From positions 3,710 through 67,709 of the forward strand of contig RFQR01000005.1 of assembly GCA_009924895.1 (NCBI GenBank): a stretch of 64,000 nucleotides of DNA, in the 5' to 3' direction. The DNA comes from a bacterium. Its GTDB lineage: Bacteria > Patescibacteriota > Minisyncoccia > Phycocordibacterales > UBA2100. Positions 1 to 64,000 of this stretch are shown here, one piece after another. How positions within the stretch are numbered: the first letter of the stretch is position 1; every line of letters starts with the position of its first letter. Below the pieces are notes generated by a model. That model had not been told where the DNA came from and ran no database searches. It was given only the letters and a program-made list of their open reading frames with translations. The position numbers were made by a program, and so were the translations under genes.

Positions 1-972
1 AGCGCTGTCTCAGAAGGCGGGACGGGGGCTCTCGTTTACTCGGTTCGGACACAGGATTTTGAAGAGTCCACAACAGTACCTGCCGGTGCCTCTACTCCCA
101 CCGAGACTCGCGCAAAAGGGACCATAACGCTTGTTAATGAATTTTCCGCAGCACCAGTTCGCCTCATAAAAAACACGAGATTTGAAGCAAATGGACTCGT
201 ATTCCGAATTCCAGAGTCAGTAATGGTTCCTGGCAAAAATGCTTCAGGCCCGGGTACGCTCTCGACAACCGTAGTTGCTGACAAACCAGGTGAATTGTAT
301 AACATCGCACCGACTGCGCGCTTTACGCTGCCGGGACTCAAGTCGAATGCCGATATGTATGCAAACGTATACGCACGTTCCTCGAGCGCCTTCACGGGCG
401 GCTTCGTCGGTAACAAGCCAAGTGTTGATCCAAAGGCGCTTGAAGCAGCTCGGGCGGACATCAGAACTCGGTTACAAGAAAAGATAAAAGGTACCGGGCA
501 ACCTTCTGACGCTTCGCTCTTAGTATTGCCAGGAGTTGTCACATTTGAGTCTGTGCCTGAAGTGGCCGAAGGTACTTCAGCAAAAGTCACAGAAAAAGCA
601 CGTGTTTCGTATATTACCTTCAAGCGTGAAGAGTTTGCACAGGCGCTTGGCGCCGTCCTTGCGGTTGATGTTGCGGGGAGTGTTGTAGCGTTTGAGCCCG
701 GCAAGGATTTTACGGTTGCAGCTGATGGGGTGTTGCAGGTGGGAAGCCCGATTACTCTTGTCTTAGGAGGCAGTGGTCTCATGCGGTGGAAAGTCGATAC
801 TAATGTGCTCTCAAATGCACTCGCCGGCAAAGCAATTGCATTGTTCCAGGAGATACTGAAAACGCAGAAAAGCGTGCAGGAGGCGCATTTCCGCGCTCCG
901 CTGTGGAGTTCAACGTTTACGACCGACCCTTCTCGCATCCGTATTGACATTCAAGATGTCCTGACAGAATAG
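1..972 (+). CDS. hypothetical protein, C-terminal part (5' end lies outside window)
   Basis: Frame 1 is open from nt 1 to the stop at 970-972. Track ORF 223..972 is only the in-window Met-start portion. Ala/Val/Thr/Gly-rich sequence with no recognisable catalytic motif. The antisense ORF 36..950 is judged spurious. Confidence 0.5.
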   Translation, partial: SAVSEGGTGALVYSVRTQDFEESTTVPAGASTPTETRAKGTITLVNEFSAAPVRLIKNTRFEANGLVFRIPESVMVPGKNASGPGTLSTTVVADKPGELYNIAPTARFTLPGLKSNADMYANVYARSSSAFTGGFVGNKPSVDPKALEAARADIRTRLQEKIKGTGQPSDASLLVLPGVVTFESVPEVAEGTSAKVTEKARVSYITFKREEFAQALGAVLAVDVAGSVVAFEPGKDFTVAADGVLQVGSPITLVLGGSGLMRWKVDTNVLSNALAGKAIALFQEILKTQKSVQEAHFRAPLWSSTFTTDPSRIRIDIQDVLTE

Positions 973-1051
973 TCAGCGCTTGCGAGCTGTTTGAAACATG
1001 GCACAATAGCGAGCGCCGCGATCCTTTTTAGTTGCCTTTCGGACACAATGT

Positions 1052-1087
1052 CGGGCTGTAGTATAGTGGTAGTACGCAAGCATGGGG
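1052..1087 (+). pseudogene. tRNA-Pro-like gene fragment, 5' half (acceptor 5' strand CGGGCTG, D-arm, anticodon-stem 5' strand and ATGGGG loop)
   Basis: 29 of 29 nt (TAGTATAGTGGTAGTACGCAAGCATGGGG) identical to the intact tRNA-Pro at 1189. The acceptor strand differs (CGGGCTG vs CGGACCG) and has its exact complement CAGCCCG at 1298-1304. Confidence 0.5.
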
Positions 1088-1136
1088 GTTTTTCGTAAAC
1101 ACAATCGCAAATTTCTTTGCGGTTGTGTCGAAAAAC
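1088..1136 (+). repeat. long near-perfect hairpin (GTTTTTCG / ACACAATCGCAAA - TTTC loop - TTTGCGGTTGTGT / CGAAAAAC) inside the interrupted tRNA-like gene
   Basis: Inverted repeat read directly. About 21 bp of stem with one G-U pair and a 2-nt bulge. Confidence 0.6.
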
Positions 1137-1173
1137 GGGCGTGACGATGTTTTACAAACACGGAGCGCCCAGG

Positions 1174-1273
1174 CTTTCTGCATCCTGTCGGACCGTAGTA
1201 TAGTGGTAGTACGCAAGCATGGGGTGCTTGTAGTTCGAGTTCGATTCTCGACGGTCCGACAGGATGCAGAAAG
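1174..1273 (+). repeat. perfect 15-bp inverted repeat (CTTTCTGCATCCTGT ... ACAGGATGCAGAAAG) directly abutting both ends of tRNA-Pro
   Basis: Seen in sequence. The repeat extends the tRNA acceptor stem into a continuous helix of about 22 bp. Confidence 0.8.
1189..1259 (+). tRNA. tRNA-Pro (anticodon GGG), CCA not encoded
   Basis: Manual cloverleaf: acceptor CGGACCG/CGGTCCG with C1:G72 and discriminator A73 (bacterial Pro identity). Anticodon stem CAAGC/GCTTG, loop ATGGGGT (U33, GGG, G37). T-arm TCGAG-TTCGATT-CTCGA. The 3' end is followed by CAG, not CCA. Confidence 0.8.
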
Positions 1274-1305
1274 TTGTAGTCCGGATTCGATTTGCGGCAG
1301 CCCGA
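1273..1305 (+). pseudogene. tRNA-like 3' fragment (variable loop TAGT, T-arm CCGGA-TTCGATT-TGCGG, acceptor 3' strand CAGCCCG, A73) matching the 5' fragment at 1052
   Basis: The T-loop TTCGATT and the acceptor complement of 1052-1058 are present. The anticodon-stem 3' strand is defective (GTTG instead of GCTTG) and the T-stem has one G-G mismatch. Confidence 0.45.
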
Positions 1306-1364
1306 CAGTCCGCCTGAAAAGATGTGATTTATGTTCGACCTGCCCGTAGCTACTCTATACGATT

Positions 1365-2270
1365 ATGCTTTGGGGTTGTCGACGGCCTGTCATGGCACTT
1401 GGTATGCACACTGTTTTACTTTTTTATAAATACGTCACCGTAATAGAACCGCAAAAGTATGCGGATGTTTTGCGGATAAAAGCAGAAGAACTCAGACTTG
1501 CCGGGCGTATTTTGGTCGCAGAAGAAGGATTAAACGGGACAGTGGAAGGGCTTACAGAACATGCAGAAGCGTTTGCACAGTTTTTACTATCCGACAGTCG
1601 GTTTGCCGATATGCAGATTAAGCGCAGCTTAGGGAATGGAAAGGCATTTCGAACAATGAAAGTTAAAGTACGAAACGAAATCGTGGGAACACGCTTTCCA
1701 AAAGAAGTTGATCCGCGGGTGCGGACCGGGAAACATGTGCAGCCGTCGGTGGTACGTTCGTGGTTTGAAACGGGCGATGATTTTACCATTATCGATATGC
1801 GAAATAGCTATGAGTTCGCGTCAGGAAGATTTAAGGGCTCAATTGATCCTGGTATACAAAATTCTCGCGACTTGCCCGAAAAAATGGCGCAGTTACATCC
1901 GTACAAACATAAAAAAGTGCTGACAGTATGCACGGGCGGTGTACGCTGCGAAAAAATGTCTGCGTTTTTGCTCGAACAGGGATTTTCAGACGTATACCAA
2001 CTTGACGGCGGCATGCATTCCTACATGGAGCAGTATCCGGGAGAAGACTTTGAAGGAACACTCTACACCTTTGATAATCGTGTGGTCATGAATTTTGGCG
2101 GAAATCGTACCATTGTGGGGAAGTGTTCGTACTGTGGCGCTCACACAGAGCGATATGTGAACTGTAAAAGCGATGCATGCAAAGCGCATTATGTTGCGTG
2201 TGAACAGTGTGCTGCGTATGACCGCGCCCGTAACTGCGTGCAGTGTGAAGCAAAAACTGTTAGCGTATAA
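1365..2270 (+). CDS. trhO: rhodanese-domain protein of the UPF0176/YceA family (tRNA uridine(34) hydroxylase TrhO-like)
   Basis: Rhodanese active-site loop CTGGVRCEK and a C-terminal Cys-rich tail (CxxC...C...C) typical of YceA/TrhO. The N-terminal UPF0176-like region begins FYKY. The true start may be the internal Met (MALGMH). Confidence 0.65.
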   Translation: MLWGCRRPVMALGMHTVLLFYKYVTVIEPQKYADVLRIKAEELRLAGRILVAEEGLNGTVEGLTEHAEAFAQFLLSDSRFADMQIKRSLGNGKAFRTMKVKVRNEIVGTRFPKEVDPRVRTGKHVQPSVVRSWFETGDDFTIIDMRNSYEFASGRFKGSIDPGIQNSRDLPEKMAQLHPYKHKKVLTVCTGGVRCEKMSAFLLEQGFSDVYQLDGGMHSYMEQYPGEDFEGTLYTFDNRVVMNFGGNRTIVGKCSYCGAHTERYVNCKSDACKAHYVACEQCAAYDRARNCVQCEAKTVSV

Positions 2271-2272
2271 CT

Positions 2273-3202
2273 ATGCATAAAATACTTATCGCCGGTTCGA
2301 TTGCGTTTGACCGTATCATGGATTTTCCAGGCACGTTCAAAGAGCATATGGTTGCTGATAAGGCCCATGTTTTGAGTGTGAGTTTTGTATTGGATAGTAT
2401 GAAAGATAATAAAGGCGGCACTGCTGCGAACATTGCACACTCACTCGCGCTTCTCGGCGAGCAGCCAATACTCATGGCATCGGTAGGGAGTGATAGTACA
2501 GCGTACATCGAAGAGCTTAGGAAGCGCGGTATTGATGTGAGTGCGCTTCAGATTTGTTCTGATGTTGGAACAGCGACGGGACATATCATGACGGATACGG
2601 AGAATAATCAAATCAGTGCCTTTTACCCCGGTGCGATGTCAACCGTGTATGCGGCTCCCCTCCCCGCGGCTGATCTTTGTATTGTTGCGCCCACCAATAA
2701 GGTAGACATGCTTCGACTTGCACGCGAATCAGGTGAAAAGAACATTCCGCTCTTCTTTGACCCTGGTCAAATGACACCGGCGCTCTCGGGCGACGAGTTG
2801 AAGCAGTGCGTCGAAGGAGCGGCGGTCGTTCTCTGTAACGACTATGAGTGGGGCCTTATTCAAGAAAAAACCGGTTGGAGCGAAAAAGAGGTTTTGAAAT
2901 ATGCTACCGCGCTCGTTATTACTCTGGGTGCCCATGGCTCTCGCATTGTTACGAAACAGGCAGAAGAAACGGTCCCTGCTTTGACGGTCGCTGCAGTAGA
3001 TCCAACAGGTGCGGGGGACGCGTACCGGGCGGGGTTTGCATACGGTTTTCTGCGCTCGTGGCCGCTTGTCCGATGCGCACAGCTAGGGAGTGTCACAGCA
3101 TCGTTTGCGGTTGAGGTGTATGGGACACAAGCGCATACACCATCTCGGCTCGATATTGAAAAGCGTATGCACGCCCAATACCGTACCGGACTCGATTTTT
3201 AA
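2273..3202 (+). CDS. PfkB-family carbohydrate/nucleoside kinase (possibly adenosine kinase, given the ahcY neighbour)
   Basis: Ribokinase-like signature PTGAGDAYRAGFAYGFL near the C-terminus and an N-terminal LIAGSIAFD motif. The specific substrate is inferred only from context. Confidence 0.7.
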   Translation: MHKILIAGSIAFDRIMDFPGTFKEHMVADKAHVLSVSFVLDSMKDNKGGTAANIAHSLALLGEQPILMASVGSDSTAYIEELRKRGIDVSALQICSDVGTATGHIMTDTENNQISAFYPGAMSTVYAAPLPAADLCIVAPTNKVDMLRLARESGEKNIPLFFDPGQMTPALSGDELKQCVEGAAVVLCNDYEWGLIQEKTGWSEKEVLKYATALVITLGAHGSRIVTKQAEETVPALTVAAVDPTGAGDAYRAGFAYGFLRSWPLVRCAQLGSVTASFAVEVYGTQAHTPSRLDIEKRMHAQYRTGLDF

Positions 3203-3257
3203 GAGTCTTTTTCCTCTCGTGGGATATTCCCCGTTTTTCTGATATACTCGCTTAGCT

Positions 3258-4514
3258 ATGAAATACGATATACAAGACGCTTCATTACGAGAACAAGGAG
3301 TAAAACGCATTCAGTGGGCAGAGAGCGATATGCCCGTGTTGCAGCAAGTTCGTACTCAATTTAAAAAGCAGAAACCCCTCAAGGGAAAAAAGATTGCTGC
3401 ATGTCTCCATGTCACTGCAGAGACGGCAAATCTGGTGCGAACCCTCAAAGAGGGGGGCGCCGAGGTAGCGCTATGTGCCTCGAACCCGCTTTCGACCCAA
3501 GATCCTGTTGCAGCAGCGCTTGCACTTGAATACGGTATTCCGACCTTTGCAAAAAAAGGCGAGGATCGCGCCACGTTCTTCAAACACCTGCATGCAGTTA
3601 TCGAGAAAGGCGTGCATCTCACTATGGATGATGGCGCTGATCTTGTTTCGACTATTCATACAGAACGCACTGATTTAATCCCACAGATGCTCGGTGGCAC
3701 CGAAGAAACTACAACCGGGGTCATTCGTCTGCATGCGATGGCAAAAGATGGTGCGCTCAAGTTTCCGGTAGTCGCCGTTAACGACGCAAAGACGAAAAAC
3801 ATGTTTGATAACCGCTACGGCACCGGCCAGTCAACGCTCGACAGTATTGTGCGCGCGACCGATGTTTTGCTTGCGGGTAGAACCTTTGTCGTTGCGGGCT
3901 ACGGCTGGTGTGGCAAAGGGCTCGCGAGTCGTGCTCGTGGCATGGGGGCAAATGTCGTCGTGACTGAAATCGATACTATCAAGGCGCTCGAAGCAGTGAT
4001 GGATGGTTTCCGCGTGATGCCTATGGAGGAGGCAGCAAGAATCGGCGATATTTTCTGCACGGTAACTGGCAATACGAGCGTATTAGATAAACGACATTTT
4101 TCTCTCATGAAAGATGGTGTGATTATCTGTAACGCAGGTCACTTTGATGTTGAAATCAACATTCCACAGCTTGCCTCTATGACGAAGACAGTCAGAAAAA
4201 ATATCCGTCCTTTTGTCGATGAGTACACTGTAAAAGGGAAGCATATTTTCCTCCTTGCCGATGGCAGGTTGGTTAACCTCGCGGCAGCGGAAGGTCACCC
4301 GGCATCAGTCATGGACATGAGTTTTGCAACGCAGGCACTTGCATGTGAGTGGATGGCAACACAAAAAATAAAACTTGCTCCGGGTGTCTATGAAGTCTCG
4401 GAGGATATCGAACGCATGGTTGCGCGCACCAAACTTGCTTCGATGAATATCGCGATTGACGAGCTTACGAAAGAACAAAAGAAATACCTCGATAGTTGGA
4501 ACGAGGGGACATAA
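3258..4514 (+). CDS. ahcY: S-adenosyl-L-homocysteine hydrolase (short, about 418-aa form)
   Basis: NAD-binding GYGWCGKG, DNRYGTGQS and NAGHFDVEI motifs. The length matches the archaeal/Thermotoga-type AhcY. Confidence 0.9.
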   Translation: MKYDIQDASLREQGVKRIQWAESDMPVLQQVRTQFKKQKPLKGKKIAACLHVTAETANLVRTLKEGGAEVALCASNPLSTQDPVAAALALEYGIPTFAKKGEDRATFFKHLHAVIEKGVHLTMDDGADLVSTIHTERTDLIPQMLGGTEETTTGVIRLHAMAKDGALKFPVVAVNDAKTKNMFDNRYGTGQSTLDSIVRATDVLLAGRTFVVAGYGWCGKGLASRARGMGANVVVTEIDTIKALEAVMDGFRVMPMEEAARIGDIFCTVTGNTSVLDKRHFSLMKDGVIICNAGHFDVEINIPQLASMTKTVRKNIRPFVDEYTVKGKHIFLLADGRLVNLAAAEGHPASVMDMSFATQALACEWMATQKIKLAPGVYEVSEDIERMVARTKLASMNIAIDELTKEQKKYLDSWNEGT

Positions 4515-4557
4515 ATTGCTGGTACCTAAAAGAGTAGTGTATAGTTTTCTTGTTTGA

Positions 4558-4631
4558 GGGCCTATAGTTCATCGGTAGAACGCGTCCATGGCATGGACGA
4601 GGGCGGGGTCCGATTCCCCGTAGGTCCACCA
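4558..4631 (+). tRNA. tRNA-Ala (anticodon GGC), CCA encoded
   Basis: Acceptor GGGCCTA/TAGGTCC with the G3:U70 wobble (the Ala identity element). D-arm GTTC/GAAC, anticodon stem CGTCC/GGACG with loop ATGGCAT, T-arm CGGGG-TCCGATT-CCCCG, then A73 and CCA. Confidence 0.8.
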
Positions 4632-4674
4632 ACGCGAAATGACAGTGCCTGCGCACTGTCATTTCGCGTTGGTG
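4627..4674 (+). repeat. perfect 22-bp hairpin (CACCAACGCGAAATGACAGTGC - CTGC - GCACTGTCATTTCGCGTTGGTG) that starts inside the tRNA-Ala 3' acceptor/CCA end
   Basis: Inverted repeat read directly. No U-tract follows, so it is not a canonical intrinsic terminator. Confidence 0.7.
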
Positions 4675-4836
4675 GAAGCTAGAGCGATGTGAGGCTAGCG
4701 ACCAGTTTTTCTTGCCGGTACCCCGGCTTAGAAAAATGGAAGTACTCTTGTGGTGCAAGCCGAACCGCGAGGCGGAGTCTCGCTTTCGTTGTACTGCCGC
4801 GACCTCCGCATTTCAAGTCATGTATAATAGCTCTCA

Positions 4837-6224
4837 TGGTGCATAAACATAATTCTGCATGGCTTGCGCAGGTGACCGATCGGCATGCACATGCTGGTGT
4901 TGAAACCGATGCGCAGCGTGAAGTCGTGATAGTGGGTGGTGGCATTTCTGGTGTTATGACGGCATACTATCTTTTGAAGTATACGCAGGTGCATGTGACC
5001 TTACTCGAAGGTGACAGGGTTGCCCACGGTGCAACAGGGCATAATGCGGGACAGCTTGCTGCAGAGTTTGAAAAGACATTTCTTGAGCTTGTGCAACAGT
5101 TCGGACTTGAGATGGCAGTGAGGGCAGAGCAGGATATCGAGCGAGCATGGACACTCCTTGAGACACTCTATGAGGAAGAATCCCTACAGACGCCGCTCTC
5201 TACCTTTCCAGGATATGCCGGGTATGAGTCGCCCGATGATACTGAACGAATACTTAGAAACCAGCATGCGCGCGCTGAGGCTGGTCTTTCACCGCGACGT
5301 GTGTATCTGCTCCATACTCTTGCTGACGAGGCTCGCTACGCCCCCTATCGTCGTTATTTTGAATCTATTACCGCAGAGGAAATTGGGAATTTACTTGAAA
5401 CAAACGCAACACACTATCGGGCAGTTTTGGCGCGAAAGCGAGGGTGTCTTAATTCTGCACTTTTATGCGAGGAGTTACTCCAGGTGCTTCACAAACACTA
5501 CGCCACGAGATTTGTCCTACACGAGCACAGCCATGTTTCTTCGGTACGTATATTTGCTCATCATGCGCGACTGTTTGTTATGAATACGGCGGCAAAACGA
5601 CATCATGTGCTTGACGCAGCCCGTGTGGTGCTCTGTACAAACGGCTTTGAAAATATCTCATTACTCACTGAGCGGGGCTCTGCGTTAGAAACTCGATTTC
5701 ATGACATGGTGCGGGGACTTGTGGGATCAATGGTGGGATATCTCGAGCCTGTGGGGAAAAACCCTACCGCGCTTTCATTTCACGATCAGTCGGGTACTCT
5801 CACGACGAAAGAATCTGGTTTTGATGAACGAGCCTATTTTTATTTTACGCGCCGTCCCTTTGAAATCGACGGGAGTAAGCATGCCCTCGTGTGCGTAGGT
5901 GGTCCTGAAAAAGTGATGAGCGATGCGAGGAGCTATCGTCCTAATGAACCATTCAATCCCGAACATCGCCGTGTTCTTGATACCTTTATGCGCACAACGT
6001 ACCGTAATCACGCTGATTTGCATTTTCGGTTTGCGTGGCATGGGCTTATGGGATATACCCCATCGGGTATGCGTATTATCGGTCCAGACAAAAAACATCA
6101 GGTGCTGTGGTACAACCTCGGCTGTAATGGTATTGGCCTTATGACCGCAATTTTCGGGGGATACAAAATAGCACAGTGTATGAAAGGGGAGACGTTTCTT
6201 TCTTCGGCGTTTGATCCACAATAA
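4837..6224 (+). CDS. FAD-dependent oxidoreductase (DAO / glycine-oxidase-like family)
   Basis: Dinucleotide-binding motif VVIVGGGISGVMTAYYL near the N-terminus. Track ORF 4689..6224 begins at a GTG that overlaps the tRNA-Ala hairpin. The ATG at 4837 (MVHKHNS) with TATAAT at 4822-4827 is the more plausible start. Confidence 0.6.
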
Positions 6225-6269
6225 TAGAATAGAAAAAGAAGGCCCCGCACTTCGGAAAGTACGGGGCCT
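6221..6269 (-). terminator. intrinsic terminator for the minus-strand small ORF; also a hairpin 3' of the plus-strand oxidoreductase
   Basis: GGCCCCG...CGGGGCC stem with an inner ACTT/AAGT helix. On the minus strand it is followed by TTCTTTTTCTATTCTATT. Confidence 0.55.
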
Positions 6270-6283
6270 CTGAGGCACAAGCC

Positions 6284-6400
6284 TCATTTCTTGGCAGGAG
6301 CCGAGTAGCAGCCAGTCACGGACGCCGGCAACCACCTGTTTGCAACATGGCCGATCGCGATGCCAGCGACGAGCGTCGCCAGTGCCAAGTACCTGAACAT
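6284..6400 (-). CDS. small hydrophobic peptide (38 aa, MFRYLALATLVAGIAIGHVANRWLPASVTGCYSAPAKK), below the ORF-track size cutoff
   Basis: ATG preceded by GGAGAT at -9, a TATAAAT-like -10 further upstream, and the intrinsic terminator just downstream. One predicted TM helix. Confidence 0.4.
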   Translation of the reverse strand: MFRYLALATLVAGIAIGHVANRWLPASVTGCYSAPAKK

Positions 6401-6513
6401 GATCGTTATCTCCGGTAAAACCAGCATTAGTGCTGGGATTTAATTTATATCACGAAAACTGAAAAAAGCAAACAATACATATTTATCCACAAAAAAGAGC
6501 CCGCCGTGCAATA

Positions 6514-6560
6514 CAGTGGTAAAAAGTGGTATAAACTTTATACAAGTGGGAAAAAGTGGC
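6514..6560 (+). promoter_or_regulatory. array of four direct AGTGG(T/G/C) repeats at 10-20-10 bp spacing upstream of mraZ (MraZ-box-like operator)
   Basis: GTGG at 6516, 6526, 6546 and 6556. In studied bacteria MraZ binds direct GTGGG/TGGGN repeats spaced about 10 bp in its own promoter. TATAAA lies between the repeats at 6531-6536. Confidence 0.55.
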
Positions 6561-6593
6561 ATTTCGCAGGAGCGCACACCTGTGAAATGCCAC
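6556..6593 (+). promoter_or_regulatory. 15-bp imperfect inverted repeat (GTGGCATTTCGCAGG / CCTGTGAAATGCCAC) in the mraZ leader, overlapping the last MraZ box and followed by CCAC repeats
   Basis: Read directly. Contains one G-U pair. Confidence 0.5.
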
Positions 6594-6617
6594 TCCAGCC
6601 ACTAACCACTTCTGTCT

Positions 6618-7052
6618 ATGCTTATTGGCGAATACGAACACACGCTCGATGAAAAAAAGCGCGTGTCGCTGCCGAAAAGCTTTGTGCAGAAATTGGGGAA
6701 GCGAATGGTGTTGACCCGCGGGTTAGACAGTTGTCTATTTTTGTTTTCGATGGAAGGGTGGGAGAAAATCGCGGAGAAGCTTCAGTCGCTTTCGTTTGCA
6801 CAATCCGACACTCGCGGCTTTAACCGATTTCTGCTTTCAGGAGCAGTTGAAGTGGAGGTCGATGGGACAGGACGTATCTTGATACCTGATCACCATAAGC
6901 AATTTGCCGCTCTTAAAAAGACGGTTGTCTTTGCAGGAGTTTCGGATCGGGTCGAAATCTGGGACGCAGCGCAGTGGAAGCAGTACAAAGCCCGGATTGA
7001 GAAGCAGGCCGAGCAAATGGCGGAGAAGCTTGGGGAGATTGGGGCTCTCTGA
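6618..7052 (+). CDS. mraZ: transcriptional regulator MraZ
   Basis: Two-repeat MraZ architecture (EYEHTLDEKKRVSLP and DGTGRILIPD motifs), 144 aa, first gene of the dcw cluster. Confidence 0.9.
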   Translation: MLIGEYEHTLDEKKRVSLPKSFVQKLGKRMVLTRGLDSCLFLFSMEGWEKIAEKLQSLSFAQSDTRGFNRFLLSGAVEVEVDGTGRILIPDHHKQFAALKKTVVFAGVSDRVEIWDAAQWKQYKARIEKQAEQMAEKLGEIGAL

Positions 7053-7059
7053 TGGAATT

Positions 7060-7120
7060 GGATTGTTGGAGGACACATATTTTTTGTCATGCGCACGCGA
7101 CAATTCTCCTCCAACAATCC
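7060..7120 (+). promoter_or_regulatory. perfect 14-bp inverted repeat (GGATTGTTGGAGGA ... TCCTCCAACAATCC, 33-nt loop) in the mraZ-rsmH spacer
   Basis: Read directly. It encloses the upstream ATG at 7089, which argues for the 7152 start of rsmH. Confidence 0.6.
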
Positions 7121-8039
7121 GATGCCAGCAGGGCATCACCCTAAGACACCCATGGTGTTCGGGCATACAACCGTTCTTTTACATGAAGCTATAGAATTTC
7201 TTGCACTGAAAGACGACGATGTGGTGGTTGATGCCACACTCGGCGGAGCAGGGCATAGTGCCCTGATTGCACAAAAACTTTCAAAATCAGGAATGCTTAT
7301 TGGGATTGATGCTGATAGGGAAGCGATAGCGCGGGGGGAACATATGCTTGCATCTGTTGCGCCGCGCGTTGTATTACTTGAAGGCAATTTTCGCAACATG
7401 CGGCAGCTCCTTGCACAAAACGGTATCACTCAGATAACAAAAATACTTTTTGACCTCGGATGGAGTGGGTTCCAGCTTACCGCAAACCGAGGATTCTCGT
7501 TTCTTGCCGATGAGCCGCTTGCAATGACGTATGCCGCTGAGAGTACCGGACTAACCGCAGAGAAAATCGTCAATACCTGGGAAGAATCATCACTTGCCGA
7601 TGTAATTTGGGGCTGGGGAGAAGAGCGGTATGCAAAACGAATCGCACAAGCGATTGTCGAACGCCGAGAAAAGCAGCCGTTTTTGAAGTCACGCGACCTC
7701 GCAGAAGTCGTCAAAAATAGCGTACCTGCTTCGTATCGTTTTGGTAGACTTCATCCGGCAACAAAAACTTTCCAGGCGCTGCGTATTGCAGTCAACGATG
7801 AGTTGGGTGCACTTGAAACGGGCCTCAGTGATGCGTGGGGGATGCTTCCCGTTGGAGGCAGGATTGCGGTCATAACATTCCACTCGATTGAGGACCGCCT
7901 CGTGAAGCAATGGATGAAAGCCCGCAAAGACGGTAGGCTCATAGAGAAAAAAGTAGTTACTCCTTCAGAACAAGAAATTCTAGAGAACCCGCGCTCTCGC
8001 AGCGCAAAGCTTCGTGGTATTGAAAAAATTTCAGTATGA
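7089..8039 (+). CDS. rsmH: 16S rRNA (cytosine1402-N4)-methyltransferase RsmH (MraW)
   Basis: SAM-binding DATLGGAGHS motif and VLLHEAIEFL near the N-terminus. The likely true start is the ATG at 7152 (MVFGHTTVLL), downstream of the intergenic hairpin. Confidence 0.85.
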   Translation: MRTRQFSSNNPMPAGHHPKTPMVFGHTTVLLHEAIEFLALKDDDVVVDATLGGAGHSALIAQKLSKSGMLIGIDADREAIARGEHMLASVAPRVVLLEGNFRNMRQLLAQNGITQITKILFDLGWSGFQLTANRGFSFLADEPLAMTYAAESTGLTAEKIVNTWEESSLADVIWGWGEERYAKRIAQAIVERREKQPFLKSRDLAEVVKNSVPASYRFGRLHPATKTFQALRIAVNDELGALETGLSDAWGMLPVGGRIAVITFHSIEDRLVKQWMKARKDGRLIEKKVVTPSEQEILENPRSRSAKLRGIEKISV

Positions 8040-8377
8040 AAAACATCTGTTACAACCCAACTTGGATCGCAACAACGGAACACCCGTACGAGCATTATAC
8101 GCGCTCGATTCTTTTTGCCGTGCTTATGCTGGGGGCATTAGTCTACCTGTATTTCATCAGCGCATCTGTTGTTAATCTTATGGCGCGTCGCGAGGCGCAC
8201 GTTCTCTCACTGCAGACCAGTTCTCAAGTGAGTGAACTTGAAGCACGGTATCTTGCACTCACAAACTCGCTTTCACAAGAAGAAGGTGAGGCGCTTGGAC
8301 TTCGTGCGCTTGAACCCGTTGCCTATGTTCGTGCCTCAGCGCCGACTGCGTTTGCACAAGCGCCGACCGCGTTTTAG
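8036..8377 (+). CDS. ftsL: cell division protein FtsL-like (small bitopic membrane protein with coiled-coil)
   Basis: Position between rsmH and ftsI, a single TM helix followed by a heptad-like region, and an ATGA overlap with rsmH. Confidence 0.6.
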   Translation: MKNICYNPTWIATTEHPYEHYTRSILFAVLMLGALVYLYFISASVVNLMARREAHVLSLQTSSQVSELEARYLALTNSLSQEEGEALGLRALEPVAYVRASAPTAFAQAPTAF

Positions 8378-8386
8378 TCTTGTGCC

Positions 8387-10108
8387 ATGAAAAAAGGCGC
8401 ACTCAATGCATCAACACGTATCCGTGTCTTGTCAGCCTGCTTTTGCGTGTGCGCGCTTCTTCTCGTAGTACGACTCTATTTTGTACAGTTCGTCCACGGC
8501 TCGGATTATCGCGCCGAAGCATCGTCGCAGTATATAAGCAGTAGTAGCGAAGACCATAACCGCGCTGATATTTATTTTACGAGCAAGGACGGATCGTTCC
8601 TTGCCGCCGCAACAGAAAAAAACGGATGGATTATCGCGATTAAGCCGAAAGAAATAGAGGACCCGCGCGCACTCCTTCGCACGATACAGTCAGTCGTTGC
8701 GGTTGATGAAGAGCGCTTTCTTGCGAGCGCAGCAAAAAAGGCAGATCCGTATGAGGAAGTGGCGTTTAAACTTACCGATACAGAGGCGGCGGCTCTGCGA
8801 GCTTTAAAACTTACGGGCGTTACCTTGGTGCGCCATACCTGGCGTTCGTATCCAGGAGCATCCCTTGGAGCGCATGTGGTCGGCTTTGTTGGCTATCGGG
8901 GTGATCATAAAGAAGGGGTCTACGGTCTTGAACGATACTGGAACGATTCGCTCCAAGGAAATAGCGATGGTTTGTACGTCAATCCATTTGCAGAAATTTT
9001 TGCTAATATCGGCTCGCTAATTTCTGATCCGCGTGAAGAACATGGGAGCATTATCACCACAATAGAGCCGACGGTACAGGCACAACTTGAACGCACACTT
9101 GAGGGTATTATGCGTTCTTTCACCCCTAAGACTGTTGGCGGTATCATCATGGACCCGCACACTGGTGAAATCATTGCTCTGGGCGTGGTGCCGGATTTTG
9201 ATCCGAACACATATAACCTCGTATCTGATCCCGAAACATTTACAAATCCTCTGGTTGAGCGCGTATATGAATTAGGTTCGATTATGAAGCCACTCACTAT
9301 GGCCGCAGCAATAGATGCAGGAGCAGTCACGCCTGCAACCACATACAATGATACTGGCTCAATCATGCGTTCCGGATTTACAATTTCCAACTTTGATGGG
9401 AAGGGCCGCGGTGTTGTCGATATGCAAGAGGTGTTGAATCAGTCACTTAATACCGGAGCCACATTCGCTGCAGAAAAAATGGGACATACCGCTTTTACCA
9501 AGTATGTAAAAGCATATGGGCTCGGAACAGAAACGGGAATAGATTTACCCGGCGAAGTGTCTGGCAAAATCGGCAACTTGGACCGAGGTGCGGATGTCGA
9601 CTATGCCTCAGCATCCTTTGGGCAAAGTATTGCACTGACCCCAATTGCCATGGTGCGCGCGCTTGCAAGCCTCGGAAACGGTGGAGTTCTCCCACAGCCG
9701 CATGTGGCGCGTGCAATCAGGTATGACACCGGTGTGACGCGTTCGATTGCGCCCGTCGACGAGGCGGTCCGGGTCCTTAAACCCGAGACATCTGAAACCA
9801 TTTCTGGAATGCTTGCAACCGTCTTTGACAAAGCGCTTTTAAACGGCGAATTGCGCCAAGAGCACTATTCGATGGCTGCTAAAACAGGTACGGCGCAGAT
9901 TGCCCTTGCGCGTGGCGGAGGGTACTATGATGATCGCTACCTTCATTCGTTTTTTGGATACTTTCCGGCACATAGCCCGAAGTATATTATTTTCCTATAC
10001 GCGCTTGAGCCGCATGGAGAAAAATATGCATCGCACACACTTGCACGGCCGTACCTTGAACTTGCGAAGTTTTTGATAAATTATTACAACATCCCTCCTG
10101 ACAGATAG
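8387..10108 (+). CDS. ftsI: penicillin-binding transpeptidase FtsI (PBP3-like)
   Basis: SxxK (GSIMKP), SxN (SLNT) and KTG (KTGTA) motifs, an N-terminal TM helix, and dcw context. Confidence 0.85.
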   Translation: MKKGALNASTRIRVLSACFCVCALLLVVRLYFVQFVHGSDYRAEASSQYISSSSEDHNRADIYFTSKDGSFLAAATEKNGWIIAIKPKEIEDPRALLRTIQSVVAVDEERFLASAAKKADPYEEVAFKLTDTEAAALRALKLTGVTLVRHTWRSYPGASLGAHVVGFVGYRGDHKEGVYGLERYWNDSLQGNSDGLYVNPFAEIFANIGSLISDPREEHGSIITTIEPTVQAQLERTLEGIMRSFTPKTVGGIIMDPHTGEIIALGVVPDFDPNTYNLVSDPETFTNPLVERVYELGSIMKPLTMAAAIDAGAVTPATTYNDTGSIMRSGFTISNFDGKGRGVVDMQEVLNQSLNTGATFAAEKMGHTAFTKYVKAYGLGTETGIDLPGEVSGKIGNLDRGADVDYASASFGQSIALTPIAMVRALASLGNGGVLPQPHVARAIRYDTGVTRSIAPVDEAVRVLKPETSETISGMLATVFDKALLNGELRQEHYSMAAKTGTAQIALARGGGYYDDRYLHSFFGYFPAHSPKYIIFLYALEPHGEKYASHTLARPYLELAKFLINYYNIPPDR

Positions 10109-10114
10109 AGCCGC

Positions 10115-11434
10115 GTGACGAGAGTATATGAAGACAAAAACACAATGCAATTCTTGAAGTACATAGTAGTACAGATACTCACGTGGGAGGCGCGGCTTTT
10201 ACTTCTGCAAAAAAAGCCAAAGATCATTGCCATAACGGGCAGCGTGGGTAAAACCACAACAAAAGATGCAATTTTTGCAGTTGTCACGAGTGCCTTTCAT
10301 GCGCGAAAGAGCGAAAAAAGTTTTAACAGTGAATTTGGTGTACCGCTTACTATTTTAGGGCTCGACACCGCGTGGGGAAGTGCGTGGGGGTGGCTGCACA
10401 ACGTGTGTATCGGCGCATATCGCGCGCTCGTGCCTGGCGCCTATCCGGCGTATCTTGTTCTTGAGATCGGAGCCGACCATCCCGGCGATATTTCAAACGT
10501 TGCTCGGTGGCTTAAACCTGACATTGCGGTCATAACAGCGCTTCCGGAAATACCGGTGCATGTCGAGTACTTTGATTCGCCTGAGGCCGTTGTACGAGAA
10601 AAACTCTCACTCTTTTCGTATCTGAAGAACGGCGGCGCTATCGTCATAAATAGTGATGATGAACGCTTGCGCACGGCGGTCAAGAAATTAGCACATGTCT
10701 ACAGCTATGGCTTTGAAGAAGGCGCCTTAGTGCATGCTCATGATGAAGGGGTGCGGTACGAGCACGGGAAACCGTCTGGCATGCACATGCGTCTTGACGT
10801 TTTGGGCTCGTCCGTGCCGGTAGTCATGAATGGCGCTCTCGGCAGACCGCGGCTCTATGCTGCGCTCGCTGCGCTTACTGTTGCTCAGATACTTGATATT
10901 GACTGGATACAGGCGAGCCAGGCGCTCCAAGAGCTGCCCCCAACGCCGGGTCGTATGCGACTTCTCCCGGGTGTGAATGGTTCTACTATCATTGATGATT
11001 CGTACAATTCTTCTCCTATTGCGGTTGCTTCCGCACTCGAAACCCTGTATCAACTGAACGCATCAGGCAGGAAGGTGGCGATTTTGGGAGACATGCGTGA
11101 ACTTGGTTCGTACAGCGCCGCGGCACACAGGAAAGCCGGAGAACTAGCGGCCAACGTGGATCTCTTGGTTACACTCGGAGTTGAATCTCGCGTACTTGCA
11201 GAAGCTGCGAAGAAAGCAGGACTTCCCGAGAAGCGATTGCGCATCTATGGATACGAAGAAAGCGAGCAGTTAGGAAAAGATCTTGCCCCTCATCTGAAAG
11301 AGGGGGATATAGTGCTTGTTAAGGGCTCACAAAACCGTATTCGCCTCGAGCGAGCTGTCCGAGAATTGATGGTGGAACCTGAGAAAGCGAAAGAATTACT
11401 GGTGAGACAGGATGAGGAGTGGGTAAAAAGATGA
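10115..11434 (+). CDS. murF: UDP-N-acetylmuramoyl-tripeptide--D-alanyl-D-alanine ligase MurF
   Basis: Mur ligase P-loop ITGSVGKTTTKD and the MurF-type NSEFGVPLTIL motif. 439 aa. Confidence 0.8.
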   Translation: MTRVYEDKNTMQFLKYIVVQILTWEARLLLLQKKPKIIAITGSVGKTTTKDAIFAVVTSAFHARKSEKSFNSEFGVPLTILGLDTAWGSAWGWLHNVCIGAYRALVPGAYPAYLVLEIGADHPGDISNVARWLKPDIAVITALPEIPVHVEYFDSPEAVVREKLSLFSYLKNGGAIVINSDDERLRTAVKKLAHVYSYGFEEGALVHAHDEGVRYEHGKPSGMHMRLDVLGSSVPVVMNGALGRPRLYAALAALTVAQILDIDWIQASQALQELPPTPGRMRLLPGVNGSTIIDDSYNSSPIAVASALETLYQLNASGRKVAILGDMRELGSYSAAAHRKAGELAANVDLLVTLGVESRVLAEAAKKAGLPEKRLRIYGYEESEQLGKDLAPHLKEGDIVLVKGSQNRIRLERAVRELMVEPEKAKELLVRQDEEWVKR

Positions 11435-11435
11435 T

Positions 11436-12236
11436 ATGAAATTTTTGAAAAGAAATTGGCTTGATATGGGAATGGTGATTGCAATTACTGCGATCGCTGG
11501 TCTCCTGGGGCACTCTGGTTTTTTTGACAACTTGAAACCTTACACTGCCTTTGCGTTTACGTTTGCGTACTTTGGACTCCCGTCCCTCTATTTGTTGTTT
11601 AGAAAGCCAGACAACGCAAAAAGTGGGTTGATAGGGGGGGTAGTCGTTGGACTCCTGCTTGGTCTTCCGTTTGATTTCGTTGCCACATTTGCGCATGCGT
11701 GGGTTTTTAATCCCGAGTTTCTTCGATTTCCGCACAGCATTTTTGGGGTTGCTCATCTTGATGAAGTCATCTGGTTTTTCTTTTGGGCAGCGTTTGCAAT
11801 TATTTTTTACGAACACTTTTTCGAGCACCATAAAAAATGGCGGGTATCAAAGCATGTGCATGTTCTGGTTGTATTCGGTATAGCAGTCAATGTAGTCGTC
11901 TTTGGCATATTTTTTATGAATGCTCCACTTCTCATGTTGCCGTACGCGTATTTAATACTCGGTCTTTGTGCTACCGCTCCTATCGTTGTCGCCCTTTTCT
12001 TACATCCACGACTGCTGTATAAGATGGTATATCTCTCACTATTTTTTGTACCCGCGTACTTCTTTTTTGAGTACATAGCACTTGGACACGCATGGTGGGT
12101 TTTCAATGGTCAATACATTGGCGGAGGATTTCTTGAGGCAAACTACTTGCCGCTTGAAGAAATACTTTTTTGGATTATCCTCGGCGCCGCTACTGTTGTC
12201 GCATATCACGAACTTTTTCTTGACGACGGAAAATAG
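11436..12236 (+). CDS. lycopene cyclase domain (CrtYcd-like) polytopic membrane protein
   Basis: Two repeats carrying the PLEE / DE(V/I)xWFF charged motif of lycopene-cyclase-domain proteins, with about 7 TM segments. The start is 2 nt after the murF stop. Confidence 0.45.
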   Translation: MKFLKRNWLDMGMVIAITAIAGLLGHSGFFDNLKPYTAFAFTFAYFGLPSLYLLFRKPDNAKSGLIGGVVVGLLLGLPFDFVATFAHAWVFNPEFLRFPHSIFGVAHLDEVIWFFFWAAFAIIFYEHFFEHHKKWRVSKHVHVLVVFGIAVNVVVFGIFFMNAPLLMLPYAYLILGLCATAPIVVALFLHPRLLYKMVYLSLFFVPAYFFFEYIALGHAWWVFNGQYIGGGFLEANYLPLEEILFWIILGAATVVAYHELFLDDGK

Positions 12237-12273
12237 CTTTGCCAATGCAAAACTTGTGCGATAATACTCACAC

Positions 12274-13545
12274 ATGTCGCTGGGTACTCTTCTTAAATCA
12301 CTCTCATGGAGCGCGCTGGGTGCTCTTCTCGTTGTACAGCTAGGAGTTTTGGCGGGCGGCTACGCGCTCGGTGTCCGCGGAATGTTTATTCACCACGTGC
12401 CGGAAATTGCACTGCATGCCGTAGGAGCAGAGAAGCCGCCGGAAGGAGTTGATTTCACCGCGGTGTGGAAAGCGTGGAGACTTATCGACGAGCGATTCGT
12501 GCCCGCAGCATTTTCTTCGTCATCACCTGACCGTGCTACTACCACAGAAGGGAAGACAAATGAACGCATCTGGGGCATGACACAAGGCCTCGCATCATCC
12601 CTTGGCGATCCGTACACCTTCTTCTTGCCGCCACAAGAAAACACAGCGTTTAGTCAGGAACTGCAGGGAAGTTTTGAAGGAGTGGGAATGGAAATTGCCG
12701 TTCGCGATAGCGTGCTCACAGTTGTCTCACCGCTCAAGGGAACGCCGGCTAAAAAAGCGGGTATAAAAGCGGGCGACAAGATTTTTAAGATTGACGCACT
12801 CGAAACAAAAGGAATGGATGTCGGAACTGCGGTAAAACATATCCGTGGACCAAAAGGAACCAAAGTGAAGCTCCTTATGCTTCGCGATGGGTGGCAGAGC
12901 ACGAAAGAGGTATCCGTAGTGCGTGATGTGATAAACGTGCCGATCGTCACGACCAAAAAGCAGGATGGAGTGTTTATTATCACCGTATCGAGCTTTACTA
13001 AGAATTCGCCCGAGCTCTTTAAAAATGCGCTTCGAGAATTTACAAAGGCGGGTACCACTAAACTTATTCTCGACCTGCGCAGTAATCCGGGCGGATATCT
13101 CGAGGCAGCGGTTGATATGGCAAGTTGGTTTCTGCCAGAAGGGAAGATGGTAGTAACGGAAGATTATGCGGGACACAAAGAAAATGTAGTGCACCGCAGC
13201 CGCGGGTACAATATATTCAATACTAATTTGAACATGATCATTCTTGTTGATAAGGGGTCGGCTTCTGCATCTGAGATTTTGGCGGGAGCGCTTCACGACT
13301 ACAAGATTGCACGCCTTGTTGGTACCCAGACGTTTGGCAAAGGATCTGTGCAGGAGCTCGTTGATATCACGTCTGACACTGCGCTCAAAGTCACCGTTGC
13401 CCGTTGGATTATGCCTGATGGCTACAATATTACCGGGGAAGGTATTGCGCCTGATGTGGAAGTGAAACCGAGCGATGAAGACCTGAAAAAAGCAAACGAC
13501 GTCCAGCTCAAGAAAGCGATTGAGCTTTTGAACAGTCAGAAGTAG
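12274..13545 (+). CDS. ctpA: carboxyl-terminal processing protease (S41 family, PDZ domain)
   Basis: DLRSNPGG, GSASASEI and TFGKG motifs, an N-terminal TM/signal region and a PDZ-like segment. Confidence 0.85.
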   Translation: MSLGTLLKSLSWSALGALLVVQLGVLAGGYALGVRGMFIHHVPEIALHAVGAEKPPEGVDFTAVWKAWRLIDERFVPAAFSSSSPDRATTTEGKTNERIWGMTQGLASSLGDPYTFFLPPQENTAFSQELQGSFEGVGMEIAVRDSVLTVVSPLKGTPAKKAGIKAGDKIFKIDALETKGMDVGTAVKHIRGPKGTKVKLLMLRDGWQSTKEVSVVRDVINVPIVTTKKQDGVFIITVSSFTKNSPELFKNALREFTKAGTTKLILDLRSNPGGYLEAAVDMASWFLPEGKMVVTEDYAGHKENVVHRSRGYNIFNTNLNMIILVDKGSASASEILAGALHDYKIARLVGTQTFGKGSVQELVDITSDTALKVTVARWIMPDGYNITGEGIAPDVEVKPSDEDLKKANDVQLKKAIELLNSQK

Positions 13546-13554
13546 AATGAGGTA

Positions 13555-14007
13555 ATGAAAGTCATATTCTTGCGTGATGTAAAAGGGGTCGGGCAAAAAG
13601 GGACGGTAAAAGAAGTTACCGACGGGTATGCCATGAATGCCCTTATCGCAAAAGGTTTTGCGGTACAAGCTACACCAGAAAAACTCAAAGAGTTTGAAAA
13701 ACAACAGCAGGCTGATAAAGCGCAGCACCAAATGCGGGAAGCCATGGCAGAGAGCCTTGCTAAGCGCATAAATGGCGCACAGGTACACTTAAAAGTGGGA
13801 GCAAACGAAAAGGGCCACCTCTACCAAAAGCTCTCGCCTGAGATGGTCACACAGGCTCTGTCAGAACAACTCAAGGAAACAATTAGCACCGAATCAATTT
13901 CTATTGAAAAACCCATTCAAGAAGTGGGCGAGTATCAGATAGAAATAAAGCTCGAGCGCTCTCGTGCTTTGATTTCGTTGAACGTTGAAAGAAATAAAGA
14001 AGCCTAG
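13555..14007 (+). CDS. rplI: 50S ribosomal protein L9
   Basis: N-terminal [21 protein letters not shown] is the L9 signature. 150 aa. Confidence 0.9.
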
Positions 14008-14276
14008 AGAACGTCGACAACAGCACGAGTAGAAGTGGTACCGTCGAAATTTGCCTTGCGAGCAGAGCGGAACTTAACTGTGCCACTTTTCATTGCGAAG
14101 ATAGTGTGATCCTTACCGATACCAACGTTTTTACCAACACGAATGACGGTACCACGCTGACGGACGATGATTTCGCCCACGGCTACTTTGGTGCCATCAG
14201 CACGCTTCACACCCAAATATTTTGGATTTGAATCACGTAGGTTTTTTGTTGTTCCACCGGCTTTTGTTGTTGCCAT
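14004..14276 (-). CDS. rpmA: 50S ribosomal protein L27
   Basis: N-terminal [25 protein letters not shown] matches the conserved L27 N-terminus. Convergent with rplI, with overlapping stop codons. Confidence 0.9.
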
Positions 14277-14295
14277 ATTGGGTAGGTATTAGAAA

Positions 14296-14312
14296 TTAGC
14301 CACTAGGGTATA
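14296..14312 (-). promoter_or_regulatory. putative promoter element CCCTAGTGGCTAATT upstream of rpmA (recurring motif)
   Basis: The same CCCTAGTGGCTA(A/T)T motif occurs 10-25 nt upstream of the murG and glmS starts. It resembles an extended -10 (TGnTAAT). Confidence 0.4.
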
Positions 14313-14329
14313 GGGAGAATCCGTATACA

Positions 14330-14725
14330 ATGATGACGATGAATACTATACACGAATTCTATCTCAATATCAAGCTCTGGCTTGATAAAAACGCCCACGA
14401 CATCGGCTTGCCCCTCATAATCATCCTCGTAGGGCTTATTTCCTTCATTTTAGGTCAATTTTCGGTCAAAAGCGAGGTTGGACAGGAGGTTCGGATTTGC
14501 GATGCCCCGGTGGATTATTCACGTCCTATACGCCCCGGTGGCTATGTGGTGGGGAAGGTGGGCGGACAAGTATATTATCTGCCATGGTGTCCCGGAGCTC
14601 AAAAAATAGCACCAGAGCAGGCGGTGTGGTTTAAGGATGAGCAATCGGCACAAAATGCTGGGTATAGGCCTGCAAAGGGGTGCAAGGGCCTCAGTGGAGC
14701 GGGAGAGACAAACCAGGTACAATAG
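14330..14725 (+). CDS. membrane-anchored protein with a C-terminal Ada-N-terminal-like (sunset-type) metal-binding domain
   Basis: N-terminal TM helix. The C-terminal YYLPWCPGAQKI...VWFKDEQSAQNAGYRPAKGC resembles the Ada Zn-binding pattern (NVxFF..EA..AGYRPCK.C). Confidence 0.4.
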   Translation: MMTMNTIHEFYLNIKLWLDKNAHDIGLPLIIILVGLISFILGQFSVKSEVGQEVRICDAPVDYSRPIRPGGYVVGKVGGQVYYLPWCPGAQKIAPEQAVWFKDEQSAQNAGYRPAKGCKGLSGAGETNQVQ

Positions 14726-14730
14726 TCGTT

Positions 14731-15330
14731 ATGCTTGTTGTTGACGTTGAAGCCTCGGGAACAGAAGCTCATAAGCACTCTATTGTAAGTGTGGGGGCTT
14801 TAGATTTAATGAATCCAACAAACCGTTTGTATGAAGAATGTCGTATCTGGGACGGCGCGCATGTGATGGATGGCGCGCTTCAAGTGAATGGTTTTACGAT
14901 GGAGCAAATCACTGACTCAAAAAAGCAAACAGAAGCTGATCTTGTGCGACGCTTTTTAGACTGGAGCCAAGGAGTAGGCGAGAGGACTCTTGCGGGACAA
15001 AATGTTTCCTTTGATCGAGACTTTTTGAAATATGCTTCAGAGCGTGCGGGGCACACTGACTGGACGTTTGCCTATCGCACGGTTGATACGCACACGCTCT
15101 GTTACATGCATATGATAGAGCGGGGAATGCAACCACCAATTCATCCTAAGAACAAGCACTCTGCACTCAATCTCGATGCGGTTCTCAATTACTGTGGTAT
15201 TCCAAGTGAGCCCGATCCACATAATGCGCTTACCGGAGCGCTTTCACATGCAGAAGTTATTTCTCGACTTTTGTTCGGACGAAAACTACTCCCAGAGTTT
15301 CAACAGTATGCGATTCCGTGGAAGTCATGA
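14731..15330 (+). CDS. DEDDh 3'-5' exonuclease (DnaQ/RNase T-like)
   Basis: Exo I motif VVDVEASG, Exo II QNVSFDRDFL and Exo III HNALTGALSHAE. Track ORF starts at 14680. The ATG at 14731 immediately follows the upstream stop. Confidence 0.7.
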   Translation: MLVVDVEASGTEAHKHSIVSVGALDLMNPTNRLYEECRIWDGAHVMDGALQVNGFTMEQITDSKKQTEADLVRRFLDWSQGVGERTLAGQNVSFDRDFLKYASERAGHTDWTFAYRTVDTHTLCYMHMIERGMQPPIHPKNKHSALNLDAVLNYCGIPSEPDPHNALTGALSHAEVISRLLFGRKLLPEFQQYAIPWKS

Positions 15331-15719
15331 CACCTTATGATTTTGAGCAAAAAGTTGCTGTGGGTATAGAAGTACTGCCACAGCGAGTGCGAGAAAGAAT
15401 GAAAAATGTTGTAGTTTTGATTGAAGATGAACCAAGCGCTGAAGATCGAAAGCAAAATCATTTGCATAAAGATGAAACGCTGTTAGGGCTTTATAAAGGC
15501 ATACCACTCTCACAAAGGGGAAGCGGGTATGGGATTGGCATGACAATGCCCGATTCAATCACGCTGTACCGGAAGCCCATACTTGAGACGGCAGAAGAAA
15601 GAAAAGTTTCGGTCGAGAAAATAATTTCAGAAACAATACTGCATGAGTTTGCACATTTTCTTGGAATGAACGAAGAAGAAGTGAGGGCGTGGGAGGCCAG
15701 ACACCACCAAAGGGAATAG
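15318..15719 (+). CDS. zincin-like metallopeptidase family protein (HExxH; DUF1025-like)
   Basis: HEFAHF zinc-binding motif near the C-terminus, about 130 aa. The start overlaps the upstream stop. Confidence 0.5.
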   Translation: MEVMTPYDFEQKVAVGIEVLPQRVRERMKNVVVLIEDEPSAEDRKQNHLHKDETLLGLYKGIPLSQRGSGYGIGMTMPDSITLYRKPILETAEERKVSVEKIISETILHEFAHFLGMNEEEVRAWEARHHQRE

Positions 15720-15735
15720 GACTTTCCCCTCTAGG

Positions 15736-15771
15736 CTATACGTCGCACAATATATCTTTTGCGACGTATAG
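15736..15771 (+). terminator. perfect 12-bp hairpin (CTATACGTCGCA / TGCGACGTATAG) 3' of the peptidase gene; no clear U-tract
   Basis: Read directly. It lies in a roughly 300-nt AT-rich non-coding region. Confidence 0.3.
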
Positions 15772-15980
15772 AGTATGGCTATTACCGTCCCAAGTGTACT
15801 TTTTACAGTTCGTCCAAAAAAGCTGACTATGCTACATTCCTCAATCTCTCATCGCACAGCTGCCCCCGTTCTAGCATCTTTGTGTATTCGATATCTATTT
15901 CCCCTTGTTTTTGATCTAGCATCGATTTGTTCATCTGTATTTTTTATAGAAATCGCTTAAGCATTTATAGGGTTTTCTCA

Positions 15981-16025
15981 GGAAAAAAGAGCCGAGATAT
16001 CAATCAAAATAACGATATCTCGGCT
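15981..16025 (-). terminator. intrinsic terminator of the M23 peptidase gene (hairpin GAGCCGAGATATC/GATATCTCGGCT followed by TTTTTTCC on the minus strand)
   Basis: Read directly. The hairpin includes the stop codon. Confidence 0.6.
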
Positions 16026-17304
16026 ATTTTGCTGGTAGGTAGTCAATTGGATTGAGATATGCACCTACCGGGGCAATAGGTATGACCGCGTTACCACATG
16101 CGGTTGATTTCCCTGTTGCATCTTTCAGACGAACGACTTTGACACCATCTGATGCATAAACGCCAAAATGGAGATGAGGACCGGTAGCGTAGCCCGTTGC
16201 GCCGGAGTATCCGATAACATCGCCTGTGTAGATTTGTGTTCCTTCTGAGACAGAGATTTGTGACAAGTGTGCGTAGAGCGTGCTGAGACCATTTGGGTGC
16301 TTTATAAGCACCCATTTTCCATACGAGTAGCAACCAGCAACCGCATCTGAGTTACCAGTTCCTGTTATTGTTCCTGAGAGCGCTGCTTTGATCGGGGTAC
16401 CGATAGTGGCGCGCAGATCAATCCCGTTATGTCCTTTTCCATTGTAGGCTCCCGATTTTGCAAAGGCGGTATTTCCAAAATACTGTGTGACCCCAACCTT
16501 GTCTATCGGCCATGAGAGTACGCCTTTCCCTGCGGCGGGAATCAGTGATGTATCAAGAACATATTTCAACTTCGTTTCCAAATCTTCGAGCGCTTTTTCA
16601 AAATTTGCTTTTGCTGTTCGTTTGTCAGTTAGTATTTTTTGATACGAAGACTCTTGCGATTTGGTTCTTGCGAGGAGCGCTTTTTGTTCATTTGTTGCAA
16701 TAATGAGTGATTGTTCTTGCTGTGCAAGCGCGCGCTGCTCAACGAGGAGTTCTTTCCGCTTCCCTTCAATTACGGTTTTATTATCAGTGAGCGATTGCTT
16801 TATCTCATCTAATTTAACAATGTGCGCTTGTATCGCATCATGAAAATTTTCGAGCTGGTCGGAATCGTTCCATAATTCGCTGAGCGAGCGACCGCTGAGG
16901 AGTGATTCAGCAAAAGATGCTGATTCCGAGGCATGGAGCTCATAGAGAGTATATGCGAGCGAACCGCGATCTTGGGCTATTAGGTTTTCCTTATTTGTGA
17001 TGCCAAGTTGCAAAACACGTATCTGCTGTTCGGTATCAGCAATCTTACTTTTAGTAAGGTTAATCTGCGCGGTAAGCTGTTTACGCGTGATATCAATAAC
17101 CGCAAGCGTGTTTTGCAGAGTTTGCTTCTTAGTCCCTAGTGACTCGAGCTGTGCCTGGTAGGTGGCGATCTCTCTGTTCAGTGCATCGATTTTCGCGCTC
17201 TGATCATTTATTTTCGAACGAAGCTCATCGGCAGTATCAGCGATGACGCTTCCCGCAAAAAGCACTGCACACACTACGACGCCAAGTACCACCCCCTTAC
17301 GCAT
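16024..17304 (-). CDS. M23-family murein endopeptidase with N-terminal coiled-coil (EnvC-like)
   Basis: C-terminal LytM motifs HNGIDL and GPHLHFGV. The long Q/E/L-rich coiled-coil N-terminal region follows a signal/TM segment. Confidence 0.8.
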   Translation of the reverse strand: MRKGVVLGVVVCAVLFAGSVIADTADELRSKINDQSAKIDALNREIATYQAQLESLGTKKQTLQNTLAVIDITRKQLTAQINLTKSKIADTEQQIRVLQLGITNKENLIAQDRGSLAYTLYELHASESASFAESLLSGRSLSELWNDSDQLENFHDAIQAHIVKLDEIKQSLTDNKTVIEGKRKELLVEQRALAQQEQSLIIATNEQKALLARTKSQESSYQKILTDKRTAKANFEKALEDLETKLKYVLDTSLIPAAGKGVLSWPIDKVGVTQYFGNTAFAKSGAYNGKGHNGIDLRATIGTPIKAALSGTITGTGNSDAVAGCYSYGKWVLIKHPNGLSTLYAHLSQISVSEGTQIYTGDVIGYSGATGYATGPHLHFGVYASDGVKVVRLKDATGKSTACGNAVIPIAPVGAYLNPIDYLPAK

Positions 17305-18733
17305 GGATTTGATTCAGGGCGCCTGTAATGCGCGCCAGGGTTTCTTCTTTTCCAAGGACGTGTGCGATGGTGAATGGATCGGGAGATTGCTTTTTCCCCG
17401 AGAGAGAGTAGCGAAGAGGCCAGAGAACATCGCCGCGACCTTCTTGGCTTGCGTAGTCCCACGCGGCACTCTTTATTGAGTCGACAGATGAAAAATCCGA
17501 ACTCGAGAGTATCTCAAGTATTTTTTTAAGATGCGTACGGCACACTTCGAGTGTCGAGTTTTTATTCGGTAGAAGCGTGATGTCGATCTCAGGTGCCGTA
17601 AAAAAGTACGCATATTCACCCGCGTCGATTTCCGCAGTAAAAGTGCTCGAAAGCGCTGCGCGTTCCCGCACGAGTGGCAAAATGGTATTCCACCGCTCCT
17701 CGTTCTCGGGTTCTTTGCCACTAAAAACAGACTGCATTACTGCTGCTTTATATTCAGAGTCAGAGAGGTGCTTCACGTGTTGGTGCTGAAACCAAAGAAG
17801 TTTTTCTTCGTTTGCGCTGCCGCCATGTGTTTGGATCGTGCTGATGTCAAATGCTTCTATAAGCTCAGGGAGAGTAAAGAGTTCGCGATCGCTGCCAGGG
17901 TGCCATCCGATGAAGGCGAGGAAGTTTATCATTGCCGCAGGAAGAAACCCCTCTTTACGATATTCAAGCAAGTCTTTTGCTCCATCTCGCTTCCCTAGTT
18001 TCTTGGTTTTGTCTTCGCGCAGAATAGGAGGAAGTGTCACGAGCTTGGGACGCTTGATTCCAAGTGCATCATAGAGACTTAAGAATTTTGGCGTTGAAGA
18101 AATAAATTCATCGCCACGCATAACATGAGTCACACCCATATGCATATCATCGATGATGTGAGCGAAATTATAGGTTGGGTATCCGTCGCCCTTGATAAGG
18201 ATGAAATCATCAAGTGCTTCTTCTCCGGCTGAAAGATCGCCACGAACCTCATCGTGCCATTCGTACCGTTTGATTTCGGGAACGAGGAAGCGTAAAGGGC
18301 GCTTGCCGTCCCATTCTGAAAAAGTCTTAGGGCGATGCTTACGAAACAAAAACACCTCTTTATTCGCCTGTGCCGCACGACGAAAGCCGTCGATTTCTTC
18401 GGCGCTGTAGGGGTCCGGGTAGGCATATCCTTTTGCAATAAGTTCTCGAGCAGCAGCGTGGTACGTAGGGAGGCGCTCTGATTGGATACAGGAACCAAAT
18501 GGCGTACTCATCTGAGGACCATAATCCCAGGTAAGATTGAGCCAGCTCAGCGATTCTTGAATATGAGCAACAGAACCTGCGACTTCCCTCTCTTTATCGG
18601 TATCCTCGATACGAAGAATAAATGTGCCTTTGTTCTTGCGGGCCCACAAAAAAGCAAAAAGCGCGGTACGCACGCTGCCGATGTGCATAAAGCCGGTAGG
18701 GCTGGGAGCAAAACGAGTGACAACGTGTTCCAT
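17297..18733 (-). CDS. gltX: glutamyl-tRNA synthetase
   Basis: VVTRFAPSPTGFMHIG (HIGH) and KLGKRDG (KMSKS-like) motifs. Track ORF extends to 18883, but the conserved N-terminus begins at MEHVV (Met 51). Confidence 0.85.
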   Translation of the reverse strand: MEHVVTRFAPSPTGFMHIGSVRTALFAFLWARKNKGTFILRIEDTDKEREVAGSVAHIQESLSWLNLTWDYGPQMSTPFGSCIQSERLPTYHAAARELIAKGYAYPDPYSAEEIDGFRRAAQANKEVFLFRKHRPKTFSEWDGKRPLRFLVPEIKRYEWHDEVRGDLSAGEEALDDFILIKGDGYPTYNFAHIIDDMHMGVTHVMRGDEFISSTPKFLSLYDALGIKRPKLVTLPPILREDKTKKLGKRDGAKDLLEYRKEGFLPAAMINFLAFIGWHPGSDRELFTLPELIEAFDISTIQTHGGSANEEKLLWFQHQHVKHLSDSEYKAAVMQSVFSGKEPENEERWNTILPLVRERAALSSTFTAEIDAGEYAYFFTAPEIDITLLPNKNSTLEVCRTHLKKILEILSSSDFSSVDSIKSAAWDYASQEGRGDVLWPLRYSLSGKKQSPDPFTIAHVLGKEETLARITGALNQIHA

Positions 18734-18734
18734 A

Positions 18735-19874
18735 TTATGCTTCGTGAGAGATTCCGATTTCAAGTAATGCGTTTGCAATCGTACCTGCGGCACCGGGACG
18801 TGCGTACGCAGCGGCAGCAGCGGACATCTGTATCCGGAGTGATTCGTTTTGTACGAGACGATCAATCTCCGCGATAAGCACATGAGGGGTTAGATTTTTT
18901 TGTTCGATAACAATGCAGGCGCCTGCACGTGCGTATGAAAACGCATTTTCGGTTTGATCGCGCGATACATCTTCAGGAATCGGAATAAGGATAGCAGGCA
19001 AGCCCCATGCCGCGACTTCAAAAATAGTGCCGCTACCTGCGCGTACTATGACGAGAGATGAAATGCCAGCCGTCATGCGCAGCGCAAGAGTATTGAGGAG
19101 TCCAAATACTCGGTAACGATCGGCGTGTTGTGATGTTTTGAGCGACACCGAGGAGATGCTTTTTACTTCTTCCAAGTTCGTGCTTCCTGTTTGGTGCACA
19201 ACATTGTATCGAGTAACGAGTTCGGGGAGAGCATCGAGCACCGTCTCATTGATTGCCTGTGCGCCCTGAGACCCTCCCATAAAGAAGAGTGTCGGCACGT
19301 CCGGTTTGAGCTTTAAAAATTCATGTCCGCCCTCGCGCGTAAAATGCTCGATTTCGCTGCGGATGGGGTGACCAGTTCGTGCAATTTTTTCACGAGCTTT
19401 TTCAGGAAAGTTTTCTGCTGCTTCAGGGTGCGCAACGGCGATATACTGAGCAAACTTCGATGCCCAGAGCGAAACACGTCCAGGACGAGCATCAGCATCG
19501 TAGATTACGACTGGAATCATGAGGAATCGTGCTGCCCATAGCGTCGGAAATGCCGCATAGCCACCGGTAGAAAAGACTGCATCTGGATAGAGTCGAAACA
19601 TGATGAAGAGCGACTGCACAAGCCCCCATCCTGTTTTGAATATATCAAACACGTTGAGGATGCTGCTATAAGCTCGCTTTTTTCCGGCGGGACTAAATAT
19701 AGGGGTGATGGCGTGTTCGGCAAGTGCGCGTGGGTCAAAGGGGGATGGACCCACATAGAAAAGCTCAGGCTCAATGAGGGTGCGTTCCTCGGCAATTTTT
19801 TCTAGTGATTCAGCGACGGCAATAAGGGGGTAAAAATGCCCACCTGTTCCCCCGCCAGTTAATACGATACGCAT
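18735..19874 (-). CDS. murG: undecaprenyldiphospho-muramoylpentapeptide beta-N-acetylglucosaminyltransferase MurG
   Basis: N-terminal GGGTGGHFYP motif and GT28 architecture. Adjacent to ftsW and mraY. Confidence 0.85.
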   Translation of the reverse strand: MRIVLTGGGTGGHFYPLIAVAESLEKIAEERTLIEPELFYVGPSPFDPRALAEHAITPIFSPAGKKRAYSSILNVFDIFKTGWGLVQSLFIMFRLYPDAVFSTGGYAAFPTLWAARFLMIPVVIYDADARPGRVSLWASKFAQYIAVAHPEAAENFPEKAREKIARTGHPIRSEIEHFTREGGHEFLKLKPDVPTLFFMGGSQGAQAINETVLDALPELVTRYNVVHQTGSTNLEEVKSISSVSLKTSQHADRYRVFGLLNTLALRMTAGISSLVIVRAGSGTIFEVAAWGLPAILIPIPEDVSRDQTENAFSYARAGACIVIEQKNLTPHVLIAEIDRLVQNESLRIQMSAAAAAYARPGAAGTIANALLEIGISHEA

Positions 19875-19884
19875 ACAAAACAGT

Positions 19885-19902
19885 ATATAGCCACTAGGGT
19901 TT
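19885..19902 (-). promoter_or_regulatory. putative promoter element CCCTAGTGGCTATATACT, 12 nt upstream of the murG ATG
   Basis: Same motif family as at 14296 and 29139. Contains TGnTATATA. Confidence 0.4.
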
Positions 19903-19916
19903 AGCTACTAGTAGAA

Positions 19917-20216
19917 TTACTGGTTTAAATAACCAATCATTTTTTCAACATCCTCGGGCTTTGAACCAACAATCGGTACCATTGCGCGTAAAAGATTCTC
20001 CATTTGCTTCTGACCTTCTGCGTCTTGTTCCTTAACGGCATTACCGAGTTCTTTCAATATTCCTTCTACCATACGCCCAACTCGCGGTCCCTTGTTGAAT
20101 GCCTCTTGTGAAAATGCTTTTGCGGCCTCATTAAACTTACTTCGAACTTGTTCCCCGAGGTGTAACGCTCCCTCGTGCTTTTTTATTTCATTGTTCTGAG
20201 TTTTTTCTAGTCCCAT
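19917..20216 (-). CDS. hypothetical small protein between ftsW and murG
   Basis: 99-aa ORF, charged and K/E-rich, in operon position. No motif recognised. Confidence 0.45.
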   Translation of the reverse strand: MGLEKTQNNEIKKHEGALHLGEQVRSKFNEAAKAFSQEAFNKGPRVGRMVEGILKELGNAVKEQDAEGQKQMENLLRAMVPIVGSKPEDVEKMIGYLNQ

Positions 20217-20257
20217 AGTTAAAATTTTCTTGAATAAATCGTCACAAAACTATTGTA

Positions 20258-21358
20258 CTACCCCTTTCGCGCTCGGGAAATGTTGAGAAGTATGCCTGCA
20301 GAGAGTAATGAAACTATCATGGCGGAACCACCCTGGCTTACAAAGGTGAGTGGAATTCCGGTAAGGGGCACCACACCGAGCATGGCACCAATGTTTATAA
20401 AGGCTTCAGCGGAAAGATACGTAGCAATACCAACACCAAGATAGAGGCCAAACGCGTCAGGTGCGCGAGCGGCGACCGAGTATCCGCGCAGACAGAGGAG
20501 CAAAAAACCAATAATGAATACAACGCTCCCGACAAATCCCAGTTCTTCTCCGATAACAGCAAAGATAGAGTCACCCATTGGCTCTGGCAAGTACGTGAAT
20601 TTCTGTATACCTTGACCGAAACCACGGCCAGTCATACCCCCTGAGCCAATCGCGATGAGTGATTGCCGAATTTGATACCCTTCGGACTGGGAATTATGTG
20701 CTGGGTTTACAAATGTGACGATACGGTCTCGCACGTATGGGCGAAAAACTGCCAAAATTCCGATCAGAAGAAAACCAATGACGATGAGTGTGGCGATGTG
20801 GTGGAAGCGTGCGCCTGCGACGAAAAAGACGGTGCAAATACCGATACAAACGACCCCCAGCGTTCCCATATCAGGCTGTAGCACCAAGAGGAGTACTGGC
20901 AGCGCCATAATCGCGCACAGTCCCCCGACTCCCCACTTGAGTGTTTGGGTGCGTACGCCAATTGCTGAAAAATAAGCAGCAGAAAGTATAATCCCGGCGA
21001 GTTTCAAAAGTTCTGCGGGCTGAAATGTTCCAAAGCCAAAGTTAATCCATCGCTTTCCGCCGCCATGCTCCATGCCAATCCCGGGAACAAACACCAAGCA
21101 TGTCGCAATGAGCGCTGTCACAAAAATACTGATTGCATAGGGCTGCAGTTTTCGGTAGTCAATGAGTGCCGCTGTGACCATAAGTACGAGTCCCGCTCCA
21201 ACACCGAGTACCAAATGATTGAACACCGCTCGAGTGATATGCGTTTCTCCGCGGGCAAGAAGTCCAAAAGCACCCGAAGCAAAAATCAGCATGCCCGAGA
21301 CAAGGAGGAGTGCAACAAGGAACGCAAGTGGCCGATCCACGCTCGTACGGCGGTTCAT
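20258..21358 (-). CDS. ftsW: SEDS-family peptidoglycan glycosyltransferase FtsW
   Basis: About 10 TM segments with FtsW/RodA-like composition, located between mraY and murG. Confidence 0.8.
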   Translation of the reverse strand: MNRRTSVDRPLAFLVALLLVSGMLIFASGAFGLLARGETHITRAVFNHLVLGVGAGLVLMVTAALIDYRKLQPYAISIFVTALIATCLVFVPGIGMEHGGGKRWINFGFGTFQPAELLKLAGIILSAAYFSAIGVRTQTLKWGVGGLCAIMALPVLLLVLQPDMGTLGVVCIGICTVFFVAGARFHHIATLIVIGFLLIGILAVFRPYVRDRIVTFVNPAHNSQSEGYQIRQSLIAIGSGGMTGRGFGQGIQKFTYLPEPMGDSIFAVIGEELGFVGSVVFIIGFLLLCLRGYSVAARAPDAFGLYLGVGIATYLSAEAFINIGAMLGVVPLTGIPLTFVSQGGSAMIVSLLSAGILLNISRARKG

Positions 21359-21359
21359 A

Positions 21360-22439
21360 CTAGCGGCCTAAAATAGCAATAATGACACCCGCAAATGCGA
21401 ACACAACCGAGAGCACCCAATACCGCATAGTAACTTTGTACCCCGGCCAGCCAAGTGCTTCAAAGTGGTGGTGAAGCGGAGCGATTCGAAATAGCTTACG
21501 CTTAAATATCTTTTTCCACGCGAGCTGGAGTACATCGGAAAGAACCGTAAGTACGAGGAGGAGCCCAATAACAGGAAGTACAAAGATACCGACTCCCCCG
21601 CCGAGCGTATCGGTCATAAACGCAATCGTACCGAGACAGAGCGTGAGACCCATGGTTCCGGTATCAGACATGTAGAATCGTGCGGGCGGAATGTTGAACC
21701 AGAGAAATGCGAGAATGCCGCCCACTATCGCTGCCGAAAAAGCAGCGAGATCTGCTTGTCCCTGCACAAATGCTATGATCGCGTACGCGGCAAAAATTGA
21801 CCCAAAGACGCCTCCCGAAAGTCCGTCGATTCCGTCGATTACACCTGAAGCATAGAGGGCAAGCGACATAAGAACAAAAAACGGAATGATAAAGACACCA
21901 ATAACGAGTGGCTGAAAGAAGGGTATGCCGATTGCAACGACGCCAAGCTTTGCAAAAAACCACCACCCGATAAACGTCGAGAAGAGTGTGACAATGCTGA
22001 GACGCACCGTAAGTGGCATGCCTTCCCCGCTTTCCCTCACGACCATGAGATCATCTAAAAATCCAGCATAAGCACCTATAAGTAGTGTTGCAAAGGGTAT
22101 CCACGTTTGCGAACGGCTTAAGAAATCAAGTTGAAACGTTTGTGCACTTGGAATAATGTAGGACAAAAGTGAGGTGACAATAACCGTGAGAAAGACGCTG
22201 CCCCACACGACAATCCCGCCCATGCGCGGTGCACGTATTTCATTGTGAGCATGGAGACTATTAAAGACGCTCGCCTGTGTACCGTCATATGCCATTTTTC
22301 CCGCTCGCTTTTTCCACACCTTGTGTGCATAGAGGTAGTAAGTCAGGGCAGGGGTCATGAGCATGCCGATACAAAATGAGAGTGTCGCAGGCACGAGGAC
22401 AAAGACGATTTCATGCATAGCGTAAGTATCGGCGAGCAT
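21360..22439 (-). CDS. mraY: phospho-N-acetylmuramoyl-pentapeptide transferase MraY
   Basis: PLHHHFE motif and a DD-containing cytoplasmic loop in a polytopic protein. Track ORF reaches 22496 but would overlap the dac stop. Met at 22439 is chosen. Confidence 0.8.
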   Translation of the reverse strand: MLADTYAMHEIVFVLVPATLSFCIGMLMTPALTYYLYAHKVWKKRAGKMAYDGTQASVFNSLHAHNEIRAPRMGGIVVWGSVFLTVIVTSLLSYIIPSAQTFQLDFLSRSQTWIPFATLLIGAYAGFLDDLMVVRESGEGMPLTVRLSIVTLFSTFIGWWFFAKLGVVAIGIPFFQPLVIGVFIIPFFVLMSLALYASGVIDGIDGLSGGVFGSIFAAYAIIAFVQGQADLAAFSAAIVGGILAFLWFNIPPARFYMSDTGTMGLTLCLGTIAFMTDTLGGGVGIFVLPVIGLLLVLTVLSDVLQLAWKKIFKRKLFRIAPLHHHFEALGWPGYKVTMRYWVLSVVFAFAGVIIAILGR

Positions 22440-22464
22440 AGAGGTGTGAGCAAGGATGTTGTGT

Positions 22465-23430
22465 TTATTGCGCGATTGCCTTGTGGGTTGCCTCAACCAA
22501 AGCCTTCATATCGTCGAACCTGCCCTCGTGTGTTGATCCGAGAACGACAATCACTATCGGGTGAGCAGGTCCGATTTCAAAGACAATAGCGAGGTTGCCG
22601 CCGGCAAGATCGGTAAAACCCGTCTTCCCCATCACGAGGCCTGGTATTGAGGGCAGTGCATCGTTCGTATTTTCGGCTTTTGAGTGAGCGACCGTGACAG
22701 AGCGCGAAGCAGTCTTTTCAAATACAGCCGGGCTTCGCTGGGTGACATACGCAAAAAGATGCGCTATATCGCGCGCTGAACCATACGCCCCGGACCGATT
22801 CGTTGTTTCATCAAGCCCACTCACATTAGAGAAAAAGGTATGATCAAGAGACAGTTCCTTCATGAGTTCGTTCATGCGCCATACCACGGCTTTTCCTTCT
22901 GGTGCTTCTGGAAATTGATCGCGGATTGCGCGGTCAGCAAGGAGCGCGAGCATTTCTGCACCCGCATTCGATGAGGCGACGAGTGTGTAGTCGATTAGTG
23001 CTTGCACCGTAACTATATCGCCCTTACGCAGTTCTTCTGCTTGTCCGGTTTTGCCAATTCCGTAGGGGATGGCCATGGTCGCTTCGGGAGAAAGTGTTTG
23101 CGAGACGACGAATGAGAGTGGCACTTTGGTGAGGGATGCAAGGGGGAGTTGTGCATCCGCATTGCGCTCATACAATACGGTGCCACTCTGGACGTCGTAG
23201 ACGATCGCAGCGTTTGCGATAAGCGGCACTGCTATGAATGGCTCAATCGCACTCAAGGCCGCGGCCGTCTGTGGGGCGCTCTCTGCGGAGCGAGAACCAC
23301 GATACACAAAAAATACGAGAGAGAGTGAAAGCACCGCAACTACCGCAAGCGTCACTGTTACTAACCGTTCAGTACGGGGGTCATTCGGCGTTTCCAGATG
23401 GTACGGGGTTTGCTCCATTGTATGCATCAA
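22465..23430 (-). CDS. dacA: D-alanyl-D-alanine carboxypeptidase (S11, PBP5/6-like)
   Basis: SxxK (ASLTKV), SxN (SSNAGAE) and KTG (KTGFT) motifs, and an N-terminal TM/signal region. Confidence 0.75.
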   Translation of the reverse strand: MMHTMEQTPYHLETPNDPRTERLVTVTLAVVAVLSLSLVFFVYRGSRSAESAPQTAAALSAIEPFIAVPLIANAAIVYDVQSGTVLYERNADAQLPLASLTKVPLSFVVSQTLSPEATMAIPYGIGKTGQAEELRKGDIVTVQALIDYTLVASSNAGAEMLALLADRAIRDQFPEAPEGKAVVWRMNELMKELSLDHTFFSNVSGLDETTNRSGAYGSARDIAHLFAYVTQRSPAVFEKTASRSVTVAHSKAENTNDALPSIPGLVMGKTGFTDLAGGNLAIVFEIGPAHPIVIVVLGSTHEGRFDDMKALVEATHKAIAQ

Positions 23431-23950
23431 AAGTGGCTAATTCGGCTAAAATACTAGCATATTCGGGCAATTCTGACGACTCTGTTGCGCCCAAGTGCGC
23501 CATCAGCTCCACCGATGGTCGGTACAGGTATTCACGGCTATCTTCTGGGTTATGGACACGTTCGATAAGGCCGCGCGCGAGAAGTGCCCGGACAGAAAAC
23601 GATGAATTAACACCGCGTATGTAGTCTATGGTTGCCCGTGTTGATGGACCCTTGTACAGTAAAACAGAAAGCACCTCGAGGCCAGCATCTCCGATCTCTT
23701 TATCGCGCTCGATTGCATATACTTCCTCAATGAGCGGCGTTGTTTCTGGAGCAACAGCGAGCGTCACTTCAGCGCCGGTATCGATAAGCGCGAGTCCTCC
23801 GGTAAGACGCGATTTCAGTATTTGCAGTGCGCTGATAAGTTCAGCGTCAGTACACTGCAAAATCTGCGCCAACTTTTTTCTACTCAAAGAGCCACCTTCG
23901 GAAAAAAGTAATGCTTCAATTTTATTTGAAAGTGCAGTTGTTTTATCCAT
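23381..23950 (-). CDS. scpB: segregation and condensation protein B
   Basis: ScpB winged-helix N-terminus (IEALLFSEGGSLSRKKLAQIL), 189 aa, downstream of scpA. Confidence 0.8.
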   Translation of the reverse strand: MDKTTALSNKIEALLFSEGGSLSRKKLAQILQCTDAELISALQILKSRLTGGLALIDTGAEVTLAVAPETTPLIEEVYAIERDKEIGDAGLEVLSVLLYKGPSTRATIDYIRGVNSSFSVRALLARGLIERVHNPEDSREYLYRPSVELMAHLGATESSELPEYASILAELATFDAYNGANPVPSGNAE

Positions 23951-24686
23951 AGACCGGTGCTGATGATATATTTTCTGTTTCTATCACAATGTCGGAGAAT
24001 AACTTCTCTTGTGACACTGATGCGGAACCAGAACGAACTAATTCTAACACCGCGAGAAAGTACACCACACGGTCTTCCCTACTCGCGGTCTTGGTGAGCT
24101 CGCTCCACCGTGTGCGAAAGCCGAGGGTAAGACGTTTTTTGAGGGTCCCGATAACTTCCTCAAGCGCAATCACCGGCTTTACCACCGCCTCAACCATTTT
24201 TTCAGGCGTTGGGAACGACCGCATCATTTTTTTTACCGCTGCAATGAGTTTCTGAGTGGTTGCTTCGCCAGGCGCGAAGACACGCGGACGCTCCGGTGCG
24301 CGTTGTGCAAGCATGAGCGGTTTTGTTCCCCACTGCTGCTTGAGGAGTTTTGCAGCTTTGCGATACACGGCATAACGTGCAAGGCGGTTCTCAAGCTCTT
24401 CAACGCTCTCCTTCTCTTCTTGTGTCATGTCGAGCGTCGGAAGAAGCGAGCGGGACTTTATGAGAAGCAGTGTGGAGGCAACAAGAACGAACTGCGAGGT
24501 TTCGGCAAGTGGCAGCTCCGGCAACTTTTCAACGTATGCAAGATACGAGTCAGCAACCTGTGACAGCGACACTTCTGAAATTGACATTTTTCGCGACTCA
24601 ATCAAATTCAAAAGCACCTCAAGAGGGCCTTGGAATTTTTCGTGTTCAAGTGCAAAGGAACTCATGTACGAATTATCGCGTACCAC
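23943..24686 (-). CDS. scpA: segregation and condensation protein A
   Basis: ScpA N-terminal FQGPLEVLLNLIESRKMSISEVSLSQVADSYLAYV motif. An 8-nt overlap with scpB. Confidence 0.8.
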   Translation of the reverse strand: MVRDNSYMSSFALEHEKFQGPLEVLLNLIESRKMSISEVSLSQVADSYLAYVEKLPELPLAETSQFVLVASTLLLIKSRSLLPTLDMTQEEKESVEELENRLARYAVYRKAAKLLKQQWGTKPLMLAQRAPERPRVFAPGEATTQKLIAAVKKMMRSFPTPEKMVEAVVKPVIALEEVIGTLKKRLTLGFRTRWSELTKTASREDRVVYFLAVLELVRSGSASVSQEKLFSDIVIETENISSAPVYG

Positions 24687-24769
24687 CGACGACTTGCAAA
24701 ATAGTAAAAATGTGATTTAGTACATCTGGCTACCTTGCGTTTGGCTGGTAGCACAATGGAGAGTCTCAC

Positions 24770-24982
24770 ATGAAGACGGAAGACGATATCAGGAAGAAGG
24801 ACAAGATGGTTCACGCCACTCTCGTGGCGGTCAGACGTGCAAAAAAGCAGATGGTAGCGCTCGGCCTCACCGATGAGGCCGCTACCGGATTGGCTTTTGA
24901 GGCTTTCGAGATCAGCCTCGAGCCCAACGCCATCGCGGGAGGCACTCCGAAGATGCCCACGCAGCTCAAGCGTGTCTCGTAA
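24770..24982 (+). CDS. hypothetical small protein (70 aa)
   Basis: GGAGA Shine-Dalgarno 8 nt upstream of the ATG and an intrinsic terminator immediately downstream. Locally GC-rich. Confidence 0.5.
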   Translation: MKTEDDIRKKDKMVHATLVAVRRAKKQMVALGLTDEAATGLAFEAFEISLEPNAIAGGTPKMPTQLKRVS

Positions 24983-25002
24983 CCCCTCTCCAGGCGCATA
25001 GA

Positions 25003-25041
25003 AGGCGGGACCTCAGTGTCCCGCCTTCATCTTTTATTTCC
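25003..25041 (+). terminator. intrinsic terminator (AGGCGGGAC / GTCCCGCCT followed by TCATCTTTTATTTCC)
   Basis: Read directly. Confidence 0.65.
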
Positions 25042-26425
25042 CCTCTTTCCGTACACTCAATCCTAATTCTGCAAGCTGTTCTGGTGTGAGTGGTTTTGGT
25101 GCTTTCATAACAGCCGTTTTGCCACCACGAGTCATAGGAAATGCCTGAACCTCGCGCAGGTACGTTTCCCCAGTTAGGTTCATGACAAGACGTTCAACAC
25201 CGAGTGCGATCCCGCCGTGCGGTGGTGCACCATAGCCGAATGCTTCGATCATGTGTCCCACTCGCTCTTCTGTTTCTTCGGGTATGTAGCCCATGATGTC
25301 GTAGACCGCTTTTAAAATTTCAGGTCGGTGCGCGCGGATAGAGCCACCTCCTGCCTCATAGCCGTTACAGACGATATCGTATTGCGTGGTGAGGATATTT
25401 CCAATGTCTTGTTTGTTCAAGACTTTGTCGACATGTTCTGGGATTGGTGAAGAAAATGGGTTGTGCGTGAAGGTCCACTTTCCATCGTCAGTCTTCTCGA
25501 AGAATGGGAATTTGTACACCCACGCAAACGCAAGTATTCCCTTCTCTTTCTCTTCGGGAGTGCGCATATCGAATTTGTCAGCGCCGTATTTTTCGATGGC
25601 CTCCTGGTAGGTAAAGCGTGGAAATGGCTTTTGTTTAATGGTGTATCCCATCGCTTCGGTTACCTCGGTGAGCATACCTTCGATAAGATCCATTACATCG
25701 CTCTGTTCCACAAACGACATTTCAATATCGATCTGTGTGTGTTCAAACCCGCGATCTGCACGCAAATCCTCGTCTCGTACTGCGCGTGCGGTTTGGAAGT
25801 AGCGTTCCATGCCACCCACCATGAGAAGCTGTTTGTACTGTTGGGGTGATTGTGGGAGTGCGTAAAAGTCTCCAGGATTCAAGCGTGATGGGACCACGAA
25901 GTCACGTGAGCCTTCCGGTGTTGATTCTGTTAAAAGTGGGGTCTCAATTTCAGTGAATTTATTTTTGTAGAGATATTCACGGCATCGTCGCACGAGTTCA
26001 CTGCGCAAACGGATGTTGCGCTGCATGCGTGCGGTGCGCAAGTCCATGTAGCGGTATTTGAGACGAGTTTCTTCGCTAATTTCAGAAGTGTCAGAAAGGT
26101 CAAATGGTGGTGTGTTTGCAGGATTCAAAATCTCGAGCGTCTCGATAACGAGCTCGATGTCGCCATTTACTTTGTCCGCCTGGACGTTTTTGTCCGGGCG
26201 CTTGTTGACGAGACCAGTGATTGCAACTACGTCTTCGGTGCGGACCTCTTTCGCCTTTTCAATGGCGGGTGATTTAGGAAGGACCACACCTTGTACGGTG
26301 CCTGACATGTCTCGCACATCAACGAATACCATCTTGCCCTGATCGCGACGGACTGAAATCCACCCCTTAATAAGAACGGTCTGTCCGACCCGTGAGGAAA
26401 GCTCACCGATAAATGTTCGTTGCAT
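25034..26425 (-). CDS. aspS: aspartyl-tRNA synthetase, short (463 aa) form lacking the bacterial insertion domain
   Basis: N-terminal OB fold (VLIKGWISVRRDQGKMVFVDVRD) and class II motifs (FRDEDLRADR, GGGSIRAHR, GIALGVERLVM). Confidence 0.85.
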   Translation of the reverse strand: MQRTFIGELSSRVGQTVLIKGWISVRRDQGKMVFVDVRDMSGTVQGVVLPKSPAIEKAKEVRTEDVVAITGLVNKRPDKNVQADKVNGDIELVIETLEILNPANTPPFDLSDTSEISEETRLKYRYMDLRTARMQRNIRLRSELVRRCREYLYKNKFTEIETPLLTESTPEGSRDFVVPSRLNPGDFYALPQSPQQYKQLLMVGGMERYFQTARAVRDEDLRADRGFEHTQIDIEMSFVEQSDVMDLIEGMLTEVTEAMGYTIKQKPFPRFTYQEAIEKYGADKFDMRTPEEKEKGILAFAWVYKFPFFEKTDDGKWTFTHNPFSSPIPEHVDKVLNKQDIGNILTTQYDIVCNGYEAGGGSIRAHRPEILKAVYDIMGYIPEETEERVGHMIEAFGYGAPPHGGIALGVERLVMNLTGETYLREVQAFPMTRGGKTAVMKAPKPLTPEQLAELGLSVRKEGK

Positions 26426-26803
26426 ATGTGTTTATCCTAGCAAAAAATGCTGAAAACAAAAGAACAGGGCCACCAGAGTAATCTGGTTGCCCATGCTAGT
26501 TTCGTGTGTGAAAGGAAACTTTATGAGTCGAAACGATCTGTGCCTCGACTGTTTGTTCCCCATACTTTGAGTTCTGTCGCTTCCCCACTTTCAGGTGGTT
26601 CAACGTATACAGTTCCTTTTTCGCCGGGTGGCGGTTCCTTCACAACGAGCTTCTGCCCCGGGCCGAGTTGGATCAAGGTCGTGCGTTTCCTCGCACGTTC
26701 TACCATCTCCGGGGTCACGACAGTTCACTTACGTTCGCTGCTCAATTGAGCCTCCATTTTAAGAGTCTAGGCGTACTTTGTACGAAATATTGTACCACAA
26801 ATA

Positions 26804-27508
26804 TTACTTAGCGCCAATTTTTATATACGTTCCTTCATGAAGCAACTTTTCAGCTTCAGTTGTTGCCACATATTTCCAAGACCAACTTGGTATGCCTGGT
26901 CGAGCATTCCGAATGTTGCGTAGAGGTTCGGTAGTACAGTTGCGGTGCAAGAGTCGGTACCACCACGCCCTCTCATTATATTTGTTCGTCTCAGATTGTA
27001 TTGAATTAACGAGTGCTCGGAGCTCATCCGTCGAGAAGTTAAGTTCATTATAATGAAGCGGGTCCTTGCGTACATCACGGCGGAGCTTTACCACGTCATC
27101 TTCGTCAGCAATAATATAGAAAATCTCATAGTTGTTTGTAATCACGTGCCACACCTTAAAATCTTTCATTTCAGTTTTACGGACTTCTACTGATAAGCAC
27201 ACTTTTTTCCCCGAAAAATCAAGAATAAGAAACGTATGCGCCTGAAGCAGTGCATAAGGCTCGGTCACAAAATACGCACCAGAAAGCATATTGAGGCCGT
27301 ATGATTCAGTAGTCCAGGTAACGTCATACTCAAATTCGCTCCGATACCGAGCGTGACGCACATTTTCAATTGTGAGCATGTGCCCCGTTATTGCAAGACG
27401 CGGCTGCTTCTCGTGAAGCGGAATCCATGCCCTGTCGAGCCTAGGGCGCCACAGATTTTTCGCAATAAAAAAGAGGATAACTCCCGCAAGAATCGCGGCA
27501 AGATACAT
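26804..27508 (-). CDS. DUF4105 (Lnb N-terminal-like) domain membrane-anchored protein
   Basis: N-terminal TM helix and a conserved YRLLHRNCTT motif recalled as the DUF4105 signature. Assigned from memory, not searched. Confidence 0.45.
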   Translation of the reverse strand: MYLAAILAGVILFFIAKNLWRPRLDRAWIPLHEKQPRLAITGHMLTIENVRHARYRSEFEYDVTWTTESYGLNMLSGAYFVTEPYALLQAHTFLILDFSGKKVCLSVEVRKTEMKDFKVWHVITNNYEIFYIIADEDDVVKLRRDVRKDPLHYNELNFSTDELRALVNSIQSETNKYNERAWWYRLLHRNCTTEPLRNIRNARPGIPSWSWKYVATTEAEKLLHEGTYIKIGAK

Positions 27509-27509
27509 A

Positions 27510-28445
27510 CTACAAACTAAGACCGATCTTTTGGCGCACCTCTTTCATTTTTGCTTGAGCTCGCTCTCGAGCTTGTTCGCTTCCCACCTTCAAGATGCGA
27601 ATAACATCCGCATCAGAAATAGAATCACGCTTTTCCCGCATGGGTGAGATGGCGGCGTCAATATCTTCAACAAGTGCGTCTTTGAGCGCTTTGTATTTTC
27701 CGCGATATGCCTCATAAAGGGGCTCGAGCTCTTCCTTTGTTTTAAAAAGAAGATGCATGGCATACACAAACGCGGGCCTCTCCCCCGCTGAGTCTGTCAT
27801 GATAGACATAACTGACTTTGCAATTTCATCTTTAGTGCCAAAAAGTGGAATGGTGTTTCCATAACTCTTACTCATTTTCTTGCCATCGGTTCCCGGCACA
27901 ACGGCAACCGATTCCAGTATACGCTCTTCAGCCTCTTTGAATGTCTGACCGTAGGCGTTATTAAATTTAGCAGCCGCTTCACGCGCGTATTCTACGTGCT
28001 GTCGTTGGTCCGCACCCACCGGAACAATATCGGTTTCATAAAGCAGGATGTCCGCTGCCATAAGCATAGGATAGTTAAAAAGTCCCGCACTCGCCTCTAT
28101 CCCTTTTGCCACTTTGTCTTTGTATGCGTGGGCTTGCATAAGAAATGGCACGCTCACGAGACACTCAAAAATCCACGCGAGTTCGGTATGCTCCTGCACC
28201 TGCGACTGTTGGAAAATAATTGTTTTTTCTGGGTCAAGGCCCGCAGCAATAAAATCTTTTGTAACCGAGATGGTGTTTTTACGAAGATCGTCACCATTCT
28301 TTACCGTCGTGAGTGCATGTAAATCGACGACACAGATCATGCTGTCGTATTGTTTTGCCAAATCAATCGCAGGCTTGAGCGCGCCGAAATAGTTACCAAT
28401 ATGCAAGTCGCCCGAGGGTTGAAGGCCAGTGAAGAGTTTTTTCAT
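27510..28445 (-). CDS. trpS: tryptophanyl-tRNA synthetase
   Basis: Class I motifs GLQPSGDLHIGNY (HIGH) and KMSKSYGN (KMSKS). Track ORF reaches 28499. MKKLFTG at 28445 is the conserved start. Confidence 0.85.
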   Translation of the reverse strand: MKKLFTGLQPSGDLHIGNYFGALKPAIDLAKQYDSMICVVDLHALTTVKNGDDLRKNTISVTKDFIAAGLDPEKTIIFQQSQVQEHTELAWIFECLVSVPFLMQAHAYKDKVAKGIEASAGLFNYPMLMAADILLYETDIVPVGADQRQHVEYAREAAAKFNNAYGQTFKEAEERILESVAVVPGTDGKKMSKSYGNTIPLFGTKDEIAKSVMSIMTDSAGERPAFVYAMHLLFKTKEELEPLYEAYRGKYKALKDALVEDIDAAISPMREKRDSISDADVIRILKVGSEQARERAQAKMKEVRQKIGLSL

Positions 28446-28513
28446 ACCACTTATGGTATCAGAGGAGACACCCGCCACGAAGTACTTGCATGGATGCAAA
28501 AATTGTTTTCTTA

Positions 28514-28536
28514 TTGTGCAAGTCTGACTTGCACAA
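28514..28536. repeat. REP-like 23-bp palindrome TTGTGCAAGTCTGACTTGCACAA (copy A, upstream of trpS)
   Basis: Identical palindrome copies flank the RayT-like transposase gene at 41283 and 42065. Confidence 0.7.
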
Positions 28537-28672
28537 ACGAGAGCTTGCTGGATTTGTACTAGCAGGTACTATCAGAAGTATTACTAGCTAATACTTTTTT
28601 GAGTTTATATCTAAATGAGCGTGTGTCCCTACTCTGCCTGACGGCAGACGGGCTACGAGGAAGAGGGCCCAA

Positions 28673-28971
28673 CCCTAATTTTTAGGATAGTGTTGCAAAA
28701 TGTATGCGGTGTACGTAATCCAGCACTCTCGAGATAGAAGTCTGTATGTTGATTATACCAATAATCTCAAAACAAGACTGTCTCAACATAATGCGCGCGA
28801 AAATATCTCAACAAATAGAACGGAAGGTACTTGGAAGTATGTCTATGTTGAATTATATCGTTCTGAAAAAGATGCGCGCACCAGAGAGAAGAAGTTAAAA
28901 CACCACGGCACAGCAAAACATAAACTGTTTGAAAGAATAAGAGACAGTTGTTTTGAATCCTAAAAATTAGG
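28673..28971. repeat. pair of inverted 14-bp palindromic repeats (CCCTAATTTTTAGGA at 28673-28687; TCCTAAAAATTAGG at 28958-28971) bracketing the GIY-YIG gene
   Basis: Read directly. The right copy overlaps the stop codon. Confidence 0.6.
28700..28963 (+). CDS. GIY-YIG nuclease superfamily protein (UPF0213-like, stand-alone 87 aa)
   Basis: N-terminal YAVYVIQ...LYVDYT GIY-YIG motif followed by a conserved R and a later E/N region. Confidence 0.75.
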   Translation: MYAVYVIQHSRDRSLYVDYTNNLKTRLSQHNARENISTNRTEGTWKYVYVELYRSEKDARTREKKLKHHGTAKHKLFERIRDSCFES

Positions 28972-29138
28972 CCTGGGAATCGGACCCCTAAAACACGTAC
29001 GTGTTCGGGAGTATCTGCGGGAACCCTCTGGTTGTACTTTCAACCATAAATTACTTTTCAAATCGCTTGGGAAACTGGGCAGACAAAGAAAGTAATACAA
29101 AGTACTCATCAATCATATTTGATCTGGTAGCCCCAGTG

Positions 29139-29164
29139 GCTATTATCTAGTGGCTAATCACTAT
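29139..29164 (+). promoter_or_regulatory. putative promoter element CAGTGGCTATTATCTAGTGGCTAATCAC, 5-25 nt upstream of the glmS ATG
   Basis: Two tandem copies of the GTGGCTA(A/T)T motif family that also occurs upstream of rpmA and murG. Confidence 0.4.
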
Positions 29165-29168
29165 TTTT

Positions 29169-30917
29169 ATGTGTGGCATTTTTGGGTATGTCGGTTCCTC
29201 AGAAAAGGGACCTCAGTTAGTGCAAGAAGGTTTACAGAGACTCGAATATCGTGGTTATGACAGTTGGGGTGTCGGAGCTCTTGCGGGCGGAAGTATTAAT
29301 GTTTACAAAAAAACAGGCATTGTCTTCCGTGAGGCACTTCCCCTTCCTGTTGCAAATCGTGCGGTGGGTCATACACGCTGGGCAACGCACGGCGCTGTCA
29401 CGGATGCAAACGCACATCCGCATATGGCATCAGACAATTCTTTTATCCTCTGTCACAACGGGATTGTTGAAAACGCGGACGCCCTCAAGCAAAAATTACA
29501 AAAATATGCGTTCGTCTCGCAAACAGATACTGAAGTAATTGTTCATCTCGTTGAAGAGTATGCGAAAAAAGTTTCGCTTCAAGAAGCGGTACGCCGCGCG
29601 TTTAAGGAGCTCGCTGGGCGCAACACGGTTATTGTGCTTTCCCGCTCTGGTGATGTGTACGCAGTGCGCAACGGATCGCCCTTGGTTGTTGGTACGAATA
29701 AACGAGGGGAATACTTCTTCTCTTCAGATTCACTTTCACTCGGATCGCACGCAGAGAACATACTCGTTGTTGAAAATGGTCAGATGGTGGTTTGCTCGAA
29801 TGACGCACTTGCACTCTCGGTGGTGGCGACGGGAAAAAAAGCTACGCAAAAGTGGGAGGCATATCGCGCTCCTTCTACTGTTGCAGACAAAGGGTCGTAT
29901 CCACATTACATGATTAAGGAAATTCATGATTCCGCTGCTGCGGTATTGGAAGTCTTGAAAGATAAGACTAACTTTGCGCCATTGGTGAGTGCCATTAAAA
30001 AAGCACGAACGGTGTATTGCATTGGTTCAGGCACGGCAGGTGTCGCAGCGCAGCAGATTGCATTTTACTTACGCTCTATTGCAGGTGTGCGTGCAGTGCA
30101 CTTGATTGGTGGCGAAGCGAGTGAATATGCTGATCTTATCGGTAAAAGTGACCTCTGCATTGCGCCATCACAAAGTGGTGAGACAGCAGATGTGCTTGAA
30201 GTGTTAGAGAAGGCACAAAAGCGCGGAGCGAAAATTGCATCGTACGTAAACATGTACGGAAGCATGATGACGCGCATGTCTGACTTTCCGTTTATGGCAA
30301 ATGCTGGTCCCGAAATCTGCGTAATGTCGACAAAAATATTCACTTCACAAATTGCGTGGGGGTATATGCTTGCCCACCGTGTTGCAGGTACGGCGTCACG
30401 AGGTATACGAGACATCCGTGCTCTTGTCACGGGTATGTATAGGTACCTCGCGGATACTGACTCCCAAAAGCAGATTCAAGAATTTGCAAAAGAGGCAGCG
30501 CAGATGCCCCACCTATTTCTCATGGCAAAAGGGCAAAACGCAGCGATTATCCGTGAAGGCATGGTGAAGATTATTGAAGGGTCCTACGTGCACGCTCACG
30601 CAATTCCTTCGGGTGATTTGAAGCACTATGCTATTACGCTGATGGAAAAAGGCACGCCCGTAATCGCACTTGTTTCAGATGATGACGTGCGAACTGATGT
30701 AGAAAATGCAGTTCATGAAGTGACTGCGCGTGGAGCGCGCGTGGTTACGATTGGAGCTGAAGATGATGCGCTACTACGTGTGCCAAGAGTCGGAGGCGCA
30801 GCGGGTGCTGTGCTGAATGTACTACCGCTTCAGCTGCTCGCCTATCATATGGCTGTTGCGCGAGGAAACAATGTCGACAAACCGCGCAATATTGCGAAGA
30901 GTGTGACCGTCAAATAA
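29169..30917 (+). CDS. glmS: glutamine--fructose-6-phosphate aminotransferase (isomerizing)
   Basis: N-terminal MCGIFGY (Ntn Cys), two SIS domains and a C-terminal ...VTVK tail. 582 aa. Confidence 0.9.
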   Translation: MCGIFGYVGSSEKGPQLVQEGLQRLEYRGYDSWGVGALAGGSINVYKKTGIVFREALPLPVANRAVGHTRWATHGAVTDANAHPHMASDNSFILCHNGIVENADALKQKLQKYAFVSQTDTEVIVHLVEEYAKKVSLQEAVRRAFKELAGRNTVIVLSRSGDVYAVRNGSPLVVGTNKRGEYFFSSDSLSLGSHAENILVVENGQMVVCSNDALALSVVATGKKATQKWEAYRAPSTVADKGSYPHYMIKEIHDSAAAVLEVLKDKTNFAPLVSAIKKARTVYCIGSGTAGVAAQQIAFYLRSIAGVRAVHLIGGEASEYADLIGKSDLCIAPSQSGETADVLEVLEKAQKRGAKIASYVNMYGSMMTRMSDFPFMANAGPEICVMSTKIFTSQIAWGYMLAHRVAGTASRGIRDIRALVTGMYRYLADTDSQKQIQEFAKEAAQMPHLFLMAKGQNAAIIREGMVKIIEGSYVHAHAIPSGDLKHYAITLMEKGTPVIALVSDDDVRTDVENAVHEVTARGARVVTIGAEDDALLRVPRVGGAAGAVLNVLPLQLLAYHMAVARGNNVDKPRNIAKSVTVK

Positions 30918-30986
30918 ATAAAGAGACCCCTGTCGGTATAGCGGGGCTCTGTGGCGAAGTAGGGCAATCCTAGCAAACCGAGAAAC

Positions 30987-31214
30987 TTAGTCGATGTCTC
31001 TCAGGGCTGCTTTTGTGAAGAAGTACTCGTGCTCATGACTCGCGAACTCATCGTCCGTAAGTCTGAACAAAAGACGTTCCTCACATTGGATAAGGCGCCT
31101 TACTTCGTCGGCAGAGACCGCGAGGCCATTCTGCCGATCCTCCTTGAGATCCTTGGAAAAGATCTGAAGGAAGCGCTGTTTTTGAGGGGACAGCACCCTT
31201 TTGGTGTGGCTCAT
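30987..31214 (-). CDS. hypothetical small protein downstream of the histidine kinase
   Basis: 75-aa ORF. A weak hairpin plus T-tract terminator lies on the minus strand at about 30911-30950. The alternative plus-strand ORF 31029..31250 is less likely. Confidence 0.3.
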   Translation of the reverse strand: MSHTKRVLSPQKQRFLQIFSKDLKEDRQNGLAVSADEVRRLIQCEERLLFRLTDDEFASHEHEYFFTKAALRDID

Positions 31215-31274
31215 CGCCAGTACTCCAACCGCTACCCGATCGTAGCGTAATGAGATTATACATTATTAGTTAAT

Positions 31275-32900
31275 TTATGTCAAATTAATCTTGTCCAGTT
31301 CAATAATAAATCGTGACCCCTTATCCTTCCCTTCTGATTCTGCCCAGACTTTTCCACCCATACCTTCAATGAATGTGCGACCGAGATAGAGTCCAAGGCC
31401 AGTGCCAAGGAGGTTAGCCTTTTGCGCGTCAGCTCGCGCAAACTTTTGAAATAATTTCGGGAGCACTTCTGGCGGAATGCCGACACCCGTGTCAGAGACG
31501 GTCGCACGGACTTTTCCATCGTGTTCTGATACGGCAACAGAAATAGAACCAGTGCGTGTGTACTTAAGTGAGTTGTCGAGGATGTTACCTAGGACTTCTT
31601 TAAATTTACCAAGGTCACCTTTGGTCATGACTGATGGTGTTGTTGCGCTAAATTGCAGTCCCCTATCAGCTGCATGTGGACGAAAACCATCGGCAACCTG
31701 CGATACGGCGAGGCCAATGTCAAACGGTGCGATTGAATACGCTATTTGACCGAGTTCCATTTTTGAACGGTCCAAGAATTGTGAGATAAGACGCAGGACA
31801 TCATCACCGGTCAGAAGAATCTGATTCGCTGCACGCGTCGTATCTTTATTTGTCTCCCCCGTTGTGCCGTCAGTAATGAGAGATGCATATCCACGCATGG
31901 CAGTAATTGGATTTCTAATTTCATGTGAAGCAAATGCCATAAATTCTGATTTTTCTTGGCTCAGTTTTTCAACTTCTGCGCGCGCTTTTATCTCGGCGTT
32001 AACGCTTCGCACGAGCAGGTATCCAAAACCAGATATAAGAAAAAGAGAACACCCAACTAATACGTATGCCATTTCTGATGAAACAAACAGAAATTCTGAT
32101 CCAACAGACACGACCAGAGCCACCACGAGTGCTTGTGCGGCTACTAATTTTAGATTAAATGCTCCGTACTGGACTGTTGCATATGCAAGCATCCCGATAA
32201 AGAAAGACATGGTCGCTACTCCATACATCTCGAGACCAAAGTCAGGCAAGAAACCAGCGGAAACGAGATAGCTGTCGAGTGTTCCAGTAAATACAAATGC
32301 AAAAATAAACAGCAGACCGCTTACAATTACAATCCATTTTCCATTTCTTTCCGCCCTAGTATCTGTAATAGAGTCTCGATACCACTGATATGTGCTAAAG
32401 AATATTAAAAGAGTAGCAACAAGACCAAGAAAGTAATAGTAGTTAGTGAACGCGTTGTTCTCCACGACCGCACAGACTTGCGAATCGATACCCTTCACAT
32501 TAAATCCTGTTGGCGTTAACATGATTATGGGTGTCAGCAATAAACCCCACGTGTAAATGAGCCAATCTGGAGTTGTCTTTGAAAGATAGAGTTGTATAAA
32601 CCAATGAGTAAAGAAGAATGTAAAAGCAGTCAATAAACCGAATAACGACCATATAGCAATTTGGAGAGAGGGGCGGTCATAAAAAACCCATACAGTAATA
32701 TCGGCAAAGGTCCATAAAATAAATGTAACCGACAATAAACATAGTACGACTGCCTGCAGTGTTCGCGTATTGTAAAGTACGTAAAATCCGAATAGCGCAG
32801 AAAGGCACATCGCGGGAATGTGTGTGTACAGCAACAGTGGAAACGTCTCTGACAGTGTGTTGGAACAGGCGACCAAAAATGGTAAGAGGTTGTAACCCAT
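31275..32900 (-). CDS. sensor histidine kinase with polytopic N-terminal membrane domain
   Basis: H-box FMAFASHEIRNP, N/G boxes (GNILDNSLKYT, DTGVGIPPE, GTGLGLYLG) and about 8 N-terminal TM helices. No response regulator lies adjacent. Confidence 0.85.
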   Translation of the reverse strand: MGYNLLPFLVACSNTLSETFPLLLYTHIPAMCLSALFGFYVLYNTRTLQAVVLCLLSVTFILWTFADITVWVFYDRPSLQIAIWSLFGLLTAFTFFFTHWFIQLYLSKTTPDWLIYTWGLLLTPIIMLTPTGFNVKGIDSQVCAVVENNAFTNYYYFLGLVATLLIFFSTYQWYRDSITDTRAERNGKWIVIVSGLLFIFAFVFTGTLDSYLVSAGFLPDFGLEMYGVATMSFFIGMLAYATVQYGAFNLKLVAAQALVVALVVSVGSEFLFVSSEMAYVLVGCSLFLISGFGYLLVRSVNAEIKARAEVEKLSQEKSEFMAFASHEIRNPITAMRGYASLITDGTTGETNKDTTRAANQILLTGDDVLRLISQFLDRSKMELGQIAYSIAPFDIGLAVSQVADGFRPHAADRGLQFSATTPSVMTKGDLGKFKEVLGNILDNSLKYTRTGSISVAVSEHDGKVRATVSDTGVGIPPEVLPKLFQKFARADAQKANLLGTGLGLYLGRTFIEGMGGKVWAESEGKDKGSRFIIELDKINLT

Positions 32901-32904
32901 AGTT

Positions 32905-33687
32905 TTATTGGGGTCGATTCATTGGTGAAAAAAGCTCTCGCACCCCTTTTGGATAGTAATTCCAAAATGGTGAGCTGTCATTCTCTTCGGGGATCATTGG
33001 CACGATAAGGGGTCTGAGCCCAAAGAGGCGCTCTAATTCTTGGACTGCGGGTATTGCTTTATTGTAGGTAAAGTTTTTTTGCTCTTCGTCCGAATCTAGA
33101 AAGTTCTCAAATAAAATACCTTCGGTGACAAATAATCCTAGATACCTCAAATATGAGTGTTTATCTGAAAATTTTTCTGCAGAAAAAAACCATCCAGAAT
33201 AGTCAACAACGAGAGGTTTATTGGAAGAAAAATAACCCTCATACAATTTTTTATGAAACGATGTAAGGTGCTCCCCTTCCAATGTCATAACCTCTTTTAT
33301 TTGTTTTCCCTCGTTGTTCTTAAAATCGACTATAATTCTTTTTTCAATAATAGAAAAATGCAACGGATCGTCAGTGTCAGAGAAAATCATTTTCCCTAAA
33401 CACCTTTTCTCTGGGTTGAGACCAACAAATTTATCTTCAGGTCCTTGAAAAAAGAGTGTGGGTATAGAAAGTTGGGGCACCACTTTTTTTACGAAATGAT
33501 TAATTTCGTGGGTCGGGGATAGTAAAGCACGGGATACCACAGCGTATGGGACGTTTTGTAGTATTTCAGGCGACGGCAAGGTACGAAAATAAGAACTTAC
33601 AGCATTGAGAAGTGACTTGTCTGAGCGTCGATGTTCTAGCTCGCGTAGAGCCTTGTCAAGTGTAAAATAGAGATCATGTTTTTCCAT
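32905..33687 (-). CDS. hypothetical protein (260 aa), AT-rich gene
   Basis: Long ORF in operon position upstream of the kinase. No motif recognised. Confidence 0.45.
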   Translation of the reverse strand: MEKHDLYFTLDKALRELEHRRSDKSLLNAVSSYFRTLPSPEILQNVPYAVVSRALLSPTHEINHFVKKVVPQLSIPTLFFQGPEDKFVGLNPEKRCLGKMIFSDTDDPLHFSIIEKRIIVDFKNNEGKQIKEVMTLEGEHLTSFHKKLYEGYFSSNKPLVVDYSGWFFSAEKFSDKHSYLRYLGLFVTEGILFENFLDSDEEQKNFTYNKAIPAVQELERLFGLRPLIVPMIPEENDSSPFWNYYPKGVRELFSPMNRPQ

Positions 33688-33690
33688 ATA

Positions 33691-34071
33691 TCACAACGGT
33701 GATGAGCTTGCCTGTTCTGAAACGCTGCAGGGAATCTCAGAAGATGTATCACAATAACTTTCGAAACAGTTTACTCCATCGCTGGGTTTGCATTGTTGCT
33801 CCGGGCATTCACCTGCCCAAGCACGACACCTTTCAATGAGATATGCCTTTCGATGAATAAGCTTGTAGAAAGTGGGGGTTAGCAAACTGTCTCCAACGAA
33901 ACAAGAGTGTAATGACGGGTCACATGTTACGGGTGTTACTGTCATGTAATCCTGCCTTATGTAAAAGTGGTACACCGAGAAGAGAATGGATACACAAAAA
34001 CCAATCAGAAGTAATGAGAGTACAAAAGTGAACTTACGTCTCATGGGACTAGAGTATACAACATATTTCAA
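33691..34071 (-). CDS. membrane-anchored Cys-rich small protein (probable start MRRKF at 34044)
   Basis: Signal/TM helix followed by a domain with 9 Cys residues. Confidence 0.4.
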   Translation of the reverse strand: MKYVVYSSPMRRKFTFVLSLLLIGFCVSILFSVYHFYIRQDYMTVTPVTCDPSLHSCFVGDSLLTPTFYKLIHRKAYLIERCRAWAGECPEQQCKPSDGVNCFESYCDTSSEIPCSVSEQASSSPL

Positions 34072-34079
34072 ATGCCCTG

Positions 34080-34805
34080 TTATCTCAAGAACGAAGCGGC
34101 AAAGTAAATTTGGCGTACAACCTCAACTATAATAACCCATCGGAGCGTCCAGTATGCGTTTGAAAAAAGGACCGCTGTCCAAAAAATTTTCCAATCTCGA
34201 CGTGTCATCCCGTTAAACTGATTTTTTTTGTGCCTAAAATAAACCACTACCATAAAGGGGTCTCCATGCGTAGACAGAATTAGAAATGCTGGGATACTCC
34301 CAAGATGCAGTAATTTGCGTATCAAGTTTGCAAACCAACTTAGTTCGTGATCCTCATCCTTCCATTCTTTTATGAGCTCAAATCCAAGCCAGTCTCTTCT
34401 ACTCTTGTCGTACACTTGTAAATAAATAAGTGATATAACAGCAGAAAGAGGCATCATGACCCAGAAACTCCAAATGAGACCCCAAACAGTCCCAAAGTGA
34501 GCTGTGCACCATGCGGTTACTGTGCCATAAAGCAACCAATCAAAAAGAAACTCCTCAATCCTCTTTAACGTGTGCCCTGTCGCAACAATTGCGGCTTTTT
34601 TTCCATGAGAGTGATGTTCTGACACATACGTAGTATCACATAGAAAGAAGCAGGCGCCGATTTCGCGGCGCCTACTGTTCAGTTTGTGAGCTGTTGCCAG
34701 AGAGGTCGTAGCACTGGCTCGACGTAATCCCACACGTACCAGATGAGCTGAACTAACGCACTCCAGCGCACTGTCCAGTATGTGTTCGATACGAAAACGC
34801 TGCAC
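34080..34805 (-). CDS. hypothetical polytopic membrane protein, paralog 1 of a tandem pair (true start probably internal, near 34600-34625)
   Basis: Shares EEFLFDWLLYG...W(Y)C...DWLG(F/L)EL with the upstream paralog. The 5' end of the track ORF overlaps the paralog 2 gene by 127 nt. Confidence 0.45.
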   Translation of the reverse strand: MQRFRIEHILDSALECVSSAHLVRVGLRRASATTSLATAHKLNSRRREIGACFFLCDTTYVSEHHSHGKKAAIVATGHTLKRIEEFLFDWLLYGTVTAWCTAHFGTVWGLIWSFWVMMPLSAVISLIYLQVYDKSRRDWLGFELIKEWKDEDHELSWFANLIRKLLHLGSIPAFLILSTHGDPFMVVVYFRHKKNQFNGMTRRDWKIFWTAVLFSNAYWTLRWVIIVEVVRQIYFAASFLR

Positions 34806-35248
34806 CAGAAGATATTAGTGTCACGTCCGGTTAGCTTCGTGTACGTTTCGCCTTTTTTTCGAAAATATACTGTCGTCATGAACGGGTCAGTCCAGAACGA
34901 CAATACAAAAAAAGCAGGTACACCCTTTCCGCTTCGCACGATTGCTCGTGCTTTTCTGGTGAACCAATTTCCACCTTTTGAGCGTTTCAATTCTTTTAAG
35001 AGCTCAAGTCCAAGCCAGTCTTTGCCGATTGCGTTGTAGATTGCAATCCAAAAAAAAGACACGCAAGCAGAAAGTGGCGCCATGATGCAAAATGCCGCCA
35101 GGCTTCCATATACGGGACCCCATTCGGCGTTGCAATACCACGTTACTGCTCCATACAAGAGCCAATCGAAAAGGAATTCTTCGACCCGCTTGAATCCATG
35201 GCCGGTCATGATGGTGCCGGCACGGATGAAAACATTTTTCCATGCCAA
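34679..35248 (-). CDS. hypothetical polytopic membrane protein, paralog 2 of a tandem pair
   Basis: 189 aa. Motifs as for paralog 1. Confidence 0.5.
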   Translation of the reverse strand: MAWKNVFIRAGTIMTGHGFKRVEEFLFDWLLYGAVTWYCNAEWGPVYGSLAAFCIMAPLSACVSFFWIAIYNAIGKDWLGLELLKELKRSKGGNWFTRKARAIVRSGKGVPAFFVLSFWTDPFMTTVYFRKKGETYTKLTGRDTNIFWCSVFVSNTYWTVRWSALVQLIWYVWDYVEPVLRPLWQQLTN

Positions 35249-35589
35249 AGCACATCTCCTTCCTGTTGGTGACCACCACGGTCACGCTGTTTATTTTTAT
35301 ACCACGATTTCAAGCTAATTACAAACTCTACTTATGAAACTGCTTTGTAGTATGTTTCTTAACGCCACCGAGTACCCCCTTGCATCGTCGAGTGCATTAT
35401 GGGTGTGCTCAGGCATGCCTCTGGTTACCTCTTCTGGCCAGTGTAGCGTCTGATGGTGCAGGAGTAGATATTTCAAACGGTGTTAGTGCGTCAATGTGTT
35501 CAATGTAGCACAAGTGGGTTGTGAGTTTGCGTGACGCCACATTCACTGCCGCTCCTTGCATAAAAGCCTCTACCCCTCATAATTCCCTT

Positions 35590-36921
35590 ATGATCCCACG
35601 GCATATTGCCTTGGTTTCTTCCTTCGCCCTCCTATCGTTGTTTTCTGTTGCATCAGCTGCGCAGTGCAGCATGGTATGGGATAAGACGCTTCGCAAAGGA
35701 ATGACTGGCCCACAGGTGTCTGCTCTCCAGGCATATTTTGGTCTCGAACAGGCGGGTATCTATGGCAATAAGACCGTTGCTGCAGTGAAAGCATTCCAGA
35801 AAAAAAATGGCATTACCCAAACCGGTGAACTGGGGCCCAAAACTCGCGCGGTTCTCAACTCACTTTGTGTCGTTCCACTGGCATCTACCGCAACATTAAC
35901 TGGTCAAGTAAATGGCGTCGAAATTGTCGCTGATGCACTGACTGTTTCGGATGCTGCCCAGCCCTCACCAACTCTTGCTCCCCCGAACGCGCTCTATGTT
36001 CCCTTCACGCGCTTCACGCTCACGGCTGGGCCTAAGGATGTAACTGTAAAAAGTATCACCGTTAAGCGAGTTGGCATGGGGCAAGATCAGGCTTTTGACT
36101 ACATTTCACTTCTGGACGATTCAAATTCAGAAGTAACTTACGGCTATATTGGTAGTGAGCACAAAATTGTATTTAACCGTGACACTATCACTATCCCGGC
36201 TGGTGAGTCACAAATATTTACGATTGCTGGCAATATGAAAGATGATCTCACTGACTATGACGGACAGATGCCAGCGTTACGCCTTAGTGCAATTGTTGCG
36301 TCGTCGCCTGTTGGCGGCACGCTCCCTATTACTGGAACCATGCAAACGATCAACGAGTCATTAACGATTGGAACGGCAGAAACTGCACTTTCGTCGTTTG
36401 ATCCAGGTGCCGCTAATAATCGCACCATTAATGATACAGCTGTGCGCTTCTCTGGTATTCGAATCAGTGCGGGTTCAAAAGAGGACTTAATCTTAAAAGG
36501 AATTACCTGGCGCCAAAATGGGAGCGCAAGTATGAATGATCTTGCGAATGTCGTTGTTACTGTTGATGGAATAAGCTATCCAACCGAAGTGAGTGATGGG
36601 CGCGACTACTACGCTTCTATCCAGAATACTATTATTCCGAAAGGTTTCTCGAAGGATATTTACATCTCTGGTGATATTCTTCCTTCAGCAGCAAACAGAA
36701 CCGTGAAATTTGATATCAAAGATTCTGCAAACATTGAAGTGTGGGGCAAGATGTACGGTTTTGGTATTGCTCCCTACCCAGCATCAAATACTGCGGATAC
36801 GGGCGAATCAGTTTTTCTCACCACCGACGGCACGACTGACGGCGATTCACTCTCTCCATTTTTCTCTGGTTCAACAGCGACGATTTACGGGGCAACCATC
36901 AACGGGTTCTCAAAAATTTAA
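35590..36921 (+). CDS. secreted protein with N-terminal peptidoglycan-binding (PG_binding_1-like) domain
   Basis: Signal peptide MIPRHIALVSSFALLSLFSVASA, then LRKGMTGPQVSALQAYF...AVKAFQKKNGI. The S/T/G-rich remainder has no recognised motif. Track ORF starts at 35521. Confidence 0.6.
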   Translation: MIPRHIALVSSFALLSLFSVASAAQCSMVWDKTLRKGMTGPQVSALQAYFGLEQAGIYGNKTVAAVKAFQKKNGITQTGELGPKTRAVLNSLCVVPLASTATLTGQVNGVEIVADALTVSDAAQPSPTLAPPNALYVPFTRFTLTAGPKDVTVKSITVKRVGMGQDQAFDYISLLDDSNSEVTYGYIGSEHKIVFNRDTITIPAGESQIFTIAGNMKDDLTDYDGQMPALRLSAIVASSPVGGTLPITGTMQTINESLTIGTAETALSSFDPGAANNRTINDTAVRFSGIRISAGSKEDLILKGITWRQNGSASMNDLANVVVTVDGISYPTEVSDGRDYYASIQNTIIPKGFSKDIYISGDILPSAANRTVKFDIKDSANIEVWGKMYGFGIAPYPASNTADTGESVFLTTDGTTDGDSLSPFFSGSTATIYGATINGFSKI

Positions 36922-37406
36922 CCTCTTGCAAATGAGAGCAGCGAGAACGAACCAACAATAATCCAAAAGAAATAGCTCGCAGTGATGTATTCGGCAACAC
37001 TACCGAAATGCCACAGCGTACCAAGAGCAGGGACACTGTTCCACATCAGAAGCATGAGCGCGGTTGCTCCGAGTGCTGCGCAGAGTGACGACACGATACC
37101 GATACCGAAATCTCCATAGGAAATCGTCATGCGGCGTACTGCAAGATAGGTGACCACAAATATTCCGCCAAAGACGAGCGCCTGCATTTTCTCAGTAGAT
37201 GCTGCCGTTATAATTCCTGAAAGCAGAAATGTCTGAGACAGAAGAGAAAAGAGATACGGTGCAATGAGTGCAGTAAGACCAAGTGTTACTGCTCGTCCCG
37301 CGCCACCGCGCATTGCATCAAGTGCTACCAGGGTAAAAAAAGCGAGAATAATAAACCAGTCTGATGCAATAACGGCGAGTGTCGTCGAAAGTGACGGTGC
37401 GTGCAT
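36918..37406 (-). CDS. small 4-TM membrane protein (CvpA-family-like, uncertain)
   Basis: 162 aa, four hydrophobic segments. Size and topology match CvpA, but no specific motif was checked. Confidence 0.35.
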   Translation of the reverse strand: MHAPSLSTTLAVIASDWFIILAFFTLVALDAMRGGAGRAVTLGLTALIAPYLFSLLSQTFLLSGIITAASTEKMQALVFGGIFVVTYLAVRRMTISYGDFGIGIVSSLCAALGATALMLLMWNSVPALGTLWHFGSVAEYITASYFFWIIVGSFSLLSFARG

Positions 37407-37413
37407 GCCGCCA

Positions 37414-38496
37414 TTATAGCCCCTCGCTACGCATTTTCTCTACCAATTCGCGTGCGGAACGTGATAACTTTTTAGGGAACGTAATATCAATTTTTACGAG
37501 CAAGTCGCCGCGAGAGCCGCGCGCAAGTGGAACGCCGCGACCGCGGATACGCAGCACTTCACCGTGGGTGATGCCCGCCGGCACCGAAACAGAAACATCC
37601 CCATCAGGAGCAGCTATGGTAAAATCTCCCCCCAACAGCGCGTCGGTCAATTTAATAGAAAGTGATGTTAGTAAGTGATTTCCTTCGCGCGTAAAGTGCT
37701 TGTCGGCACGTACATGTACTTTTACGTACAAATCTCCGGCAGTACCACTGAGTATTGCTTCACCCATACCGGGCATGCGAATCATTTCTCCGTCTTCTAT
37801 GCCAGATGGCACGGTGATACGGATTTCCTCTTGCCGTTTTTGAACTCCTTCGCCACGACACAAAGCGCAGGCTTCTTGCGGTACCTGCCCGCGTCCGTGA
37901 CAGGTCGGACAGGGACGACTTGAGGTAAATGCACCAAAGAAGGTATTGCGTGACTCGTGTATTTCACCCTTGCCGTTGCAGATGCTGCATGATTGCATCT
38001 TGCTTCCCTTTTTCGCACCGGTTCCTTCGCACGTCGCACACGCTGACAGTTTTGAAATGAGAACGCGGCGCTCTGTGCCAAAGAGCGCTTCTTTGAGTGG
38101 CAACTCAACATCGATGGAAATGTCGCGACCTCGTCTCTGGCGCGGTCCTCGTCGCCCCCCTGCTCCAAACATTTCACCGAAGATATCGCCGAGATCGAAT
38201 TCAAACGATTGACCATTTTGGAATCCACCAAAGTTTGAAAAATCAAAACCGCCAAAATTACCGGGTCCTCCTGCGCCCCCCATGCCTGGTCCTGCCTGCC
38301 CAAAGGTGTCGTATTGTTGGCGTTTTTGTTTGTCGGAGAGTACCGCATAGGCCTCGCTCACCTCTTTGAACTTTGCCTCGTCGCCGCCTTTTTTATCAGG
38401 ATGATATTTGTGCGCAAGCGTTCGAAACGCCTTTTTTATGTCGTCTTCTGAAGCACTTTTGGATACCCCTAAGATGTCGTAATAGTTTTTTGCCAT
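37414..38496 (-). CDS. dnaJ: chaperone DnaJ
   Basis: J-domain with HPD (KYHPDKK), a G/F-rich linker, and four CxxCxGxG zinc-finger repeats. Confidence 0.9.
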
Positions 38497-38518
38497 AGGT
38501 TAAGACTAAGGAAGAATA

Positions 38519-39370
38519 TCAAGAGAGAAATTGTTTTACAAATCGATTATAGCGCCACTGTTGGAGCTTCGGGTGAGCCTGCATACCCGCCGTTGACCAG
38601 ATGCCGCGAAGGAATGCAAAGTCGTCAGCGGCAGAGTCGCTATCGATGCGGTGCTCTGCATACAGCGTCGCAACCATTGCGAGGTATCGAGCCTTTTGTC
38701 TATCAGAATAACGATAGGCTGTAAAATATTCGAAGGTGTGCTCGTCTGGAAACCAGTCTATAGCAGCGAGGGCTGTCACGCCGTCGTATCCAACAGGACA
38801 ATGAAATGAATCTTCAAAATCAATCACGCCGTCGACATACATGTTGTGCGGATTGAAATCACCGTGTGTAATAACCCACGGAAGATTTTTCATTCGTTCA
38901 AACGCATCGTCAAAGCGTTGCACTAGTCTTGCCGCATGCGCTGGAAGTTCAGCACACAACTCAGTAAGGTGTACAGCGTGTGCGACACGCTCTTTTGAGC
39001 CCACTGACCCGGCAGTTTTGAGCTGTGCAGTCAGAAATGCCTTGGCGGTAGTAATAAACTTATCGAAATGTGCGTCATCGATAGCCCCAGACCTCGCAAC
39101 ATCTTCTTTGAAGATGGTGCCAAAGTGCGGTGATGAGAGGGAGGTTTCGGTGTAATAGGATTGACCATTGTATTCTCCGCGCTCAAGAATTTTTGGTGTT
39201 GGGAAACCAAACTGTTCAAGATGAACATGGGTAGCGAGGTGCTCCTCGACAATACTTTTTGGTCCAATACGAAGAAAGGTGTTTTGTCCTTTGTACACAT
39301 TCACGCTCGAGCGCTGAGCGCGTACGAGCGTGAACGGTACCCCATGTATTGTGAGGGTTTCCTCGGCCAT
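38519..39370 (-). CDS. aminoglycoside-phosphotransferase-like (APH / choline-kinase) family kinase
   Basis: Brenner motif ITHGDFNPHNMYV and a downstream IDFEDS (D-x-E), 283 aa. Lies between dnaK and dnaJ. Confidence 0.6.
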   Translation of the reverse strand: MAEETLTIHGVPFTLVRAQRSSVNVYKGQNTFLRIGPKSIVEEHLATHVHLEQFGFPTPKILERGEYNGQSYYTETSLSSPHFGTIFKEDVARSGAIDDAHFDKFITTAKAFLTAQLKTAGSVGSKERVAHAVHLTELCAELPAHAARLVQRFDDAFERMKNLPWVITHGDFNPHNMYVDGVIDFEDSFHCPVGYDGVTALAAIDWFPDEHTFEYFTAYRYSDRQKARYLAMVATLYAEHRIDSDSAADDFAFLRGIWSTAGMQAHPKLQQWRYNRFVKQFLS

Positions 39371-39373
39371 GCA

Positions 39374-41230
39374 CTATTGCTGAGGTGGAGTGTCTTGTGG
39401 TGGAGTCTGCTCCTCTTGCGGCGCGCCCTGCGCCTTCGACAGCGCCTCGCCAATTTTAGAGAGTGAAGTCGAGAGTGCACTCACTGCACTTTGTAGCACC
39501 GCATTATCAGTGCCGTTTCGAGCAGCTTTCACTGCGTCAATTTTTTCTTGCACTTCTTTCTTCACATCTTCGCCTGCTTTGTCGCCGTATTCTTTGAGTG
39601 ACTTTTCTGCGCTATAGACCAATGAGTCTGCATTGTTCTGTGTTTCAACCAGCTCCTTTTTCTTTTTGTCTGATTCAGCATTTGCATCGGCATCTTTGCG
39701 CATCTTTTCTACTTCTGCATCAGAGAGCCCTGACGAAGCCTCAATGCGGATGGACTGCTCTTTACCACTGGTCTTGTCTTTTGCTTTGACCGAGAGGATG
39801 CCGTTTGCGTCAATGTCAAAGGTGACTTCTACTTGTGGCACGCCGCGGGGTGCGGGTGGAATGCCATCGAGATTGAAGCGGCCAAGTGATTTGTTGTCTC
39901 CCGCCATTGAGCGCTCGCCTTGCACAACGTGGATTTCCACTGATGGCTGGTTGTCTGAGGCGGTTGAGAACACCTGTGAGCGCGATGTTGGGATGGTGGT
40001 GTTGCGCTCGATAATTTTCGTGGCAACGCCTCCCATCGTCTCGATACCGAGTGAGAGTGGAATAACGTCAAGAAGCAGCACATCTTTCACATCACCCTGC
40101 AAGATGCCTCCCTGAATCGCTGCACCGAGTGCGACGACCTCGTCGGGGTTCACGCTCATGTTTGGCTTCTTGCCAAAGTACGTCTCAACCGCTTTTTGAA
40201 GCGCTGGCATGCGAGTCTGACCGCCAACGAGAATAACTTCGTTGATGTCACCGATCTTAAATGGCGATGCCTCCATGGCACGTTTCGTGATCATAAGAGC
40301 GCGGTCAACGAATTCCTGTGCGAGCTCTTCGAGCTTTGCACGAGTCATTTTCACCAAAAGGTGCCGAGGACCTGATGCGTCTGAGGTGATAAAGGGGATG
40401 TTAATTTCAGTTTCTACCGCACTCGAAAGCTCAATCTTTGCTTTTTCTGCTGCTTCATCTAAGCGCTGGCGAGCGAGCGCATCAGTACGTACGTCGATGC
40501 CTGATTCTTTCTTAAACTCGTCGGCAAGATAATTCATGATCTTCTGATCAAGATCTTTACCGCCTAGGTGTGCATCGCCATCGGTTGAGCGTACTTCGAT
40601 AACATCATCGCCCACTTCGAGCACCGAGATGTCGAACGTACCACCTCCGAAGTCAAAGACCACAATCTTTTCGTTTTTCTTTTTGTTGAAGCCGTATGCG
40701 AGTGCCGCTGCGGTTGGCTCGTTGATGATGCGCTTCACATCGAGTCCTGCAATTTTGCCGGCATCTTTGGTTGCCTGGCGCTGGTCGTCGTTGAAATATG
40801 CAGGAACAGTAATGACGGCTTCGGTGATTTTTTCACCCGTTTTGGCTTCTGCGTCTGCTTTCATTTTCTGAAGAATCATCGCAGAAACTTCTTCAGGGCG
40901 ATATTTTTTGTCGCCCATAGTGACTTCGACACCGCCGTTTGCTGATGCGCTCACTTCAAATGGAACCGAAGCCTTGTCTTTCTGCACGGCATCCTCTTTG
41001 AAGGAGTGGCCTATAAATCGCTTGATTTGATACACCGTGTTTTTTGGATTGGTGACTGCCTGGCGTCTTGCAAGCAGACCAACAAGGCGCTCTCCTGTTT
41101 TAGAGGTTGCAACGATTGACGGCGTGGTGCGCGCACCCTCAGCGTTCTCAATGATTTTAGGCTCACCTGCCTCGACAATCGCCATTGCCGAATTTGTGGT
41201 TCCCAAGTCGATTCCAAGAATTTTTGCCAT
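39374..41230 (-). CDS. dnaK: chaperone DnaK (Hsp70)
   Basis: N-terminal [19 protein letters not shown], and a C-terminal lid with an EEQTPPQD tail. 618 aa. Confidence 0.95.
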
Positions 41231-41282
41231 ACACTTTAGATTAAAATAAGTAAGTAGTAACTAGTATACGCCCGATTTCTTT

Positions 41283-42087
41283 TTGTGCAAGTCAGACTTG
41301 CACAATTAAAATACTTTTTTATTATATGTCAATAGCTATTCTAATAAACTCCTCATCATCATCAAGTTCGCCCGAAAGGAAGCTTTGTGCTCGCGCATGA
41401 AGATCACGCATCGTTGGCATAATCTCTTGTATTGCGGCATGATCAACGATGGAGCCTCGCCTATTACCTGAATAGTCGCGCAAGCTTGCAAACGGGTACT
41501 GAAGAGCCCACTCCCACGCCGCAGCAAATTCTTTGCGAGCCCTCTGTATTCCCCCATCGTACAGCTCAAAAGGATTTTTTACTTGTATGTACGTAGAAAG
41601 ATGCTGAAGGTACTCATCATCTTCTACGGTTCGTGCCTTGTATGCGCCTTGGAATAATGTCCCATTCTCCTCGTATTTTGTGTTGTAGTAGAGCGCCATA
41701 CTGGTGCAAAGCCTCTGCATGTACCGCGCGATTCCATTCTCAGTATTTTCACGCAGGAGTAAATGGAAGTGGTTGTCCATAAGGCAAAATGCAAGTATCG
41801 AAACGTATGGTTTTGCCTCTGGCCAATGCCCGGGGCGTCGATATCCAAAGCGAATATCTTCGGGACTCACGTCCCTCTCCCAGTTCCGAGGCACATTTTC
41901 ATCGTTGAGGTAGCGAAGTAGCTTTAAAAAACGCCATCGATCTGCTTCATCTCGAACAATAGGCATGCCACGTGTCCCCCGTTTTAAGACGTGTACGTAT
42001 GATCCAACCGAAAACGGCTCTTTTCTCATAGCTTTTTGACACAATGCTATCAGGTGTATTGTAATTGTGCAAGTCTGACTTGCACAA
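41283..42087. mobile_element. REPtron-like unit: RayT/IS200-like HUH tyrosine transposase gene flanked by inverted copies of a 23-bp REP palindrome
   Basis: The palindrome TTGTGCAAGTC(A/T)GACTTGCACAA sits at 41283-41305 and 42065-42087 in opposite orientation around CDS 41322..42044. A third copy lies at 28514. Confidence 0.6.
41322..42044 (-). CDS. rayT: REP-associated tyrosine transposase (RayT / TnpA_REP, IS200-like Y1 HUH family)
   Basis: HUH motif MDNHFHLLL and a catalytic Tyr motif YIQVKNP. 240 aa. Confidence 0.65.
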   Translation of the reverse strand: MCQKAMRKEPFSVGSYVHVLKRGTRGMPIVRDEADRWRFLKLLRYLNDENVPRNWERDVSPEDIRFGYRRPGHWPEAKPYVSILAFCLMDNHFHLLLRENTENGIARYMQRLCTSMALYYNTKYEENGTLFQGAYKARTVEDDEYLQHLSTYIQVKNPFELYDGGIQRARKEFAAAWEWALQYPFASLRDYSGNRRGSIVDHAAIQEIMPTMRDLHARAQSFLSGELDDDEEFIRIAIDI

Positions 42088-42147
42088 AAAAAGTGGGTTT
42101 TGGGGTGAAAGCGTGGTGTGCTGTGGGTGCTAGCGGAAGCACGGTGA

Positions 42148-42684
42148 TTACTTTTGGCAGATGACCTGTGCGGGGCGGATGATGCGGTCTCCTATCTTAT
42201 AACCGTTGCGGATGACCTTAAGCACGGTCCCGCTCTCCTTCCCTTCGTCCGACTCACTGATTACTTCGTGGAGTGTGTGGTCGAGCTTCTCCCCCGCTGC
42301 CCCAAAGCGCGCGACTCCGTTTTGGCTGAGTATGTTTACAAACTGCGACTGGATGTATTCGATGCCCTTGCGCCACTCGGCAGAGACACTCCCCCATGTT
42401 GATGATCCCATTGCCATATCGAATCCATCAAGAACGGGCAAAAGTTCTTCCGTCAGAGACTCTCGGGCACGGGATTCTGCACGCTCTGCATGTGCGCGAG
42501 CTTCTTTCAGCATATTTGCAGCATCAGCACGGGCACGTTGCCAGCCGTCAAGATTATCTTGTGCTTCTTTTTTTGCGGCTGCAAGTTCCACTTTAAGCTT
42601 AGCAATTTTTGCTTTGAGGCCACCTACCCCGTTTTCGTCTTCTTGCTCAAAGTCGATATCGACTGCGTTGTATTCTGAAGTCAT
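42148..42684 (-). CDS. grpE: nucleotide exchange factor GrpE
   Basis: GrpE C-terminal four-helix bundle and beta domain (FDPxxH-like region HEVISESDEG, IRPAQV). 178 aa. Confidence 0.85.
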   Translation of the reverse strand: MTSEYNAVDIDFEQEDENGVGGLKAKIAKLKVELAAAKKEAQDNLDGWQRARADAANMLKEARAHAERAESRARESLTEELLPVLDGFDMAMGSSTWGSVSAEWRKGIEYIQSQFVNILSQNGVARFGAAGEKLDHTLHEVISESDEGKESGTVLKVIRNGYKIGDRIIRPAQVICQK

Positions 42685-42711
42685 GCCGCGAGTATATCAA
42701 AAAATGTGTAC

Positions 42712-42745
42712 AAAACAAAAAGACCCTGCAAAGGGTCTTTTTGTT
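42712..42745 (-). terminator. intrinsic terminator (AAAGACCCT - GCAA - AGGGTCTTT flanked by A/T tracts, bidirectional form) after the surface-protein gene and upstream of grpE
   Basis: Read directly. Confidence 0.7.
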
Positions 42746-42757
42746 GATAGGTGTACG

Positions 42758-44443
42758 TTAGTTCGGTCCGCCAAACCAATTTTTAATTTTGGACCATAAT
42801 CCGGTGCCTGAGTTCGAATCGTTGCTTGGTGGCACTATTCCTCCGGTACTTGAAGACGTATCAGATGGCTGTCCCTCTACGCCATCTTGCTGAGGTGCGT
42901 TACCGTTACCCAGTGGTGGTCGCAATGTCTTGTTCTGGTTTCTGAATGAGTCAATTATTTTTTGCTCATCTGAAGAAAGTGAGAACTGCGCAGTGTTTTT
43001 ACAGTATATCTCGTTGATCTTCTTTTGGGTGGTCAAGTACACGAACCCAGTTCCAGAACTTAGACCCCAAGGAGCAAGGATTTGAGAGCGGTACTTCTCC
43101 TGGAACGCCTTTACCGCAGCAGTGGTCTTTGTGTCGTACACACCAGTTATATCAATATCCATTTTCTTGAAATCTCGGAGTACCGTCTGCAAGCGTCGTA
43201 CTTGTTCAGGATTATTTGTTCGACGGGGCCCAAGAAAATCGGTGACATAGCGTTCGCATGCTGGTCCGAAGTCAGGTTGCGTCGAGGTAGATGTACCCAA
43301 GACTTGTCCGCTCGGAATCCCGCTGCCGTTACTGACGCCGAATGTACCAGTAATCGGGCCATTTCCACCACCACCGCTCGTCGGTGTCGGCGTAGGGAGG
43401 ATGACGGGCACAGGATAGTTACTGAACGATATCATAGTTATTGGTTCTTCAATGCCAGCAGGATGTCCCATAGTAACTAATTGACCAGGATTTGAGAGCG
43501 AAACCCCAAAGTAGGTGCCTGTATCAATCGTAAATCCGGTAGGAACGGTGACACCGTTTTCAAATGTCGTTACCACGGTACTTGAGCCAAATACTCCAGT
43601 TCCAGTCGGATACGTGCGATTCCAGCCTGACTGTTTGCCTTCGAGCACAAAGAAGTAACCTGTTTCGGGAACGTAGATGGTTGCAGTTCCCGATGCATTC
43701 GTGAGTCCGCTTGCAACAATGTGGAGATACACGATACCTTCCTCTCCTTCGTATTGTTCGGCGATGAAGAATGGCCAGTTTGCAACACCTGGTTCAGTGA
43801 ACGACTCTCCTTCATCTTTTACCCCAACAGTGCCGCTTTCAGTTGAGTCGTTCCAGTCACGGATACCATCGTTGTCGGTATCCTGCCACTTCGTCACAGT
43901 GATTGATGGATTCTGCCAGTTGCCAAAGTTGTATGGAGAATACACTTGGTTACTTGTTACAAAGACATCAAAGTATGCCGGTGACGATGGCGTGACCTGG
44001 GTCCATCCCGCACGCTGCTCCTCAGTGATTCTCCACCAACCATTCTCTGTTGGTGCAAACGAGAATGAGTAGAGGCCGCTTTCTGAATCAGTGGTTACTT
44101 GTTTTGCGCTGCGCGCTCCCGTTGAGGTTGCAAGGGTGATGCCTTCCTCTGCAATGTTGTCCATAGGCGTTGCGAAGATATTCCAGCCCCCGAGAGAGCT
44201 TTCCTCTCCCCACACCCCATTTCGGTTATAGTCGTTTGGAGTATTCGTTACCGATCCGGTCCACCCCGATACTGTGCCTTCAGTTTGAGGAAGGAGAGCT
44301 GCTGTGGTGTCAGCAAACGCAATTCCCGAAGGAATGGTTCCAGAGACTAATGCAAAAATGGTAAGTGCAGAGACCGTACGAGAAACTCGGTGTGCCCAGT
44401 TTTTTGAGAGAAACGAAACTCCGGATGATGGAAGCGCGTTCAT
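42758..44443 (-). CDS. large secreted/cell-surface protein with C-terminal-proximal peptidoglycan-binding-like domain
   Basis: Signal peptide (MNALPSS...GIAFA), a G/T/S/N-rich body, and a VRRLQTVLRDF...AAVKAFQEKY PG-binding-like motif. Track ORF extends to 44497. Confidence 0.55.
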   Translation of the reverse strand: MNALPSSGVSFLSKNWAHRVSRTVSALTIFALVSGTIPSGIAFADTTAALLPQTEGTVSGWTGSVTNTPNDYNRNGVWGEESSLGGWNIFATPMDNIAEEGITLATSTGARSAKQVTTDSESGLYSFSFAPTENGWWRITEEQRAGWTQVTPSSPAYFDVFVTSNQVYSPYNFGNWQNPSITVTKWQDTDNDGIRDWNDSTESGTVGVKDEGESFTEPGVANWPFFIAEQYEGEEGIVYLHIVASGLTNASGTATIYVPETGYFFVLEGKQSGWNRTYPTGTGVFGSSTVVTTFENGVTVPTGFTIDTGTYFGVSLSNPGQLVTMGHPAGIEEPITMISFSNYPVPVILPTPTPTSGGGGNGPITGTFGVSNGSGIPSGQVLGTSTSTQPDFGPACERYVTDFLGPRRTNNPEQVRRLQTVLRDFKKMDIDITGVYDTKTTAAVKAFQEKYRSQILAPWGLSSGTGFVYLTTQKKINEIYCKNTAQFSLSSDEQKIIDSFRNQNKTLRPPLGNGNAPQQDGVEGQPSDTSSSTGGIVPPSNDSNSGTGLWSKIKNWFGGPN

Positions 44444-44753
44444 AAAAATTGAGTAATTTAGGTATGGTGCTAATAGGAATAAGTGAGCACAGAGCATGTA
44501 CTTTCCCTTCGAGAGTCAAGCGCCGCTCAGGTACGCTCTTCCCTCCCTTTCGTGGAGAATTTCTGCTGGTAGTGTCCTTTAGAGCGCACCGCTGTGGAGC
44601 TCCTGAATACAAGGCTCTAGCGATGACGTTCTAACGGACACAGCACAAGCAATGCGAGATTCTAAAGGACATGCTGTCACGAGTGAGGGCCCCTGAGTGC
44701 TCGAAGAGTATGGTATTTTCTGACCCACAACACAAAAAACTTATTTTACAAGT

Positions 44754-45692
44754 CTATTTTTTGTATATGGGATAGCGCTCAGGATCAATGGTTCTGGCAA
44801 AGCATGTCTTTCCCGTGCTGTGACTCCATGGCAATCCTGCATCATCGGCACTGCGAACATTTTGCTCCATAGGGTATGCAGTTGCAATATCGCCTGGTGA
44901 GCCGTTGCTGTCCGCATTAAAGTTTGCACACAATTTGAAACCGAGTTTATTGCTGGTAGTCGCGTACTCATACATGTCACCTTCTGGTGCAATTGGCACT
45001 GTCATGCCACTAAGCTGATCGTACGCCTCTGACATGGTTGCCGGCAGCCTGCCCTTCTGTTGGTAGAAGTTAATAATCTGCCATTGAATGTTTTGAAGGT
45101 CTGAAACTTTCTGTTGATCAATGCGAAGTTTGCGGACATATGATGGTGAACCCATGACCAAGAATCCTGAAACTATCGTACCGATAACAAGTACAACAAC
45201 TGCAATCCCTACTGCGTTTACCTTGGTTTTGTTATCGTTCCAGAAACCCCACAATTCAGCGAGAAAGTGCATGAAGATTCCTGCGGCGACAAGAATCACG
45301 AGTGCAACTTTAAACACAAAGCGAGTCGAGAGCTCACCCCCGAGGAAGGTGTTAATAAGAGTGATGAGGGTAATAACGACAGCAGAGCCTGCGAGAAACA
45401 AGGTGAGCATAAGAGCCCAGCGACGCACCCATAACTCTGTCTTCTCTGGCGTGGTGCCAATGTCTGAACGAATGACGCGCATGAGTACTAGAAATACTGG
45501 CACAAGCACGATAAGGCTCGCCATCGCGAAGCGCATGGTCCCTGAGTAAGGGTCCACATACCCATCAAGAGCATCAGGGTATGCCTTGTTAATGTATTCA
45601 AATATAAGCGTGAGAAACGCCGTGATTGAACCATAGAGTGCAATCATTGCCCCTGCCCACGTAAAGAAATCCTTTGGTGTGACTTTGTTCAT
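44754..45692 (-). CDS. hypothetical polytopic membrane protein
   Basis: 312 aa, about 6 TM helices. No motif recognised. Confidence 0.5.
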   Translation of the reverse strand: MNKVTPKDFFTWAGAMIALYGSITAFLTLIFEYINKAYPDALDGYVDPYSGTMRFAMASLIVLVPVFLVLMRVIRSDIGTTPEKTELWVRRWALMLTLFLAGSAVVITLITLINTFLGGELSTRFVFKVALVILVAAGIFMHFLAELWGFWNDNKTKVNAVGIAVVVLVIGTIVSGFLVMGSPSYVRKLRIDQQKVSDLQNIQWQIINFYQQKGRLPATMSEAYDQLSGMTVPIAPEGDMYEYATTSNKLGFKLCANFNADSNGSPGDIATAYPMEQNVRSADDAGLPWSHSTGKTCFARTIDPERYPIYKK

Positions 45693-45742
45693 ATACCTCT
45701 ACACTAGCATATGACGAATGAGGAAGAGGATCATTACATATA

Positions 45743-45770
45743 TTGACAAGTTAATGCATCATTGTATAAA
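45743..45770 (+). promoter_or_regulatory. sigma70-like promoter candidate (TTGACA - 16 nt - TATAAA)
   Basis: Read directly in the divergent intergenic region. It would drive the plus-strand gene at 45875. Confidence 0.35.
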
Positions 45771-45874
45771 CGATTCTATTGTTGTCCCGCAGCAAGCGAG
45801 AGATACTTTTGTGAATGCAATTTGGACATGCGATTGTGATTGTGGGATAACTCATCAATATTGTTGGTTCTCTT

Positions 45875-46360
45875 GTGTATGTGCGCGATACTATTCGTGG
45901 TGATACAAGCCCGAACAGAGTTACGTGGTCACTATGGGCTCTTGCGCCACTTATTGCGACGGTGGCAGCGGTCTCTGATGGAGTAAGTTGGGCAGTGTTG
46001 CCGGTTTTCGCTGCTGGGCTTGGTCCGCTGATAGTTGTCTTCACATCGTATCTGAAACCTAAGGCATACTGGCATCTTGGAATCCTTGATTATTTGTGTG
46101 GCTCGTTTTCACTCCTGGCGCTCGTGTTGGGGGCGCTCACAAGCAATCCCTTACTCGCGATCTTTTTTGCAATAATTAGTGATGGATTTGCAGCATTTCC
46201 TACACTTGCAAAAGCATGGAAAAATCCTGAGAGCGAGTCAGGATTTGCGTATGTTGCGGGTCTTTTGTGCGGACTTTCAACGTTTGCGAAGTACATTACT
46301 GGACGTTTTCTGAATACGGTTTCTCCCTCTATCTCGTTATCGCTAACATTGCACTCATAA
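45875..46360 (+). CDS. hypothetical membrane protein (161 aa)
   Basis: Four hydrophobic segments. No motif recognised. Confidence 0.45.
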   Translation: MYVRDTIRGDTSPNRVTWSLWALAPLIATVAAVSDGVSWAVLPVFAAGLGPLIVVFTSYLKPKAYWHLGILDYLCGSFSLLALVLGALTSNPLLAIFFAIISDGFAAFPTLAKAWKNPESESGFAYVAGLLCGLSTFAKYITGRFLNTVSPSISLSLTLHS

Positions 46361-46414
46361 CATCCGTCTACGGTCACTCGTGGATTCGATACCTGTCGAG
46401 AAAAAATAAGTAAG

Positions 46415-47806
46415 CTACCAACCGAACTGACGACCCACCTCTTCGGGTGTTTCTCGTTTGCGTGCGACTTTAATTTCGCCGTTTTGTGCGATGAGCTTGA
46501 GTGGTGATGAAAGGAGGCAGTGGTGAGACGCGAGAGCGTCCTGGTATGCGCCGGTGTCGAGAAACGCTAAAAACAAGTCCTCGTCCTCAGTGCGCTTTGG
46601 AAGCGAAACATGCGAGCCACCCGCAGTGTATTTGTCGTCGCTGTCACATGAGCTTCCGGCGAGCCATGTATGCACGAGTTTTTTCTCGTTCATGTTGTTT
46701 ACGGGAATCACATGCCATTTCTGTTTAAGCGCCCAGGTGTCAGTAAGGTCATTCATAAAACTACCATCGACGATGTACCAGATATTTTTTGCCTTATTCA
46801 AGACCTCCTTTTCAGCAAGGACTTTGTAAAGGGTGATTTGTGCAGGAGCTACAACCCATCTTCCCCACTCAGTAATGAGGTTTGGATGCTTTACGCCACG
46901 TTTGTCACATTCCTCCTTTGCAGTTTTTATGATCCGTTGCACGAGATTTTTGAGCGTGTAGAGACGTTTGTTCTTGTTGTAGGGAATGCCAGCGCCGCCG
47001 CCAATATCCACGGTATCAAGACCTGGGTTTTTCTCGCGCATCTGTGCGTAGAGCTCAATTGCTCGTTTTAAGGGCTTCACGAATCCTTCTATGCTCTCAA
47101 CTTGGCTTGAAATGTGGTAGTGCAGCACTGAGAGGTTTTTGATTTTGCCGAGTTCAAGGAGTTCGGTCTCGGTGAATCCGAAGCGGTTGTACTTTTTGTC
47201 CCAATGACTATCAATTTTGACTGAAAGATCAACGCGGATCCCTACTTCACCTTTGAACTTTTTCATACGTTCAAACTCAACCATATCTTCGATGATCGGA
47301 ATCACTGTGAGACCTTTTCCACGGAGTTCCTCGATAAGTTCCATGTAGCGCTCCGATTTCGGACCATTGCAGATGACACGAATTTTGTTGTTGAAACGGT
47401 CCTGTTCGATCATGCGCTTAACGAGAAAGAGTTCATTTGCTGATGCAACATCGAGATTTGCGCCTTCAGCAACGGCAGGAAGAACAAACTCACGGTTTTG
47501 GTTCACTTTCATTGGATAGTGGTAGCGGTATTTACCTTTGTACCCGAGTACCTTAATATAGGCAGTGAATGTCTCCATGAGGTCACGGACACGGTTTTCT
47601 ATGACGGTAGGAAACAGAATTTCGGTTGGCGTTCCGTATTTGCGCGCAATTGCCGCAATGTTGTATTGATAGTTACCTTCTCGAACGATAAGGTCACCAT
47701 CTTTTGAGATATCAAAAATCTGCGTATCGAACTCTTCCAGTCCAAGACGCCAAAATTTTTTCTGGCCATTTTTTTGCTTTTTCATGATAGAAAAATTATA
47801 CAACAA
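46415..47806 (-). CDS. PLP-dependent fold-III decarboxylase (Orn/DAP/Arg decarboxylase family)
   Basis: VDIGGGAGIPY Gly-rich PLP-phosphate loop and a C-terminal GSSCDSDD motif. Substrate not assignable from sequence. Confidence 0.7.
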   Translation of the reverse strand: MLYNFSIMKKQKNGQKKFWRLGLEEFDTQIFDISKDGDLIVREGNYQYNIAAIARKYGTPTEILFPTVIENRVRDLMETFTAYIKVLGYKGKYRYHYPMKVNQNREFVLPAVAEGANLDVASANELFLVKRMIEQDRFNNKIRVICNGPKSERYMELIEELRGKGLTVIPIIEDMVEFERMKKFKGEVGIRVDLSVKIDSHWDKKYNRFGFTETELLELGKIKNLSVLHYHISSQVESIEGFVKPLKRAIELYAQMREKNPGLDTVDIGGGAGIPYNKNKRLYTLKNLVQRIIKTAKEECDKRGVKHPNLITEWGRWVVAPAQITLYKVLAEKEVLNKAKNIWYIVDGSFMNDLTDTWALKQKWHVIPVNNMNEKKLVHTWLAGSSCDSDDKYTAGGSHVSLPKRTEDEDLFLAFLDTGAYQDALASHHCLLSSPLKLIAQNGEIKVARKRETPEEVGRQFGW

Positions 47807-47825
47807 AAAAATAAAAAATCCACTT

Positions 47826-48926
47826 TTAGCTGTGTCGAAATTCAGTCACGTCTCCATCTTGAAAGACGTATTCCTTCCCTTCCGTACGGATCATTCCCTT
47901 ATCGCGCGCTGCAGACCATGAGCCAGCTTCAAGTAGTTTGTCCCACTGAATCACTTCAGCGCGGATAAACTTGTTTTGGAAATCAGTGTGAATAACCCCG
48001 GCAGCTTCTGGCGCTGTCGCGCCACGCACTATGGTCCATGCACGTGTCTCCTTTTCGCCAGTTGTAAAGTATGAAATCAGGTTAAGGAGCCGATAGCCTG
48101 CGCGGATGAGGTCGTTGATACCGTCTCCCTGTACGCCCAGGTCGCGACGGAAATCAGCACGCTCCTCGTCGCCTACATCATTGAGTTCGTTCTCTACGCC
48201 CGCATCAACAAACACCCACTGCGCCCCGAGTGATTCAAGGAGTGACTGGAGCGCTTTCCAGCGATCTCCGTTTTCTGCATCGACGTTTACTGCCCCGCTC
48301 TTTCTATTTAATACAAAAAGCATGGGCTTGGTGGTAAGGAGGTTAAAGCTTTTTGCAATGTTCTGCTCGTACTCATCGAGTGCAACAGAGCGAGCGGGCT
48401 TTCCTTGGTCGAGCGCTTGTACCAGCTTGCGCAGGACATCACGCTCCGCGATAAGATCTTTGTCACCTCCTTTGGCATCGCGCTCTACACGGTCAAGACG
48501 CTTTTTCGCACTTTCGAGATCAGCGAGCGTAAGCTCGAGGTTGATAACTTCGATATCACGAGCAGGATCGACCTCCCCCGCAACGTGATGCACGTCCTCA
48601 TCGTCAAAAAGCCGGACGACCTGCGCGATTGCATCGGTCTCACGAATATGGGTGAGAAACTGATTCCCTAGCCCCTCGCCTTGTGCAGCGCCTTTTACAA
48701 GACCCGCAATATCAACAAATTCAACAACAGCAGGAATTGTTTTTTCTGATACAGACATCTGCGCAAGACGATCAAGCCGTGGATCAGGCACTGCCACAAT
48801 TCCTACAGAAGGGTCAATGGTGCAAAACGGATAATTCTCCGCAGGAACACCTTTTTTCGTAAGGGCGTTAAAAAGTGTGGATTTACCGACATTTGGCAAC
48901 CCGACAATACCAATTGAAAGTGACAT
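47826..48926 (-). CDS. ychF: ribosome-binding ATPase YchF (Obg-family GTPase)
   Basis: P-loop GIVGLPNVGKSTLFNALT, G4 NxxD, and a C-terminal TGS domain. 366 aa. Confidence 0.9.
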   Translation of the reverse strand: MSLSIGIVGLPNVGKSTLFNALTKKGVPAENYPFCTIDPSVGIVAVPDPRLDRLAQMSVSEKTIPAVVEFVDIAGLVKGAAQGEGLGNQFLTHIRETDAIAQVVRLFDDEDVHHVAGEVDPARDIEVINLELTLADLESAKKRLDRVERDAKGGDKDLIAERDVLRKLVQALDQGKPARSVALDEYEQNIAKSFNLLTTKPMLFVLNRKSGAVNVDAENGDRWKALQSLLESLGAQWVFVDAGVENELNDVGDEERADFRRDLGVQGDGINDLIRAGYRLLNLISYFTTGEKETRAWTIVRGATAPEAAGVIHTDFQNKFIRAEVIQWDKLLEAGSWSAARDKGMIRTEGKEYVFQDGDVTEFRHS

Positions 48927-49050
48927 GGCGAACGAAAGTAAGTATAGTATAACCCTTTGGTCACAACTCTCGTCGTGTCAACACGACTCGGTCGCGACAG
49001 AGCCTCGCGGTTTCGCTTGCTGGCAAAACATCGCTCCTGCCGTCTAAACG

Positions 49051-49078
49051 TCAAGAAAAAGTAAAGCAGGTTACTTTT
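49051..49078 (-). terminator. weak intrinsic terminator after rpsI (AAAGTAA - AGCAGG - TTACTTT then TTTTTCT on the minus strand)
   Basis: Read directly. AT-rich 7-bp stem. Confidence 0.35.
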
Positions 49079-49079
49079 T

Positions 49080-49472
49080 CTAGCGCTTCGACCATTGCGG
49101 TGCGCGACGAGCAGCCTTGAGACCAAATTTCTTGCGCTCTTTTGAGCGAGGATCGCGCTTCAAAAATCCGCGCTTTTTTAGATCAGTACGAAGTACGGGT
49201 GTTTCTTCAGTGAGTCCACGCGCAATAGCGTGGCGTATTGCCTCGGCTTGAGCTTTGTGTCCGCCACCTGAGACACGGACGGTAACTGTGTGTGTTGCAC
49301 CCACTGCCTGGAGTGCGGCAAAGGCAGTCTTGACCATAGACTCAAGAGGAAAATACTCCTCAGCACTTCTTCCGTTAACTACCATGGATGCAGTCTTTGC
49401 AGGGGTGATACGAACGCGAGCCGAAGCAGTCTTACGGCGTCCCACAGTCTCAATGTAACGTTTAGTAGTCAT
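49080..49472 (-). CDS. rpsI: 30S ribosomal protein S9
   Basis: Conserved C-terminal ...KKFGLKAARRAPQWSKR. 130 aa. Confidence 0.9.
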   Translation of the reverse strand: MTTKRYIETVGRRKTASARVRITPAKTASMVVNGRSAEEYFPLESMVKTAFAALQAVGATHTVTVRVSGGGHKAQAEAIRHAIARGLTEETPVLRTDLKKRGFLKRDPRSKERKKFGLKAARRAPQWSKR

Positions 49473-49474
49473 AC

Positions 49475-49828
49475 TTATTCAGTGATAGTAAGGTTCTTCA
49501 TGCGTCCGACACGAAGCGTGTTACGAGGAATCATGCCCTGTACGGCTGTTCTGATCACCGCACTCATACCCTTTCGTGCCGAGAGAGAAGAGAGCTTTTC
49601 GCGCTTGAGGCCACCTGGGTACTGAGAGTAGTGCTCGTACACTTTGGTGAGGCGCTTCTTCTCAGAAACAAGCAGCTTCGATGCGTTTGTGATAACAACG
49701 ATAGTGCCAGAGGTCTTGTTTGGCGTATATGAAGAGAGTGTCTTACCAATAAGATGCTTTGCAGCTTCAGACGCAACGCGTCCGAGAGATTTTCCTGCTG
49801 CATCAATAGTGTGAGTACGGTCATTCAT
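49475..49828 (-). CDS. rplM: 50S ribosomal protein L13
   Basis: 117 aa, L13-like, immediately upstream of rpsI. Confidence 0.85.
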   Translation of the reverse strand: MNDRTHTIDAAGKSLGRVASEAAKHLIGKTLSSYTPNKTSGTIVVITNASKLLVSEKKRLTKVYEHYSQYPGGLKREKLSSLSARKGMSAVIRTAVQGMIPRNTLRVGRMKNLTITE

Positions 49829-49830
49829 AC

Positions 49831-50187
49831 TTAGTTTAGAAATTCTATTCGAGCAAATTCAGCAACGCGCTTTCCGACGCGGCCAAGCTTGGTAATACGG
49901 GTATAGCCGCCTGATCGAGTTGAAAAACGCGGGGCAATATCTGCCATAAGCTTTTGTGTCGCTTCACCCTGGTTACCAAGGCGCTCAGTAATCGAACGTC
50001 GCGATGCAAGGGTGCCTGACTTTGCCGTTGTTACCAGGCGCTCAATGAATGGTCGAAGTTCTTTTGCCTTCGCTTCCGTTGTGGTGATAGCACCGTGCAA
50101 AACAAGAGAACGTGCGAGAGAACGCAAAAGAGCTGTGCGTTGATTTTTTTCTCGGCCAAATTTTCTGTTTTTGCGGTGATGCTTCAT
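49831..50187 (-). CDS. rplQ: 50S ribosomal protein L17
   Basis: N-terminal MKHHRKNRKFGREKNQR, follows rpoA. Confidence 0.85.
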   Translation of the reverse strand: MKHHRKNRKFGREKNQRTALLRSLARSLVLHGAITTTEAKAKELRPFIERLVTTAKSGTLASRRSITERLGNQGEATQKLMADIAPRFSTRSGGYTRITKLGRVGKRVAEFARIEFLN

Positions 50188-50190
50188 ATG

Positions 50191-51162
50191 CTATTTATCG
50201 CCTCGCAGTGTAAGACCCATGTTTGAGAGTGCGCGCTTGATGTCCTGAAGACCTTTTTGTCCCAAGCCTTCAATAGAGAGTAGGTCATCTTCGCGCTTAC
50301 GGACCAAGCCACCGACCGTGCGAATTGAGGCATTATCAAGTGCCTCCTCAACGCGTGTCGGAAGTTTGAGTTCGGTAATGCGTGTTTTTAGTATCTCAGC
50401 ATCTGCTGGGTGCTTGTCTGCGAGAGCGTCTTCGTCATCAGTGCTCTTTGATTCAGGAATAACGATTTCTTCTTCTTTGAAACCAACAACCGCTTTGAGC
50501 TGGTGGATCATTGTCTCGATCGAGCGCTCGAGCGCTTCACGAGGAGAGAGAGTGCCGTCAGTTTCAATAAGAATTTTGAGGCGGTTGAAGTCGGTGCGAT
50601 CACCAACGCGCATGTTTTCTACTTCGTAGTTAACGCGTCGAATAGGAGAGAAAATAGCGTCAAGTGCAATCGTACCGATTTCTACACGCTTTTTCTGATG
50701 CGCCTCTTTTGGAACGTAGCCAAGACCGCGCTCAGCGTTAATCTCGACCTCAAGCGATATCTTACCAGTGATGCTTGCGATGTGCTGTTCAGGATTCAGG
50801 ACTTCTACTTGACCAGGGATTTTCAAGTCAGCAGCTGTTACTTCTTTCGGGCCTTTTACCGAGAGCGTTATGACCTGCGCCTCGTCAGTTGCAATTTTGA
50901 GACGAACACGGCGCAGGTTCAAGATCATCGTAACGACGTCTTCTTTCACACCTTCAATGGTAGAAAATTCATGTGCAACGCCAGGGATTGAGACGTGGGT
51001 GATTGCGGAGCCAGGAAGAGACGAGAGAATAATGCGGCGGAGTGAGTTACCCAAGGTATAACCATACCCGGGGTAGAGACCGTCGATTTCATAGGTTCCC
51101 GCGCGCTCGCTTTCCGAGACGACGCGTGGCTTACTTGGCAGTGCAATGTGATAATCAGACAT
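50191..51162 (-). CDS. rpoA: DNA-directed RNA polymerase alpha subunit
   Basis: 323 aa, N-terminal dimerisation domain and alpha-CTD. Alpha-operon context. Confidence 0.9.
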   Translation of the reverse strand: MSDYHIALPSKPRVVSESERAGTYEIDGLYPGYGYTLGNSLRRIILSSLPGSAITHVSIPGVAHEFSTIEGVKEDVVTMILNLRRVRLKIATDEAQVITLSVKGPKEVTAADLKIPGQVEVLNPEQHIASITGKISLEVEINAERGLGYVPKEAHQKKRVEIGTIALDAIFSPIRRVNYEVENMRVGDRTDFNRLKILIETDGTLSPREALERSIETMIHQLKAVVGFKEEEIVIPESKSTDDEDALADKHPADAEILKTRITELKLPTRVEEALDNASIRTVGGLVRKREDDLLSIEGLGQKGLQDIKRALSNMGLTLRGDK

Positions 51163-51203
51163 GGCAAAAACGCGATGCTTATAAAAAGTAACTAACTATA
51201 ACA

Positions 51204-51812
51204 CTATCTGCTATAAAATTCAAATAGTGTTGAATAATTAAAGCTTCCTTCTCCACGGATAAATTCCGGAAGGCCGGTTACTTTAATTTTCATGAGCGGA
51301 AAATCAACGTGAAGCCACTTGGGAAGAGTCTTTTTCGGAGTGATCTCGTCGGTCAAGGGAGCGTAGAGCGTGCTTCCTCGGTTGTTCTCTCGAACAAGTA
51401 CGGTGTCCCCCTTCTTGACCGAAAAGGACGGGACATTAACACGGCGACCATTTACGGTGAAATGCCCATGTGAGACTGCCTGGCGCGCAGCGCGGCGCGT
51501 CGAAGCAAAGCCCGCGTGGTAAATTACGCTATCGAGGCGTGACTCAAGCGCGCCATGGAGCGCTTGTGAAGGGTCTTTTGCCCCCATCGATGCCTCTGCA
51601 TACTTAGAAAGCTGGCTTTCAGAGAGGCCAAACGAAAAGCGAATACGCTGCTTTTCGAGAAGTTGGCGACCATAATCCGATCCCCCGCGTCCTCCGCGTT
51701 TTGCTTTCTTTGCGCGAGCGTCAGAGAGCGCAAACTTTTGTGTTTGGAGCTGCTCAAAAATAGCAGGACCAAGGCGTTTGCCAATTTTGTACTTTGATTT
51801 GATGGGAAGCAT
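51204..51812 (-). CDS. rpsD: 30S ribosomal protein S4
   Basis: 202 aa, S4 N-terminus and C-terminal S4 RNA-binding domain. Confidence 0.9.
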   Translation of the reverse strand: MLPIKSKYKIGKRLGPAIFEQLQTQKFALSDARAKKAKRGGRGGSDYGRQLLEKQRIRFSFGLSESQLSKYAEASMGAKDPSQALHGALESRLDSVIYHAGFASTRRAARQAVSHGHFTVNGRRVNVPSFSVKKGDTVLVRENNRGSTLYAPLTDEITPKKTLPKWLHVDFPLMKIKVTGLPEFIRGEGSFNYSTLFEFYSR

Positions 51813-51983
51813 GTTAGAAATTCTTAGCGAGTAACACGAGCTTAGAAGTTCTTACACCCCGCTCTAATTTTACTGAGCTAGTGGTTGCCGAAATCTGTAC
51901 TGTTAACTCGCGTTGCATCATATACTAATAATAGTGTTCTGTAAAATTAGTGCGGGGTAAGTGTCCGCTTCGCTTCCCTTAAT
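51813..51983 (-). repeat. structured inter-cistronic spacer R1 (171 nt, rpsK-rpsD), member of a three-copy paralogous family
   Basis: Conserved ends (on plus strand GTTAGAnnTTCTTAGCGAG next to the downstream start, and TGTTCTGTAAAATTAGTGCGGGGTAAGTGT...CCCTTAA next to the upstream stop). Long-range pairing CTTACACCCCGC..TAATTTTA with TAAAATTAGTGCGGGGTAAG. Confidence 0.7.
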
Positions 51984-52418
51984 TTAGATACGTCGTGGCT
52001 TAGGAGGACGCGGACCATTGTGTGGCACCGGAGTGTCATCAGAAATCTTGATAATATCAACGCCTTTTGATGCAAAACCGCGAAGAGCTGACTCCCTGCC
52101 AGCACCAACGCCGCGGATAGTCACCGCTACTTCCTTTATGCCAATAATCGCAGCTTTTTCACCAACAAGTTCACCCACCTTTGCTGCTGCAAATGGTGTA
52201 CCCTTTTTAGCGCCGTTAAAACCGAGTGCTCCTGAGGATGACCATGCAACTACGCCGCCTTTGTCATCGGTCAGTGAGACGAGAGTGTTGTTATAGGTTG
52301 CCTGAACGAACAAGTGTCCGATCGCAATGTTGCGTTTAGCAACACGCGCCAAAGAGCGAGACTTGAGTCCCTGATCAACGGTTCCGCCACTTTTTCGTAT
52401 GATTCGTTTTTTTCCCAT
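51984..52418 (-). CDS. rpsK: 30S ribosomal protein S11
   Basis: Conserved C-terminal ...DDTPVPHNGPRPPKPRRI. 144 aa. Confidence 0.9.
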   Translation of the reverse strand: MGKKRIIRKSGGTVDQGLKSRSLARVAKRNIAIGHLFVQATYNNTLVSLTDDKGGVVAWSSSGALGFNGAKKGTPFAAAKVGELVGEKAAIIGIKEVAVTIRGVGAGRESALRGFASKGVDIIKISDDTPVPHNGPRPPKPRRI

Positions 52419-52592
52419 TGTGTTAGAAGCTCTTAACGAGCGAAGCGAGTTTAGAGATTCTTACATCCCTCCCCAATTTTACTCGGTCAGTACTTGCAAA
52501 AATCTACATCTTTAACTCGCGCAATATTGTATAGCAAAAAAATCAGTTTGTAAAATTGGCGAGGGAAAGATACTCAATCCCCGCTCTCGTAA
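52419..52592 (-). repeat. structured inter-cistronic spacer R2 (174 nt, rpsM-rpsK), a divergent member of the same family
   Basis: Shares the GTTAGAAGCTCTTAACGAGCGAAGCGAG..TTCTTACA..CCCCAATTTTACT and ..TTTGTAAAATTGGCGAGGG..CCCCGCTCTC blocks. Confidence 0.6.
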
Positions 52593-52976
52593 TCATGTCT
52601 TTTCAAGCTTACGACGGCCTGAAAGCATGGTCTTACGAACGTTTCCTCGAACGGTGCGCGAATTCGTTTTGGTTCCTTGACCTCGCGCTGGAAGGCGCTT
52701 TGCATGGCGCGAGCCACGATAGGACTTGATGTCTTTCAGGCGGCGCACGTTTGCAGAAATTTGTCGTCGAAGCTCACCCTCAAGAGTGAATGCCTCTACG
52801 GTCTCGCGGAGAGCTGCCTCCTCTTTTGCAGTGAGGTCCTTGGGGCGTTTTCCACCGTCGATACTAAGTCCTGCGAGGACTTCCTGAGCGCGAGGACGAC
52901 CAACGCCATAAATAGTCGTAAGACCTATGTCGAGGCGTTTTTCATCGGGTACGGTTATTCCAGCAATACGTAGCAT
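52593..52976 (-). CDS. rpsM: 30S ribosomal protein S13
   Basis: N-terminal MLRIAGITVPDEKRLDIGLTTIYGVGRPRAQEVLAG. 127 aa. Confidence 0.9.
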   Translation of the reverse strand: MLRIAGITVPDEKRLDIGLTTIYGVGRPRAQEVLAGLSIDGGKRPKDLTAKEEAALRETVEAFTLEGELRRQISANVRRLKDIKSYRGSRHAKRLPARGQGTKTNSRTVRGNVRKTMLSGRRKLEKT

Positions 52977-53145
52977 GTTAGAGGTTCTTAGCGAGTATTT
53001 GCGAGCTTAGAAGCTCTTACACCCCGCACTAATTTCAGCGGACTCAATGTAAGATATGCTTTTTTCTGCTCGTTGGACATCATATGCTAAAAGTGTTGTT
53101 CTGTAAAATGTAGTGCGGGGTAAGTGTTCGCTTCGCTCCCTTAAA
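52977..53145 (-). repeat. structured inter-cistronic spacer R3 (169 nt, rpmJ-rpsM), closest paralog of R1
   Basis: GTTAGAGGTTCTTAGCGAG...CTTACACCCCGCACTAATTTCAGCGG ... TGTTCTGTAAAATGTAGTGCGGGGTAAGTGTTCGCTTCGCTCCCTTAAATTAG. Same long-range helix as R1. Confidence 0.7.
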
Positions 53146-53259
53146 TTAGCCCTGGCGCTGTTTATGGCGTGGGTTTTCGCAAATAACACGAAGCTTGCCA
53201 CGACGTTTTACTGTCGAGCAATGCATGCAAATTTTCTTAACGGATGCTTTTACTTTCAT
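53146..53259 (-). CDS. rpmJ: 50S ribosomal protein L36 (37 aa, below ORF-track cutoff)
   Basis: Manual translation: [37 protein letters not shown], with the C-x2-C...C-x4-H zinc ribbon. Confidence 0.85.
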
Positions 53260-53313
53260 GATTACTGCTGAGCAGTTGAGGATTTATAACACAGCTTTCA
53301 ATTTCTACAAAGT

Positions 53314-53520
53314 TTATACGCGGCGAGTGATACGTGCTCGTCCTCCGTAGGGGTCGAGTATCATTTCAACGGTGTCGCCGACTAGTACTTTTATCTTGTG
53401 AAGTCGCATCTTGCCCGCAAGATACGCGAGCACGAGTTCTCCTGAATCGAGTTTGACTCGAAACAGAGTGTTGGGAAGCGCCTCTTCGACGATCCCTTTC
53501 GCAACTTCGGCTTGTGACAT
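53314..53520 (-). CDS. infA: translation initiation factor IF-1
   Basis: 68 aa, S1-like OB fold (GIVEEALPNTLFRVKLDSGELVLAYLAGKMR). Confidence 0.9.
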   Translation of the reverse strand: MSQAEVAKGIVEEALPNTLFRVKLDSGELVLAYLAGKMRLHKIKVLVGDTVEMILDPYGGRARITRRV

Positions 53521-53596
53521 ATCTTCTTAATAAGAATACTCCACTACTGTCAAAAGGTCAACACAGTTCTGTGCATGTTTTGTGCGTGGATCCTCT

Positions 53597-53629
53597 CGAA
53601 AAAGCAAAACCACCCTCGGAGGTGGTTTT
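53597..53629 (-). terminator. intrinsic terminator (AAAACCACC - CTCGGA - GGTGGTTTT then GCTTTTTC on the minus strand) after the DoxX gene and upstream of infA
   Basis: Read directly. Perfect 9-bp stem. Confidence 0.65.
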
Positions 53630-53641
53630 GTCGGTGCCGAT

Positions 53642-54100
53642 TTACGCTGTTTTGCAATCGTTGCAGTCTTTACACTCAGGACAAATACCTCCCAGCAGGG
53701 TACAGTGCTGGTGATAGCTCCATGCACCAGGACCAAATTTCACTACGTAGAGCAGGCCGCCGATAATCGCGAGGTTTTTGAGGAACATTACCTGCTGCAT
53801 CTGCTGTGACCAATCCATGTGGAAGAATATGGTTGCGAGTGCAGTAAAGGCAATGAGCATCCATGCACCAATACGTGCATGAAAGCCAGTTAGTACCATG
53901 AGCGCCCCTCCCAATTTCAAGAAGAGAGCTATAACGGTAGCTACTTCTGCCATAGGAACACCAACTGATGCAATCATCTGGACAGAACCAGAAAAGTTCA
54001 TCAGCATTCCCCAACCACTAATAAGAAAAAGGCTCGCAATAAGTACACGACCAACGGGCATACACCACTTGCTTATTGATGTATTCATAATCTTGCGCAC
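53642..54100 (-). CDS. DoxX-family membrane protein
   Basis: Small 4-TM protein with DoxX-like LFLISGWGML...LGGALMVL segments. The C-terminal CPECKDCNDCK tail is unusual. Confidence 0.55.
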   Translation of the reverse strand: MRKIMNTSISKWCMPVGRVLIASLFLISGWGMLMNFSGSVQMIASVGVPMAEVATVIALFLKLGGALMVLTGFHARIGAWMLIAFTALATIFFHMDWSQQMQQVMFLKNLAIIGGLLYVVKFGPGAWSYHQHCTLLGGICPECKDCNDCKTA

Positions 54101-54133
54101 TAAGTTAGTAAGTACCCTAATGGTACCGGGGTA

Positions 54134-54180
54134 TTCAAATAGAACAAGGGCCAGTGTTCACATTGCTGTAACACTGGCCC
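54134..54180 (-). terminator. intrinsic terminator (GGGCCAGTGTT / AACACTGGCCC 11-bp stem, T-rich tail on the minus strand)
   Basis: Read directly. Confidence 0.55.
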
Positions 54181-54193
54181 TCGAGTCGTCCGA

Positions 54194-54901
54194 TCAGGAC
54201 ACGAGTTCGTGCCCTTTTGGAGCTTTGATCTCGATCTTGACGGCGATCTGCACGTGACGTTTTCCGTGCATGATGCAACCGCCGTTTTCACGCACCGCCT
54301 TATAGATCATGGCGAGTGTGTTGCCGCGCGTGTAGTGGTATTGGCGTTCGTATTCGAAGACGCTCGGATCAGAGCACTTGTCCAGTGTGTCGTCGCCGAT
54401 CCAGATAGTCCGGAACTTCCGGATCGTTCCTTTTGCACCATCTGAACAGGCCGGAACCAGCCAAACCCACTTGGTGACCACCGGTTGGTGGAGTGATTCG
54501 GCGATTTCGCCCGCTTGGTTGACTTTGGCGACGTAGCCAAGGTTGGCGTCAAGCCATGCGGTCTGTTCTGCGTCTGTCGCGAGAATCGGAAACGGCTGCT
54601 CTTCGCTGCAGTGTTTGCCTGCCGCGACTGCTTTTTCACGCAGGATTGGGTCGAGTACGACCGTCGAAAGCGGCATTTCCTCGAACAGGTTGCGCAGTTG
54701 AAGCAAGAACCTGCCGTTGCCGAGAGCTTTCAGGTTGTTTCGGCCGATGACGATTCGTCCGAAACCGCGGTTGAAGTAGTAGTTCAGCTGGTTTTTCACC
54801 CACCTGCCGATGCCGAGCCCCACCAGGAGGGTGAAGCAAACGTAGGCGAGGAGTTGTAACCCATGATATTGGGTTGGTGTCAGTGAGAACAAGTCGAACA
54901 T
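54194..54901 (-). CDS. hypothetical membrane-anchored protein (GC-rich island gene 1)
   Basis: N-terminal TM helix followed by a 200-aa soluble domain with no recognised motif. Local GC is clearly above the window average. Confidence 0.5.
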   Translation of the reverse strand: MFDLFSLTPTQYHGLQLLAYVCFTLLVGLGIGRWVKNQLNYYFNRGFGRIVIGRNNLKALGNGRFLLQLRNLFEEMPLSTVVLDPILREKAVAAGKHCSEEQPFPILATDAEQTAWLDANLGYVAKVNQAGEIAESLHQPVVTKWVWLVPACSDGAKGTIRKFRTIWIGDDTLDKCSDPSVFEYERQYHYTRGNTLAMIYKAVRENGGCIMHGKRHVQIAVKIEIKAPKGHELVS

Positions 54902-54963
54902 CTGGCTTCCTCTTTGGTTGACCCGCCTCTGTGGCGAGAGCCCATCAGGCTGACGTGCTTATA

Positions 54964-55004
54964 CCATAAAAATCCACCCCTGTCCACACTTGCGTGGACA
55001 GGGG
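54964..55004 (-). terminator. intrinsic terminator (CCCCTGTCCAC - ACTTGC - GTGGACAGGGG, then TGGATTTTTATGG on the minus strand)
   Basis: Read directly. Confidence 0.65.
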
Positions 55005-55014
55005 TTCAGCTGCA

Positions 55015-55788
55015 TCAGGCAGCTTCGCTCAGAGCATCGAGTGCCTGCTCGATTCCGGGCGTCTTGCGTGTGAGGATCTCTGCAGTCCACACAGGCGCTT
55101 GCTGGCCGATTTCGATTTCGTTTTCGAGAGTTGCTTCAGCAAACAGGGCGCGAGACAGCTCATATTGCTTTGCCATCTCGACCATAGCTTCGATGTAGAC
55201 TGCGTGCGATTGACGGTGCGGGACCAGACGAGCGACAAAGTCCGCATCCAACATCTGCACGAGCCGCCCGGGGTTCACCTTGATGACGTGCGGCATCATC
55301 ATGCCATCATCGCTCTTGAGAGCGGTGAGCATGAATGCACGATTGCGCTGCACATATGCTCCGTGGTTTTCATCCACCGCATCTTCTGTCGCGACCGTGT
55401 CGTCACCGGTGATATGGCGGTGGATACGTTCCATTCCGCTGTGATGGATTGCTCCCCGCGGCAGAAGCGGCTGTCCCGGCCTCACATGTGTGACGTGCTT
55501 ACGAACGAGTGCTTGAAGCCGGGCGCTACCGAACACTTTGTCGAGAGTTGGCAGCTCGGGTGGCGTAATCCCACGGATCTCGACGTAGCCGGGGAGTTCG
55601 CGGAACGCGATGTTGACAACGGCAACGTTGTCACGATCGATACCCTTTCTGCCGTCATTGTACCCACGCGCGCGGGCCCAGCCGTACGTGAAGTAGCCCA
55701 CGATTGCGCACAACGAAACGACGATGGCGAGAAAGACACGCCATTCGTCTGCCGTAACGTTTGCGAGTGTATTCCATAGTTTGTCCAC
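55015..55788 (-). CDS. hypothetical membrane-anchored protein (GC-rich island gene 2)
   Basis: N-terminal TM helix (WRVFLAIVVSLCAIVGYFTYGW). The overlapping plus-strand ORF 54994..55779 is judged a GC-rich antisense artefact. Confidence 0.5.
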   Translation of the reverse strand: MDKLWNTLANVTADEWRVFLAIVVSLCAIVGYFTYGWARARGYNDGRKGIDRDNVAVVNIAFRELPGYVEIRGITPPELPTLDKVFGSARLQALVRKHVTHVRPGQPLLPRGAIHHSGMERIHRHITGDDTVATEDAVDENHGAYVQRNRAFMLTALKSDDGMMMPHVIKVNPGRLVQMLDADFVARLVPHRQSHAVYIEAMVEMAKQYELSRALFAEATLENEIEIGQQAPVWTAEILTRKTPGIEQALDALSEAA

Positions 55789-55850
55789 GGAGGATCTCCT
55801 TGCTTGGACGACAGTGTCCGCCTGAACTCTACGTTTTTTGTTGTAAATGT

Positions 55851-55887
55851 CAAAAAGAATGCGGGCGGCGCTTTAAGCGCCGCCCGC
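55851..55887 (-). terminator. intrinsic terminator (GCGGGCGGCGC - TTTAA - GCGCCGCCCGC, then ATTCTTTTTG on the minus strand)
   Basis: Read directly. Perfect 11-bp GC stem. Confidence 0.7.
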
Positions 55888-55896
55888 AAAAGCCTA

Positions 55897-56463
55897 CTAA
55901 GTCTTCGGGACGCAATAGAGATACATGTTCCCTATCTTGCCGACGTACGGCTTTGCTTGGTTCAGCGTTGCCCACTGTTTTGCAGTGCTTAACACACGTC
56001 GAACCTCAGAGCCGGTATAGTCGTTCACGCACCAGTATTCTTCCGGCCAAGAGAAACGATATTCTCCTGCGACAGCTTTTCTGATAACAACGCTGCGCTC
56101 ATTTTGCCGCCAGTATTTGTTAGTCTCGAGTGCCCACCGGCGACTGAACTCAACGAAGCCTTTGAAGCGCTCCCACTTAGTTTTGAAGTTGCCGATTGGG
56201 CAGAAGTCTTCAAGGCCCTGTGCGACACGACGGCGGTGTATTTCTGCCGCCATTGCTGCTTGCTGCTCGAAGAGTGCTTGCTGTCCTTTTTTCGGCCCTC
56301 TTCTATCGAGGTTGACGTCAAGCGTCTGAGCAAGGCACTCAGACTGAACTGTTTTTGCTCCGTAGCTGTACATCAGATAGGTCGTACCGACAATCGTAAT
56401 CAACACCATACCGGTACTGAGTACGATAATGTGCCAGGTTTTCCAACGCTTTTTTTCGCTCAC
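55897..56463 (-). CDS. hypothetical membrane-anchored protein (GC-rich island gene 3), GTG start
   Basis: GGAGA is 7 nt upstream of a GTG (VSEKKRWKTWHIIVLSTGMVLITIV...). Track ORF extends to 56517. Confidence 0.45.
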   Translation of the reverse strand: MSEKKRWKTWHIIVLSTGMVLITIVGTTYLMYSYGAKTVQSECLAQTLDVNLDRRGPKKGQQALFEQQAAMAAEIHRRRVAQGLEDFCPIGNFKTKWERFKGFVEFSRRWALETNKYWRQNERSVVIRKAVAGEYRFSWPEEYWCVNDYTGSEVRRVLSTAKQWATLNQAKPYVGKIGNMYLYCVPKT

Positions 56464-56569
56464 AGTGATTCTCCGTTTTCGTTGATTCTTCACATACCAT
56501 ACAATGAAAATGTGCACATTTCAAGTAAAACGTTAAGGGCGCGCTCACTAAGGAGCGCACCCTTCGATT

Positions 56570-57157
56570 TCACTTCTTATTGTCAGGTGTGCGCCACTGT
56601 GGTGGCGATGACGTACCCGGCCCCGGTGCCCGTTCTGCGCGCCAGCCAGCCAGTGTCCTTGGCGGCGGTGGGAGCACCACCTCCTTCTCCAGCATGCCTC
56701 TGATCGTGCGATTGTGAAAGGCCTTGCCCATCAGATGCTTTGAGCACCATCCAATGGACTTTCCGACCGGATAGAGGATCATGATCAGACCGAACTGGAT
56801 TTTGCTAAAGATGAGGCCGATCACAGATGCTGTCGCTGAATCACTGATCACTGAATCCAGCCAGATCTGCACGTTGTTCTGCCACGTGTTTAGGGTGGTA
56901 AGACCACGATTGATAATCCAGCGCGCTGCGTCTGGCGATATCATAGCAATCAAAACTAGTCCGCCAATGGTTCCGAAGAACCATCCGACGAACCCTCCAA
57001 CTACCTGAATGGTCGTCTGTGCGCTTGATGGATGCATGCTTTTTGTCTTCACGAGAAGCCAAAGTCCGACACCTAGTGACCCGAGACTGAGAATCACTAA
57101 TGAGATGAAGGATATGCCGATTGCTTGTGCCCAGGTGAAGAGGCCTGAAGGGTTCAT
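56570..57157 (-). CDS. hypothetical polytopic membrane protein (GC-rich island gene 4)
   Basis: AGAGGAGA is 6 nt upstream of the ATG at 57157 (MNPSGLF...). Four hydrophobic segments and a Pro-rich C-terminus. Track ORF extends to 57259. Confidence 0.5.
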   Translation of the reverse strand: MNPSGLFTWAQAIGISFISLVILSLGSLGVGLWLLVKTKSMHPSSAQTTIQVVGGFVGWFFGTIGGLVLIAMISPDAARWIINRGLTTLNTWQNNVQIWLDSVISDSATASVIGLIFSKIQFGLIMILYPVGKSIGWCSKHLMGKAFHNRTIRGMLEKEVVLPPPPRTLAGWRAERAPGPGTSSPPQWRTPDNKK

Positions 57158-57360
57158 AGCTGTCTCCTCTTTCTTCAACGAACTCCACTGTTCGCTCAAA
57201 TCACTATGCAACGAATATGAAAAAAAGCAAGTTTTTGCTAAGGCACTCTCAACCTCCAACTGCCCGGTAAAATATCCGCAATATGTATGTGCACATTGGC
57301 TTCAGAATACGTGAACGGATTGGGCTGTTAACCGCGAAAGGAATGAGGGTGCCTAATTTC

Positions 57361-57406
57361 AAAAAAATATAAAAGAAGAAGGGCAGGGGGTGTTACTCCC
57401 CTGCCC
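57361..57406 (-). terminator. intrinsic terminator (GGGCAGGGG - GTGTTACT - CCCCTGCCC, then a T-rich run on the minus strand)
   Basis: Read directly. Confidence 0.7.
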
Positions 57407-57419
57407 TCCGATGATGCGC

Positions 57420-57950
57420 TTACTCGCGCTGCATCAACGGCTTCTGAGCCGCATTGTTGATTGCTGTGTCAGGTGTGGTGAAGCCGTCCATGACCTGGAA
57501 GATGGCCGGGATGACGAAAGCCCAGTACACTGAGCCGTAGCTGCCGAGCATGTAGCCGGCAACGAGCAGCATCAGTCCGCTCATGAAGACGGACGTCTTG
57601 GTTTCCGCACGGAGGCTGTCGACCTTGGTGTGCATGTCACGCACCACCTTGATCTGCGACCAGAACCAGACAGACATTACTGCCGTCTGGCCGAGAAGCA
57701 ATGCGAAAATCCAGGGATTGTCCTTGATCTTCGTCACGTCGATGCGATTTGAGAACTCTGCGATGCCGAACCATTTGGCGGCGCCGACGCTTGCGAACAT
57801 AACGACGACCGGGAAGAGAATAGTCGACCCGATACTTATCGCTGTCTTGCCGAACGTGCCGAGAGTCGAAATGCTCAAGCGGCTTTTCGTGCCACCGGGT
57901 TCATCACGGCTCTCGGAGTTCACTGTCTTCAGAGGTGTCGGATTTGCCAT
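57420..57950 (-). CDS. hypothetical membrane protein (GC-rich island gene 5)
   Basis: 176 aa, four hydrophobic segments. No motif recognised. Confidence 0.5.
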   Translation of the reverse strand: MANPTPLKTVNSESRDEPGGTKSRLSISTLGTFGKTAISIGSTILFPVVVMFASVGAAKWFGIAEFSNRIDVTKIKDNPWIFALLLGQTAVMSVWFWSQIKVVRDMHTKVDSLRAETKTSVFMSGLMLLVAGYMLGSYGSVYWAFVIPAIFQVMDGFTTPDTAINNAAQKPLMQRE

Positions 57951-58157
57951 TGGGAAAAACTCCTTGTTTTGTTTCCCATTTCAACACTGGTACTGGGCAC
58001 TCCAGCCCAGTGGTAATATAATACTACTTTTTTTTATTTTGTCAAGCATAAAACTTGACAAAACACTTAAATCATGTATTGTGTCAAAACTCATCGTATG
58101 CAGAGCGTTCGGTGGGTGTTTCGAAACAGTCCCAACCTGAAAGGTAAAGGACACCAC

Positions 58158-58547
58158 ATGAAGAAACTGAAGAAACTGATAATCGCCGCAGCTGCGGCAT
58201 TGCTCGTCACCGCACCGGCATTCGCCCAAGTGGCACAGGTCCAGAAGTTGGGCCTCGTCACTCAGGACATCGAGATCACCCTCGAGTCCAACGCGGGCAA
58301 GCTCTCTCGCTTCAAGGCGGGACAGAAGTGCATCATGCGTGAGGGAACGATCGTCGCGCTGCTCGGGCCGACCGCGGATGGGAAGGAGCGCATTCAGCGC
58401 ACCAACCTCATCGCAATCCGGTTTCCCAATCGGCAGACGTGCCCCGAAGGTGCATCCGGCCCCGTCGAGGCAACGGTCGCTCTTGCGATGGCGAAGGCGC
58501 ACCAGGACAAGGTGTCCGCAAAGGGCGGCGCCACGAAGAAGAACTGA
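58158..58547 (+). CDS. small secreted protein (GC-rich island gene 6)
   Basis: AAAGGA SD-like element, then MKKLKKLIIAAAAALLVTAPAFAQV signal peptide. Track ORF starts at 58074. A TTGACA..TATTGT promoter-like pair lies at about 58063-58090. Confidence 0.55.
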   Translation: MKKLKKLIIAAAAALLVTAPAFAQVAQVQKLGLVTQDIEITLESNAGKLSRFKAGQKCIMREGTIVALLGPTADGKERIQRTNLIAIRFPNRQTCPEGASGPVEATVALAMAKAHQDKVSAKGGATKKN

Positions 58548-58582
58548 TCGTTCTTCACCAGTGACGAGGTAGTCGTCACATT

Positions 58583-58616
58583 GGGCACCCCTCAGACGGG
58601 TGCCCTTTTCTTTTTA
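58583..58616 (+). terminator. intrinsic terminator (GGGCACCC - CTCAGAC - GGGTGCCC then TTTTCTTTTT)
   Basis: Read directly. Confidence 0.7.
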
Positions 58617-58626
58617 CAACGAAATA

Positions 58627-58682
58627 CCAAGGGTTACCCTTGGGAGCAACAAGTCCCTTTACTTTACCAAGGGTAACCCTTG
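58627..58682. promoter_or_regulatory. two copies of a 17-bp palindrome (CCAAGGGTTACCCTTGG at 58627-58643; CCAAGGGTAACCCTTGA at 58667-58683) 40 bp apart, upstream of the secreted Cys-rich protein gene
   Basis: Read directly. The same-phase spacing suggests a dimeric-regulator operator pair. Confidence 0.5.
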
Positions 58683-58796
58683 ATAACTTAGTAAAACTTT
58701 GCATACTGAATTTGTGTGAGATTGTAAATTATGAAAAAAATGGCATAGTAAAAACGGTTTGGGGCAGTACCCGAACCTTCACAAAAGGAACAGAGA

Positions 58797-59372
58797 ATGA
58801 AGAAACTAGTCCTTCCTCTGCTAGCAGTTTGGGCACTGCTCTGCTTCGATGTGGCACACGCCCAAGAAGGGGTGTGTGTTGAGAGCCTTGTCAGTTCGGA
58901 CAAGACCTTGGAATTCACCCAGAAGAAACTGGGAGACAAGTGCGAGACGATCAGTGGCAGAGATCCCCGCACTGGTATCGTCGGTCAAACGGAAGATGGC
59001 AAAGCATTCACCACGGTCATCAGCCCGGCCGAGATCGTGGAAGACCCTGAGGTGAGACAGTGCAGTAGCATGCCCTCTCAGGGGCGTAGCAACAAAGGGG
59101 GCTACTCTGTCACAATCGAAATGTGGTCAACTAAGACCGAGTGTACCCCCGCGCCGGTTCCTGGCTATCCGCGACGGACACTTAACCTTGAGGTGACGCT
59201 CTTGATCAGCGGCTCAGGCATCGCCGGCACAGTGTGTCTCAATCCAGGTAACATGTGCGCATCAATTGACAGGCTCAGCGAAGATGCGCGCAGAAACATT
59301 GCTGACATGGTGATCTTCTGCATCTTCGAACAGATCGCCGGTCCGGTCTTGACACCCAAGCAGAAGACCTGA
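58797..59372 (+). CDS. secreted Cys-rich protein (GC-rich island gene 7)
   Basis: AAGGA SD, signal peptide MKKLVLPLLAVWALLCFDVAHA, and 9 Cys in the mature part. Confidence 0.55.
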   Translation: MKKLVLPLLAVWALLCFDVAHAQEGVCVESLVSSDKTLEFTQKKLGDKCETISGRDPRTGIVGQTEDGKAFTTVISPAEIVEDPEVRQCSSMPSQGRSNKGGYSVTIEMWSTKTECTPAPVPGYPRRTLNLEVTLLISGSGIAGTVCLNPGNMCASIDRLSEDARRNIADMVIFCIFEQIAGPVLTPKQKT

Positions 59373-59401
59373 TCGATCGGGTCAGAACGACGAAACGTAC
59401 G

Positions 59402-59436
59402 ATGGGGCGGTCTTGCGACCGCCCCATCTTTTTTGT
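59402..59436 (+). terminator. intrinsic terminator (ATGGGGCGGTC - TTGC - GACCGCCCCAT then CTTTTTTGTT), abutting the greA stop
   Basis: Read directly. Confidence 0.7.
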
Positions 59437-59900
59437 TACTTCACGTTTATAATTTTGTATTTCTGGCCTCCTTTTGGTGTTTCAAAGGTAAAGATATCAC
59501 CCTTCTTTTTTTCCATAAGTGCAGAACCGAGCGGGGAGAGGTGAGAAATTTTCTTTTCGTGCATGTTCGCTTCGGCAGAGCCGACGATTTCATACGTATA
59601 CTCATCTTTCTCCCCTACTTTTTGAATAGTGACGAACGAACCGAGGGAAACGTGATTGCCTTTTGAATATTCGATGATGCGCGCATGTGCAAGCTGCTCT
59701 TCAACAACGCGGATGCGGTCTTCGGTCGCTGCTTGCAGGTTGCGCGCCTCTTCGTATTCGGCATTTTCCGACAAATCCCCAAGTGAGCGTGCATATTCAA
59801 GCTGCTCTGCAATCTCGCGGCGACGGACCGTTTTCAAATGCTCAAGCTCTTCCGTCAGTTCATCAAATTTTTCCTTACTCAAGTAGTTGGTTTCTGTCAT
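59436..59900 (-). CDS. greA: transcription elongation factor GreA
   Basis: Coiled-coil N-terminus (LSKEKFDELTEELEHLK...) and a C-terminal FKBP-like domain. Track ORF extends to 59996. MTETNY at 59900 is the conserved start. Confidence 0.85.
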   Translation of the reverse strand: MTETNYLSKEKFDELTEELEHLKTVRRREIAEQLEYARSLGDLSENAEYEEARNLQAATEDRIRVVEEQLAHARIIEYSKGNHVSLGSFVTIQKVGEKDEYTYEIVGSAEANMHEKKISHLSPLGSALMEKKKGDIFTFETPKGGQKYKIINVK

Positions 59901-59949
59901 GGTGCCACCATTGTACAGGTTTCTAAAAAAAAGCAAAGCATAGCGCGCC

Positions 59950-61647
59950 TTACTCAGATGCGATGTACTCAGGTTTATATGCGACGAGCCATTCAAAAAA
60001 AGGCTTCATCCCAGGTGCTGCACCTGAGAGTGTGCCTGCAGGAGCTTTTTCGAGCATAATCGCAAAGGCGTACCGAGGCTTCTCATACGGCCAAAAACCA
60101 ACCACCCATGAGTTCATCCATTGGTTATGCGTGCCGGTCTGTGCGGTTCCTGTTTTTGCCGCGATGTGAGGCTCGGGCATGTTGAGTGAGCGCGCTGTTC
60201 CGTAGTCAGGCAGCGTGACAGCAAGCCGCATACCCTCTCGTGCGACCTGTAGATGGGACTCGGTGATTCCAACGGTTCCTTGCACAGTCGGTCGCTCGCC
60301 TTTTATGAGATGTGGCTCGTACAGCGTCCCACCGTTTGCGAGGGCAGCGATTGCGCGGACGACCTGGAGCGGCGTAACCTGAAAACCAAACTGTCCGATT
60401 GCAGTATGGTAGGTGTTTCCAATGCGCCACGGATCGTTTGCTCCAAACACTTTCTCTTTCCATTCTGGTGTAGGAATAATCCCGGGTATCTCACCGCCGA
60501 GCATGACACCGGTTATCGTCGCAAAGCCAAAACGCTTTGAGTACTCGTCGATTTTGTTGATGCCAAGGCCTTTTTGACTTTTATACCCACCGCCAACGGT
60601 ATAAAAATATTCATCAGAGGATTGCGCAATCGCATGACGCATGTCGACCCATCCGTGCGCGCGCCAGTCTTTAAATATAGAAGGTTGATCGGGGTTATAG
60701 GGATTCGGCAGAATAAGTGCGCCGCTCGAATAAATCTGCTTTTCCGGAGAAATGATTTCCTCCTCGAGTGCCGCTGCCGCAAACAGCGGCTTTACAATCG
60801 AGCCGGGCGTGTAGGCACCTGCAACAGCGCGATTGAGGGTGGGCGAACGAACGCTCTCGTGCGCGGCATCAATTGCATCGCTATTCCCTTCGACAAACGC
60901 AGCGTTACTGTATTCGGGAATACTCGTAAGAGCGAGAATGTTTCCTGTGTGGATATCCATAATGACGCCAGCACCACCCACAAAATGCTGTTCGTTTGCA
61001 TGGTGAAGCAATGTCTCATACAGTTTTGATTGGACTTCCGCATCAATCGTGAGATGGAGATCGGTACCATTTATTGGTTCGGTCGTAATGTTGGTGCGCA
61101 CGACTTTTCCACTCGCGCTTGTTTCGGTCATTGAACTGCCGTTTATACCGTGGAGCACAGAATCGTAAAAGTATTCGACACCAGAGACGGGTGTGTACTC
61201 TTCGCGCCACCACTCCCCTTTTGCATCGGATTTTGGATATCGGACAAATCCGAGAACGTGCGAGAGGCCGGGCAAGGATGTGTACTTTCGGAGCGTGAAG
61301 GTCGTACTTGCGGTACTGCTCGCATTCAGATCATTCCATGCGAGTTCGCGTTCGTTTTTGTCGAGAATACGGCCGCGTGTTGCAAACAAAACCGAACGAT
61401 CGAGGCGATTGTTACGAGAAATTTCTGCGTATTTTTCACCATCACTCACACTAATGCTGTAGGCTCGATACGCGAAGCCACATGCGACGGTGATAAACAG
61501 AAATACAAGTGCGAGAAATGCTTGAGTGGATACGGGCCGCTCAACACGACCTTCAAACTGATTCGGATCATGGTCAGGCAGGTTACTCGCATCGAGGAAT
61601 ATCTCGTCGGGATCGATGGAGTCGCGGTTGTAGTGTTTTGAGAGCAT
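59950..61647 (-). CDS. mrdA: penicillin-binding protein 2 (elongasome transpeptidase)
   Basis: SxxK (GSIVKP) and KTG (KTGTA) motifs, an N-terminal TM helix, and a position directly downstream of mreBCD. Confidence 0.8.
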   Translation of the reverse strand: MLSKHYNRDSIDPDEIFLDASNLPDHDPNQFEGRVERPVSTQAFLALVFLFITVACGFAYRAYSISVSDGEKYAEISRNNRLDRSVLFATRGRILDKNERELAWNDLNASSTASTTFTLRKYTSLPGLSHVLGFVRYPKSDAKGEWWREEYTPVSGVEYFYDSVLHGINGSSMTETSASGKVVRTNITTEPINGTDLHLTIDAEVQSKLYETLLHHANEQHFVGGAGVIMDIHTGNILALTSIPEYSNAAFVEGNSDAIDAAHESVRSPTLNRAVAGAYTPGSIVKPLFAAAALEEEIISPEKQIYSSGALILPNPYNPDQPSIFKDWRAHGWVDMRHAIAQSSDEYFYTVGGGYKSQKGLGINKIDEYSKRFGFATITGVMLGGEIPGIIPTPEWKEKVFGANDPWRIGNTYHTAIGQFGFQVTPLQVVRAIAALANGGTLYEPHLIKGERPTVQGTVGITESHLQVAREGMRLAVTLPDYGTARSLNMPEPHIAAKTGTAQTGTHNQWMNSWVVGFWPYEKPRYAFAIMLEKAPAGTLSGAAPGMKPFFEWLVAYKPEYIASE

Positions 61648-61650
61648 TCA

Positions 61651-61890
61651 CTAACTATAGTACGTCAAGAACTCTTTCCGCAATGGTTTGGTACCGAGGA
61701 TAAGAAGTGCAGTACAGAGTGTGGTTACGGGTAGACCCGCGGGAACGTAGAGAAGGTCGACCACAAGCGCTATAAACAGAAGCTCGGTGCCTTCAAAAAA
61801 AATAATGTACGTAAACACACCAATCCAAAACAAAACAGGCGAAAGAAATATCCCGCCCCCCATGACAAGCAAAAGAAGGTTCCGAATCAT
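61651..61890 (-). CDS. mreD: small 2-3 TM membrane protein in the MreD position (MreD-like, truncated relative to typical MreD)
   Basis: Position between mreC and mrdA. Hydrophobic, 79 aa. Confidence 0.4.
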   Translation of the reverse strand: MIRNLLLLVMGGGIFLSPVLFWIGVFTYIIFFEGTELLFIALVVDLLYVPAGLPVTTLCTALLILGTKPLRKEFLTYYS

Positions 61891-61892
61891 AC

Positions 61893-62663
61893 CTATCGCG
61901 GAACAATGCTGACGTATCGAAGTGTTGTAAGAGAGAGTGGAAGTCGGATAAGCACGTCTTGTGATGCGCCACTATCATCTGGTGAGACCGAACCGACGAT
62001 TCCAATCGGACGGAAACGAAACTCGGGCACAAGGACCATGTCACCTTCGTGGATTTTCATTTCGCGCGGTGCGTGGGCTTCCCCAACAGCACGACCGTTT
62101 CCCTCTACCGTTACGCTGGTGTCATTAATCACCGCCGCGTGCTTTTCGCCCGGAGAAAGTGCCATACGTACGGTAGAGATGGTTGCGCCCTTTTGTGCAA
62201 TGGTCCCGACCACAAAGCCTTCGGCAGAAAGCACAAGGTCGCCTATCTGAAACGCGGGGTGCGTTTCAGTACCGGCATTGATGGTAAAGGTGCCATAGGG
62301 TGAAGCGAGTATGTGAGAGGTAACTTCAGCGGTGAGTTCACGATCTCTCAGCGGGAGGCGAAGTTGTCGAGAAAGCGAAGCATACTGCTCGCGAAGTATC
62401 GGTAATGCGCGAGATTCTTGATCGAGCTGTGCTATGCGTTCGCGAAGCGTCTGATTTTCCTCGAGGAGCGCGCTGCGACTTGAAACATAGTCACCGAATG
62501 AAAGTCGGGCGATGATGGAAGCCGTATAACTAAGCGGTTCAAAGATTCGCTGCACGGCACGTGACACGAGGTGATTGCTAAAAGCATTCACTGTGAGTAT
62601 GACGCTGACTACGGTAAGCGTTACTATGAGCCGTGTATTATTCTGTGGGGACCAGTTCGTCAT
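61893..62663 (-). CDS. mreC: rod shape-determining protein MreC
   Basis: N-terminal TM helix, a coiled-coil (ALLEENQTLRERIAQLDQE), and C-terminal beta domains. 26-nt overlap with mreB. Confidence 0.8.
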   Translation of the reverse strand: MTNWSPQNNTRLIVTLTVVSVILTVNAFSNHLVSRAVQRIFEPLSYTASIIARLSFGDYVSSRSALLEENQTLRERIAQLDQESRALPILREQYASLSRQLRLPLRDRELTAEVTSHILASPYGTFTINAGTETHPAFQIGDLVLSAEGFVVGTIAQKGATISTVRMALSPGEKHAAVINDTSVTVEGNGRAVGEAHAPREMKIHEGDMVLVPEFRFRPIGIVGSVSPDDSGASQDVLIRLPLSLTTLRYVSIVPR

Positions 62664-63720
62664 CGGAGTGAAGGAGCGACTCGTAATACAGCGGCATATC
62701 GTTCAAGACGGTGCTGGTACCCCGGACGACTGCCGTGAGAGGATCAGGGGCGACGATGATGGGGACTTTCAGTGCCGCAGAGAGAAATTCGGGGAGCCCT
62801 CGGATGAGGGCACCGCCACCTGCAAGATAAATACCTCGGCGCATAACATCAGAGATAATCTCAGGAGGCGTCGTCTCGAGCACGTCCTTTATTTCTTCGA
62901 GCAAATCTTCTATTGAGTGTGCAATTGCGGTGCGAATGTCGTCATCGCCGACAATAATCTCTCGCGGAAGACCGGTAACAAGATCTCTCCCGCGCGCAGA
63001 AATCTCAACGCGGTCTTTTCCCGGCGCGACAGAGCCCACGGTGATCTTGATGTCTTCTGCCGTTTTGTCGCCGATGAGAAGTTTGTGCTCGTTACGCAAA
63101 TGCGCGACGATGTCTTGATTGAAGCGATCACCGGCGATGCGGACATTACGGGCATTTACCAAACCGCCGAGCGCGATAACACCAATATCTGTGGTGCCGC
63201 CTCCGATATCAATGATCATACTGCCCGAGGCTTGATGAACCGGAAGCTCAATACCGATGGCTGCAGCAAGAGGCTCTTCAACGATGTGCACTTCACGCGC
63301 TCCTGCAGCACGAGCAGCATCGCGAACGGCGCGTACCTCGACCGAGCTAATACCCGGCGGTACGCCGACGACCACACGCGGCCCGAGAAGTTTTTTGTGC
63401 CCGTGCTGGGCTTTGTTGATGAGATAGGTGAGCATTTCAGAGGTAATTTCAAAATCGGAAATAACACCGTCGATGACGGGCTGTACCGCAACAATGTGGG
63501 CCGGGGTCCTGCCGAGCATATCTTTTGCCTGCGATCCGACCGCGACGACCTGTCCGGTTTTTTGATTAACAGCGACAATCGAAGGCTCGTTAATTACAAT
63601 GCCCCGTCCTTTTACGTATACCAGCGTATTTGCGGTACCCAAGTCGATGCCAATGTCATTTGAAAACCACCCCAGCACCCTGTCTTTCCATCGATGCACT
63701 ATCGAAAGTTGTCGCCTCAT
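62638..63720 (-). CDS. mreB: rod shape-determining protein MreB (actin homolog)
   Basis: DLGTANTLVYV phosphate-1, DIGGGTTD phosphate-2 and GGGALIRGL adenosine motifs. Confidence 0.95.
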   Translation of the reverse strand: MRRQLSIVHRWKDRVLGWFSNDIGIDLGTANTLVYVKGRGIVINEPSIVAVNQKTGQVVAVGSQAKDMLGRTPAHIVAVQPVIDGVISDFEITSEMLTYLINKAQHGHKKLLGPRVVVGVPPGISSVEVRAVRDAARAAGAREVHIVEEPLAAAIGIELPVHQASGSMIIDIGGGTTDIGVIALGGLVNARNVRIAGDRFNQDIVAHLRNEHKLLIGDKTAEDIKITVGSVAPGKDRVEISARGRDLVTGLPREIIVGDDDIRTAIAHSIEDLLEEIKDVLETTPPEIISDVMRRGIYLAGGGALIRGLPEFLSAALKVPIIVAPDPLTAVVRGTSTVLNDMPLYYESLLHSDDELVPTE

Positions 63721-64000
63721 ATTTTTTTTAAGTGCTCAAAAATGGTGCTTTCGGGTACGAGCGTGGTGTCGCCACCCGAGCGCGAAGATACTTCGATGCC
63801 GCCTGCAGCGATTGTTTTTTCTGAAATAACAAGACGCGTGGGTATGCCGATGAGTTCTGCGTCAGCAAATTTTTCTCCGGCGCGGACATCGCGATCGTCG
63901 TAGAGCACTTCAAATCCGTGTTCACGCAGCTCCTGGTAGAGTCGATCAGCTTCGGCAATGACTTGTGAGTTTCCGGAAGCAAGAGATACAAGATGTGCGT
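63717..64000 (-). CDS. proS: prolyl-tRNA synthetase, C-terminal anticodon-binding domain (5' part of the gene lies beyond the window end)
   Basis: The frame is open to nt 64000. ...EHGFEVLYDDRDVRAGEKFADAELIGIPTRLVISEK... closely matches the bacterial ProRS C-terminal ([23 protein letters not shown]) pattern. Confidence 0.7.
   Translation of the reverse strand, partial: AHLVSLASGNSQVIAEADRLYQELREHGFEVLYDDRDVRAGEKFADAELIGIPTRLVISEKTIAAGGIEVSSRSGGDTTLVPESTIFEHLKKI

What the first reader, a model, noticed from the sequence alone, without database searches (positions are those of the whole stretch)
1052..1305. Intact tRNA-Pro(GGG) nested inside the split halves of a second tRNA-Pro-like gene, with a perfect 15-bp inverted repeat extending its acceptor stem
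The intact tRNA-Pro (1189-1259; C1:G72, A73, G37, anticodon GGG) is flanked on both sides by a perfect 15-bp inverted repeat (1174-1188 / 1259-1273). The tRNA would therefore sit at the tip of a continuous helix of about 22 bp.

Upstream lies a second copy of the first 36 nt of the tRNA, covering acceptor, D-arm and anticodon arm up to the ATGGGG loop (1052-1087). It has a different acceptor strand, CGGGCTG, and its exact complement CAGCCCG-A lies downstream at 1298-1305, preceded by a T-arm (TTCGATT loop) and a TAGT variable loop.

The outer gene is thus interrupted within or just after its anticodon loop by about 185 nt. That insert contains two strong hairpins (1088-1136, 1137-1170) and the complete inner tRNA.

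This is not the usual 3'-end duplication left by tRNA-targeting integrases. The insert is also too short for a group I intron. Two explanations fit:
- The outer copy is a disrupted pseudogene and the insertion brought a replacement tRNA.
- An undescribed intron-like or mobile tRNA cassette.
Basis: seen in the sequence. Interest (0 to 1): 0.7.

Follow-up and report, generated by a model that had tools for sequence, protein, structure and literature searches.

The report
tRNA-Pro gene nested inside another
An intact proline tRNA gene, clamped by a perfect 23-bp helix, sits inside the anticodon loop of an older, broken proline tRNA gene, and the same layout recurs in many other Patescibacteria although I found no description of it.

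Summary
It is also present in four independent metagenome assemblies.

The inner tRNA-Pro(GGG), 1189-1259, is canonical. It sits on a perfect 23-bp helix made of 15-nt flanking arms plus the acceptor stem.

The outer copy is split after G37 and resumes at position 41. It lacks nucleotides 38-40, has a defective T stem, and is not called as an intron-containing tRNA. It is most likely a dead shell.

The organism belongs to the Patescibacteria (candidate phyla radiation).

- **Homologous composite.** A second species (L137) carries the same structure. Its arms, its first hairpin and its outer acceptor stem keep pairing through compensatory changes.
- **Recurrence.** 19 of 133 Patescibacteria tRNA-Pro loci carry orphan tRNA-Pro halves beside an intact gene, in up to three concentric layers. 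Helices of 13 bp or more flank only such nested tRNAs.
- **Empty versus filled sites.** Orthologous plain and nested sites exist: L070/L125 and L080/L093.

No group I intron, bulge-helix-bulge (BHB) motif, integrase, transposon signature or Rfam family fits.

Best reading: one working tRNA inside relic shells, released from a processing-stem precursor. How the nesting arises is unresolved. I found no description of this architecture in the literature.

The parts
944..973 (+). Sigma-70-like promoter candidate (TTGACA, 18 nt, AATAGT). It overlaps the stop codon of the upstream ORF and is a possible start of the composite transcript.
   Evidence: Consensus scan, 10 of 12 matches. This is a pattern match only; function is inferred.
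1037..1051 (+). Decayed 5' flanking arm of the outer copy (TTTCGGACACAATGT), partly complementary to 1305-1319.
   Evidence: Inverted repeat I2, 1037-1058 / 1298-1319, 77% complementary. The leader is conserved in L137.
1052..1087 (+). Outer tRNA-Pro(GGG) 5' half, tRNA positions 1-37: acceptor strand CGGGCTG, D arm, anticodon-stem 5' strand and loop ATGGGG.
   Evidence: 39-nt direct repeat, 95% identical to 1186-1224. nhmmer 5'-half HMM E = 1e-11.
1088..1136 (+). Hairpin 1 of the insert: an 8-bp base and a 13-bp top with loop TTTC. It starts directly after G37.
   Evidence: Minimum-free-energy fold. Homologous hairpin in L137 with 5 double compensatory changes and a conserved apex CGCAAA(C)TTTCTTTGCG. 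L125 has the same layout.
1137..1170 (+). Hairpin 2 of the insert (GGGCGT...GCGCCC).
   Evidence: Minimum-free-energy fold. The GGGCG start is conserved in L137 and L125, but the apical part is not.
1174..1188 (+). 5' arm (CTTTCTGCATCCTGT) that extends the inner acceptor stem.
   Evidence: Perfect 23-nt inverted repeat with 1251-1273. Pairing is kept in L137 with 4 double changes out of 15 pairs.
1189..1259 (+). Intact inner tRNA-Pro(GGG): C1:G72, A73, G37, G53:C61, all four stems perfect, no encoded CCA.
   Evidence: ARAGORN. Rfam RF00005, 60.1 bits.
1260..1273 (+). 3' arm (CAGGATGCAGAAAG; with A1259 it is the exact complement of 1174-1188).
1274..1305 (+). Outer tRNA-Pro 3' half, tRNA positions 41-73: TTG, TAGT, T arm CCGGA-TTCGATT-TGCGG, acceptor strand CAGCCCG, A73.
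   Evidence: 35-nt direct repeat, 77% identical to 1228-1262. nhmmer 3'-half HMM E = 2e-5. The T-stem defect was read from the sequence.
1305..1319 (+). Decayed 3' flanking arm of the outer copy (ACAGTCCGCCTGAAA).
   Evidence: Inverted repeat I2.

Best explanation
**What the locus is.** It encodes one working tRNA, the inner tRNA-Pro(GGG). This gene lies inside the anticodon loop of an older tRNA-Pro(GGG) gene that now survives only as a split, non-functional shell.

**Shown.**
- The inner gene is canonical.
- The outer one lacks positions 38-40 and has a defective T stem.
- The composite is inherited: a second species has the homologous structure.
- The arms, hairpin 1 and the outer acceptor stem keep pairing through compensatory change.
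- The same nested layout, with shells in all stages of erosion, recurs in about one in seven Patescibacteria tRNA-Pro loci sampled.

**Inferred, how it works now.**
- A roughly 270-330 nt transcript starts upstream of the outer 5' half. It folds into a junction closed by the outer acceptor stem.
- The inner tRNA sits at the tip of a 23-bp perfect helix that blocks RNase P and RNase Z.
- The helix is therefore cut first by a double-strand-specific RNase (RNase III type), as in rRNA processing stems.
- RNase P, RNase Z and the CCA-adding enzyme then finish the tRNA.

**Inferred, how it arose.**
- The perfect arms, which start exactly at -1/73, are what fold-back template switching primed from the acceptor-stem repeat would produce.
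- The helix-flanked unit was then inserted or duplicated into the anticodon-loop region of a resident tRNA-Pro gene.
- That event was harmless because the insert carries a replacement.
- Repeated rounds give concentric layers. Recombination and deletion between the repeated halves then erode them.
For: **Status of the two copies.**
- Inner tRNA intact.
- Outer copy not called with intron models.
- The outer copy lacks positions 38-40 and has G52.G62 and A53:T61 (sequence).

**The sequence is real.** It is found in four assemblies.

**Homologous composite in L137.** 80% identity over 344 columns. Compensatory double changes: 4 in the arms, 5 in hairpin 1, 1 in the outer acceptor stem. The outer T stem is damaged differently in the two species.

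**The helices go with nesting.** Helices of 13 bp or more flank 7 of 125 tRNA-Pro genes, all of them nested ones, and 0 of 91 other tRNAs in the same loci.

**Recurrence.**
- Orphan halves lie beside an intact tRNA-Pro in 19 of 133 loci.
- Enclosing shells with perfectly complementary acceptor strands occur in about 12 loci.
- Three layers occur in L063 and L056.

**Plain versus nested orthologous sites.** L070/L058/L030 are plain and L125 is nested. L080 is plain and L093 is nested.

**Erosion series.** L013, L016, L044, L049, L007, L109 and L101 show shells at different stages of decay.

**Arms in another family.** In the CCCCG-arm family the arms keep pairing through 3-4 double changes.

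**Fold-back palindromes.** The other long perfect palindrome in the window folds back over the 3' end of tRNA-Ala. This shows that fold-back-type palindromes form at tRNA ends in this genome.

**Context.** No integrase or transposase lies nearby. No Rfam family matches the inserts.
Against: **The shell looks better kept than a pseudogene should.**
- The outer 5' half is 35 of 36 identical between the window and L137.
- Hairpin 1 and the arms are maintained by compensatory change.
- The outer acceptor stem stays complementary, with one double change.
- In three homologues (window, L137, L125) the 3' part restarts at exactly position 41 and still pairs with positions 27-29. That suggests a defined boundary rather than random decay.

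**Other outer copies are more intact.** Those in L033, L134 and L140 keep all four stems, with hairpins placed precisely in loops.

**Untested steps.**
- RNase III cleavage and the transcription start are not tested.
- Fold-back switching explains the arms but not the nesting itself.
- Similarity between the inner arm and the outer leader is weak: permutation p = 0.025, driven by two loci.
- Palindrome homogenisation at the DNA level could mimic selection on RNA pairing.
Confidence: 0.55

Rival explanations
1. The outer gene is a functional, intron-containing tRNA-Pro. The 186-nt insert would be a new kind of bacterial tRNA intron, neither group I nor group II, that happens to house a second tRNA. 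Both tRNAs would mature. After RNase P and RNase Z release the inner tRNA, the two outer halves would stay paired through the arms, like the split tRNAs of Nanoarchaeum, and would then be trimmed and ligated.
For: - The intron layout is conserved with compensatory changes in L137 and partly in L125.
- The exon boundaries are the same (37 | 41) in the window, L137, L125 and the unrelated L063 outer layer.
- The outer acceptor stems are perfectly complementary in about 12 loci with differing sequences.
- In L039, removing 31 nt from the T loop restores a perfect T arm, and that outer copy ends in CCA.
- L033, L134 and L140 outer copies keep all four stems.
Against: - The window's outer copy lacks positions 38-40 and has a G.G mismatch and no G53:C61 pair.
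- ARAGORN's intron mode does not call it.
- No BHB motif can be drawn at any junction I inspected: L017 has a 9-nt bulge on one strand only, and the L039 T loop has a 3 x 9 internal loop.
- No motif is shared at the boundaries across families.
- Insertion sites vary: 25/26, 32/33, 35/36, 37/38 and 38/39.
- Many lineages have lost one or both outer halves and kept the inner gene.
- The middle layers of the three-layer nests are clearly dead.
- No bacterial enzyme is known that would splice such an RNA (established knowledge; see the review PMC4033280).
Confidence: 0.12
2. The helix-flanked tRNA-Pro unit is a self-compensating mobile cassette. It would target the anticodon loop of tRNA-Pro genes. 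It would spread either through an enzyme acting in trans or by homologous recombination that uses the conserved outer halves as homology arms after DNA uptake.
For: - Concentric layers are expected if the cassette's own tRNA is the next target (L063, L056).
- Filled versus empty orthologous sites exist.
- In several loci the outer copy is no closer to its own inner copy than to unrelated tRNA-Pro genes (L056, L033, L140, L017, L125).
- In L039 the inner and outer copies differ only by compensated pairs, as expected of two genes that diverged while both were functional.
- The same intron type sits in tRNA-Pro genes with different anticodon stems: CAAGC in the window and L137, CGTCC in L125.
Against: - The arms share no sequence between families, so no sequence-specific transposase site exists.
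- There are no target-site duplications.
- There is no second copy in the 64-kb window or in 120 other loci.
- No such tRNA occurs in viral contigs.
- No recombinase lies nearby.
- In L134, L024 and L093/L080 the inner copy looks like the resident gene.
- Most families look vertically inherited with decay.
Confidence: 0.18
3. The fragments are leftover attachment-site duplications from integrative elements that targeted the tRNA-Pro gene and were later deleted.
For: - tRNA fragments next to intact genes are a well-documented by-product of integration (PMC9897764).
- Some neighbouring loci show that pattern. tRNA-Lys in L011 and tRNA-Arg in L141 carry a 3'-end duplicate that starts in the T loop, 100-170 nt downstream.
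Against: - Integration yields a hybrid intact gene plus one partial copy whose acceptor strand matches the intact gene. Here the 5' and 3' fragments match each other (CGGGCTG/CAGCCCG) and not the enclosed gene (CGGACCG/CGGTCCG).
- The enclosed unit carries a perfect inverted repeat, not direct repeats.
- No integrase or element genes lie within 10 kb.
Confidence: 0.05
4. The duplication is a sequencing or assembly artefact.
For: Two contigs (L003, L006) break inside the 29-nt repeat.
Against: - The identical 394-nt sequence spans the region in four assemblies from different samples and sources.
- A diverged homologue exists in another organism.
Confidence: 0.01

Closest known systems
Split tRNA genes of Nanoarchaeum equitans and other archaea (Randau et al. 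2005, as reviewed in PMC4033280)
   Same: Here too a 5' half ends next to the anticodon and a 3' half is separate. The two are brought together by a 12-20 bp helix of complementary non-tRNA sequence adjoining the break. Once the inner tRNA is removed, the outer halves plus arms have that topology.
   Different: - The organism is a bacterium.
- The halves lie on one transcript and are joined through a complete second tRNA.
- No bulge-helix-bulge motif exists at the junctions.
- Three nucleotides are missing and the T stem is defective, so the halves are probably not joined at all.
Multi-intron and ectopic-intron tRNA genes of Thermoproteales and Cyanidioschyzon (PMC4033280)
   Same: In related loci (L024, L039, L082, L137, L140) the outer copies carry short hairpin insertions placed precisely in the D loop, anticodon loop, variable region and T loop.
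   Different: Archaeal introns are defined by BHB motifs and a splicing endonuclease. Neither is seen here, and many of these outer copies are visibly decayed.
Group I introns in Patescibacteria tRNA genes (Nakagawa et al. 2026, PMC13011429)
   Same: Same phylum. The target is also the anticodon loop of a tRNA gene, and standard annotation misses the interrupted gene.
   Different: - No group I core is detected.
- The insert is 186 nt, of which 101 nt are a tRNA plus its arms.
- That survey found group I introns at every anticodon-loop position except 37/38, which is where this insert sits.
tRNA gene fragments left by integrative elements (PMC9897764)
   Same: Partial tRNA copies lie beside an intact gene.
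   Different: - Both halves of one gene enclose a different complete gene.
- The repeat is inverted, not direct.
- There is no integrase and no mobile element.
rRNA processing stems and 23S rRNA intervening sequences cleaved by RNase III (established knowledge)
   Same: A long leader-trailer helix encloses a structured RNA and keeps pairing through compensatory change. Hairpin insertions sit in loops of a structured RNA.
   Different: To my knowledge such stems have not been described around bacterial tRNAs. Cleavage here is inferred, not shown.
Quasi-palindrome template-switch mutagenesis (Ripley; Lovett laboratory; established knowledge)
   Same: It produces perfect inverted repeats that extend a pre-existing short inverted repeat. 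That would account for arms starting exactly at the base of the acceptor stem, and for the 24-bp palindrome over the tRNA-Ala 3' end.
   Different: It does not by itself produce a direct, nested duplication of the tRNA halves.

Membership tests
Canonical bacterial elongator tRNA-Pro (inner gene) | Cloverleaf scoring above the Rfam tRNA gathering score, with the anticodon in a 7-nt loop | tested here: met
   RF00005 scores 60.1 bits against a gathering score of 29. ARAGORN calls Pro(GGG).
Canonical bacterial elongator tRNA-Pro (inner gene) | Proline identity and universal elements: C1:G72, A73, G35 G36, G37, G18 G19, T54 T55 C56, G53:C61 | tested here: met
   All were read directly from 1189-1259.
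Canonical tRNA (outer gene, after notional removal of the insert) | Five-bp anticodon stem, intact T stem with G53:C61, and a 7-nt anticodon loop | tested here: not met
   - Positions 38-40 are absent.
- The T stem CCGGA/TGCGG has G.G and A:T.
- ARAGORN with introns of 0-300 nt does not call it.
- Virtual splice variants are called only at a relaxed threshold.
Group I intron in a tRNA gene | Match to the group I catalytic core (RF00028) | tested here: not met
   No hit, even at E <= 10 on 950-1400. None in L129 or in 16 nested loci. The model did find a group I intron elsewhere, at L111 4928-5269.
Group I intron in a tRNA gene | U before the 5' splice site and a terminal G at the intron's 3' end | tested here: not met
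   - The 5' exon ends in G37 (or G38).
- The window insert ends in G, but its homologue in L137 ends in C.
Archaeal-type spliced intron or split tRNA | Bulge-helix-bulge motif at the exon-intron junctions: two 3-nt bulges separated by 4 bp | tested here: not met
   - Manual inspection of the window, L017, L134 and the L039 T loop found none.
- Helices abut the exons with a single-sided bulge or an asymmetric internal loop (sequences).
Archaeal-type spliced intron or split tRNA | Splicing endonuclease and RNA ligase encoded by the organism | not tested
   Only 64 kb of the genome is available, so absence could not be judged.
Integrase attachment-site tRNA fragment | Direct repeat of the tRNA 3' part bounding an element that carries an integrase | tested here: not met
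   - The neighbouring genes are AlaRS, TrhO, PfkB, AdoHcyase and similar, with no integrase.
- The fragments are complementary to each other and not to the enclosed gene.
MITE or DNA transposon | Terminal inverted repeats conserved among copies, target-site duplication, and several copies per genome | tested here: not met
   - There is no other copy in the window or in 120 loci.
- Arm sequences are unrelated between families.
- No direct repeat flanks the arms.
RNase III-type processing stem | Long leader-trailer duplex enclosing the mature RNA, kept by compensatory substitutions | tested here: met
   - The helix is a perfect 23 bp.
- 4 double changes in 15 arm pairs against L137.
- 3-4 double changes in the CCCCG-arm family.
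RNase III-type processing stem | Cleavage of the duplex by RNase III in vivo or in vitro | not testable with these tools
   This needs RNA end mapping or an enzyme assay.

The most novel reading that the evidence does not exclude
Patescibacteria may harbour a previously unrecognised class of tRNA-borne element. It would be a complete tRNA-Pro clamped by a leader-trailer helix that installs itself in the anticodon loop of a tRNA-Pro gene.

Two versions are possible:
- **Selfish replacement cassette.** It makes its own insertion harmless and builds concentric nests.
- **New protein-dependent bacterial tRNA intron.** Its host tRNA would still be matured, giving a bacterial counterpart of archaeal split or multi-intron tRNAs.
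Probability: 0.25. Interest if true: 0.85.

Novelty: new variant of a known kind. Interest (0 to 1): 0.68.

Why it matters
**Bacterial tRNA genes are regarded as structurally uniform.** The only recognised interruptions are self-splicing introns (PMC4033280, PMC13011429). A tRNA gene nested in the anticodon loop of another, recurring across a whole phylum, adds a new gene architecture.

**Practical consequence.** Annotation tools report only the inner gene. Counts of tRNA genes and pseudogenes in genomes assembled from metagenomes, which feed completeness scores, will therefore be affected.

**Conceptual consequence.**
- The structure has the topology of archaeal split tRNAs.
- It offers a natural system for asking how disrupted tRNA genes arise.
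- It can show whether leader-trailer stems guide tRNA processing in organisms with reduced RNase sets.
- It can show whether palindromes seeded by the acceptor stem drive rearrangement of tRNA genes.

Tried and rejected
**Orthologous locus through synteny.** The nearest TrhO homologues are 66-68% identical. Their contigs (L127, L128) have no tRNA upstream, so the site could not be compared by synteny.

**Group I intron or any other Rfam family in the insert.** None was found.

**Viral origin.** No tRNA-Pro of this type occurs in viral contigs. A gapped pattern for the intron start gave 95 hits, but all were chance matches with no tRNA halves.

**Other copies of the insert.** None occurs in the window or in 120 loci.

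**BHB motifs.** Drawn by hand at several junctions; none fits.

**Promoter inside the insert.** No convincing candidate was found. The only good consensus match is at 944-973.

**Idea that the inner 5' arm copies the outer leader.** Only a weak signal, driven by L039 and L114. I did not rely on it.

**Enclosing shell for L037/L129.** The apparent shell with a 3' end 553 nt downstream lies in coding sequence and is probably chance.

**Literature.** Searches for nested, intron-encoded or split bacterial tRNAs found no description of this architecture.
Full report
**1. The observation**

- **Inner tRNA.** ARAGORN finds tRNA-Pro(GGG) at 1189-1260. Rfam's tRNA model scores 60.1 bits, against a gathering score of 29, at 1189-1259.
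- **Flanking repeat.** The repeat finder reports a 100% complementary 23-nt inverted repeat, 1174-1196 / 1251-1273. This is the 15-nt flanks, with T1188 paired to the discriminator A1259, continuing into the acceptor stem.
- **Outer halves.** 1049-1087 repeats 1186-1224 at 95% identity. 1274-1308 repeats 1228-1262 at 77% identity. The outer acceptor strands CGGGCTG and CAGCCCG are exact complements.
- **Fold.** RNA folding of 1052-1305 gives -126.6 kcal/mol, z = -11.3. The structure is the outer acceptor helix closing a junction of hairpin 1 (1088-1136), hairpin 2 (1137-1170) and the long helix that carries the inner cloverleaf.
- **Rarity.** In the whole 64 kb only two perfect inverted repeats reach 23 nt. 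This is one of them.
- **Not an artefact.** The 394-nt intergenic sequence is identical in four independent assemblies. Two further contigs merely end inside the 29-nt repeat.

**2.

- The outer copy stops at G37 and resumes at position 41. Nucleotides 38-40 are absent and only 3 bp of its anticodon stem can form.
- Its T stem (CCGGA/TGCGG) has a G.G mismatch and A53:T61 in place of the near-universal G53:C61.
- ARAGORN run with introns of up to 300 nt still reports only the inner gene.
- The outer copy also has flanking arms of its own, now 77% complementary: 1037-1058 / 1298-1319.

**3. Context**

- Homologues of the downstream TrhO gene place the organism in the Patescibacteria. The nearest relatives are only 66-68% identical.
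- The neighbours are housekeeping genes: AlaRS, TrhO, PfkB, AdoHcyase, then the mraZ-murE cluster. No integrase, transposase or phage gene lies within 10 kb.
- The other tRNA in the window, tRNA-Ala(GGC), encodes its CCA and has no arms around it.
- TrhO synteny is not kept in the nearest relatives, so no orthologous site could be reached that way.

**4. Related sequences**

I scanned one genome per species for the tRNA-Pro D arm plus the NGG anticodon. The scan returned 120 loci, all Patescibacteria-type metagenome-assembled genomes. Most are plain 71-nt genes. Several are not.

- **Nested loci.** L056 and L063 show 5' halves stacked in front of an intact gene, with three layers in L063. L062 and L093 carry 15-bp flanking helices.
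- **Half-tRNA HMMs.** Profile HMMs of each tRNA half found the nested order (5' half, intact gene, 3' half) also in L017, L033, L039 and L072. One-sided relics occur in many more loci.
- **Overall frequency.** With the metagenome loci added, 19 of 133 loci with an intact tRNA-Pro have orphan halves on the same strand.
- **Enclosing shells.** About 12 loci have an enclosing shell whose acceptor strands pair 7 of 7.
- **Helices track nesting.** Leader-trailer helices of 13 bp or more occur around 7 of 125 tRNA-Pro genes, all of them inner genes of nests. None occurs around the 91 other tRNAs in the same loci.

**5. A true homologue of this composite**

The metagenome scan for the 30-nt core found L137. 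It aligns with the window at 80% identity over 344 columns. The order of parts is the same:

- a leader;
- an outer 5' half ending ATGGGG, then G;
- hairpin 1 and hairpin 2, the latter starting GGGCG;
- arms enclosing an inner tRNA-Pro(GGG);
- an outer 3' half restarting at TTG TAGT.

Pair bookkeeping gives the following.

| Helix | Double compensatory changes | Other |
|---|---|---|
| Inner acceptor stem | 4 | |
| Inner T stem | 3 | |
| Arms | 4 of 15 pairs | 2 pairs broken |
| Hairpin 1 | 5 | apex sequence conserved |
| Outer acceptor stem | 1 | none broken |
| Outer T stem | none | 1 one-sided change and 1 broken pair in L137; imperfect in both species in different ways; L137 has an extra 29-nt hairpin in the T loop |

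The counts for the inner stems show that the two species diverged long ago.

L125 has the same start of the insert (ATGGGG-G-hairpin-ACGGGCG) but no tRNA inside it. It also has a decayed 3' half. Its intact gene lies just downstream.

In all three homologues the 3' part restarts at position 41 and still pairs with positions 27-29 (TTG with CAA in the window and L137, ATG with CGT in L125). The unrelated outer layer of L063 also restarts at position 41.

**6. Empty versus filled sites**

- **L070 and L125.** These share 81% identity over 6 kb. L070 has one plain tRNA-Pro, as do the more distant syntenic L058 and L030. In L125 the same upstream flank is followed by the interrupted copy and then an intact gene.
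- **L080 and L093.** These share their flanks. L080 has a plain tRNA-Pro(TGG) with CCA. L093 has a tRNA that is 67 of 71 identical, wrapped in arms and in a heavily decayed shell. The acceptor strands of that shell are still complementary (CGGGATG/CATCCCG) and are followed by CCA.
- **L039 and L024.** Both are nested at the same Val-Pro(CGG)-Pro(GGG) locus. Their arms and loop hairpins are different. L139 is plain there.

**7. Other families and erosion**

A second family breaks the outer loop after G35 (ATGG|CCCC...) and has arms of the CCCCGCACTAAAATTT / AAATTTAGTGCGGGG type.

- It is recognisable in at least eleven loci, with every degree of loss of the outer halves.
- Its arms keep pairing through 3-4 double changes between sub-types.
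- A third family breaks at position 25/26 (L072, L101). L072 holds an empty hairpin that matches the arms around the L101 tRNA.

Outer copies often carry short, near-perfect hairpins placed precisely in the D loop, variable region or T loop. Related versions of the T-loop hairpin occur in L039 and L137. Inner genes never carry such hairpins.

**8. What it is not**

- **Not a known RNA family.** Rfam finds no group I intron or any other family in the insert, even at E <= 10. It finds none in L129 or in 16 nested loci, although it does find a group I intron elsewhere in L111.
- **Not at a known group I position.** The published survey of Patescibacteria tRNA introns found group I introns at every anticodon-loop position except 37/38. 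It does not mention tRNA-Pro or nesting (PMC13011429).
- **Not a BHB intron.** No BHB motif can be drawn at the junctions.
- **Not a transposon.** The arms share no sequence between families, there is no target-site duplication, and there is no second copy.
- **Not an integrase scar.** The two fragments match each other rather than the enclosed gene.
- **Not phage-borne.** Viral contigs hold no such tRNA.

**9. Interpretation**

For this window the inner gene is the working tRNA. The outer gene is most likely a split relic.

- **Present-day function.** The perfect 23-bp helix should block RNase P and RNase Z. I therefore infer an initial cut by a double-strand-specific RNase, as for rRNA processing stems, followed by normal end maturation and CCA addition. 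The gene encodes no CCA.
- **Origin of the arms.** They start exactly at -1/73. The other long perfect palindrome in the window folds back over the 3' end of tRNA-Ala. Both fit fold-back template switching primed by the acceptor-stem repeat.
- **Origin of the nesting.** How the helix-flanked unit came to lie inside another tRNA-Pro gene is not resolved. In some loci the inner copy is the outer copy's closest relative (L134, L039, L063 layers 2 and 3). In others it is not (L056, L033, L140, L017, L125). Both local duplication and insertion of a different gene seem to occur.
- **Erosion.** Recombination or slippage between the repeated halves would explain the one-sided relics and the plain alleles.

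**10. What keeps the more novel readings alive**

- The shell is better conserved than a pseudogene should be: the 5' half is 35 of 36 identical to L137, the acceptor change is compensated, and the 37 | 41 boundary is fixed.
- Hairpin 1 and the arms are maintained.
- Outer copies in L033, L134 and L140 keep all four stems.

These points could reflect selection on the precursor's fold. For example, the outer acceptor helix may act as a closing stem, or as a top-half substrate for RNase P and RNase Z. They could instead reflect homogenisation of the palindrome at the DNA level, gene conversion from the inner copy, or real splicing. RNA data are needed to decide.

**11. Novelty**

Reviews state that bacterial tRNA genes lack structural diversity apart from self-splicing introns (PMC4033280). 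My literature searches found no description of a tRNA nested in a tRNA, or of helix-clamped tRNA genes, in bacteria. I rate it a new variant of known kinds (disrupted tRNA genes, processing stems). There is a real chance that it is a new kind of element.

Noticed in passing
window 4625-4676: A perfect 24-bp palindrome (TCCACCAACGCGAAATGACAGTGC / GCACTGTCATTTCGCGTTGGTGGA, 4-nt loop) starts inside the 3' end of tRNA-Ala(GGC) and includes its encoded CCA. No T-run follows. It is the longest perfect inverted repeat in the 64 kb. As RNA it would compete with the acceptor stem. It looks like a fold-back templated insertion.
   Followed up: partly
window 28929-29106: glmS ribozyme/riboswitch on the + strand, 40 bits against a gathering score of 37. 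An imperfect inverted repeat, 28668-28688 / 28957-28977, spans its start.
   Followed up: no
window 1365-2270: The gene directly downstream of the nested tRNA-Pro encodes TrhO, the rhodanese-type tRNA uridine-34 hydroxylase, which is a tRNA anticodon-modification enzyme. The adjacency is not conserved in relatives, so it is probably coincidence.
   Followed up: partly
L011 about 6600-6863 (- strand) and L141 about 650-896 (- strand): tRNA-Lys(CTT) and tRNA-Arg(CCG) are each followed, 100-170 nt downstream, by a duplicate of their 3' end from the T loop onward. The intervening sequences are homologous between the two loci (GGGGTCGGG-AAAAC-GAGTTTYCC...GGAAAACCG). This could be a conserved small RNA or an attachment-site remnant. 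It has no Rfam match.
   Followed up: partly
L111 about 4520-4760 (+ strand): In the 16S-23S spacer, tRNA-Ile(GAT) is preceded about 100 nt upstream by a duplicate of its leader plus its first 22 nt. It is followed by a GC-rich hairpin and a possible relic 3' end (GCAGCCCACCA). Nesting or partial duplication may therefore not be limited to tRNA-Pro. A group I intron lies at 4928-5269.
   Followed up: partly
L039 about 1155-1190, L137 (- strand, in the outer T loop), L044, L119, L111 downstream of tRNAs: A family of GC-rich hairpins (CCGCCTNCGCCAAGGCTWCGGCGG and relatives) recurs in either orientation. It occurs in the T loops of outer tRNA shells and just downstream of tRNA genes in different Patescibacteria.
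   Followed up: no
L132/L144 about 5470-5530 (+ strand): tRNA-Ala(CGC) is followed 23 nt downstream by a 37-nt partial second copy (anticodon arm to T arm, 95% identical) with a decayed acceptor end.
   Followed up: no
window 1052-1058 versus 1252-1258: The outer 5' acceptor strand CGGGCTG can pair with the inner 3' acceptor strand CGGTCCG through two G.U pairs. Deleting 1088-1224, a recombination between the 39-nt direct repeats, would therefore leave a plausible single tRNA-Pro gene. This may be the route by which nests revert to plain genes.
   Followed up: no

Follow-up and report, generated by a model that had tools for sequence, protein, structure and literature searches.

Among the described systems, the closest to the locus analysed here is the REPtron of E. 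coli (TnpA_REP/RayT with REP/BIME), in which a single-copy Y1 HUH gene occupies a fixed locus and is bracketed by cognate hairpin-forming palindromes, with more copies dispersed in the genome (PMC3333891, PMC3479197, PMC2817692). RayT is longer than IS200 TnpA, its C-terminal extension beyond the IS200/IS605 core has been described as an acidic autoinhibitory tail (PMC3479197), and an Asn follows its catalytic Tyr by four residues (Y+4; PMC3333891). Canonical REPs are marked by a conserved tetranucleotide, GTAG or CGTC, on the 5' side of their hairpin (PMC3333891, PMC3733652), and a second TnpA_REP group (S. maltophilia, Marinomonas), for which the GTAG motif has been examined too, combines perfect palindromes with a co-evolved enzyme (PMC8266576). 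Low-copy systems exist as well, since the 16-mers flanking RAYT Groups 1 and 4 occur only ~12-14 times per replicon (PMC5581495). In-frame intragenic copies under selection have not appeared in any report that we found in the RAYT literature. The IS200/IS605 elements (IS200, IS608, ISDra2) likewise encode a protein of Y1 HUH fold and form compact units of ~0.8 kb with a hairpin close to either end of tnpA. In-frame palindromic copies are tolerated in unrelated housekeeping genes of the reduced genome of Rickettsia, where the ~150-bp Rickettsia palindromic elements (RPE) contribute an additional peptide segment and are not known to be accompanied by a transposase (PMC10969869).

The unit described here (Table 1) shares with the E. 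coli REPtron the single-copy gene at a fixed locus, the bracketing palindromes and the dispersed copies, and with the second TnpA_REP group the perfect palindromes that have changed together with the enzyme; in its greater length and acidic C-terminal end, the protein resembles RayT. In contrast to E. coli, the host belongs to the CPR/Patescibacteria, the gene lies within a heat-shock operon, the palindrome is perfect around one central base and carries no GTAG tag, and 1-9 exact copies per genome, one third of them intragenic in relatives, replace the hundreds of REP copies. We explain the unit, at a probability of about 0.7, as REPtron-like, i.e., as a single-copy, fixed Y1 HUH endonuclease with a cognate hairpin that stands inverted at both gene ends and in few dispersed copies. 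Rather than canonical RayT/REP it is a CPR version of the RAYT/REP type, with a biochemical activity and a cellular role that we infer. The initial annotation as a REP/RayT system is supported in part, namely by the Y1 HUH enzyme, the best-matching fold and the bracketing palindromes; the RayT profile, the residue at Y+4, the missing GTAG tag and the low copy number do not agree with a canonical system.

Table 1. Coordinates of the Y1 unit, the third palindrome and neighbouring genes in the window, i.e., the whole 64-kb stretch of DNA analysed.
Feature	Position	Strand	Remarks
grpE	42148..42684	-	upstream neighbour of Y1
Upstream palindrome, TTGTGCAAGTC-T-GACTTGCACAA	42065..42087	.	35 nt before Y1 ATG, 60 nt after grpE stop
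Y1 HUH endonuclease/transposase-like CDS	41322..42029	-	235 aa; maximal ORF to 42044
Downstream palindrome, TTGTGCAAGTC-A-GACTTGCACAA	41283..41305	.	16 nt after Y1 stop, 52 nt before dnaK ATG
dnaK	39374..41230	-	downstream neighbour of Y1
APH-like kinase ORF	38519-39370		after dnaK
dnaJ	37414-38496	-	after APH-like kinase ORF
GIY-YIG ORF	28700-28963	+	divergent from trpS
Solo third palindrome	28514..28536	.	divergent spacer, trpS (-, ATG 28445) / GIY-YIG ORF

The Y1 Protein

The reading frame 41322-42044 noted initially exists, but according to an alignment with 30 homologues, translation begins with the ATG of position 42029, which yields a protein of 235 aa. The HUH motif (DNHFHLLL, with H87 and H89 at nt 41763-41771) and the catalytic Tyr (Y147, nt 41589-41591) are both present, whereas the motif previously given as Y-x3-NP has to be read as Y-x4-NP: in Y147-I-Q-V-K151-N152-P (YIQVKNP), a Lys occupies Y+4, the place of the Asn in RayT, and the Asn has shifted to Y+5. 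Both residues are invariant among the homologues, as are N86, H87, H89 and Y147 in the full set of 31 sequences (48-63% identity).

The proposed profile comparison has given a divided result, as the protein matches Pfam Y1_Tnp with 41.7 bits (cutoff 23) but reaches only 30 bits with the curated RayT model (NCBIfam NF047646, REP_Tyr_transpos; cutoff 80), which aligns with residues 81-155 only; a profile search against PDB sequences has returned nothing at E <= 1. The AlphaFold model (pLDDT 89) displays the order beta-alpha-beta-beta(HUH)-alpha-beta-alpha(Y), and its top structural match in the PDB is E. coli TnpA_REP with a REP hairpin (4er8; E = 2.7e-6, 207 columns, 12% identity), followed by IS200/IS605 TnpAs at E ~2e-4. 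Beyond the IS200/IS605 core, the protein has ~80 extra residues (~155-235), which form a helical C-terminal domain with an acidic C-terminus, ELDDDEEFIRIAIDI, as a possible counterpart of the E161 tail in RayT; E. coli RayT, with 165 aa, has a tail of ~25 residues. Judged by sequence and model, the protein is a Y1 HUH enzyme and distant RayT/TnpA_REP relative with a RayT-like predicted fold. The family falls into at least 256 clusters when grouped at 50% identity. Most protein clusters have been found on one contig each.

Palindromes in the Window

A pattern search of the window has returned exactly three perfect TTGTGCAAGTC-W-GACTTGCACAA matches, with 0 expected from 100 shuffles, which bears out the three identical palindromes of the initial annotation, including the one in the trpS spacer. 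With up to 3 mismatches allowed, no extra copy has been detected in the window, and isolated half-sites have not been found there either. The distances to the gene had been given as 17 and 21 nt and are corrected here to 16 nt downstream of the stop and, upstream, to 20 nt from the TTG at 42044 or 35 nt from the ATG at 42029. The upstream palindrome belongs to a unit of ~34 nt (42057-42092; TATTGTAA-palindrome-AAAAA), of which the downstream copy is an inverted version: after reverse complementation of one copy, 33 of 35 positions match, both reading TATTnTAA-palindrome-AAAAA with the TATTnTAA side towards the gene, and the opposite orientation of the flanking copies is thus supported for the window. 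The central base of the flanking copies is not consistently inverted in other genomes. The solo copy is separated by 68 nt from the probable ATG of trpS and by 163 nt from the divergent GIY-YIG ORF, upstream of both, a position next to trpS that is not conserved, as the copy in L014 is found 3' of trpS.

On single-stranded DNA, the palindrome is predicted to form a hairpin of about -10 kcal/mol (z = -5 to -6), with 10 bp in the stem and 3 nt in the loop. Across its 21-23 bp, all reading frames are open unless the central base makes a TGA. A CIRCE/HrcA operator has been considered for this heat-shock locus and rejected, as the palindrome is unrelated in sequence and its arms are separated by 1 nt only, and CIRCE (TTAGCACTC-N9-GAGTGCTAA with <=3 mismatches) has no match in the window.

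The Locus Between grpE and dnaK

The order grpE-Y1-dnaK is common to at least 13 genomes (the window and L001, L002, L006, L018, L034, L047, L050, L054, L055, L057, L080 and L138), although their GrpE proteins are just 43-52% identical, and S9-grpE-Y1-dnaK-dnaJ has been observed in 18 of 18 contigs with P0026, which stem from different samples. Y1 is therefore no recent insertion, although its placement between grpE and dnaK was recognised correctly at first. The palindrome-dnaK distance ranges between 24 and 100 nt. In the contigs and MAGs covered, the gene is single-copy and chromosomally fixed, and the term "domesticated", used initially, fits this single fixed locus. The unit has also been found in other contexts (L003, L048, L052) and must therefore have moved at least occasionally; furthermore, pairwise divergence of Y1 shows no significant correlation with the divergence of either GrpE (rho 0.19) or DnaK (rho 0.0), so that co-inheritance is unproven by trees.

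Both observations could be expected from an autonomous IS200-type element that transposed into the grpE-dnaK spacer, with the palindromes as the hairpins of its left and right ends and with targets or remnants in the solo copies. The short span of ~805 bp, in which a tnpA-like gene stands between two hairpins as in IS200, and the match of the Y1 fold to IS200/IS605 TnpAs point in the same direction. We nevertheless consider this explanation highly improbable. There is one locus per genome, identical in the 18 contigs and syntenic across the diverged genomes just described, most protein clusters are confined to a single contig, and a whole unit in multiple copies or at variable sites of one genome or population has not been seen. 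Moreover, IS200/IS605 elements have distinct left and right subterminal hairpins and lack terminal inverted repeats, whereas one ~34-nt unit makes up both ends here, once in each orientation, tnpB is missing and the protein is ~90 aa longer. Excision of IS200/IS605 elements is precise and leaves no hairpin behind. Solo hairpins here occur elsewhere in the genome and, across diverged genomes, at orthologous positions.

Palindromes Beside Y1 Homologues

The flanks of 44 metagenomic homologues, down to ~30% identity, have been surveyed for comparable palindromes. In ~25 of them, the same perfect palindrome precedes the start codon by 13-50 nt and follows the stop codon at a distance of 0-30 nt, and ~5 further homologues have imperfect palindromes at both ends (~30/44 in total). 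More than 12 distinct palindrome sequences have been recognised, each lineage-specific, and all 11 pairs of the stem show more than one base-pair identity across them. Each protein lineage is thus paired with its own palindrome, which is the defining pattern of a REPtron. A G.T wobble variant has been found in L146 and in the downstream copy of L057, and the compensated G-C form in L022:972, which argues for selection for a single-strand hairpin.

Alternatively, the palindrome might be the double-stranded operator of a dimeric transcription factor, either Y1 or another protein, in a stress regulon that includes dnaK, Y1, trpS and others, the link to a transposase-like gene being autoregulation. 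The perfect dyad symmetry, the absence of decay among the copies, the lack of CIRCE in the window and the placement of copies ahead of the dnaK ATG (by 52 nt) and of the Y1 ATG (by 35 nt) would suit such a site, as would TTGCAC, which by inspection of the sequence precedes -10-like hexamers (TATACT, TAGCAT) by 16-17 nt. The place directly upstream of grpE-dnaK-dnaJ is usually that of hrcA, and in L088 it is taken by a distant Y1 homologue. The palindrome, however, tracks the Y1 gene and not dnaK: it brackets Y1 even in lineages with unrelated neighbour genes, and its distance to Y1 is tight (0-50 nt) compared with that to dnaK. In several homologues, the upstream copy is just 13-15 nt from the start codon and thus leaves no room for a promoter, and many copies lie 3' of genes or within ORFs. 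A pure DNA-binding regulator would have no need for the invariant HUH and Tyr residues, and the wobble intermediates suit a hairpin, not a duplex site. An operator is accordingly judged quite improbable.

Dispersed Copies in Related Genomes

A scan of 185,579 species genomes has located exact copies in the CPR alone, 60 in total, distributed over 21 MAGs. The 1-9 exact copies per MAG are lower bounds, as the MAGs are incomplete; at this low number, an active role in REP proliferation is not evident. The extragenic enrichment proposed initially as a check is strong in the related MAGs, with ~42 of 63 exact copies in non-coding DNA that makes up only ~9-12% (binomial P < 1e-20), but the remaining ~21 lie in frame in real genes (MurB, LeuRS, ValRS, DnaE, TrmD and others; none within this window), and the palindromes are therefore neither highly repetitive nor strictly extragenic. 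No tetranucleotide motif such as GTAG or CGTC has been detected 5' of the hairpin in 126 half-flanks, where a base bias is confined to position -1 (T 56%, C 34%). Decayed copies are nearly absent, with 63 perfect against 3 with 1-5 mismatches.

The intragenic copies in essential genes of the relatives are conserved at the nucleotide level. In MurB, the copy is located in a hypervariable strand, leaves the protein length unchanged, displays a deficit of synonymous change and matches the palindrome variant beside the Y1 gene of that lineage; in LeuRS it adds about 2 aa. These elements of 21-23 bp, which change together with the Y1 gene, thereby differ from RPE. The near-absence of decay and the length-neutral intragenic copies are not predicted by simple insertion of a selfish element.

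Possible Roles of the Hairpin in DNA and RNA

By homology to RayT and IS200/IS605 TnpA, a REPtron-like unit would operate on single-stranded DNA, where the palindrome would fold into its stem-loop and be bound by the Y1 protein. The HUH histidines would coordinate a divalent metal ion, and Tyr147 would cut beside the hairpin through a 5'-phosphotyrosine link and may rejoin the strands, an activity by which hairpin copies could be made or maintained.

Beyond this, the hairpins might not be mere selfish REP-like passengers but a limited number of sites integrated into the host and recognised by a domesticated HUH enzyme, which would be expressed along with the DnaK chaperone machinery, a tentative proposal that we regard as possible but doubtful. 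It fits the perfection of the copies over deep divergence, their orthologous 'slots' in essential genes (MurB, LeuRS, ValRS, others) with unchanged protein length and resistance to synonymous change, and the switch of copies to the current palindrome variant of the lineage through compensatory or wobble intermediates. If true, it would imply concerted evolution, via gene conversion or strand-transfer replacement, and a cellular role such as stress-linked processing of single-stranded DNA at replication forks.

Finally, the copies could act in RNA, as mRNA hairpins that set stability, processing or translation in operons and coding regions, with Y1 as a historical disseminator only. The extragenic copies are mostly found in very short spacers between co-directional genes, complementary flanks of variable sequence extend the stem by at least 1 pair in 45 of 63 copies and by at least 2 in 24, and the wobble appears as G.T (G.U) on the coding strand of MurB (L146) and on the sense strand of Y1 (L057). 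For E. coli REPs, effects on mRNA stabilisation and transcription termination have been hypothesised (PMC3733652). The transcribed strand, however, has no T-tract after the hairpin and a terminator scan has found none, which leaves the transcript-stabilising or terminating hairpin suggested initially without support. The A.G mismatch variant (upstream copies of L054 and L057, MurB in L137) allows no wobble on either strand. Furthermore, unrelated host genes have the sequence itself in common, and not just the structure, and it differs between Y1 lineages, which points to recognition by the protein. A role in RNA alone is therefore considered unlikely, while an RNA-level effect is compatible with the REPtron-like explanation.

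The Y1 Protein

The gene between grpE and dnaK, its flanking palindromes and their dispersed copies are best explained, with a probability of roughly 0.7, as a REPtron-like system (a RayT-type gene bracketed by cognate REP hairpins), in which a domesticated RayT-like HUH enzyme is paired with a putative cognate hairpin. The protein (Y1 protein, 235 aa from an ATG at 42029, as alignment with homologues indicates) has been recognized by the Pfam Y1_Tnp profile with E = 1.5e-10 and 41.7 bits against a cutoff of 23, over profile positions 41-119 only, but has reached 30 bits in the NCBIfam RayT equivalog model, below the cutoff of 80, so that the assignment expected in the initial annotation holds for Y1_Tnp and fails for RayT. 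A search of 5.8 billion proteins has returned homologues in 704 clusters (at 90%) with E ≤ 1e-5, the best being 63% identical, and an exhaustive profile search has found 256 clusters (50% identity) at E ≤ 1e-30 and 7,681 at E ≤ 1e-10. Among the matches listed, the homologues are ~211-274 aa long, most of them 229-241, and derive, where a source is named, from Parcubacteria, Kaiserbacteria, Paceibacterota or Patescibacteria; some bear the JGI label "REP element-mobilizing transposase RayT". Residues N86, H87, H89, Y147, K151 and N152 are invariant in an alignment of 31 members, which argues that the catalytic apparatus is under selection. The tyrosine motif reads Y-I-Q-V-K-N-P, with Asn at Y+5 and an invariant Lys at Y+4, so that the Y-x3-NP motif claimed initially has to be corrected, whereas RayT has its Asn at Y+4 (PMC3333891). 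A profile search of PDB sequences has given no match. The AlphaFold model (pLDDT 89.3) has Y1 topology with a helical C-terminal domain of ~80 residues, and its best PDB structure match is 4er8, the E. coli TnpA_REP with bound REP hairpin (E = 2.7e-6, 207 columns), followed by IS200/IS605 transposases (E ~2e-4).

Palindromes Bracketing the Y1 Gene

The palindrome TTGTGCAAGTC-W-GACTTGCACAA has three perfect matches in the window, with 0 expected by chance, and neither further copies with up to 3 mismatches nor isolated half-sites have been found there. Two copies flank the Y1 gene, 16 nt after its stop and 35 nt before its ATG. When one is reverse-complemented, 33 of 35 positions match, in the form TATTnTAA-palindrome-AAAAA with the TATTnTAA side towards the gene; in this genome the two flanks thus represent genuine inverted repeats of a unit of ~34 nt, and their opposite orientation, described initially, is borne out. 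Across genomes the central base does not invert regularly from one flank to the other, nor is the trpS position of the third copy conserved, the copy in the related stretch L014 lying 3' of trpS. As ssDNA, each window copy is predicted to fold into a 10-bp stem with a 3-nt loop (about -10 kcal/mol). The suggestion of terminator hairpins finds no support, as no terminator-like T-tract follows the hairpins and a promoter and terminator scan of 41000-43000 has given nothing at the palindromes. A primarily RNA-level role of the copies, which would be compatible with the REPtron-like reading, seems unlikely.

The association with the Y1 gene has been seen across lineages (L numbers designate stretches of related genomes and metagenomic loci). 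A scan for the 21-nt core in one genome per species (185,579 species) has yielded 60 exact sites on 47 stretches from 21 metagenome-assembled genomes (MAGs), all of them CPR/Patescibacteria as deposited, and a viral-contig scan for the palindrome has given 0 matches. In L001, L034 and L047 the space between grpE and dnaK holds a Y1 homologue with the core on either side, and L002, L006 and L018 hold parts of this arrangement. The outcome has been the same for 44 metagenomic Y1 loci picked by protein and not by palindrome: ~25 carry one and the same perfect palindrome at both ends, 13-50 nt before the start and 0-30 nt after the stop, and ~5 more have imperfect palindromes there. The flanking sequence varies by lineage (TGTGCAAGTC, TGTGCAAGTT, TGTGCAAGCT, TGTGCATACC, TGTACATACC, TGTGGGTATC, TGCGGAAGTC, TGTGGAGGTT, TTGGCAAGGTC, TTCGGAAGTC, GGGGGAAGCT). 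When 21 distinct flanking palindromes are aligned, 11/11 stem pairs vary on both sides; that such a high percentage of positions pair follows from the choice of the sequences as palindromes. What does not follow from this choice is the occurrence of one sequence at both gene ends that varies with the protein lineage, and this is the defining REPtron pattern. A CIRCE search of the window has found no match, so that the palindrome is not the classical heat-shock operator. A duplex operator or heat-shock regulon would be quite improbable: the palindrome goes with the Y1 gene and not with dnaK, copies lie 3' of genes and within genes, and the catalytic residues are invariant.

Related palindromes have also been observed. 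Two inverted imperfect palindromes 3 nt apart, TGAGCAAACCAGGTATGCTCA aat TGAGCATACCTGGTTTGCTCA, form a REPIN-like doublet 3' of a Y1 homologue in L062. In the MAG DATKNP01 the family of TGTGCAAGTC is accompanied by a second one built in the same way, TACAGAGATC-W-GATCTCTGTA, and L017, L026, L033 and L042 hold further families whose palindromes have one central base.

A Fixed Locus in the Heat-Shock Operon

The order grpE-Y1-dnaK is common to the window and 12 relatives (L001, L002, L006, L018, L034, L047, L050, L054, L055, L057, L080 and L138), with identities of 43-52% for GrpE, 52-63% for Y1 and 79-84% for DnaK, and 18/18 contigs encoding the homologue P0026, from different samples, have the same S9-grpE-Y1-dnaK-dnaJ locus (S9 being the gene next to grpE). 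From this synteny the unit is ancient and fixed in this clade, so that the initial description of an element inserted between grpE and dnaK is right in location and not as a recent event, and the term "domesticated" fits the single fixed locus. The distance from grpE stop to dnaK start is 917 nt in the window versus ~49 nt in L088, a relative without Y1 between the two genes. An active IS200-type element, against which the single fixed locus and the identical, inverted ends speak, is the least probable reading. In other sub-lineages the Y1 unit stands in unrelated gene contexts. Y1 divergence has not correlated significantly with that of GrpE and DnaK, leaving synteny as the basis for vertical co-inheritance, which is not demonstrable from trees because the divergences are star-like.

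In L088, a 36%-identical Y1 homologue without clear flanking palindromes lies directly upstream of grpE-dnaK-dnaJ, the usual site of hrcA, which links the family to the heat-shock operon for a second time. In L080, an additional ~900 nt lies between grpE and the palindrome with its Y1 gene, so that the grpE-Y1 junction is not inviolate. The APH-type phosphotransferase gene (kinase-like) between dnaK and dnaJ recurs at the same place in L057 (36% identity) and is absent in L050, L054 and L138.

Positions of genes, palindromes and other features in the window and in related stretches
Feature	Position	Strand
grpE	window 42684-42148	minus
Maximal Y1 ORF, 240 aa	window 42044-41322	minus
dnaK	window 41230-39374	minus
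APH-like kinase ORF	window 39370-38519	minus
dnaJ	window 38496-37414	minus
Perfect palindromes	window 28514, 41283, 42065	
GIY-YIG ORFs	window 28700-28963; L012:5520-5777	
glmS ribozyme	window 28929-29106	
glmS	window 29169-30917	
tRNA-Ala	window 4558-4631	
Inverted repeat (region with tRNA-Ala 4558-4676)	window 4625-4648 / 4653-4676	
Palindrome pair	window 58627-58643, 58667-58683	
GC-rich palindrome	window 55860-55888	
LeuRS copies, 4 genomes, same position	L022:2874, L027:7199, L040:5330, L042:2941	
ValRS copies, 2 genomes, same position	L004:1870, L010:5828	
MurB copies, 4 genomes, same position	L007:1859, L041:2453, L044:232, L046:7726	
DnaE copy	L039:6406	
TrmD copy	L019:125	
Dus copy	L009:417	
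Copies in SMC, thioredoxin-reductase-like enzyme, HhH-GPD glycosylase, SNase, alpha/beta hydrolase, reverse transcriptase		
MurB slot variants	L136:1501-2421; L137:3524-3546	
Y1-upstream copy	L057:4951-4973	
Compensated G-C form	L022:972	
Extra half-arms	L033:6085-6121, L034:5290-5326, L048:9970-10007, L036:1415-1451, L026:3840-3876	
REPIN-like doublet	L062:975-1035	
Second palindrome family	L039:4216-4238, L039:4252-4274, L041:6981-7001, L042:3792-3812	
Y1 homologue and grpE-dnaK-dnaJ	L088:5001-8107	
Extra DNA after grpE	L080:2777-3660	

Dispersed and Intragenic Copies

Each MAG has 1-9 exact copies and the 64-kb window 3; these numbers are low, but low-copy RAYT groups are known (PMC5581495). 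In the 47 stretches, 63 perfect cores stand against only 3 with 1-5 mismatches, without a decay series. The stems are often lengthened by variable complementary flanking bases, and no GTAG/CGTC tag has been found beside the hairpin, where position -1 alone shows a bias, towards pyrimidines. About 42 of the 63 copies are extragenic, mostly in very short spacers between co-directional genes, though non-coding DNA makes up only ~9-12% (P < 1e-20); the predicted extragenic enrichment is thus present, but copies are few and ~21/63 are intragenic. Beside some copies there is an extra half-arm, for instance GACTTGCACA recurring 6-7 nt beyond the full palindrome, or a half-site TGTGCAAG immediately ahead of it; cleavage and rejoining may have left such footprints. 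A stand-alone GIY-YIG nuclease ORF adjoins the solo palindrome of the window at 163 nt, and a small GIY-YIG ORF lies 51 nt from a solo palindrome in L012 (Wildermuthbacteria MAG); the two are 85-87 aa long and 33% identical.

The intragenic copies lie in frame within genuine genes, all in relatives and none in the window. The palindrome is open in every frame unless the central base makes TGA, and encodes CASQTCT, VQVRLAQ or LCKSDLH according to the frame. The length gains in DnaE (+8 aa), TrmD (+14 aa) and reverse transcriptase (+1 aa) look like insertions, and in LeuRS the slot hardly alters the length (+2 aa); a LeuRS homologue search has found none with the motif, its matches being mostly partial LeuRS of other phyla and uninformative. 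In MurB the palindrome replaces a beta-strand (VxLxLxK in relatives) at unchanged length (119 orthologues), within a hypervariable block in which motif-less pairs at 72-85% overall identity differ at 4.5/7 residues. Exact VQVRLAQ is common to 13 scattered orthologues; the MurB tree is star-like, its palindrome-bearing members do not form one clade, and its resolution is too poor to tell gains from losses. To avoid circularity, three MurB genes have been picked by peptide alone for a synonymous test, and two circular comparisons, motif-defined sets (0/7 differences) and loci found by exact DNA match, have been left out as evidence. Two of the three have the exact palindrome DNA and the third has one synonymous CAA-to-CAG change giving a G.T wobble in the stem; same-amino-acid codon pairs differ synonymously in 2/21 cases in the block vs 44/74 in the flanks (P = 4e-5).

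The MurB slot of L136 reads TTGTGCAAGCT-A-AGCTTGCACAA, with a compensatory change at the stem tip, and that of L137 reads TTGTGAAAGTT-A-AACTTGCACAA. The latter equals the Y1-upstream copy of L057, apparently from the same organism, at 23/23 positions, mismatch included, which suggests that the copies within genes and those flanking the Y1 gene evolve in concert. The G.T variant (L146 and the downstream copy of L057) and the compensated G-C form (L022) trace the classical route by which the stem of a single-stranded hairpin evolves.

Placement and Significance

RAYT/REP is the textbook domesticated bacterial transposase, and the benefit of its repeats to the host is still disputed. The initial claim of a REPtron is upheld in its architecture by palindrome pairs specific to the Y1 lineage and by the RayT-like fold, yet several canonical RayT/REP features are missing, namely the curated HMM cutoff, the Asn at Y+4, the GTAG tag, and high copy number with strictly extragenic location, neither of which is true of the CPR palindromes. 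The unit, REPtron-like in its presumed working, is accordingly best filed as a new CPR-specific variant, and all three rival explanations are less well supported than this REPtron-like reading; no description of such a system in CPR bacteria has been found in the literature searched. To the systems studied so far, which are mostly proteobacterial in the work cited, it contributes a large clade not described before (256 or more clusters at 50% identity, 704 at 90%), whose CPR/Patescibacteria hosts have very small genomes with scant room for selfish DNA and whose Y1 gene is fixed within the grpE-dnaK operon. Its hairpins are few, nearly always perfect and tolerated in frame in essential genes, where they are constrained at the nucleotide level and match the variant beside the lineage's enzyme gene, so that comparative genomics can directly test whether they are selfish or functional. 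A minimal enzyme-hairpin pair (23-nt perfect palindrome, no tag) is also provided for the biochemistry of HUH substrate recognition.

Other Features of the Window

A glmS ribozyme (Rfam RF00234, 40 bits vs a gathering score of 37) precedes glmS, its 5' end overlapping the 3' end of the GIY-YIG ORF. After the tRNA-Ala comes a perfect inverted repeat of 24 nt, its first arm taking in the tRNA 3' end; it may represent a terminator or the relic of an integration site. The palindrome CCAAGGGT-W-ACCCTTGG, with a single central base, occurs twice, once with 1 mismatch, 23 nt apart in the 224-nt spacer upstream of ORF 58797 (0 expected by chance), and the pair looks like two operator sites. A GC-rich perfect palindrome, TGCGGGCGGCGCTT-T-AAGCGCCGCCCGCA, whose 14-bp arms enclose one central base, lies between convergent ORFs.

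Follow-up and report, generated by a model that had tools for sequence, protein, structure and literature searches.

Three spacers of a Patescibacteria alpha operon belong to a repeat family in which some members carry a small GIY-YIG nuclease gene

On the minus strand of the window (the whole stretch of DNA that was analysed, 64,000 nt) lies an alpha operon in which rpmJ, rpsM, rpsK and rpsD are kept apart by three paralogous spacers, here called S1, S2 and S3. The genes were assigned from open reading frames (ORFs) and Pfam labels, and the spacers were delimited by ORFs, alignment and a family HMM:

53314-53520, minus strand, infA
53146-53259, minus strand, rpmJ
52977-53145, minus strand, spacer S1 (rpmJ-rpsM), 169 nt from stop codon to ATG, family HMM E-value 4e-32
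52593-52976, minus strand, rpsM
52419-52592, minus strand, spacer S2 (rpsM-rpsK), 174 nt, a diverged copy
51984-52418, minus strand, rpsK
51813-51983, minus strand, spacer S3 (rpsK-rpsD), 171 nt
51204-51812, minus strand, rpsD
50191-51162, minus strand, rpoA

An earlier note on this DNA had described elements of 169-174 nt that fill the stop-to-start gaps between these four genes, and the ORFs and spacer lengths confirm it. Mean column identity in the three-way alignment is 79%, and the pairwise values (81.5% for S1-S3, 71% for S2-S3 and 67% for S1-S2) agree with its statement that the first and third copies are close and the second is diverged. The conserved terminal sequence that it placed 5' of each ATG is also present: the 3' block CTCGYTAAGARNNTCTAAC occurs three times without a mismatch, directly 5' of the ATGs or, in S2, 3 nt away, where three additional bases, ACA, separate the ATG from the end of the element. 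Its chance expectation is 0.36 even with 3 mismatches allowed. The 3' block TGTAAGARNNTCTAARCTCG likewise has only three occurrences, against 0.16 expected. The sequences quoted in the earlier note are real, but they had been read from the plus strand, which is antisense to the genes. The spacers contain ORFs of only 31 and 35 aa, neither common to all three. The three copies, all adjacent, are those found in about 74 kb of the source organism, and about 10 kb of sequence added beyond the right end of the window held no further element copies. When alpha-operon spacing was compared in 80 related species, the same junctions were mostly 1-30 nt long, so the lengths of S1-S3 are unusual for the lineage.

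S1, S2 and S3 are members of a large family of repeats found in Candidatus Kaiserbacteria and other, related Paceibacteria (Patescibacteria/CPR). With an HMM of these three copies, homologues were detected in 13 of the 80 related species, at every junction from infA-rpmJ through rplM-rpsI. In metagenome contigs the 3' block matched at least 118 loci; viral contigs gave no match to it. At least 213 element copies were resolved, all in the sense orientation relative to the genes. Among the 186 copies with a complete 3' end, an ORF starts within 10 nt of the element end in 176, and 135 abut the ATG exactly; on the other side, a same-strand ORF ends within 15 nt upstream in 65 of 77 full-length copies. 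The genes downstream span at least 102 Pfam families and include ftsX, ssb, secY, ftsZ, metK and pilus genes. The elements form inserts of 110-290 bp, sometimes several in a row, inside essential operons of the lineage, and reach a density of 5-6 copies per contig of 3-9 kb (loci L102 and L087). The family is not described in Rfam 15 or in the literature that we searched on CPR intergenic repeats, on GIY-YIG proteins with MITEs or Patescibacteria, and on YhbQ/COG2827, which is consistent with the view already taken from the letters that no described family matched.

Read on the sense strand, the canonical order is stop codon, P1, P2, P4, AAC and the ATG of the next gene. P1 is a hairpin with an 11-nt motif, GAGCGAAGCGA, in its loop. 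P2 is a long hairpin of 18-25 bp with an apex of 4 nt to about 270 nt, falling into length classes of 4, 9-16, 25-34, 54-81, 90-109 and 256-270 nt. P4 consists of two TAAGAnnnTCTAA boxes around a loop with TCGCTTCGCTC; read as its inverse complement, this sequence near the 3' end gives the P1 loop motif near the 5' end. The inverted repeats are strong yet sub-terminal, the outermost bases of the element not being inverted repeats. A kissing loop between P1 and P4, or an outer helix P0, was considered and rejected, as only the GCGA/TCGY half pairs consistently and with little covariation; we describe it as no more than an inverted end motif. The smallest members consist of three plain hairpins, and the only conserved unpaired sequence in the family is that of the two hairpin-loop motifs.

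All three helices vary in a paired manner across the homologues: in P1, which is 87% paired, both sides change at 8 of 8 pairs, and covariation is seen at 11 of 12 pairs of the P2 core (95% paired) and at 6 of 9 pairs of P4 (85% paired). The overall covariation score of 0.362 compares with 0.135 in shuffles (none of 500 reached the observed value) and at most 0.115 with slid partners.

The window copies belong to a subfamily from which the P1 stem is absent; the S1 5' motif matches the conserved P1 loop of canonical members. The long-range helix of the earlier note corresponds to P2 and is found, by folds and inverted repeats, in all three copies. The parts were located as follows:

53126-53140, minus strand, S1 5' motif GGGAGCGAAGCGAAC (family alignment)
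53105-53121, minus strand, S1 P2 5' arm ACCCCGCACTACATTTT, pairing with 53021-53035 (fold, P2 covariation)
53021-53035, minus strand, S1 P2 3' arm AAATTAGTGCGGGGT (fold, P2 covariation)
52980-53017, minus strand, S1 P4 module (P4 pair counts)
53009-53017, minus strand, S1 P4 box 1 AGAGCTTCT, pairing with box 2
52980-52988, minus strand, S1 P4 box 2 AGAACCTCT
52573-52589, minus strand, S2 equivalent of the 5' motif, diverged
52550-52566, minus strand, S2 P2 5' arm TCCCTCGCCAATTTTAC, pairing with 52466-52482 (inverted repeat of 17 nt, 94% complementary)
52466-52482, minus strand, S2 P2 3' arm GTAAAATTGGGGAGGGA (inverted-repeat search)
52425-52461, minus strand, S2 equivalent of P4
51963-51978, minus strand, S3 equivalent of the 5' motif
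51941-51958, minus strand, S3 P2 5' arm ACCCCGCACTAATTTTAC, pairing with 51856-51873 (inverted repeat of 21 nt, 90% complementary)
51856-51873, minus strand, S3 P2 3' arm GTAAAATTAGAGCGGGGT (inverted-repeat search)
51816-51852, minus strand, S3 equivalent of P4

The P4 boxes of S1 enclose the loop AAGCTCGCAAATACTCGCTA, and AAC and then the ATG come next. Each of S1, S2 and S3 keeps both element ends around a non-coding apex of 65-70 nt, and they fold more stably than shuffles (z = -2.65, -3.78 and -1.77, respectively).

In other members the P2 apex holds a stand-alone GIY-YIG gene of 86-95 aa that points the same way as the host genes; this arrangement was found in 10 metagenome copies and in three more reached through protein homologues. 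All six copies of the 256-270 nt apex class encode an ORF of 86-92 aa matching PF01541 with E-values of about 1e-14 to 1e-15, the scores of 54-57 bits against a cut-off of 22.6 being those of family-member ORFs and not of the window spacers. A tblastn search gave four further ORF-bearing loci, and in MAGs of Kaiserbacteria and Paceibacterota from NCBI, close homologues of the protein lie in the same P1-P2-ORF-P2-P4-ATG frame, 5' of rpmG and rpsR. The catalytic-motif residues Y5, Y16, R26, H30, R62 and E63 are invariant in the nuclease alignment. One nuclease clade precedes different genes (rplU, rpsR, rpmG and others). ORF-bearing members have P1, the P2 arms and P4 in common with ORF-less copies, and each of the P2-arm subfamilies CCCGCCCAAAT, CCCTGTTAAAT and CCCAGCACCTT includes members of both kinds. 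Among the sampled copies we found no ORF-bearing member with the window's own arm, CCCCGCACTAATTTTAC, and S1-S3, which have no nuclease ORF, are tied to the nuclease through family membership only. We considered whether their apex might derive from the nuclease ORF by decay; the only match is an identity of 12 nt (ATGCAACGCGAG) shared by the S3 apex and the stretch of that ORF coding for AMQRE, with z = 4.6 uncorrected for 27 comparisons, and we take it as a hint and nothing further.

Two other elements were identified in the window, the first of which is a separate GIY-YIG element:

28668-28977, plus strand, GIY-YIG element of related architecture (tblastn, inverted repeat, PF01541 at 50.8 bits)
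28700-28963, plus strand, its 87-aa GIY-YIG ORF
41322-42044, Y1_Tnp gene (Pfam)

Inverted repeats of 21 nt (28668-28688 and 28957-28977, 268 nt apart) enclose the GIY-YIG ORF; their arms differ from those of S1-S3, and the element adjoins the glmS ribozyme (identified with Rfam) and glmS, on their 5' side. The Y1_Tnp gene is flanked by a hairpin repeat, TTGTGCAAGTCTGACTTGCACAA, unrelated to the spacer family.

We consider it probable that S1-S3 are partly decayed, non-coding copies of a family of palindromic mobile elements whose full-length kin carry the GIY-YIG nuclease. Since both ends are kept around a non-coding apex, they are best read as MITE-like, non-autonomous derivatives, and the suggestion of inserted MITE-like elements in the earlier note is supported: the family is multi-copy, it has inverted-repeat arms and nuclease-bearing kin, junction occupancy varies and near-identical copies occur. 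The orthologous junction is empty (1-30 nt) in most of the 80 related species and filled in others. One genome (locus L069) has two copies 97% identical to each other, at infA-rpmJ and rpsM-rpsK, and at L072 and L071 internal deletion has left remnants of 40 nt and 29 nt, respectively. Measured against what defines a MITE, the spacers are small and non-coding (169-174 nt, where the limit is about 500 bp) and the family is multi-copy with insertion polymorphism; a comparison of filled with empty junctions revealed no recognisable target-site duplication (TA, TAA or ATG).

Several observations count against such a mobile element. In many cases nothing of the native spacer is left beside it, as with the usual rpsD-rpoA spacer of about 75 nt in L033, L052 and L070, which is unlike simple cut-and-paste insertion, and three adjacent copies in about 74 kb are not expected of an element that inserts at random. 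Judged from the sequences, the fact that the element so strictly abuts the ATG and that P4 is conserved would argue for some selected role in expression. The encoded protein has the intact GIY-YIG motifs of a free-standing homing endonuclease but is a catalytic domain only, with neither a DNA-binding domain nor a single cognate site. We propose that a DNA break made by the nuclease would lead host repair to copy the element to sites that are new or empty, in a homing-like manner, with the inverted end motifs and the P2 arms as the putative recognition features. The element would be co-transcribed with the operon, as it has no terminator and its orientation is invariably sense. Since the 3' end of the element stands in place of the native leader as far as the ATG, the element would have to bring along a context in which translation can start, possibly with a promoter, and such a start context would explain why insertion is tolerated in essential r-protein operons. 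The nuclease gene could, as an alternative to being the mobilising enzyme, be a parasite that homed into a pre-existing repeat; to our knowledge, there are no transposases among GIY-YIG enzymes.

This parasite reading of the gene also forms part of another explanation of the family, in which the repeat is a host-useful expression cassette, a mobile promoter or leader like Neisseria REP2, kept for its promoter and start-codon context. We regard this as possible though somewhat unlikely; it overlaps the explanation that we prefer, and the two are compatible. The strict sense orientation, with 135 of 186 copies ending at the ATG, speaks for it, as does the replacement of native leaders, the conserved rpsD-rpoA spacer among them. 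So do promoter-like sites of the form TTTACA-N17-TAyrAT in the three window copies, each matching the consensus at 10 of 12 positions:

53079-53107, minus strand, S1 promoter-like site TTTACA-N17-TATGAT, in the apex, the -35 hexamer overlapping the P2 5' arm
52526-52554, minus strand, S2 promoter-like site, with TACAAT as the -10
51917-51945, minus strand, S3 promoter-like site

The -10 candidate of the earlier note falls within these matches, on the sense strand of each copy, and we regard them as possible internal promoters on the strength of the consensus match. Such matches are enriched family-wide on the sense strand (50 sense, 18 antisense, about 20 in shuffles), and canonical P1 reads TAGAAA-N18-TATAAT. 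Against a cassette maintained for the host, the position of the promoter-like sites changes from one subfamily to another (in P1, about 150-160 nt upstream, or in the apex, about 100-110 nt upstream), AT-rich palindromes mimic promoter hexamers, most related species do with junctions of 1-30 nt and without the element, and copies decay to remnants. No Shine-Dalgarno sequence was found next to the ATG in the family; the AAGGAG that follows the stop codon, in the P1 loop of one subfamily, was rejected as such a signal because half of the family has TATGAG there and it is not conserved.

The spacers might also act as structured intercistronic RNA, either as a processing site (for example for RNase III on P2) or as stop/start punctuation for coupled translation. 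Hairpins occupy the whole length of a gap filled from stop codon to ATG, the P2 duplex of 18-25 bp is of a length that may suit RNase III, and both the strong covariation and the stability of the S1-S3 folds relative to shuffles would fit an RNA. The stems do not, however, carry its mark: G·T and A·C mismatches are about equally common in all helices (23 versus 18, 16 versus 19, and 6 versus 13), with no RNA-type G·U bias, and since there is no excess of G·U over A·C we do not claim selected RNA helices. The mismatch pattern fits DNA-level inverted repeats in neutral decay, and we count it among the signs of mobility. Moreover, the element is patchy and not conserved at orthologous junctions, its apex may be as short as 4 nt or as long as 270 nt and in some members houses a nuclease gene, and the pairing of the P1 and P4 loops is weakly supported. 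A search of the window and canonical copies with the 4227 covariance models of Rfam, at gathering and permissive thresholds, gave no match for the element; at the permissive setting it returned microRNA-precursor noise, generic for long hairpins, far below threshold and on both strands. We therefore judge an RNA function of this kind to be rather improbable.

A self-cleaving ribozyme or other catalytic RNA that releases monocistronic or leaderless mRNAs, an idea that the earlier note had raised, would account for the end exactly at the ATG and for two conserved loop motifs. It is nevertheless very improbable, given that no Rfam ribozyme matched at any threshold tried, that minimal members are plain hairpins with scant conserved unpaired sequence beyond those loop motifs, and that the mismatch pattern is not RNA-like. 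More improbable still is an r-protein autoregulatory leader that mimics an S4, S13 or S11 site, like the RBS pseudoknot of the E. coli alpha operon. The alpha-operon location and a weak Alpha_RBS (RF00140) match near the rpsM start point that way, but its 14.7 bits are far under the gathering score of 38, the element is absent from most related alpha operons, and its presence before at least 102 unrelated gene families effectively refutes this reading; the same count and the lack of conservation at orthologous junctions leave the earlier suggestion of a cis-regulatory RNA dedicated to r-protein cistrons unsupported. An assembly artefact, that is a collapsed or misjoined repeat, is scarcely credible, being refuted by the same arrangement and identical S1-S3 sequence in contigs of five separate sequencing runs (SRR8075959, SRR31802061, SRR24319182, SRR31802134 and SRR31802131) and by homologues in many independent MAGs and metagenomes.

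Returning to the mobile-element explanation, we tentatively suggest a wider one, plausible but short of probable: that the family is a new class of mobile element whose sole enzyme is a minimal GIY-YIG nuclease of about 90 aa in a hairpin apex. Together with its ORF-less derivatives, such an element would spread specifically into stop-to-start gaps 5' of the start codons of transcribed genes, and would be built for read-through, handing a usable start context to the next gene.

Known systems resemble this family in part. The seg genes of T4-like phages and the GIY-YIG genes in group I intron loops place a nuclease gene between conserved genes or in the hairpin apex of a host element, and Seg and I-TevI-type enzymes have about 200-250 aa, a DNA-binding domain and one cognate site. 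The likeness lies in genes that are co-transcribed with their neighbours and patchy among relatives, as homing would produce. The Kaiserbacteria proteins differ in having 86-95 aa and the catalytic domain only, and their carrier differs in occupying many sites per genome, with abundant ORF-less copies and no intron core. IS200/IS605 elements with their PATE derivatives, and REP/REPIN sequences with RAYT, have hairpins near their ends, strand-specific orientation, small non-autonomous derivatives and a Y1 HUH transposase. Our family is like them in its hairpins near both ends instead of simple terminal repeats, its strand-specific orientation and its small derivatives; identity with a PATE or REP-RAYT system was rejected, as the repeat flanking the Y1_Tnp gene of the window is unrelated to the spacers.

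Neisseria REP2 and a Borrelia plasmid inverted repeat are repeats of about 100-150 bp just 5' of unrelated genes, to which they supply promoter, RBS and ATG, and they have internal stem-loops (Delihas 2011, PMC3184786). Like these, the Kaiserbacteria element stands directly upstream of unrelated genes, ends at the start codon and contains inverted repeats, a likeness of behaviour and not of homology, as the sequences are unrelated. An RBS can be recognised in REP2, whereas our family has none next to the ATG; REP2 is also not reported to fill stop-to-start gaps in r-protein operons and has no known enzyme-encoding version. Correia elements (CREE), ERIC, RUP and Nezha are multi-copy intergenic sequences of about 100-170 bp with inverted-repeat arms, often 5' of genes and co-transcribed, some with promoters (PMC3184786). 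Small size, copy number, inverted-repeat arms and intergenic location are shared with CREE and MITEs, but Correia elements end in repeats of 26 bp, show a TA duplication and are found in either orientation, whereas in the Kaiserbacteria family no duplication was found, the orientation is strictly sense, the end abuts the ATG, and the putative autonomous partner is a GIY-YIG nuclease and not a DDE transposase. Putative mobile promoters are highly similar sequences of 50-100 nt upstream of non-homologous genes, within and between genomes, and that catalogue is based on sequence identity in the complete genomes of 2012 and does not include structure, an enzyme link or CPR genomes (Matus-Garcia et al. 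2012, PMC3488235). The Kaiserbacteria family answers to this concept, though a promoter in it is only putative.

In this family a MITE-like repeat is connected with a stand-alone GIY-YIG nuclease, and its copies follow an unusual site rule, with sense orientation and an end at the ATG. We know of no insertion-sequence family mobilised by a GIY-YIG nuclease. If the nuclease drives the spread, DNA would here move by a new route, and the family would offer very small nucleases that are possibly guided by structure. Repeats of this kind will break assemblies and mislead operon and leader predictions, and they can pass for regulatory RNAs. Patescibacteria are regarded as extremely streamlined, yet in this lineage even the most essential operons tolerate repeated inserts; should the element provide signals for expression there, it would bear on how translation starts without a Shine-Dalgarno sequence.

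The spacers between rpmJ and rpsM, rpsM and rpsK, and rpsK and rpsD (S1, S2 and S3) almost certainly belong to a palindromic element family, and are probably non-autonomous copies of a mobile family in which the full-length members carry the gene for a stand-alone GIY-YIG nuclease. The open reading frames and their Pfam labels define the following arrangement, with rpoA, rplQ, rplM and rpsI also on the minus strand in the same gene run:

53314-53520, minus strand: infA
53146-53259, minus strand: rpmJ
52977-53145, minus strand: S1, 169 nt from stop codon to ATG
52593-52976, minus strand: rpsM
52419-52592, minus strand: S2, 174 nt from stop codon to ATG
51984-52418, minus strand: rpsK
51813-51983, minus strand: S3, 171 nt from stop codon to ATG
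51204-51812, minus strand: rpsD

These coordinates bear out the earlier note's description of stop-to-start spacers of 169-174 nt. When the three are aligned the mean column identity is 79%, with pairwise identities of 81.5% (S1-S3), 71% (S2-S3) and 67% (S1-S2). The long-range helix described in that note was recovered in each spacer by folding and by inverted-repeat search, and its two conserved 3' blocks each occur exactly 3 times in 64 kb, against chance expectations of 0.36 and 0.16. Contigs of five separate sequencing runs carry identical S1-S3 copies, which rules out an assembly artefact. The three adjacent spacers are the only copies in about 74 kb of the source organism's sequence, and no terminator-like site was found inside them.

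We scanned metagenome contigs using a single 3' block, GGRTGTAAGANNTNCTAARCTCG, as the seed, which gave at least 118 loci; at least 213 element copies were resolved across all loci examined. An ORF starts within 10 nt of 176 of the 186 copies that have a complete 3' end, and 135 of these end exactly at the ATG. A same-strand ORF ends no more than 15 nt upstream of 65 of the 77 full-length copies, which therefore sit between cistrons. The proposal that the spacers are cis-regulatory RNAs for individual r-protein cistrons did not survive this survey, as the element also precedes many other genes: 117 non-redundant downstream proteins match at least 102 Pfam families, at least 35 of them r-proteins (counted from the families listed) and others including FtsX, SSB, SecY, FtsZ, MetK, NusB and type II/IV secretion ATPases, so that an r-protein-specific regulator is excluded. 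At two loci (L096 295-409 and L172 841-977) a pair of back-to-back copies occupies the gap between divergent genes; the two are oppositely oriented, and each points towards the gene on its own side.

The closest RpsK matches come from Candidatus Kaiserbacteria and Paceibacterota MAGs. Alpha-operon spacing was compared across 80 species-level relatives, as had been suggested, and the infA-to-rpsI junctions were mostly 1-30 nt, with inserts of 80-290 nt appearing sporadically at any of them. An HMM of the three window copies found homologues in 13 of 80 related species, without exception in the sense orientation, at infA-rpmJ, rpmJ-rpsM, rpsM-rpsK, rpsK-rpsD, rpsD-rpoA, rpoA-rplQ and rplM-rpsI, and orthologous junctions are empty in some species and filled in others. 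In one genome (L069) two different junctions hold copies that are 97% identical to each other, and the element clusters within r-protein operons in other contigs too (L102, L087). At rpsD-rpoA the usual spacer of about 75 nt is replaced, not extended, by the element. Comparison of filled with empty junctions found no target-site duplication at element copies. At its start, the rpsD-rpoA spacer of the element-free loci L024, L027, L036, L049, L051 and L059 has a conserved sequence, TGGTATA(C/G)TG...GCGTTTT, that resembles an extended -10 promoter of rpoA; in L033, L052 and L070 the element stands in its place. Remnants at rpsK-rpsD in L072 (40 nt) and rpmJ-rpsM in L071 (29 nt) have lost everything but the first ~17 nt and last ~20 nt (for example aaattgttatgagcgaa followed by atcattcgctaagaatctctaac), and internal deletion therefore spares both element ends. 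A further 34 spacers of at least 80 nt at the infA to rpsI junctions of related species (L006-L085) are strongly palindromic and represent other families, whose arms are of low complexity, such as CTTCTAGCTTCTAG...CTAGAAGCTAG, CCGAAT...ATTCGG and TTTTCAATTTT...AAATTGAAAA; these likewise occupy stop-to-start gaps, and an insert of one family or another is present at these junctions in 26 of 81 loci.

Aligning 66 full, non-redundant copies (A2) gave the architecture of the element on the sense strand:

P1, 5' hairpin, sense: 8-9 bp AT-rich stem with loop (A/T)(A/T)GAGCGAAGCGA(C/A)T
P2 5' arm of the long middle hairpin, after P1, sense: for example TTAACCCAGCACCAATTTTGA
P2 apex, between the P2 arms: variable
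P2 3' arm, after the apex, sense: followed by GTGTAAGA
P4, 3' hairpin, after GTGTAAGA: two TAAGAnnnTCTAA boxes mutually paired around loop GCTCGCTTCGCTCGC
3' end, after P4: AAC, then ATG

Pair counts in A2 support all three hairpins: P1 is 87% paired, a figure lowered by one subfamily aligned one position off, with two-sided changes at 8/8 pairs; the P2 core is 95% paired, with such changes at 11/12 pairs, and P4 is 85% paired, with such changes at 6/9 pairs. The covariation check proposed for the three copies and their homologues gave an overall score of 0.362, versus 0.135 in shuffles (0 of 500 reach 0.362) and at most 0.115 with slid partners, both of these controls ignoring phylogeny. A clear G·U excess is normal for selected RNA helices. 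Here every helix has G·T and A·C mismatches at equal frequency (23 versus 18, 16 versus 19 and 6 versus 13), and because a G·T excess is absent the inverted repeats have the appearance of a DNA-level property, or of young copies in neutral decay. The loop motifs of P1 and P4 are inverse complements of each other; since their pairing as a helix is only half supported, we take them to be one motif repeated in inverted form close to the two ends. S1 and S3 share a subfamily with L094, L133, L194 and L073 that keeps the motif and has no P1 stem.

The P2 5' arm of each copy was located through the reverse complement of its own 3' arm, which gave apex length classes of 4, 9-16, 25-34, 54-81, 90-109 and 256-270 nt; the window copies fall in the main class, 54-81 nt. 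All 6 copies of the longest class carry an ORF of 86-92 aa that starts about 8 nt past the P2 5' arm, stops in several copies at the TAA within the invariant GTGTAAGA, and matches PF01541 (GIY-YIG) with E of about 1e-14 to 1e-15. Four further loci with a GIY-YIG ORF in the element were found by tblastn. Close homologues of the protein form 38 clusters, those with a named source being from Kaiserbacteria, Paceibacterota or Colwellbacteria, and their contigs keep the same element frame: the order in GCA_016186695.1 is pilin gene, P1, P2 arm, GIY-YIG, P2 arm, P4, rpmG, seven other contigs have the ORF-bearing element between ssb and rpsR, and a Colwellbacteria MAG has a variant of the arrangement. 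Residues Y5, Y16, R26, H30, R62 and E63 are invariant in the protein alignment, so the catalytic motifs look intact. Each of three P2-arm subfamilies includes ORF-bearing and ORF-less members, the relation that would be expected of autonomous elements and MITE-like derivatives (miniature inverted-repeat transposable elements). Of the roles first considered for the spacers, that of MITE-like inserts is supported by the multi-copy family, the patchy junction occupancy and the ORF-bearing full-length relatives. In one ORF-bearing copy (L206 2885-3320) an additional small hairpin resembling P2 lies between P1 and the nuclease-flanking arm, and the mismatched arms on either side of the nuclease gene suggest that elements have nested or recombined there.

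Elsewhere in the window are a separate GIY-YIG element and a transposase gene:

28668-28977, plus strand: separate GIY-YIG element, 21-nt inverted repeats 268 nt apart
28700-28963, plus strand: GIY-YIG gene, 87 aa (PF01541, 50.8 bits)
29169-30917: glmS, downstream of the GIY-YIG element and a glmS ribozyme hit
41322-42044, minus strand: Y1 transposase ORF, 240 aa, IS200-like domain (PF01797, 41.7 bits)

The arms of the 28668-28977 element differ from those of S1-S3, and the 3' end of the GIY-YIG gene runs into the 5' edge of the glmS ribozyme hit (28929-29106), which is borderline at 40 bits versus a gathering score of 37. A hairpin repeat, TTGTGCAAGTC(T/A)GACTTGCACAA, lies on both sides of the Y1 ORF (whole region 41273-42088), with a solitary third copy at 28504-28537, which precedes the GIY-YIG element by about 160 nt; ORF and repeats might represent a system of the IS200/IS605 or REP/RAYT type. 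Nested inverted repeats (1037-1319) surround a tRNA-Pro at 1189-1260, with 1174-1196 matching 1251-1273 (23 nt, 100% complementary) and 1037-1058 matching 1298-1319; the 5' half of the tRNA is copied at 1049-1087 (39 nt, 95% identical), and the copy has no tRNA call of its own.

No Shine-Dalgarno sequence adjoining the ATG was found in the element, and the AAGGAG of the P1 loop is missing from half of the family. The -10 candidate of the earlier note stands as part of a fuller match, TTTACA-N17-TATGAT/TACAAT, on the sense strand of each window copy (10/12 consensus positions); promoter activity is only possible. Family-wide, promoter-like matches number 50 sense versus 18 antisense versus about 20 in shuffles, an enrichment on the sense strand; the sites lie either in P1 (TAGAAA-N18-TATAAT), 150-160 nt upstream, or, like those of the window copies, 100-110 nt upstream in the apex.

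Free-standing GIY-YIG homing genes are found in T4-like phages, and introns can carry nuclease genes in their hairpin loops; the nuclease side of the family resembles both. The closest known counterparts in behaviour are the REP2 repeats of Neisseria and the IR repeats of Borrelia, which lie directly upstream of unrelated genes and contain promoter, RBS, ATG and internal stem-loops, with Correia-type MITEs likewise close (PMC3184786), as is the concept of a 'putative mobile promoter' (PMC3488235). The family is set apart from these repeats, MITEs, mobile promoters and GIY-YIG homing genes by its minimal nuclease, strict sense orientation, stop-to-ATG fit and abundant ORF-less copies. The earlier note knew of no described family, and this agrees with the Rfam search it had proposed, which gave no match to the element in the window or in canonical family copies, and with the literature searched, where we found no description of the family, although that search was incomplete and a prior description is possible.

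The GIY-YIG enzyme may well be the mobilising activity; the alternative is that the nuclease is a homing parasite of the repeat, not its mobiliser. With the enzyme as mobiliser, spread would most likely start with a DNA break made by the nuclease, and host repair would copy the element at the break. Given the whole-spacer replacement and local clustering, we infer that break-and-copy repair (homing or gene conversion) fits better than random cut-and-paste. The element would be tolerated inside essential operons because it runs in the direction of transcription, has no terminator and supplies a leader of its own that reaches the ATG.
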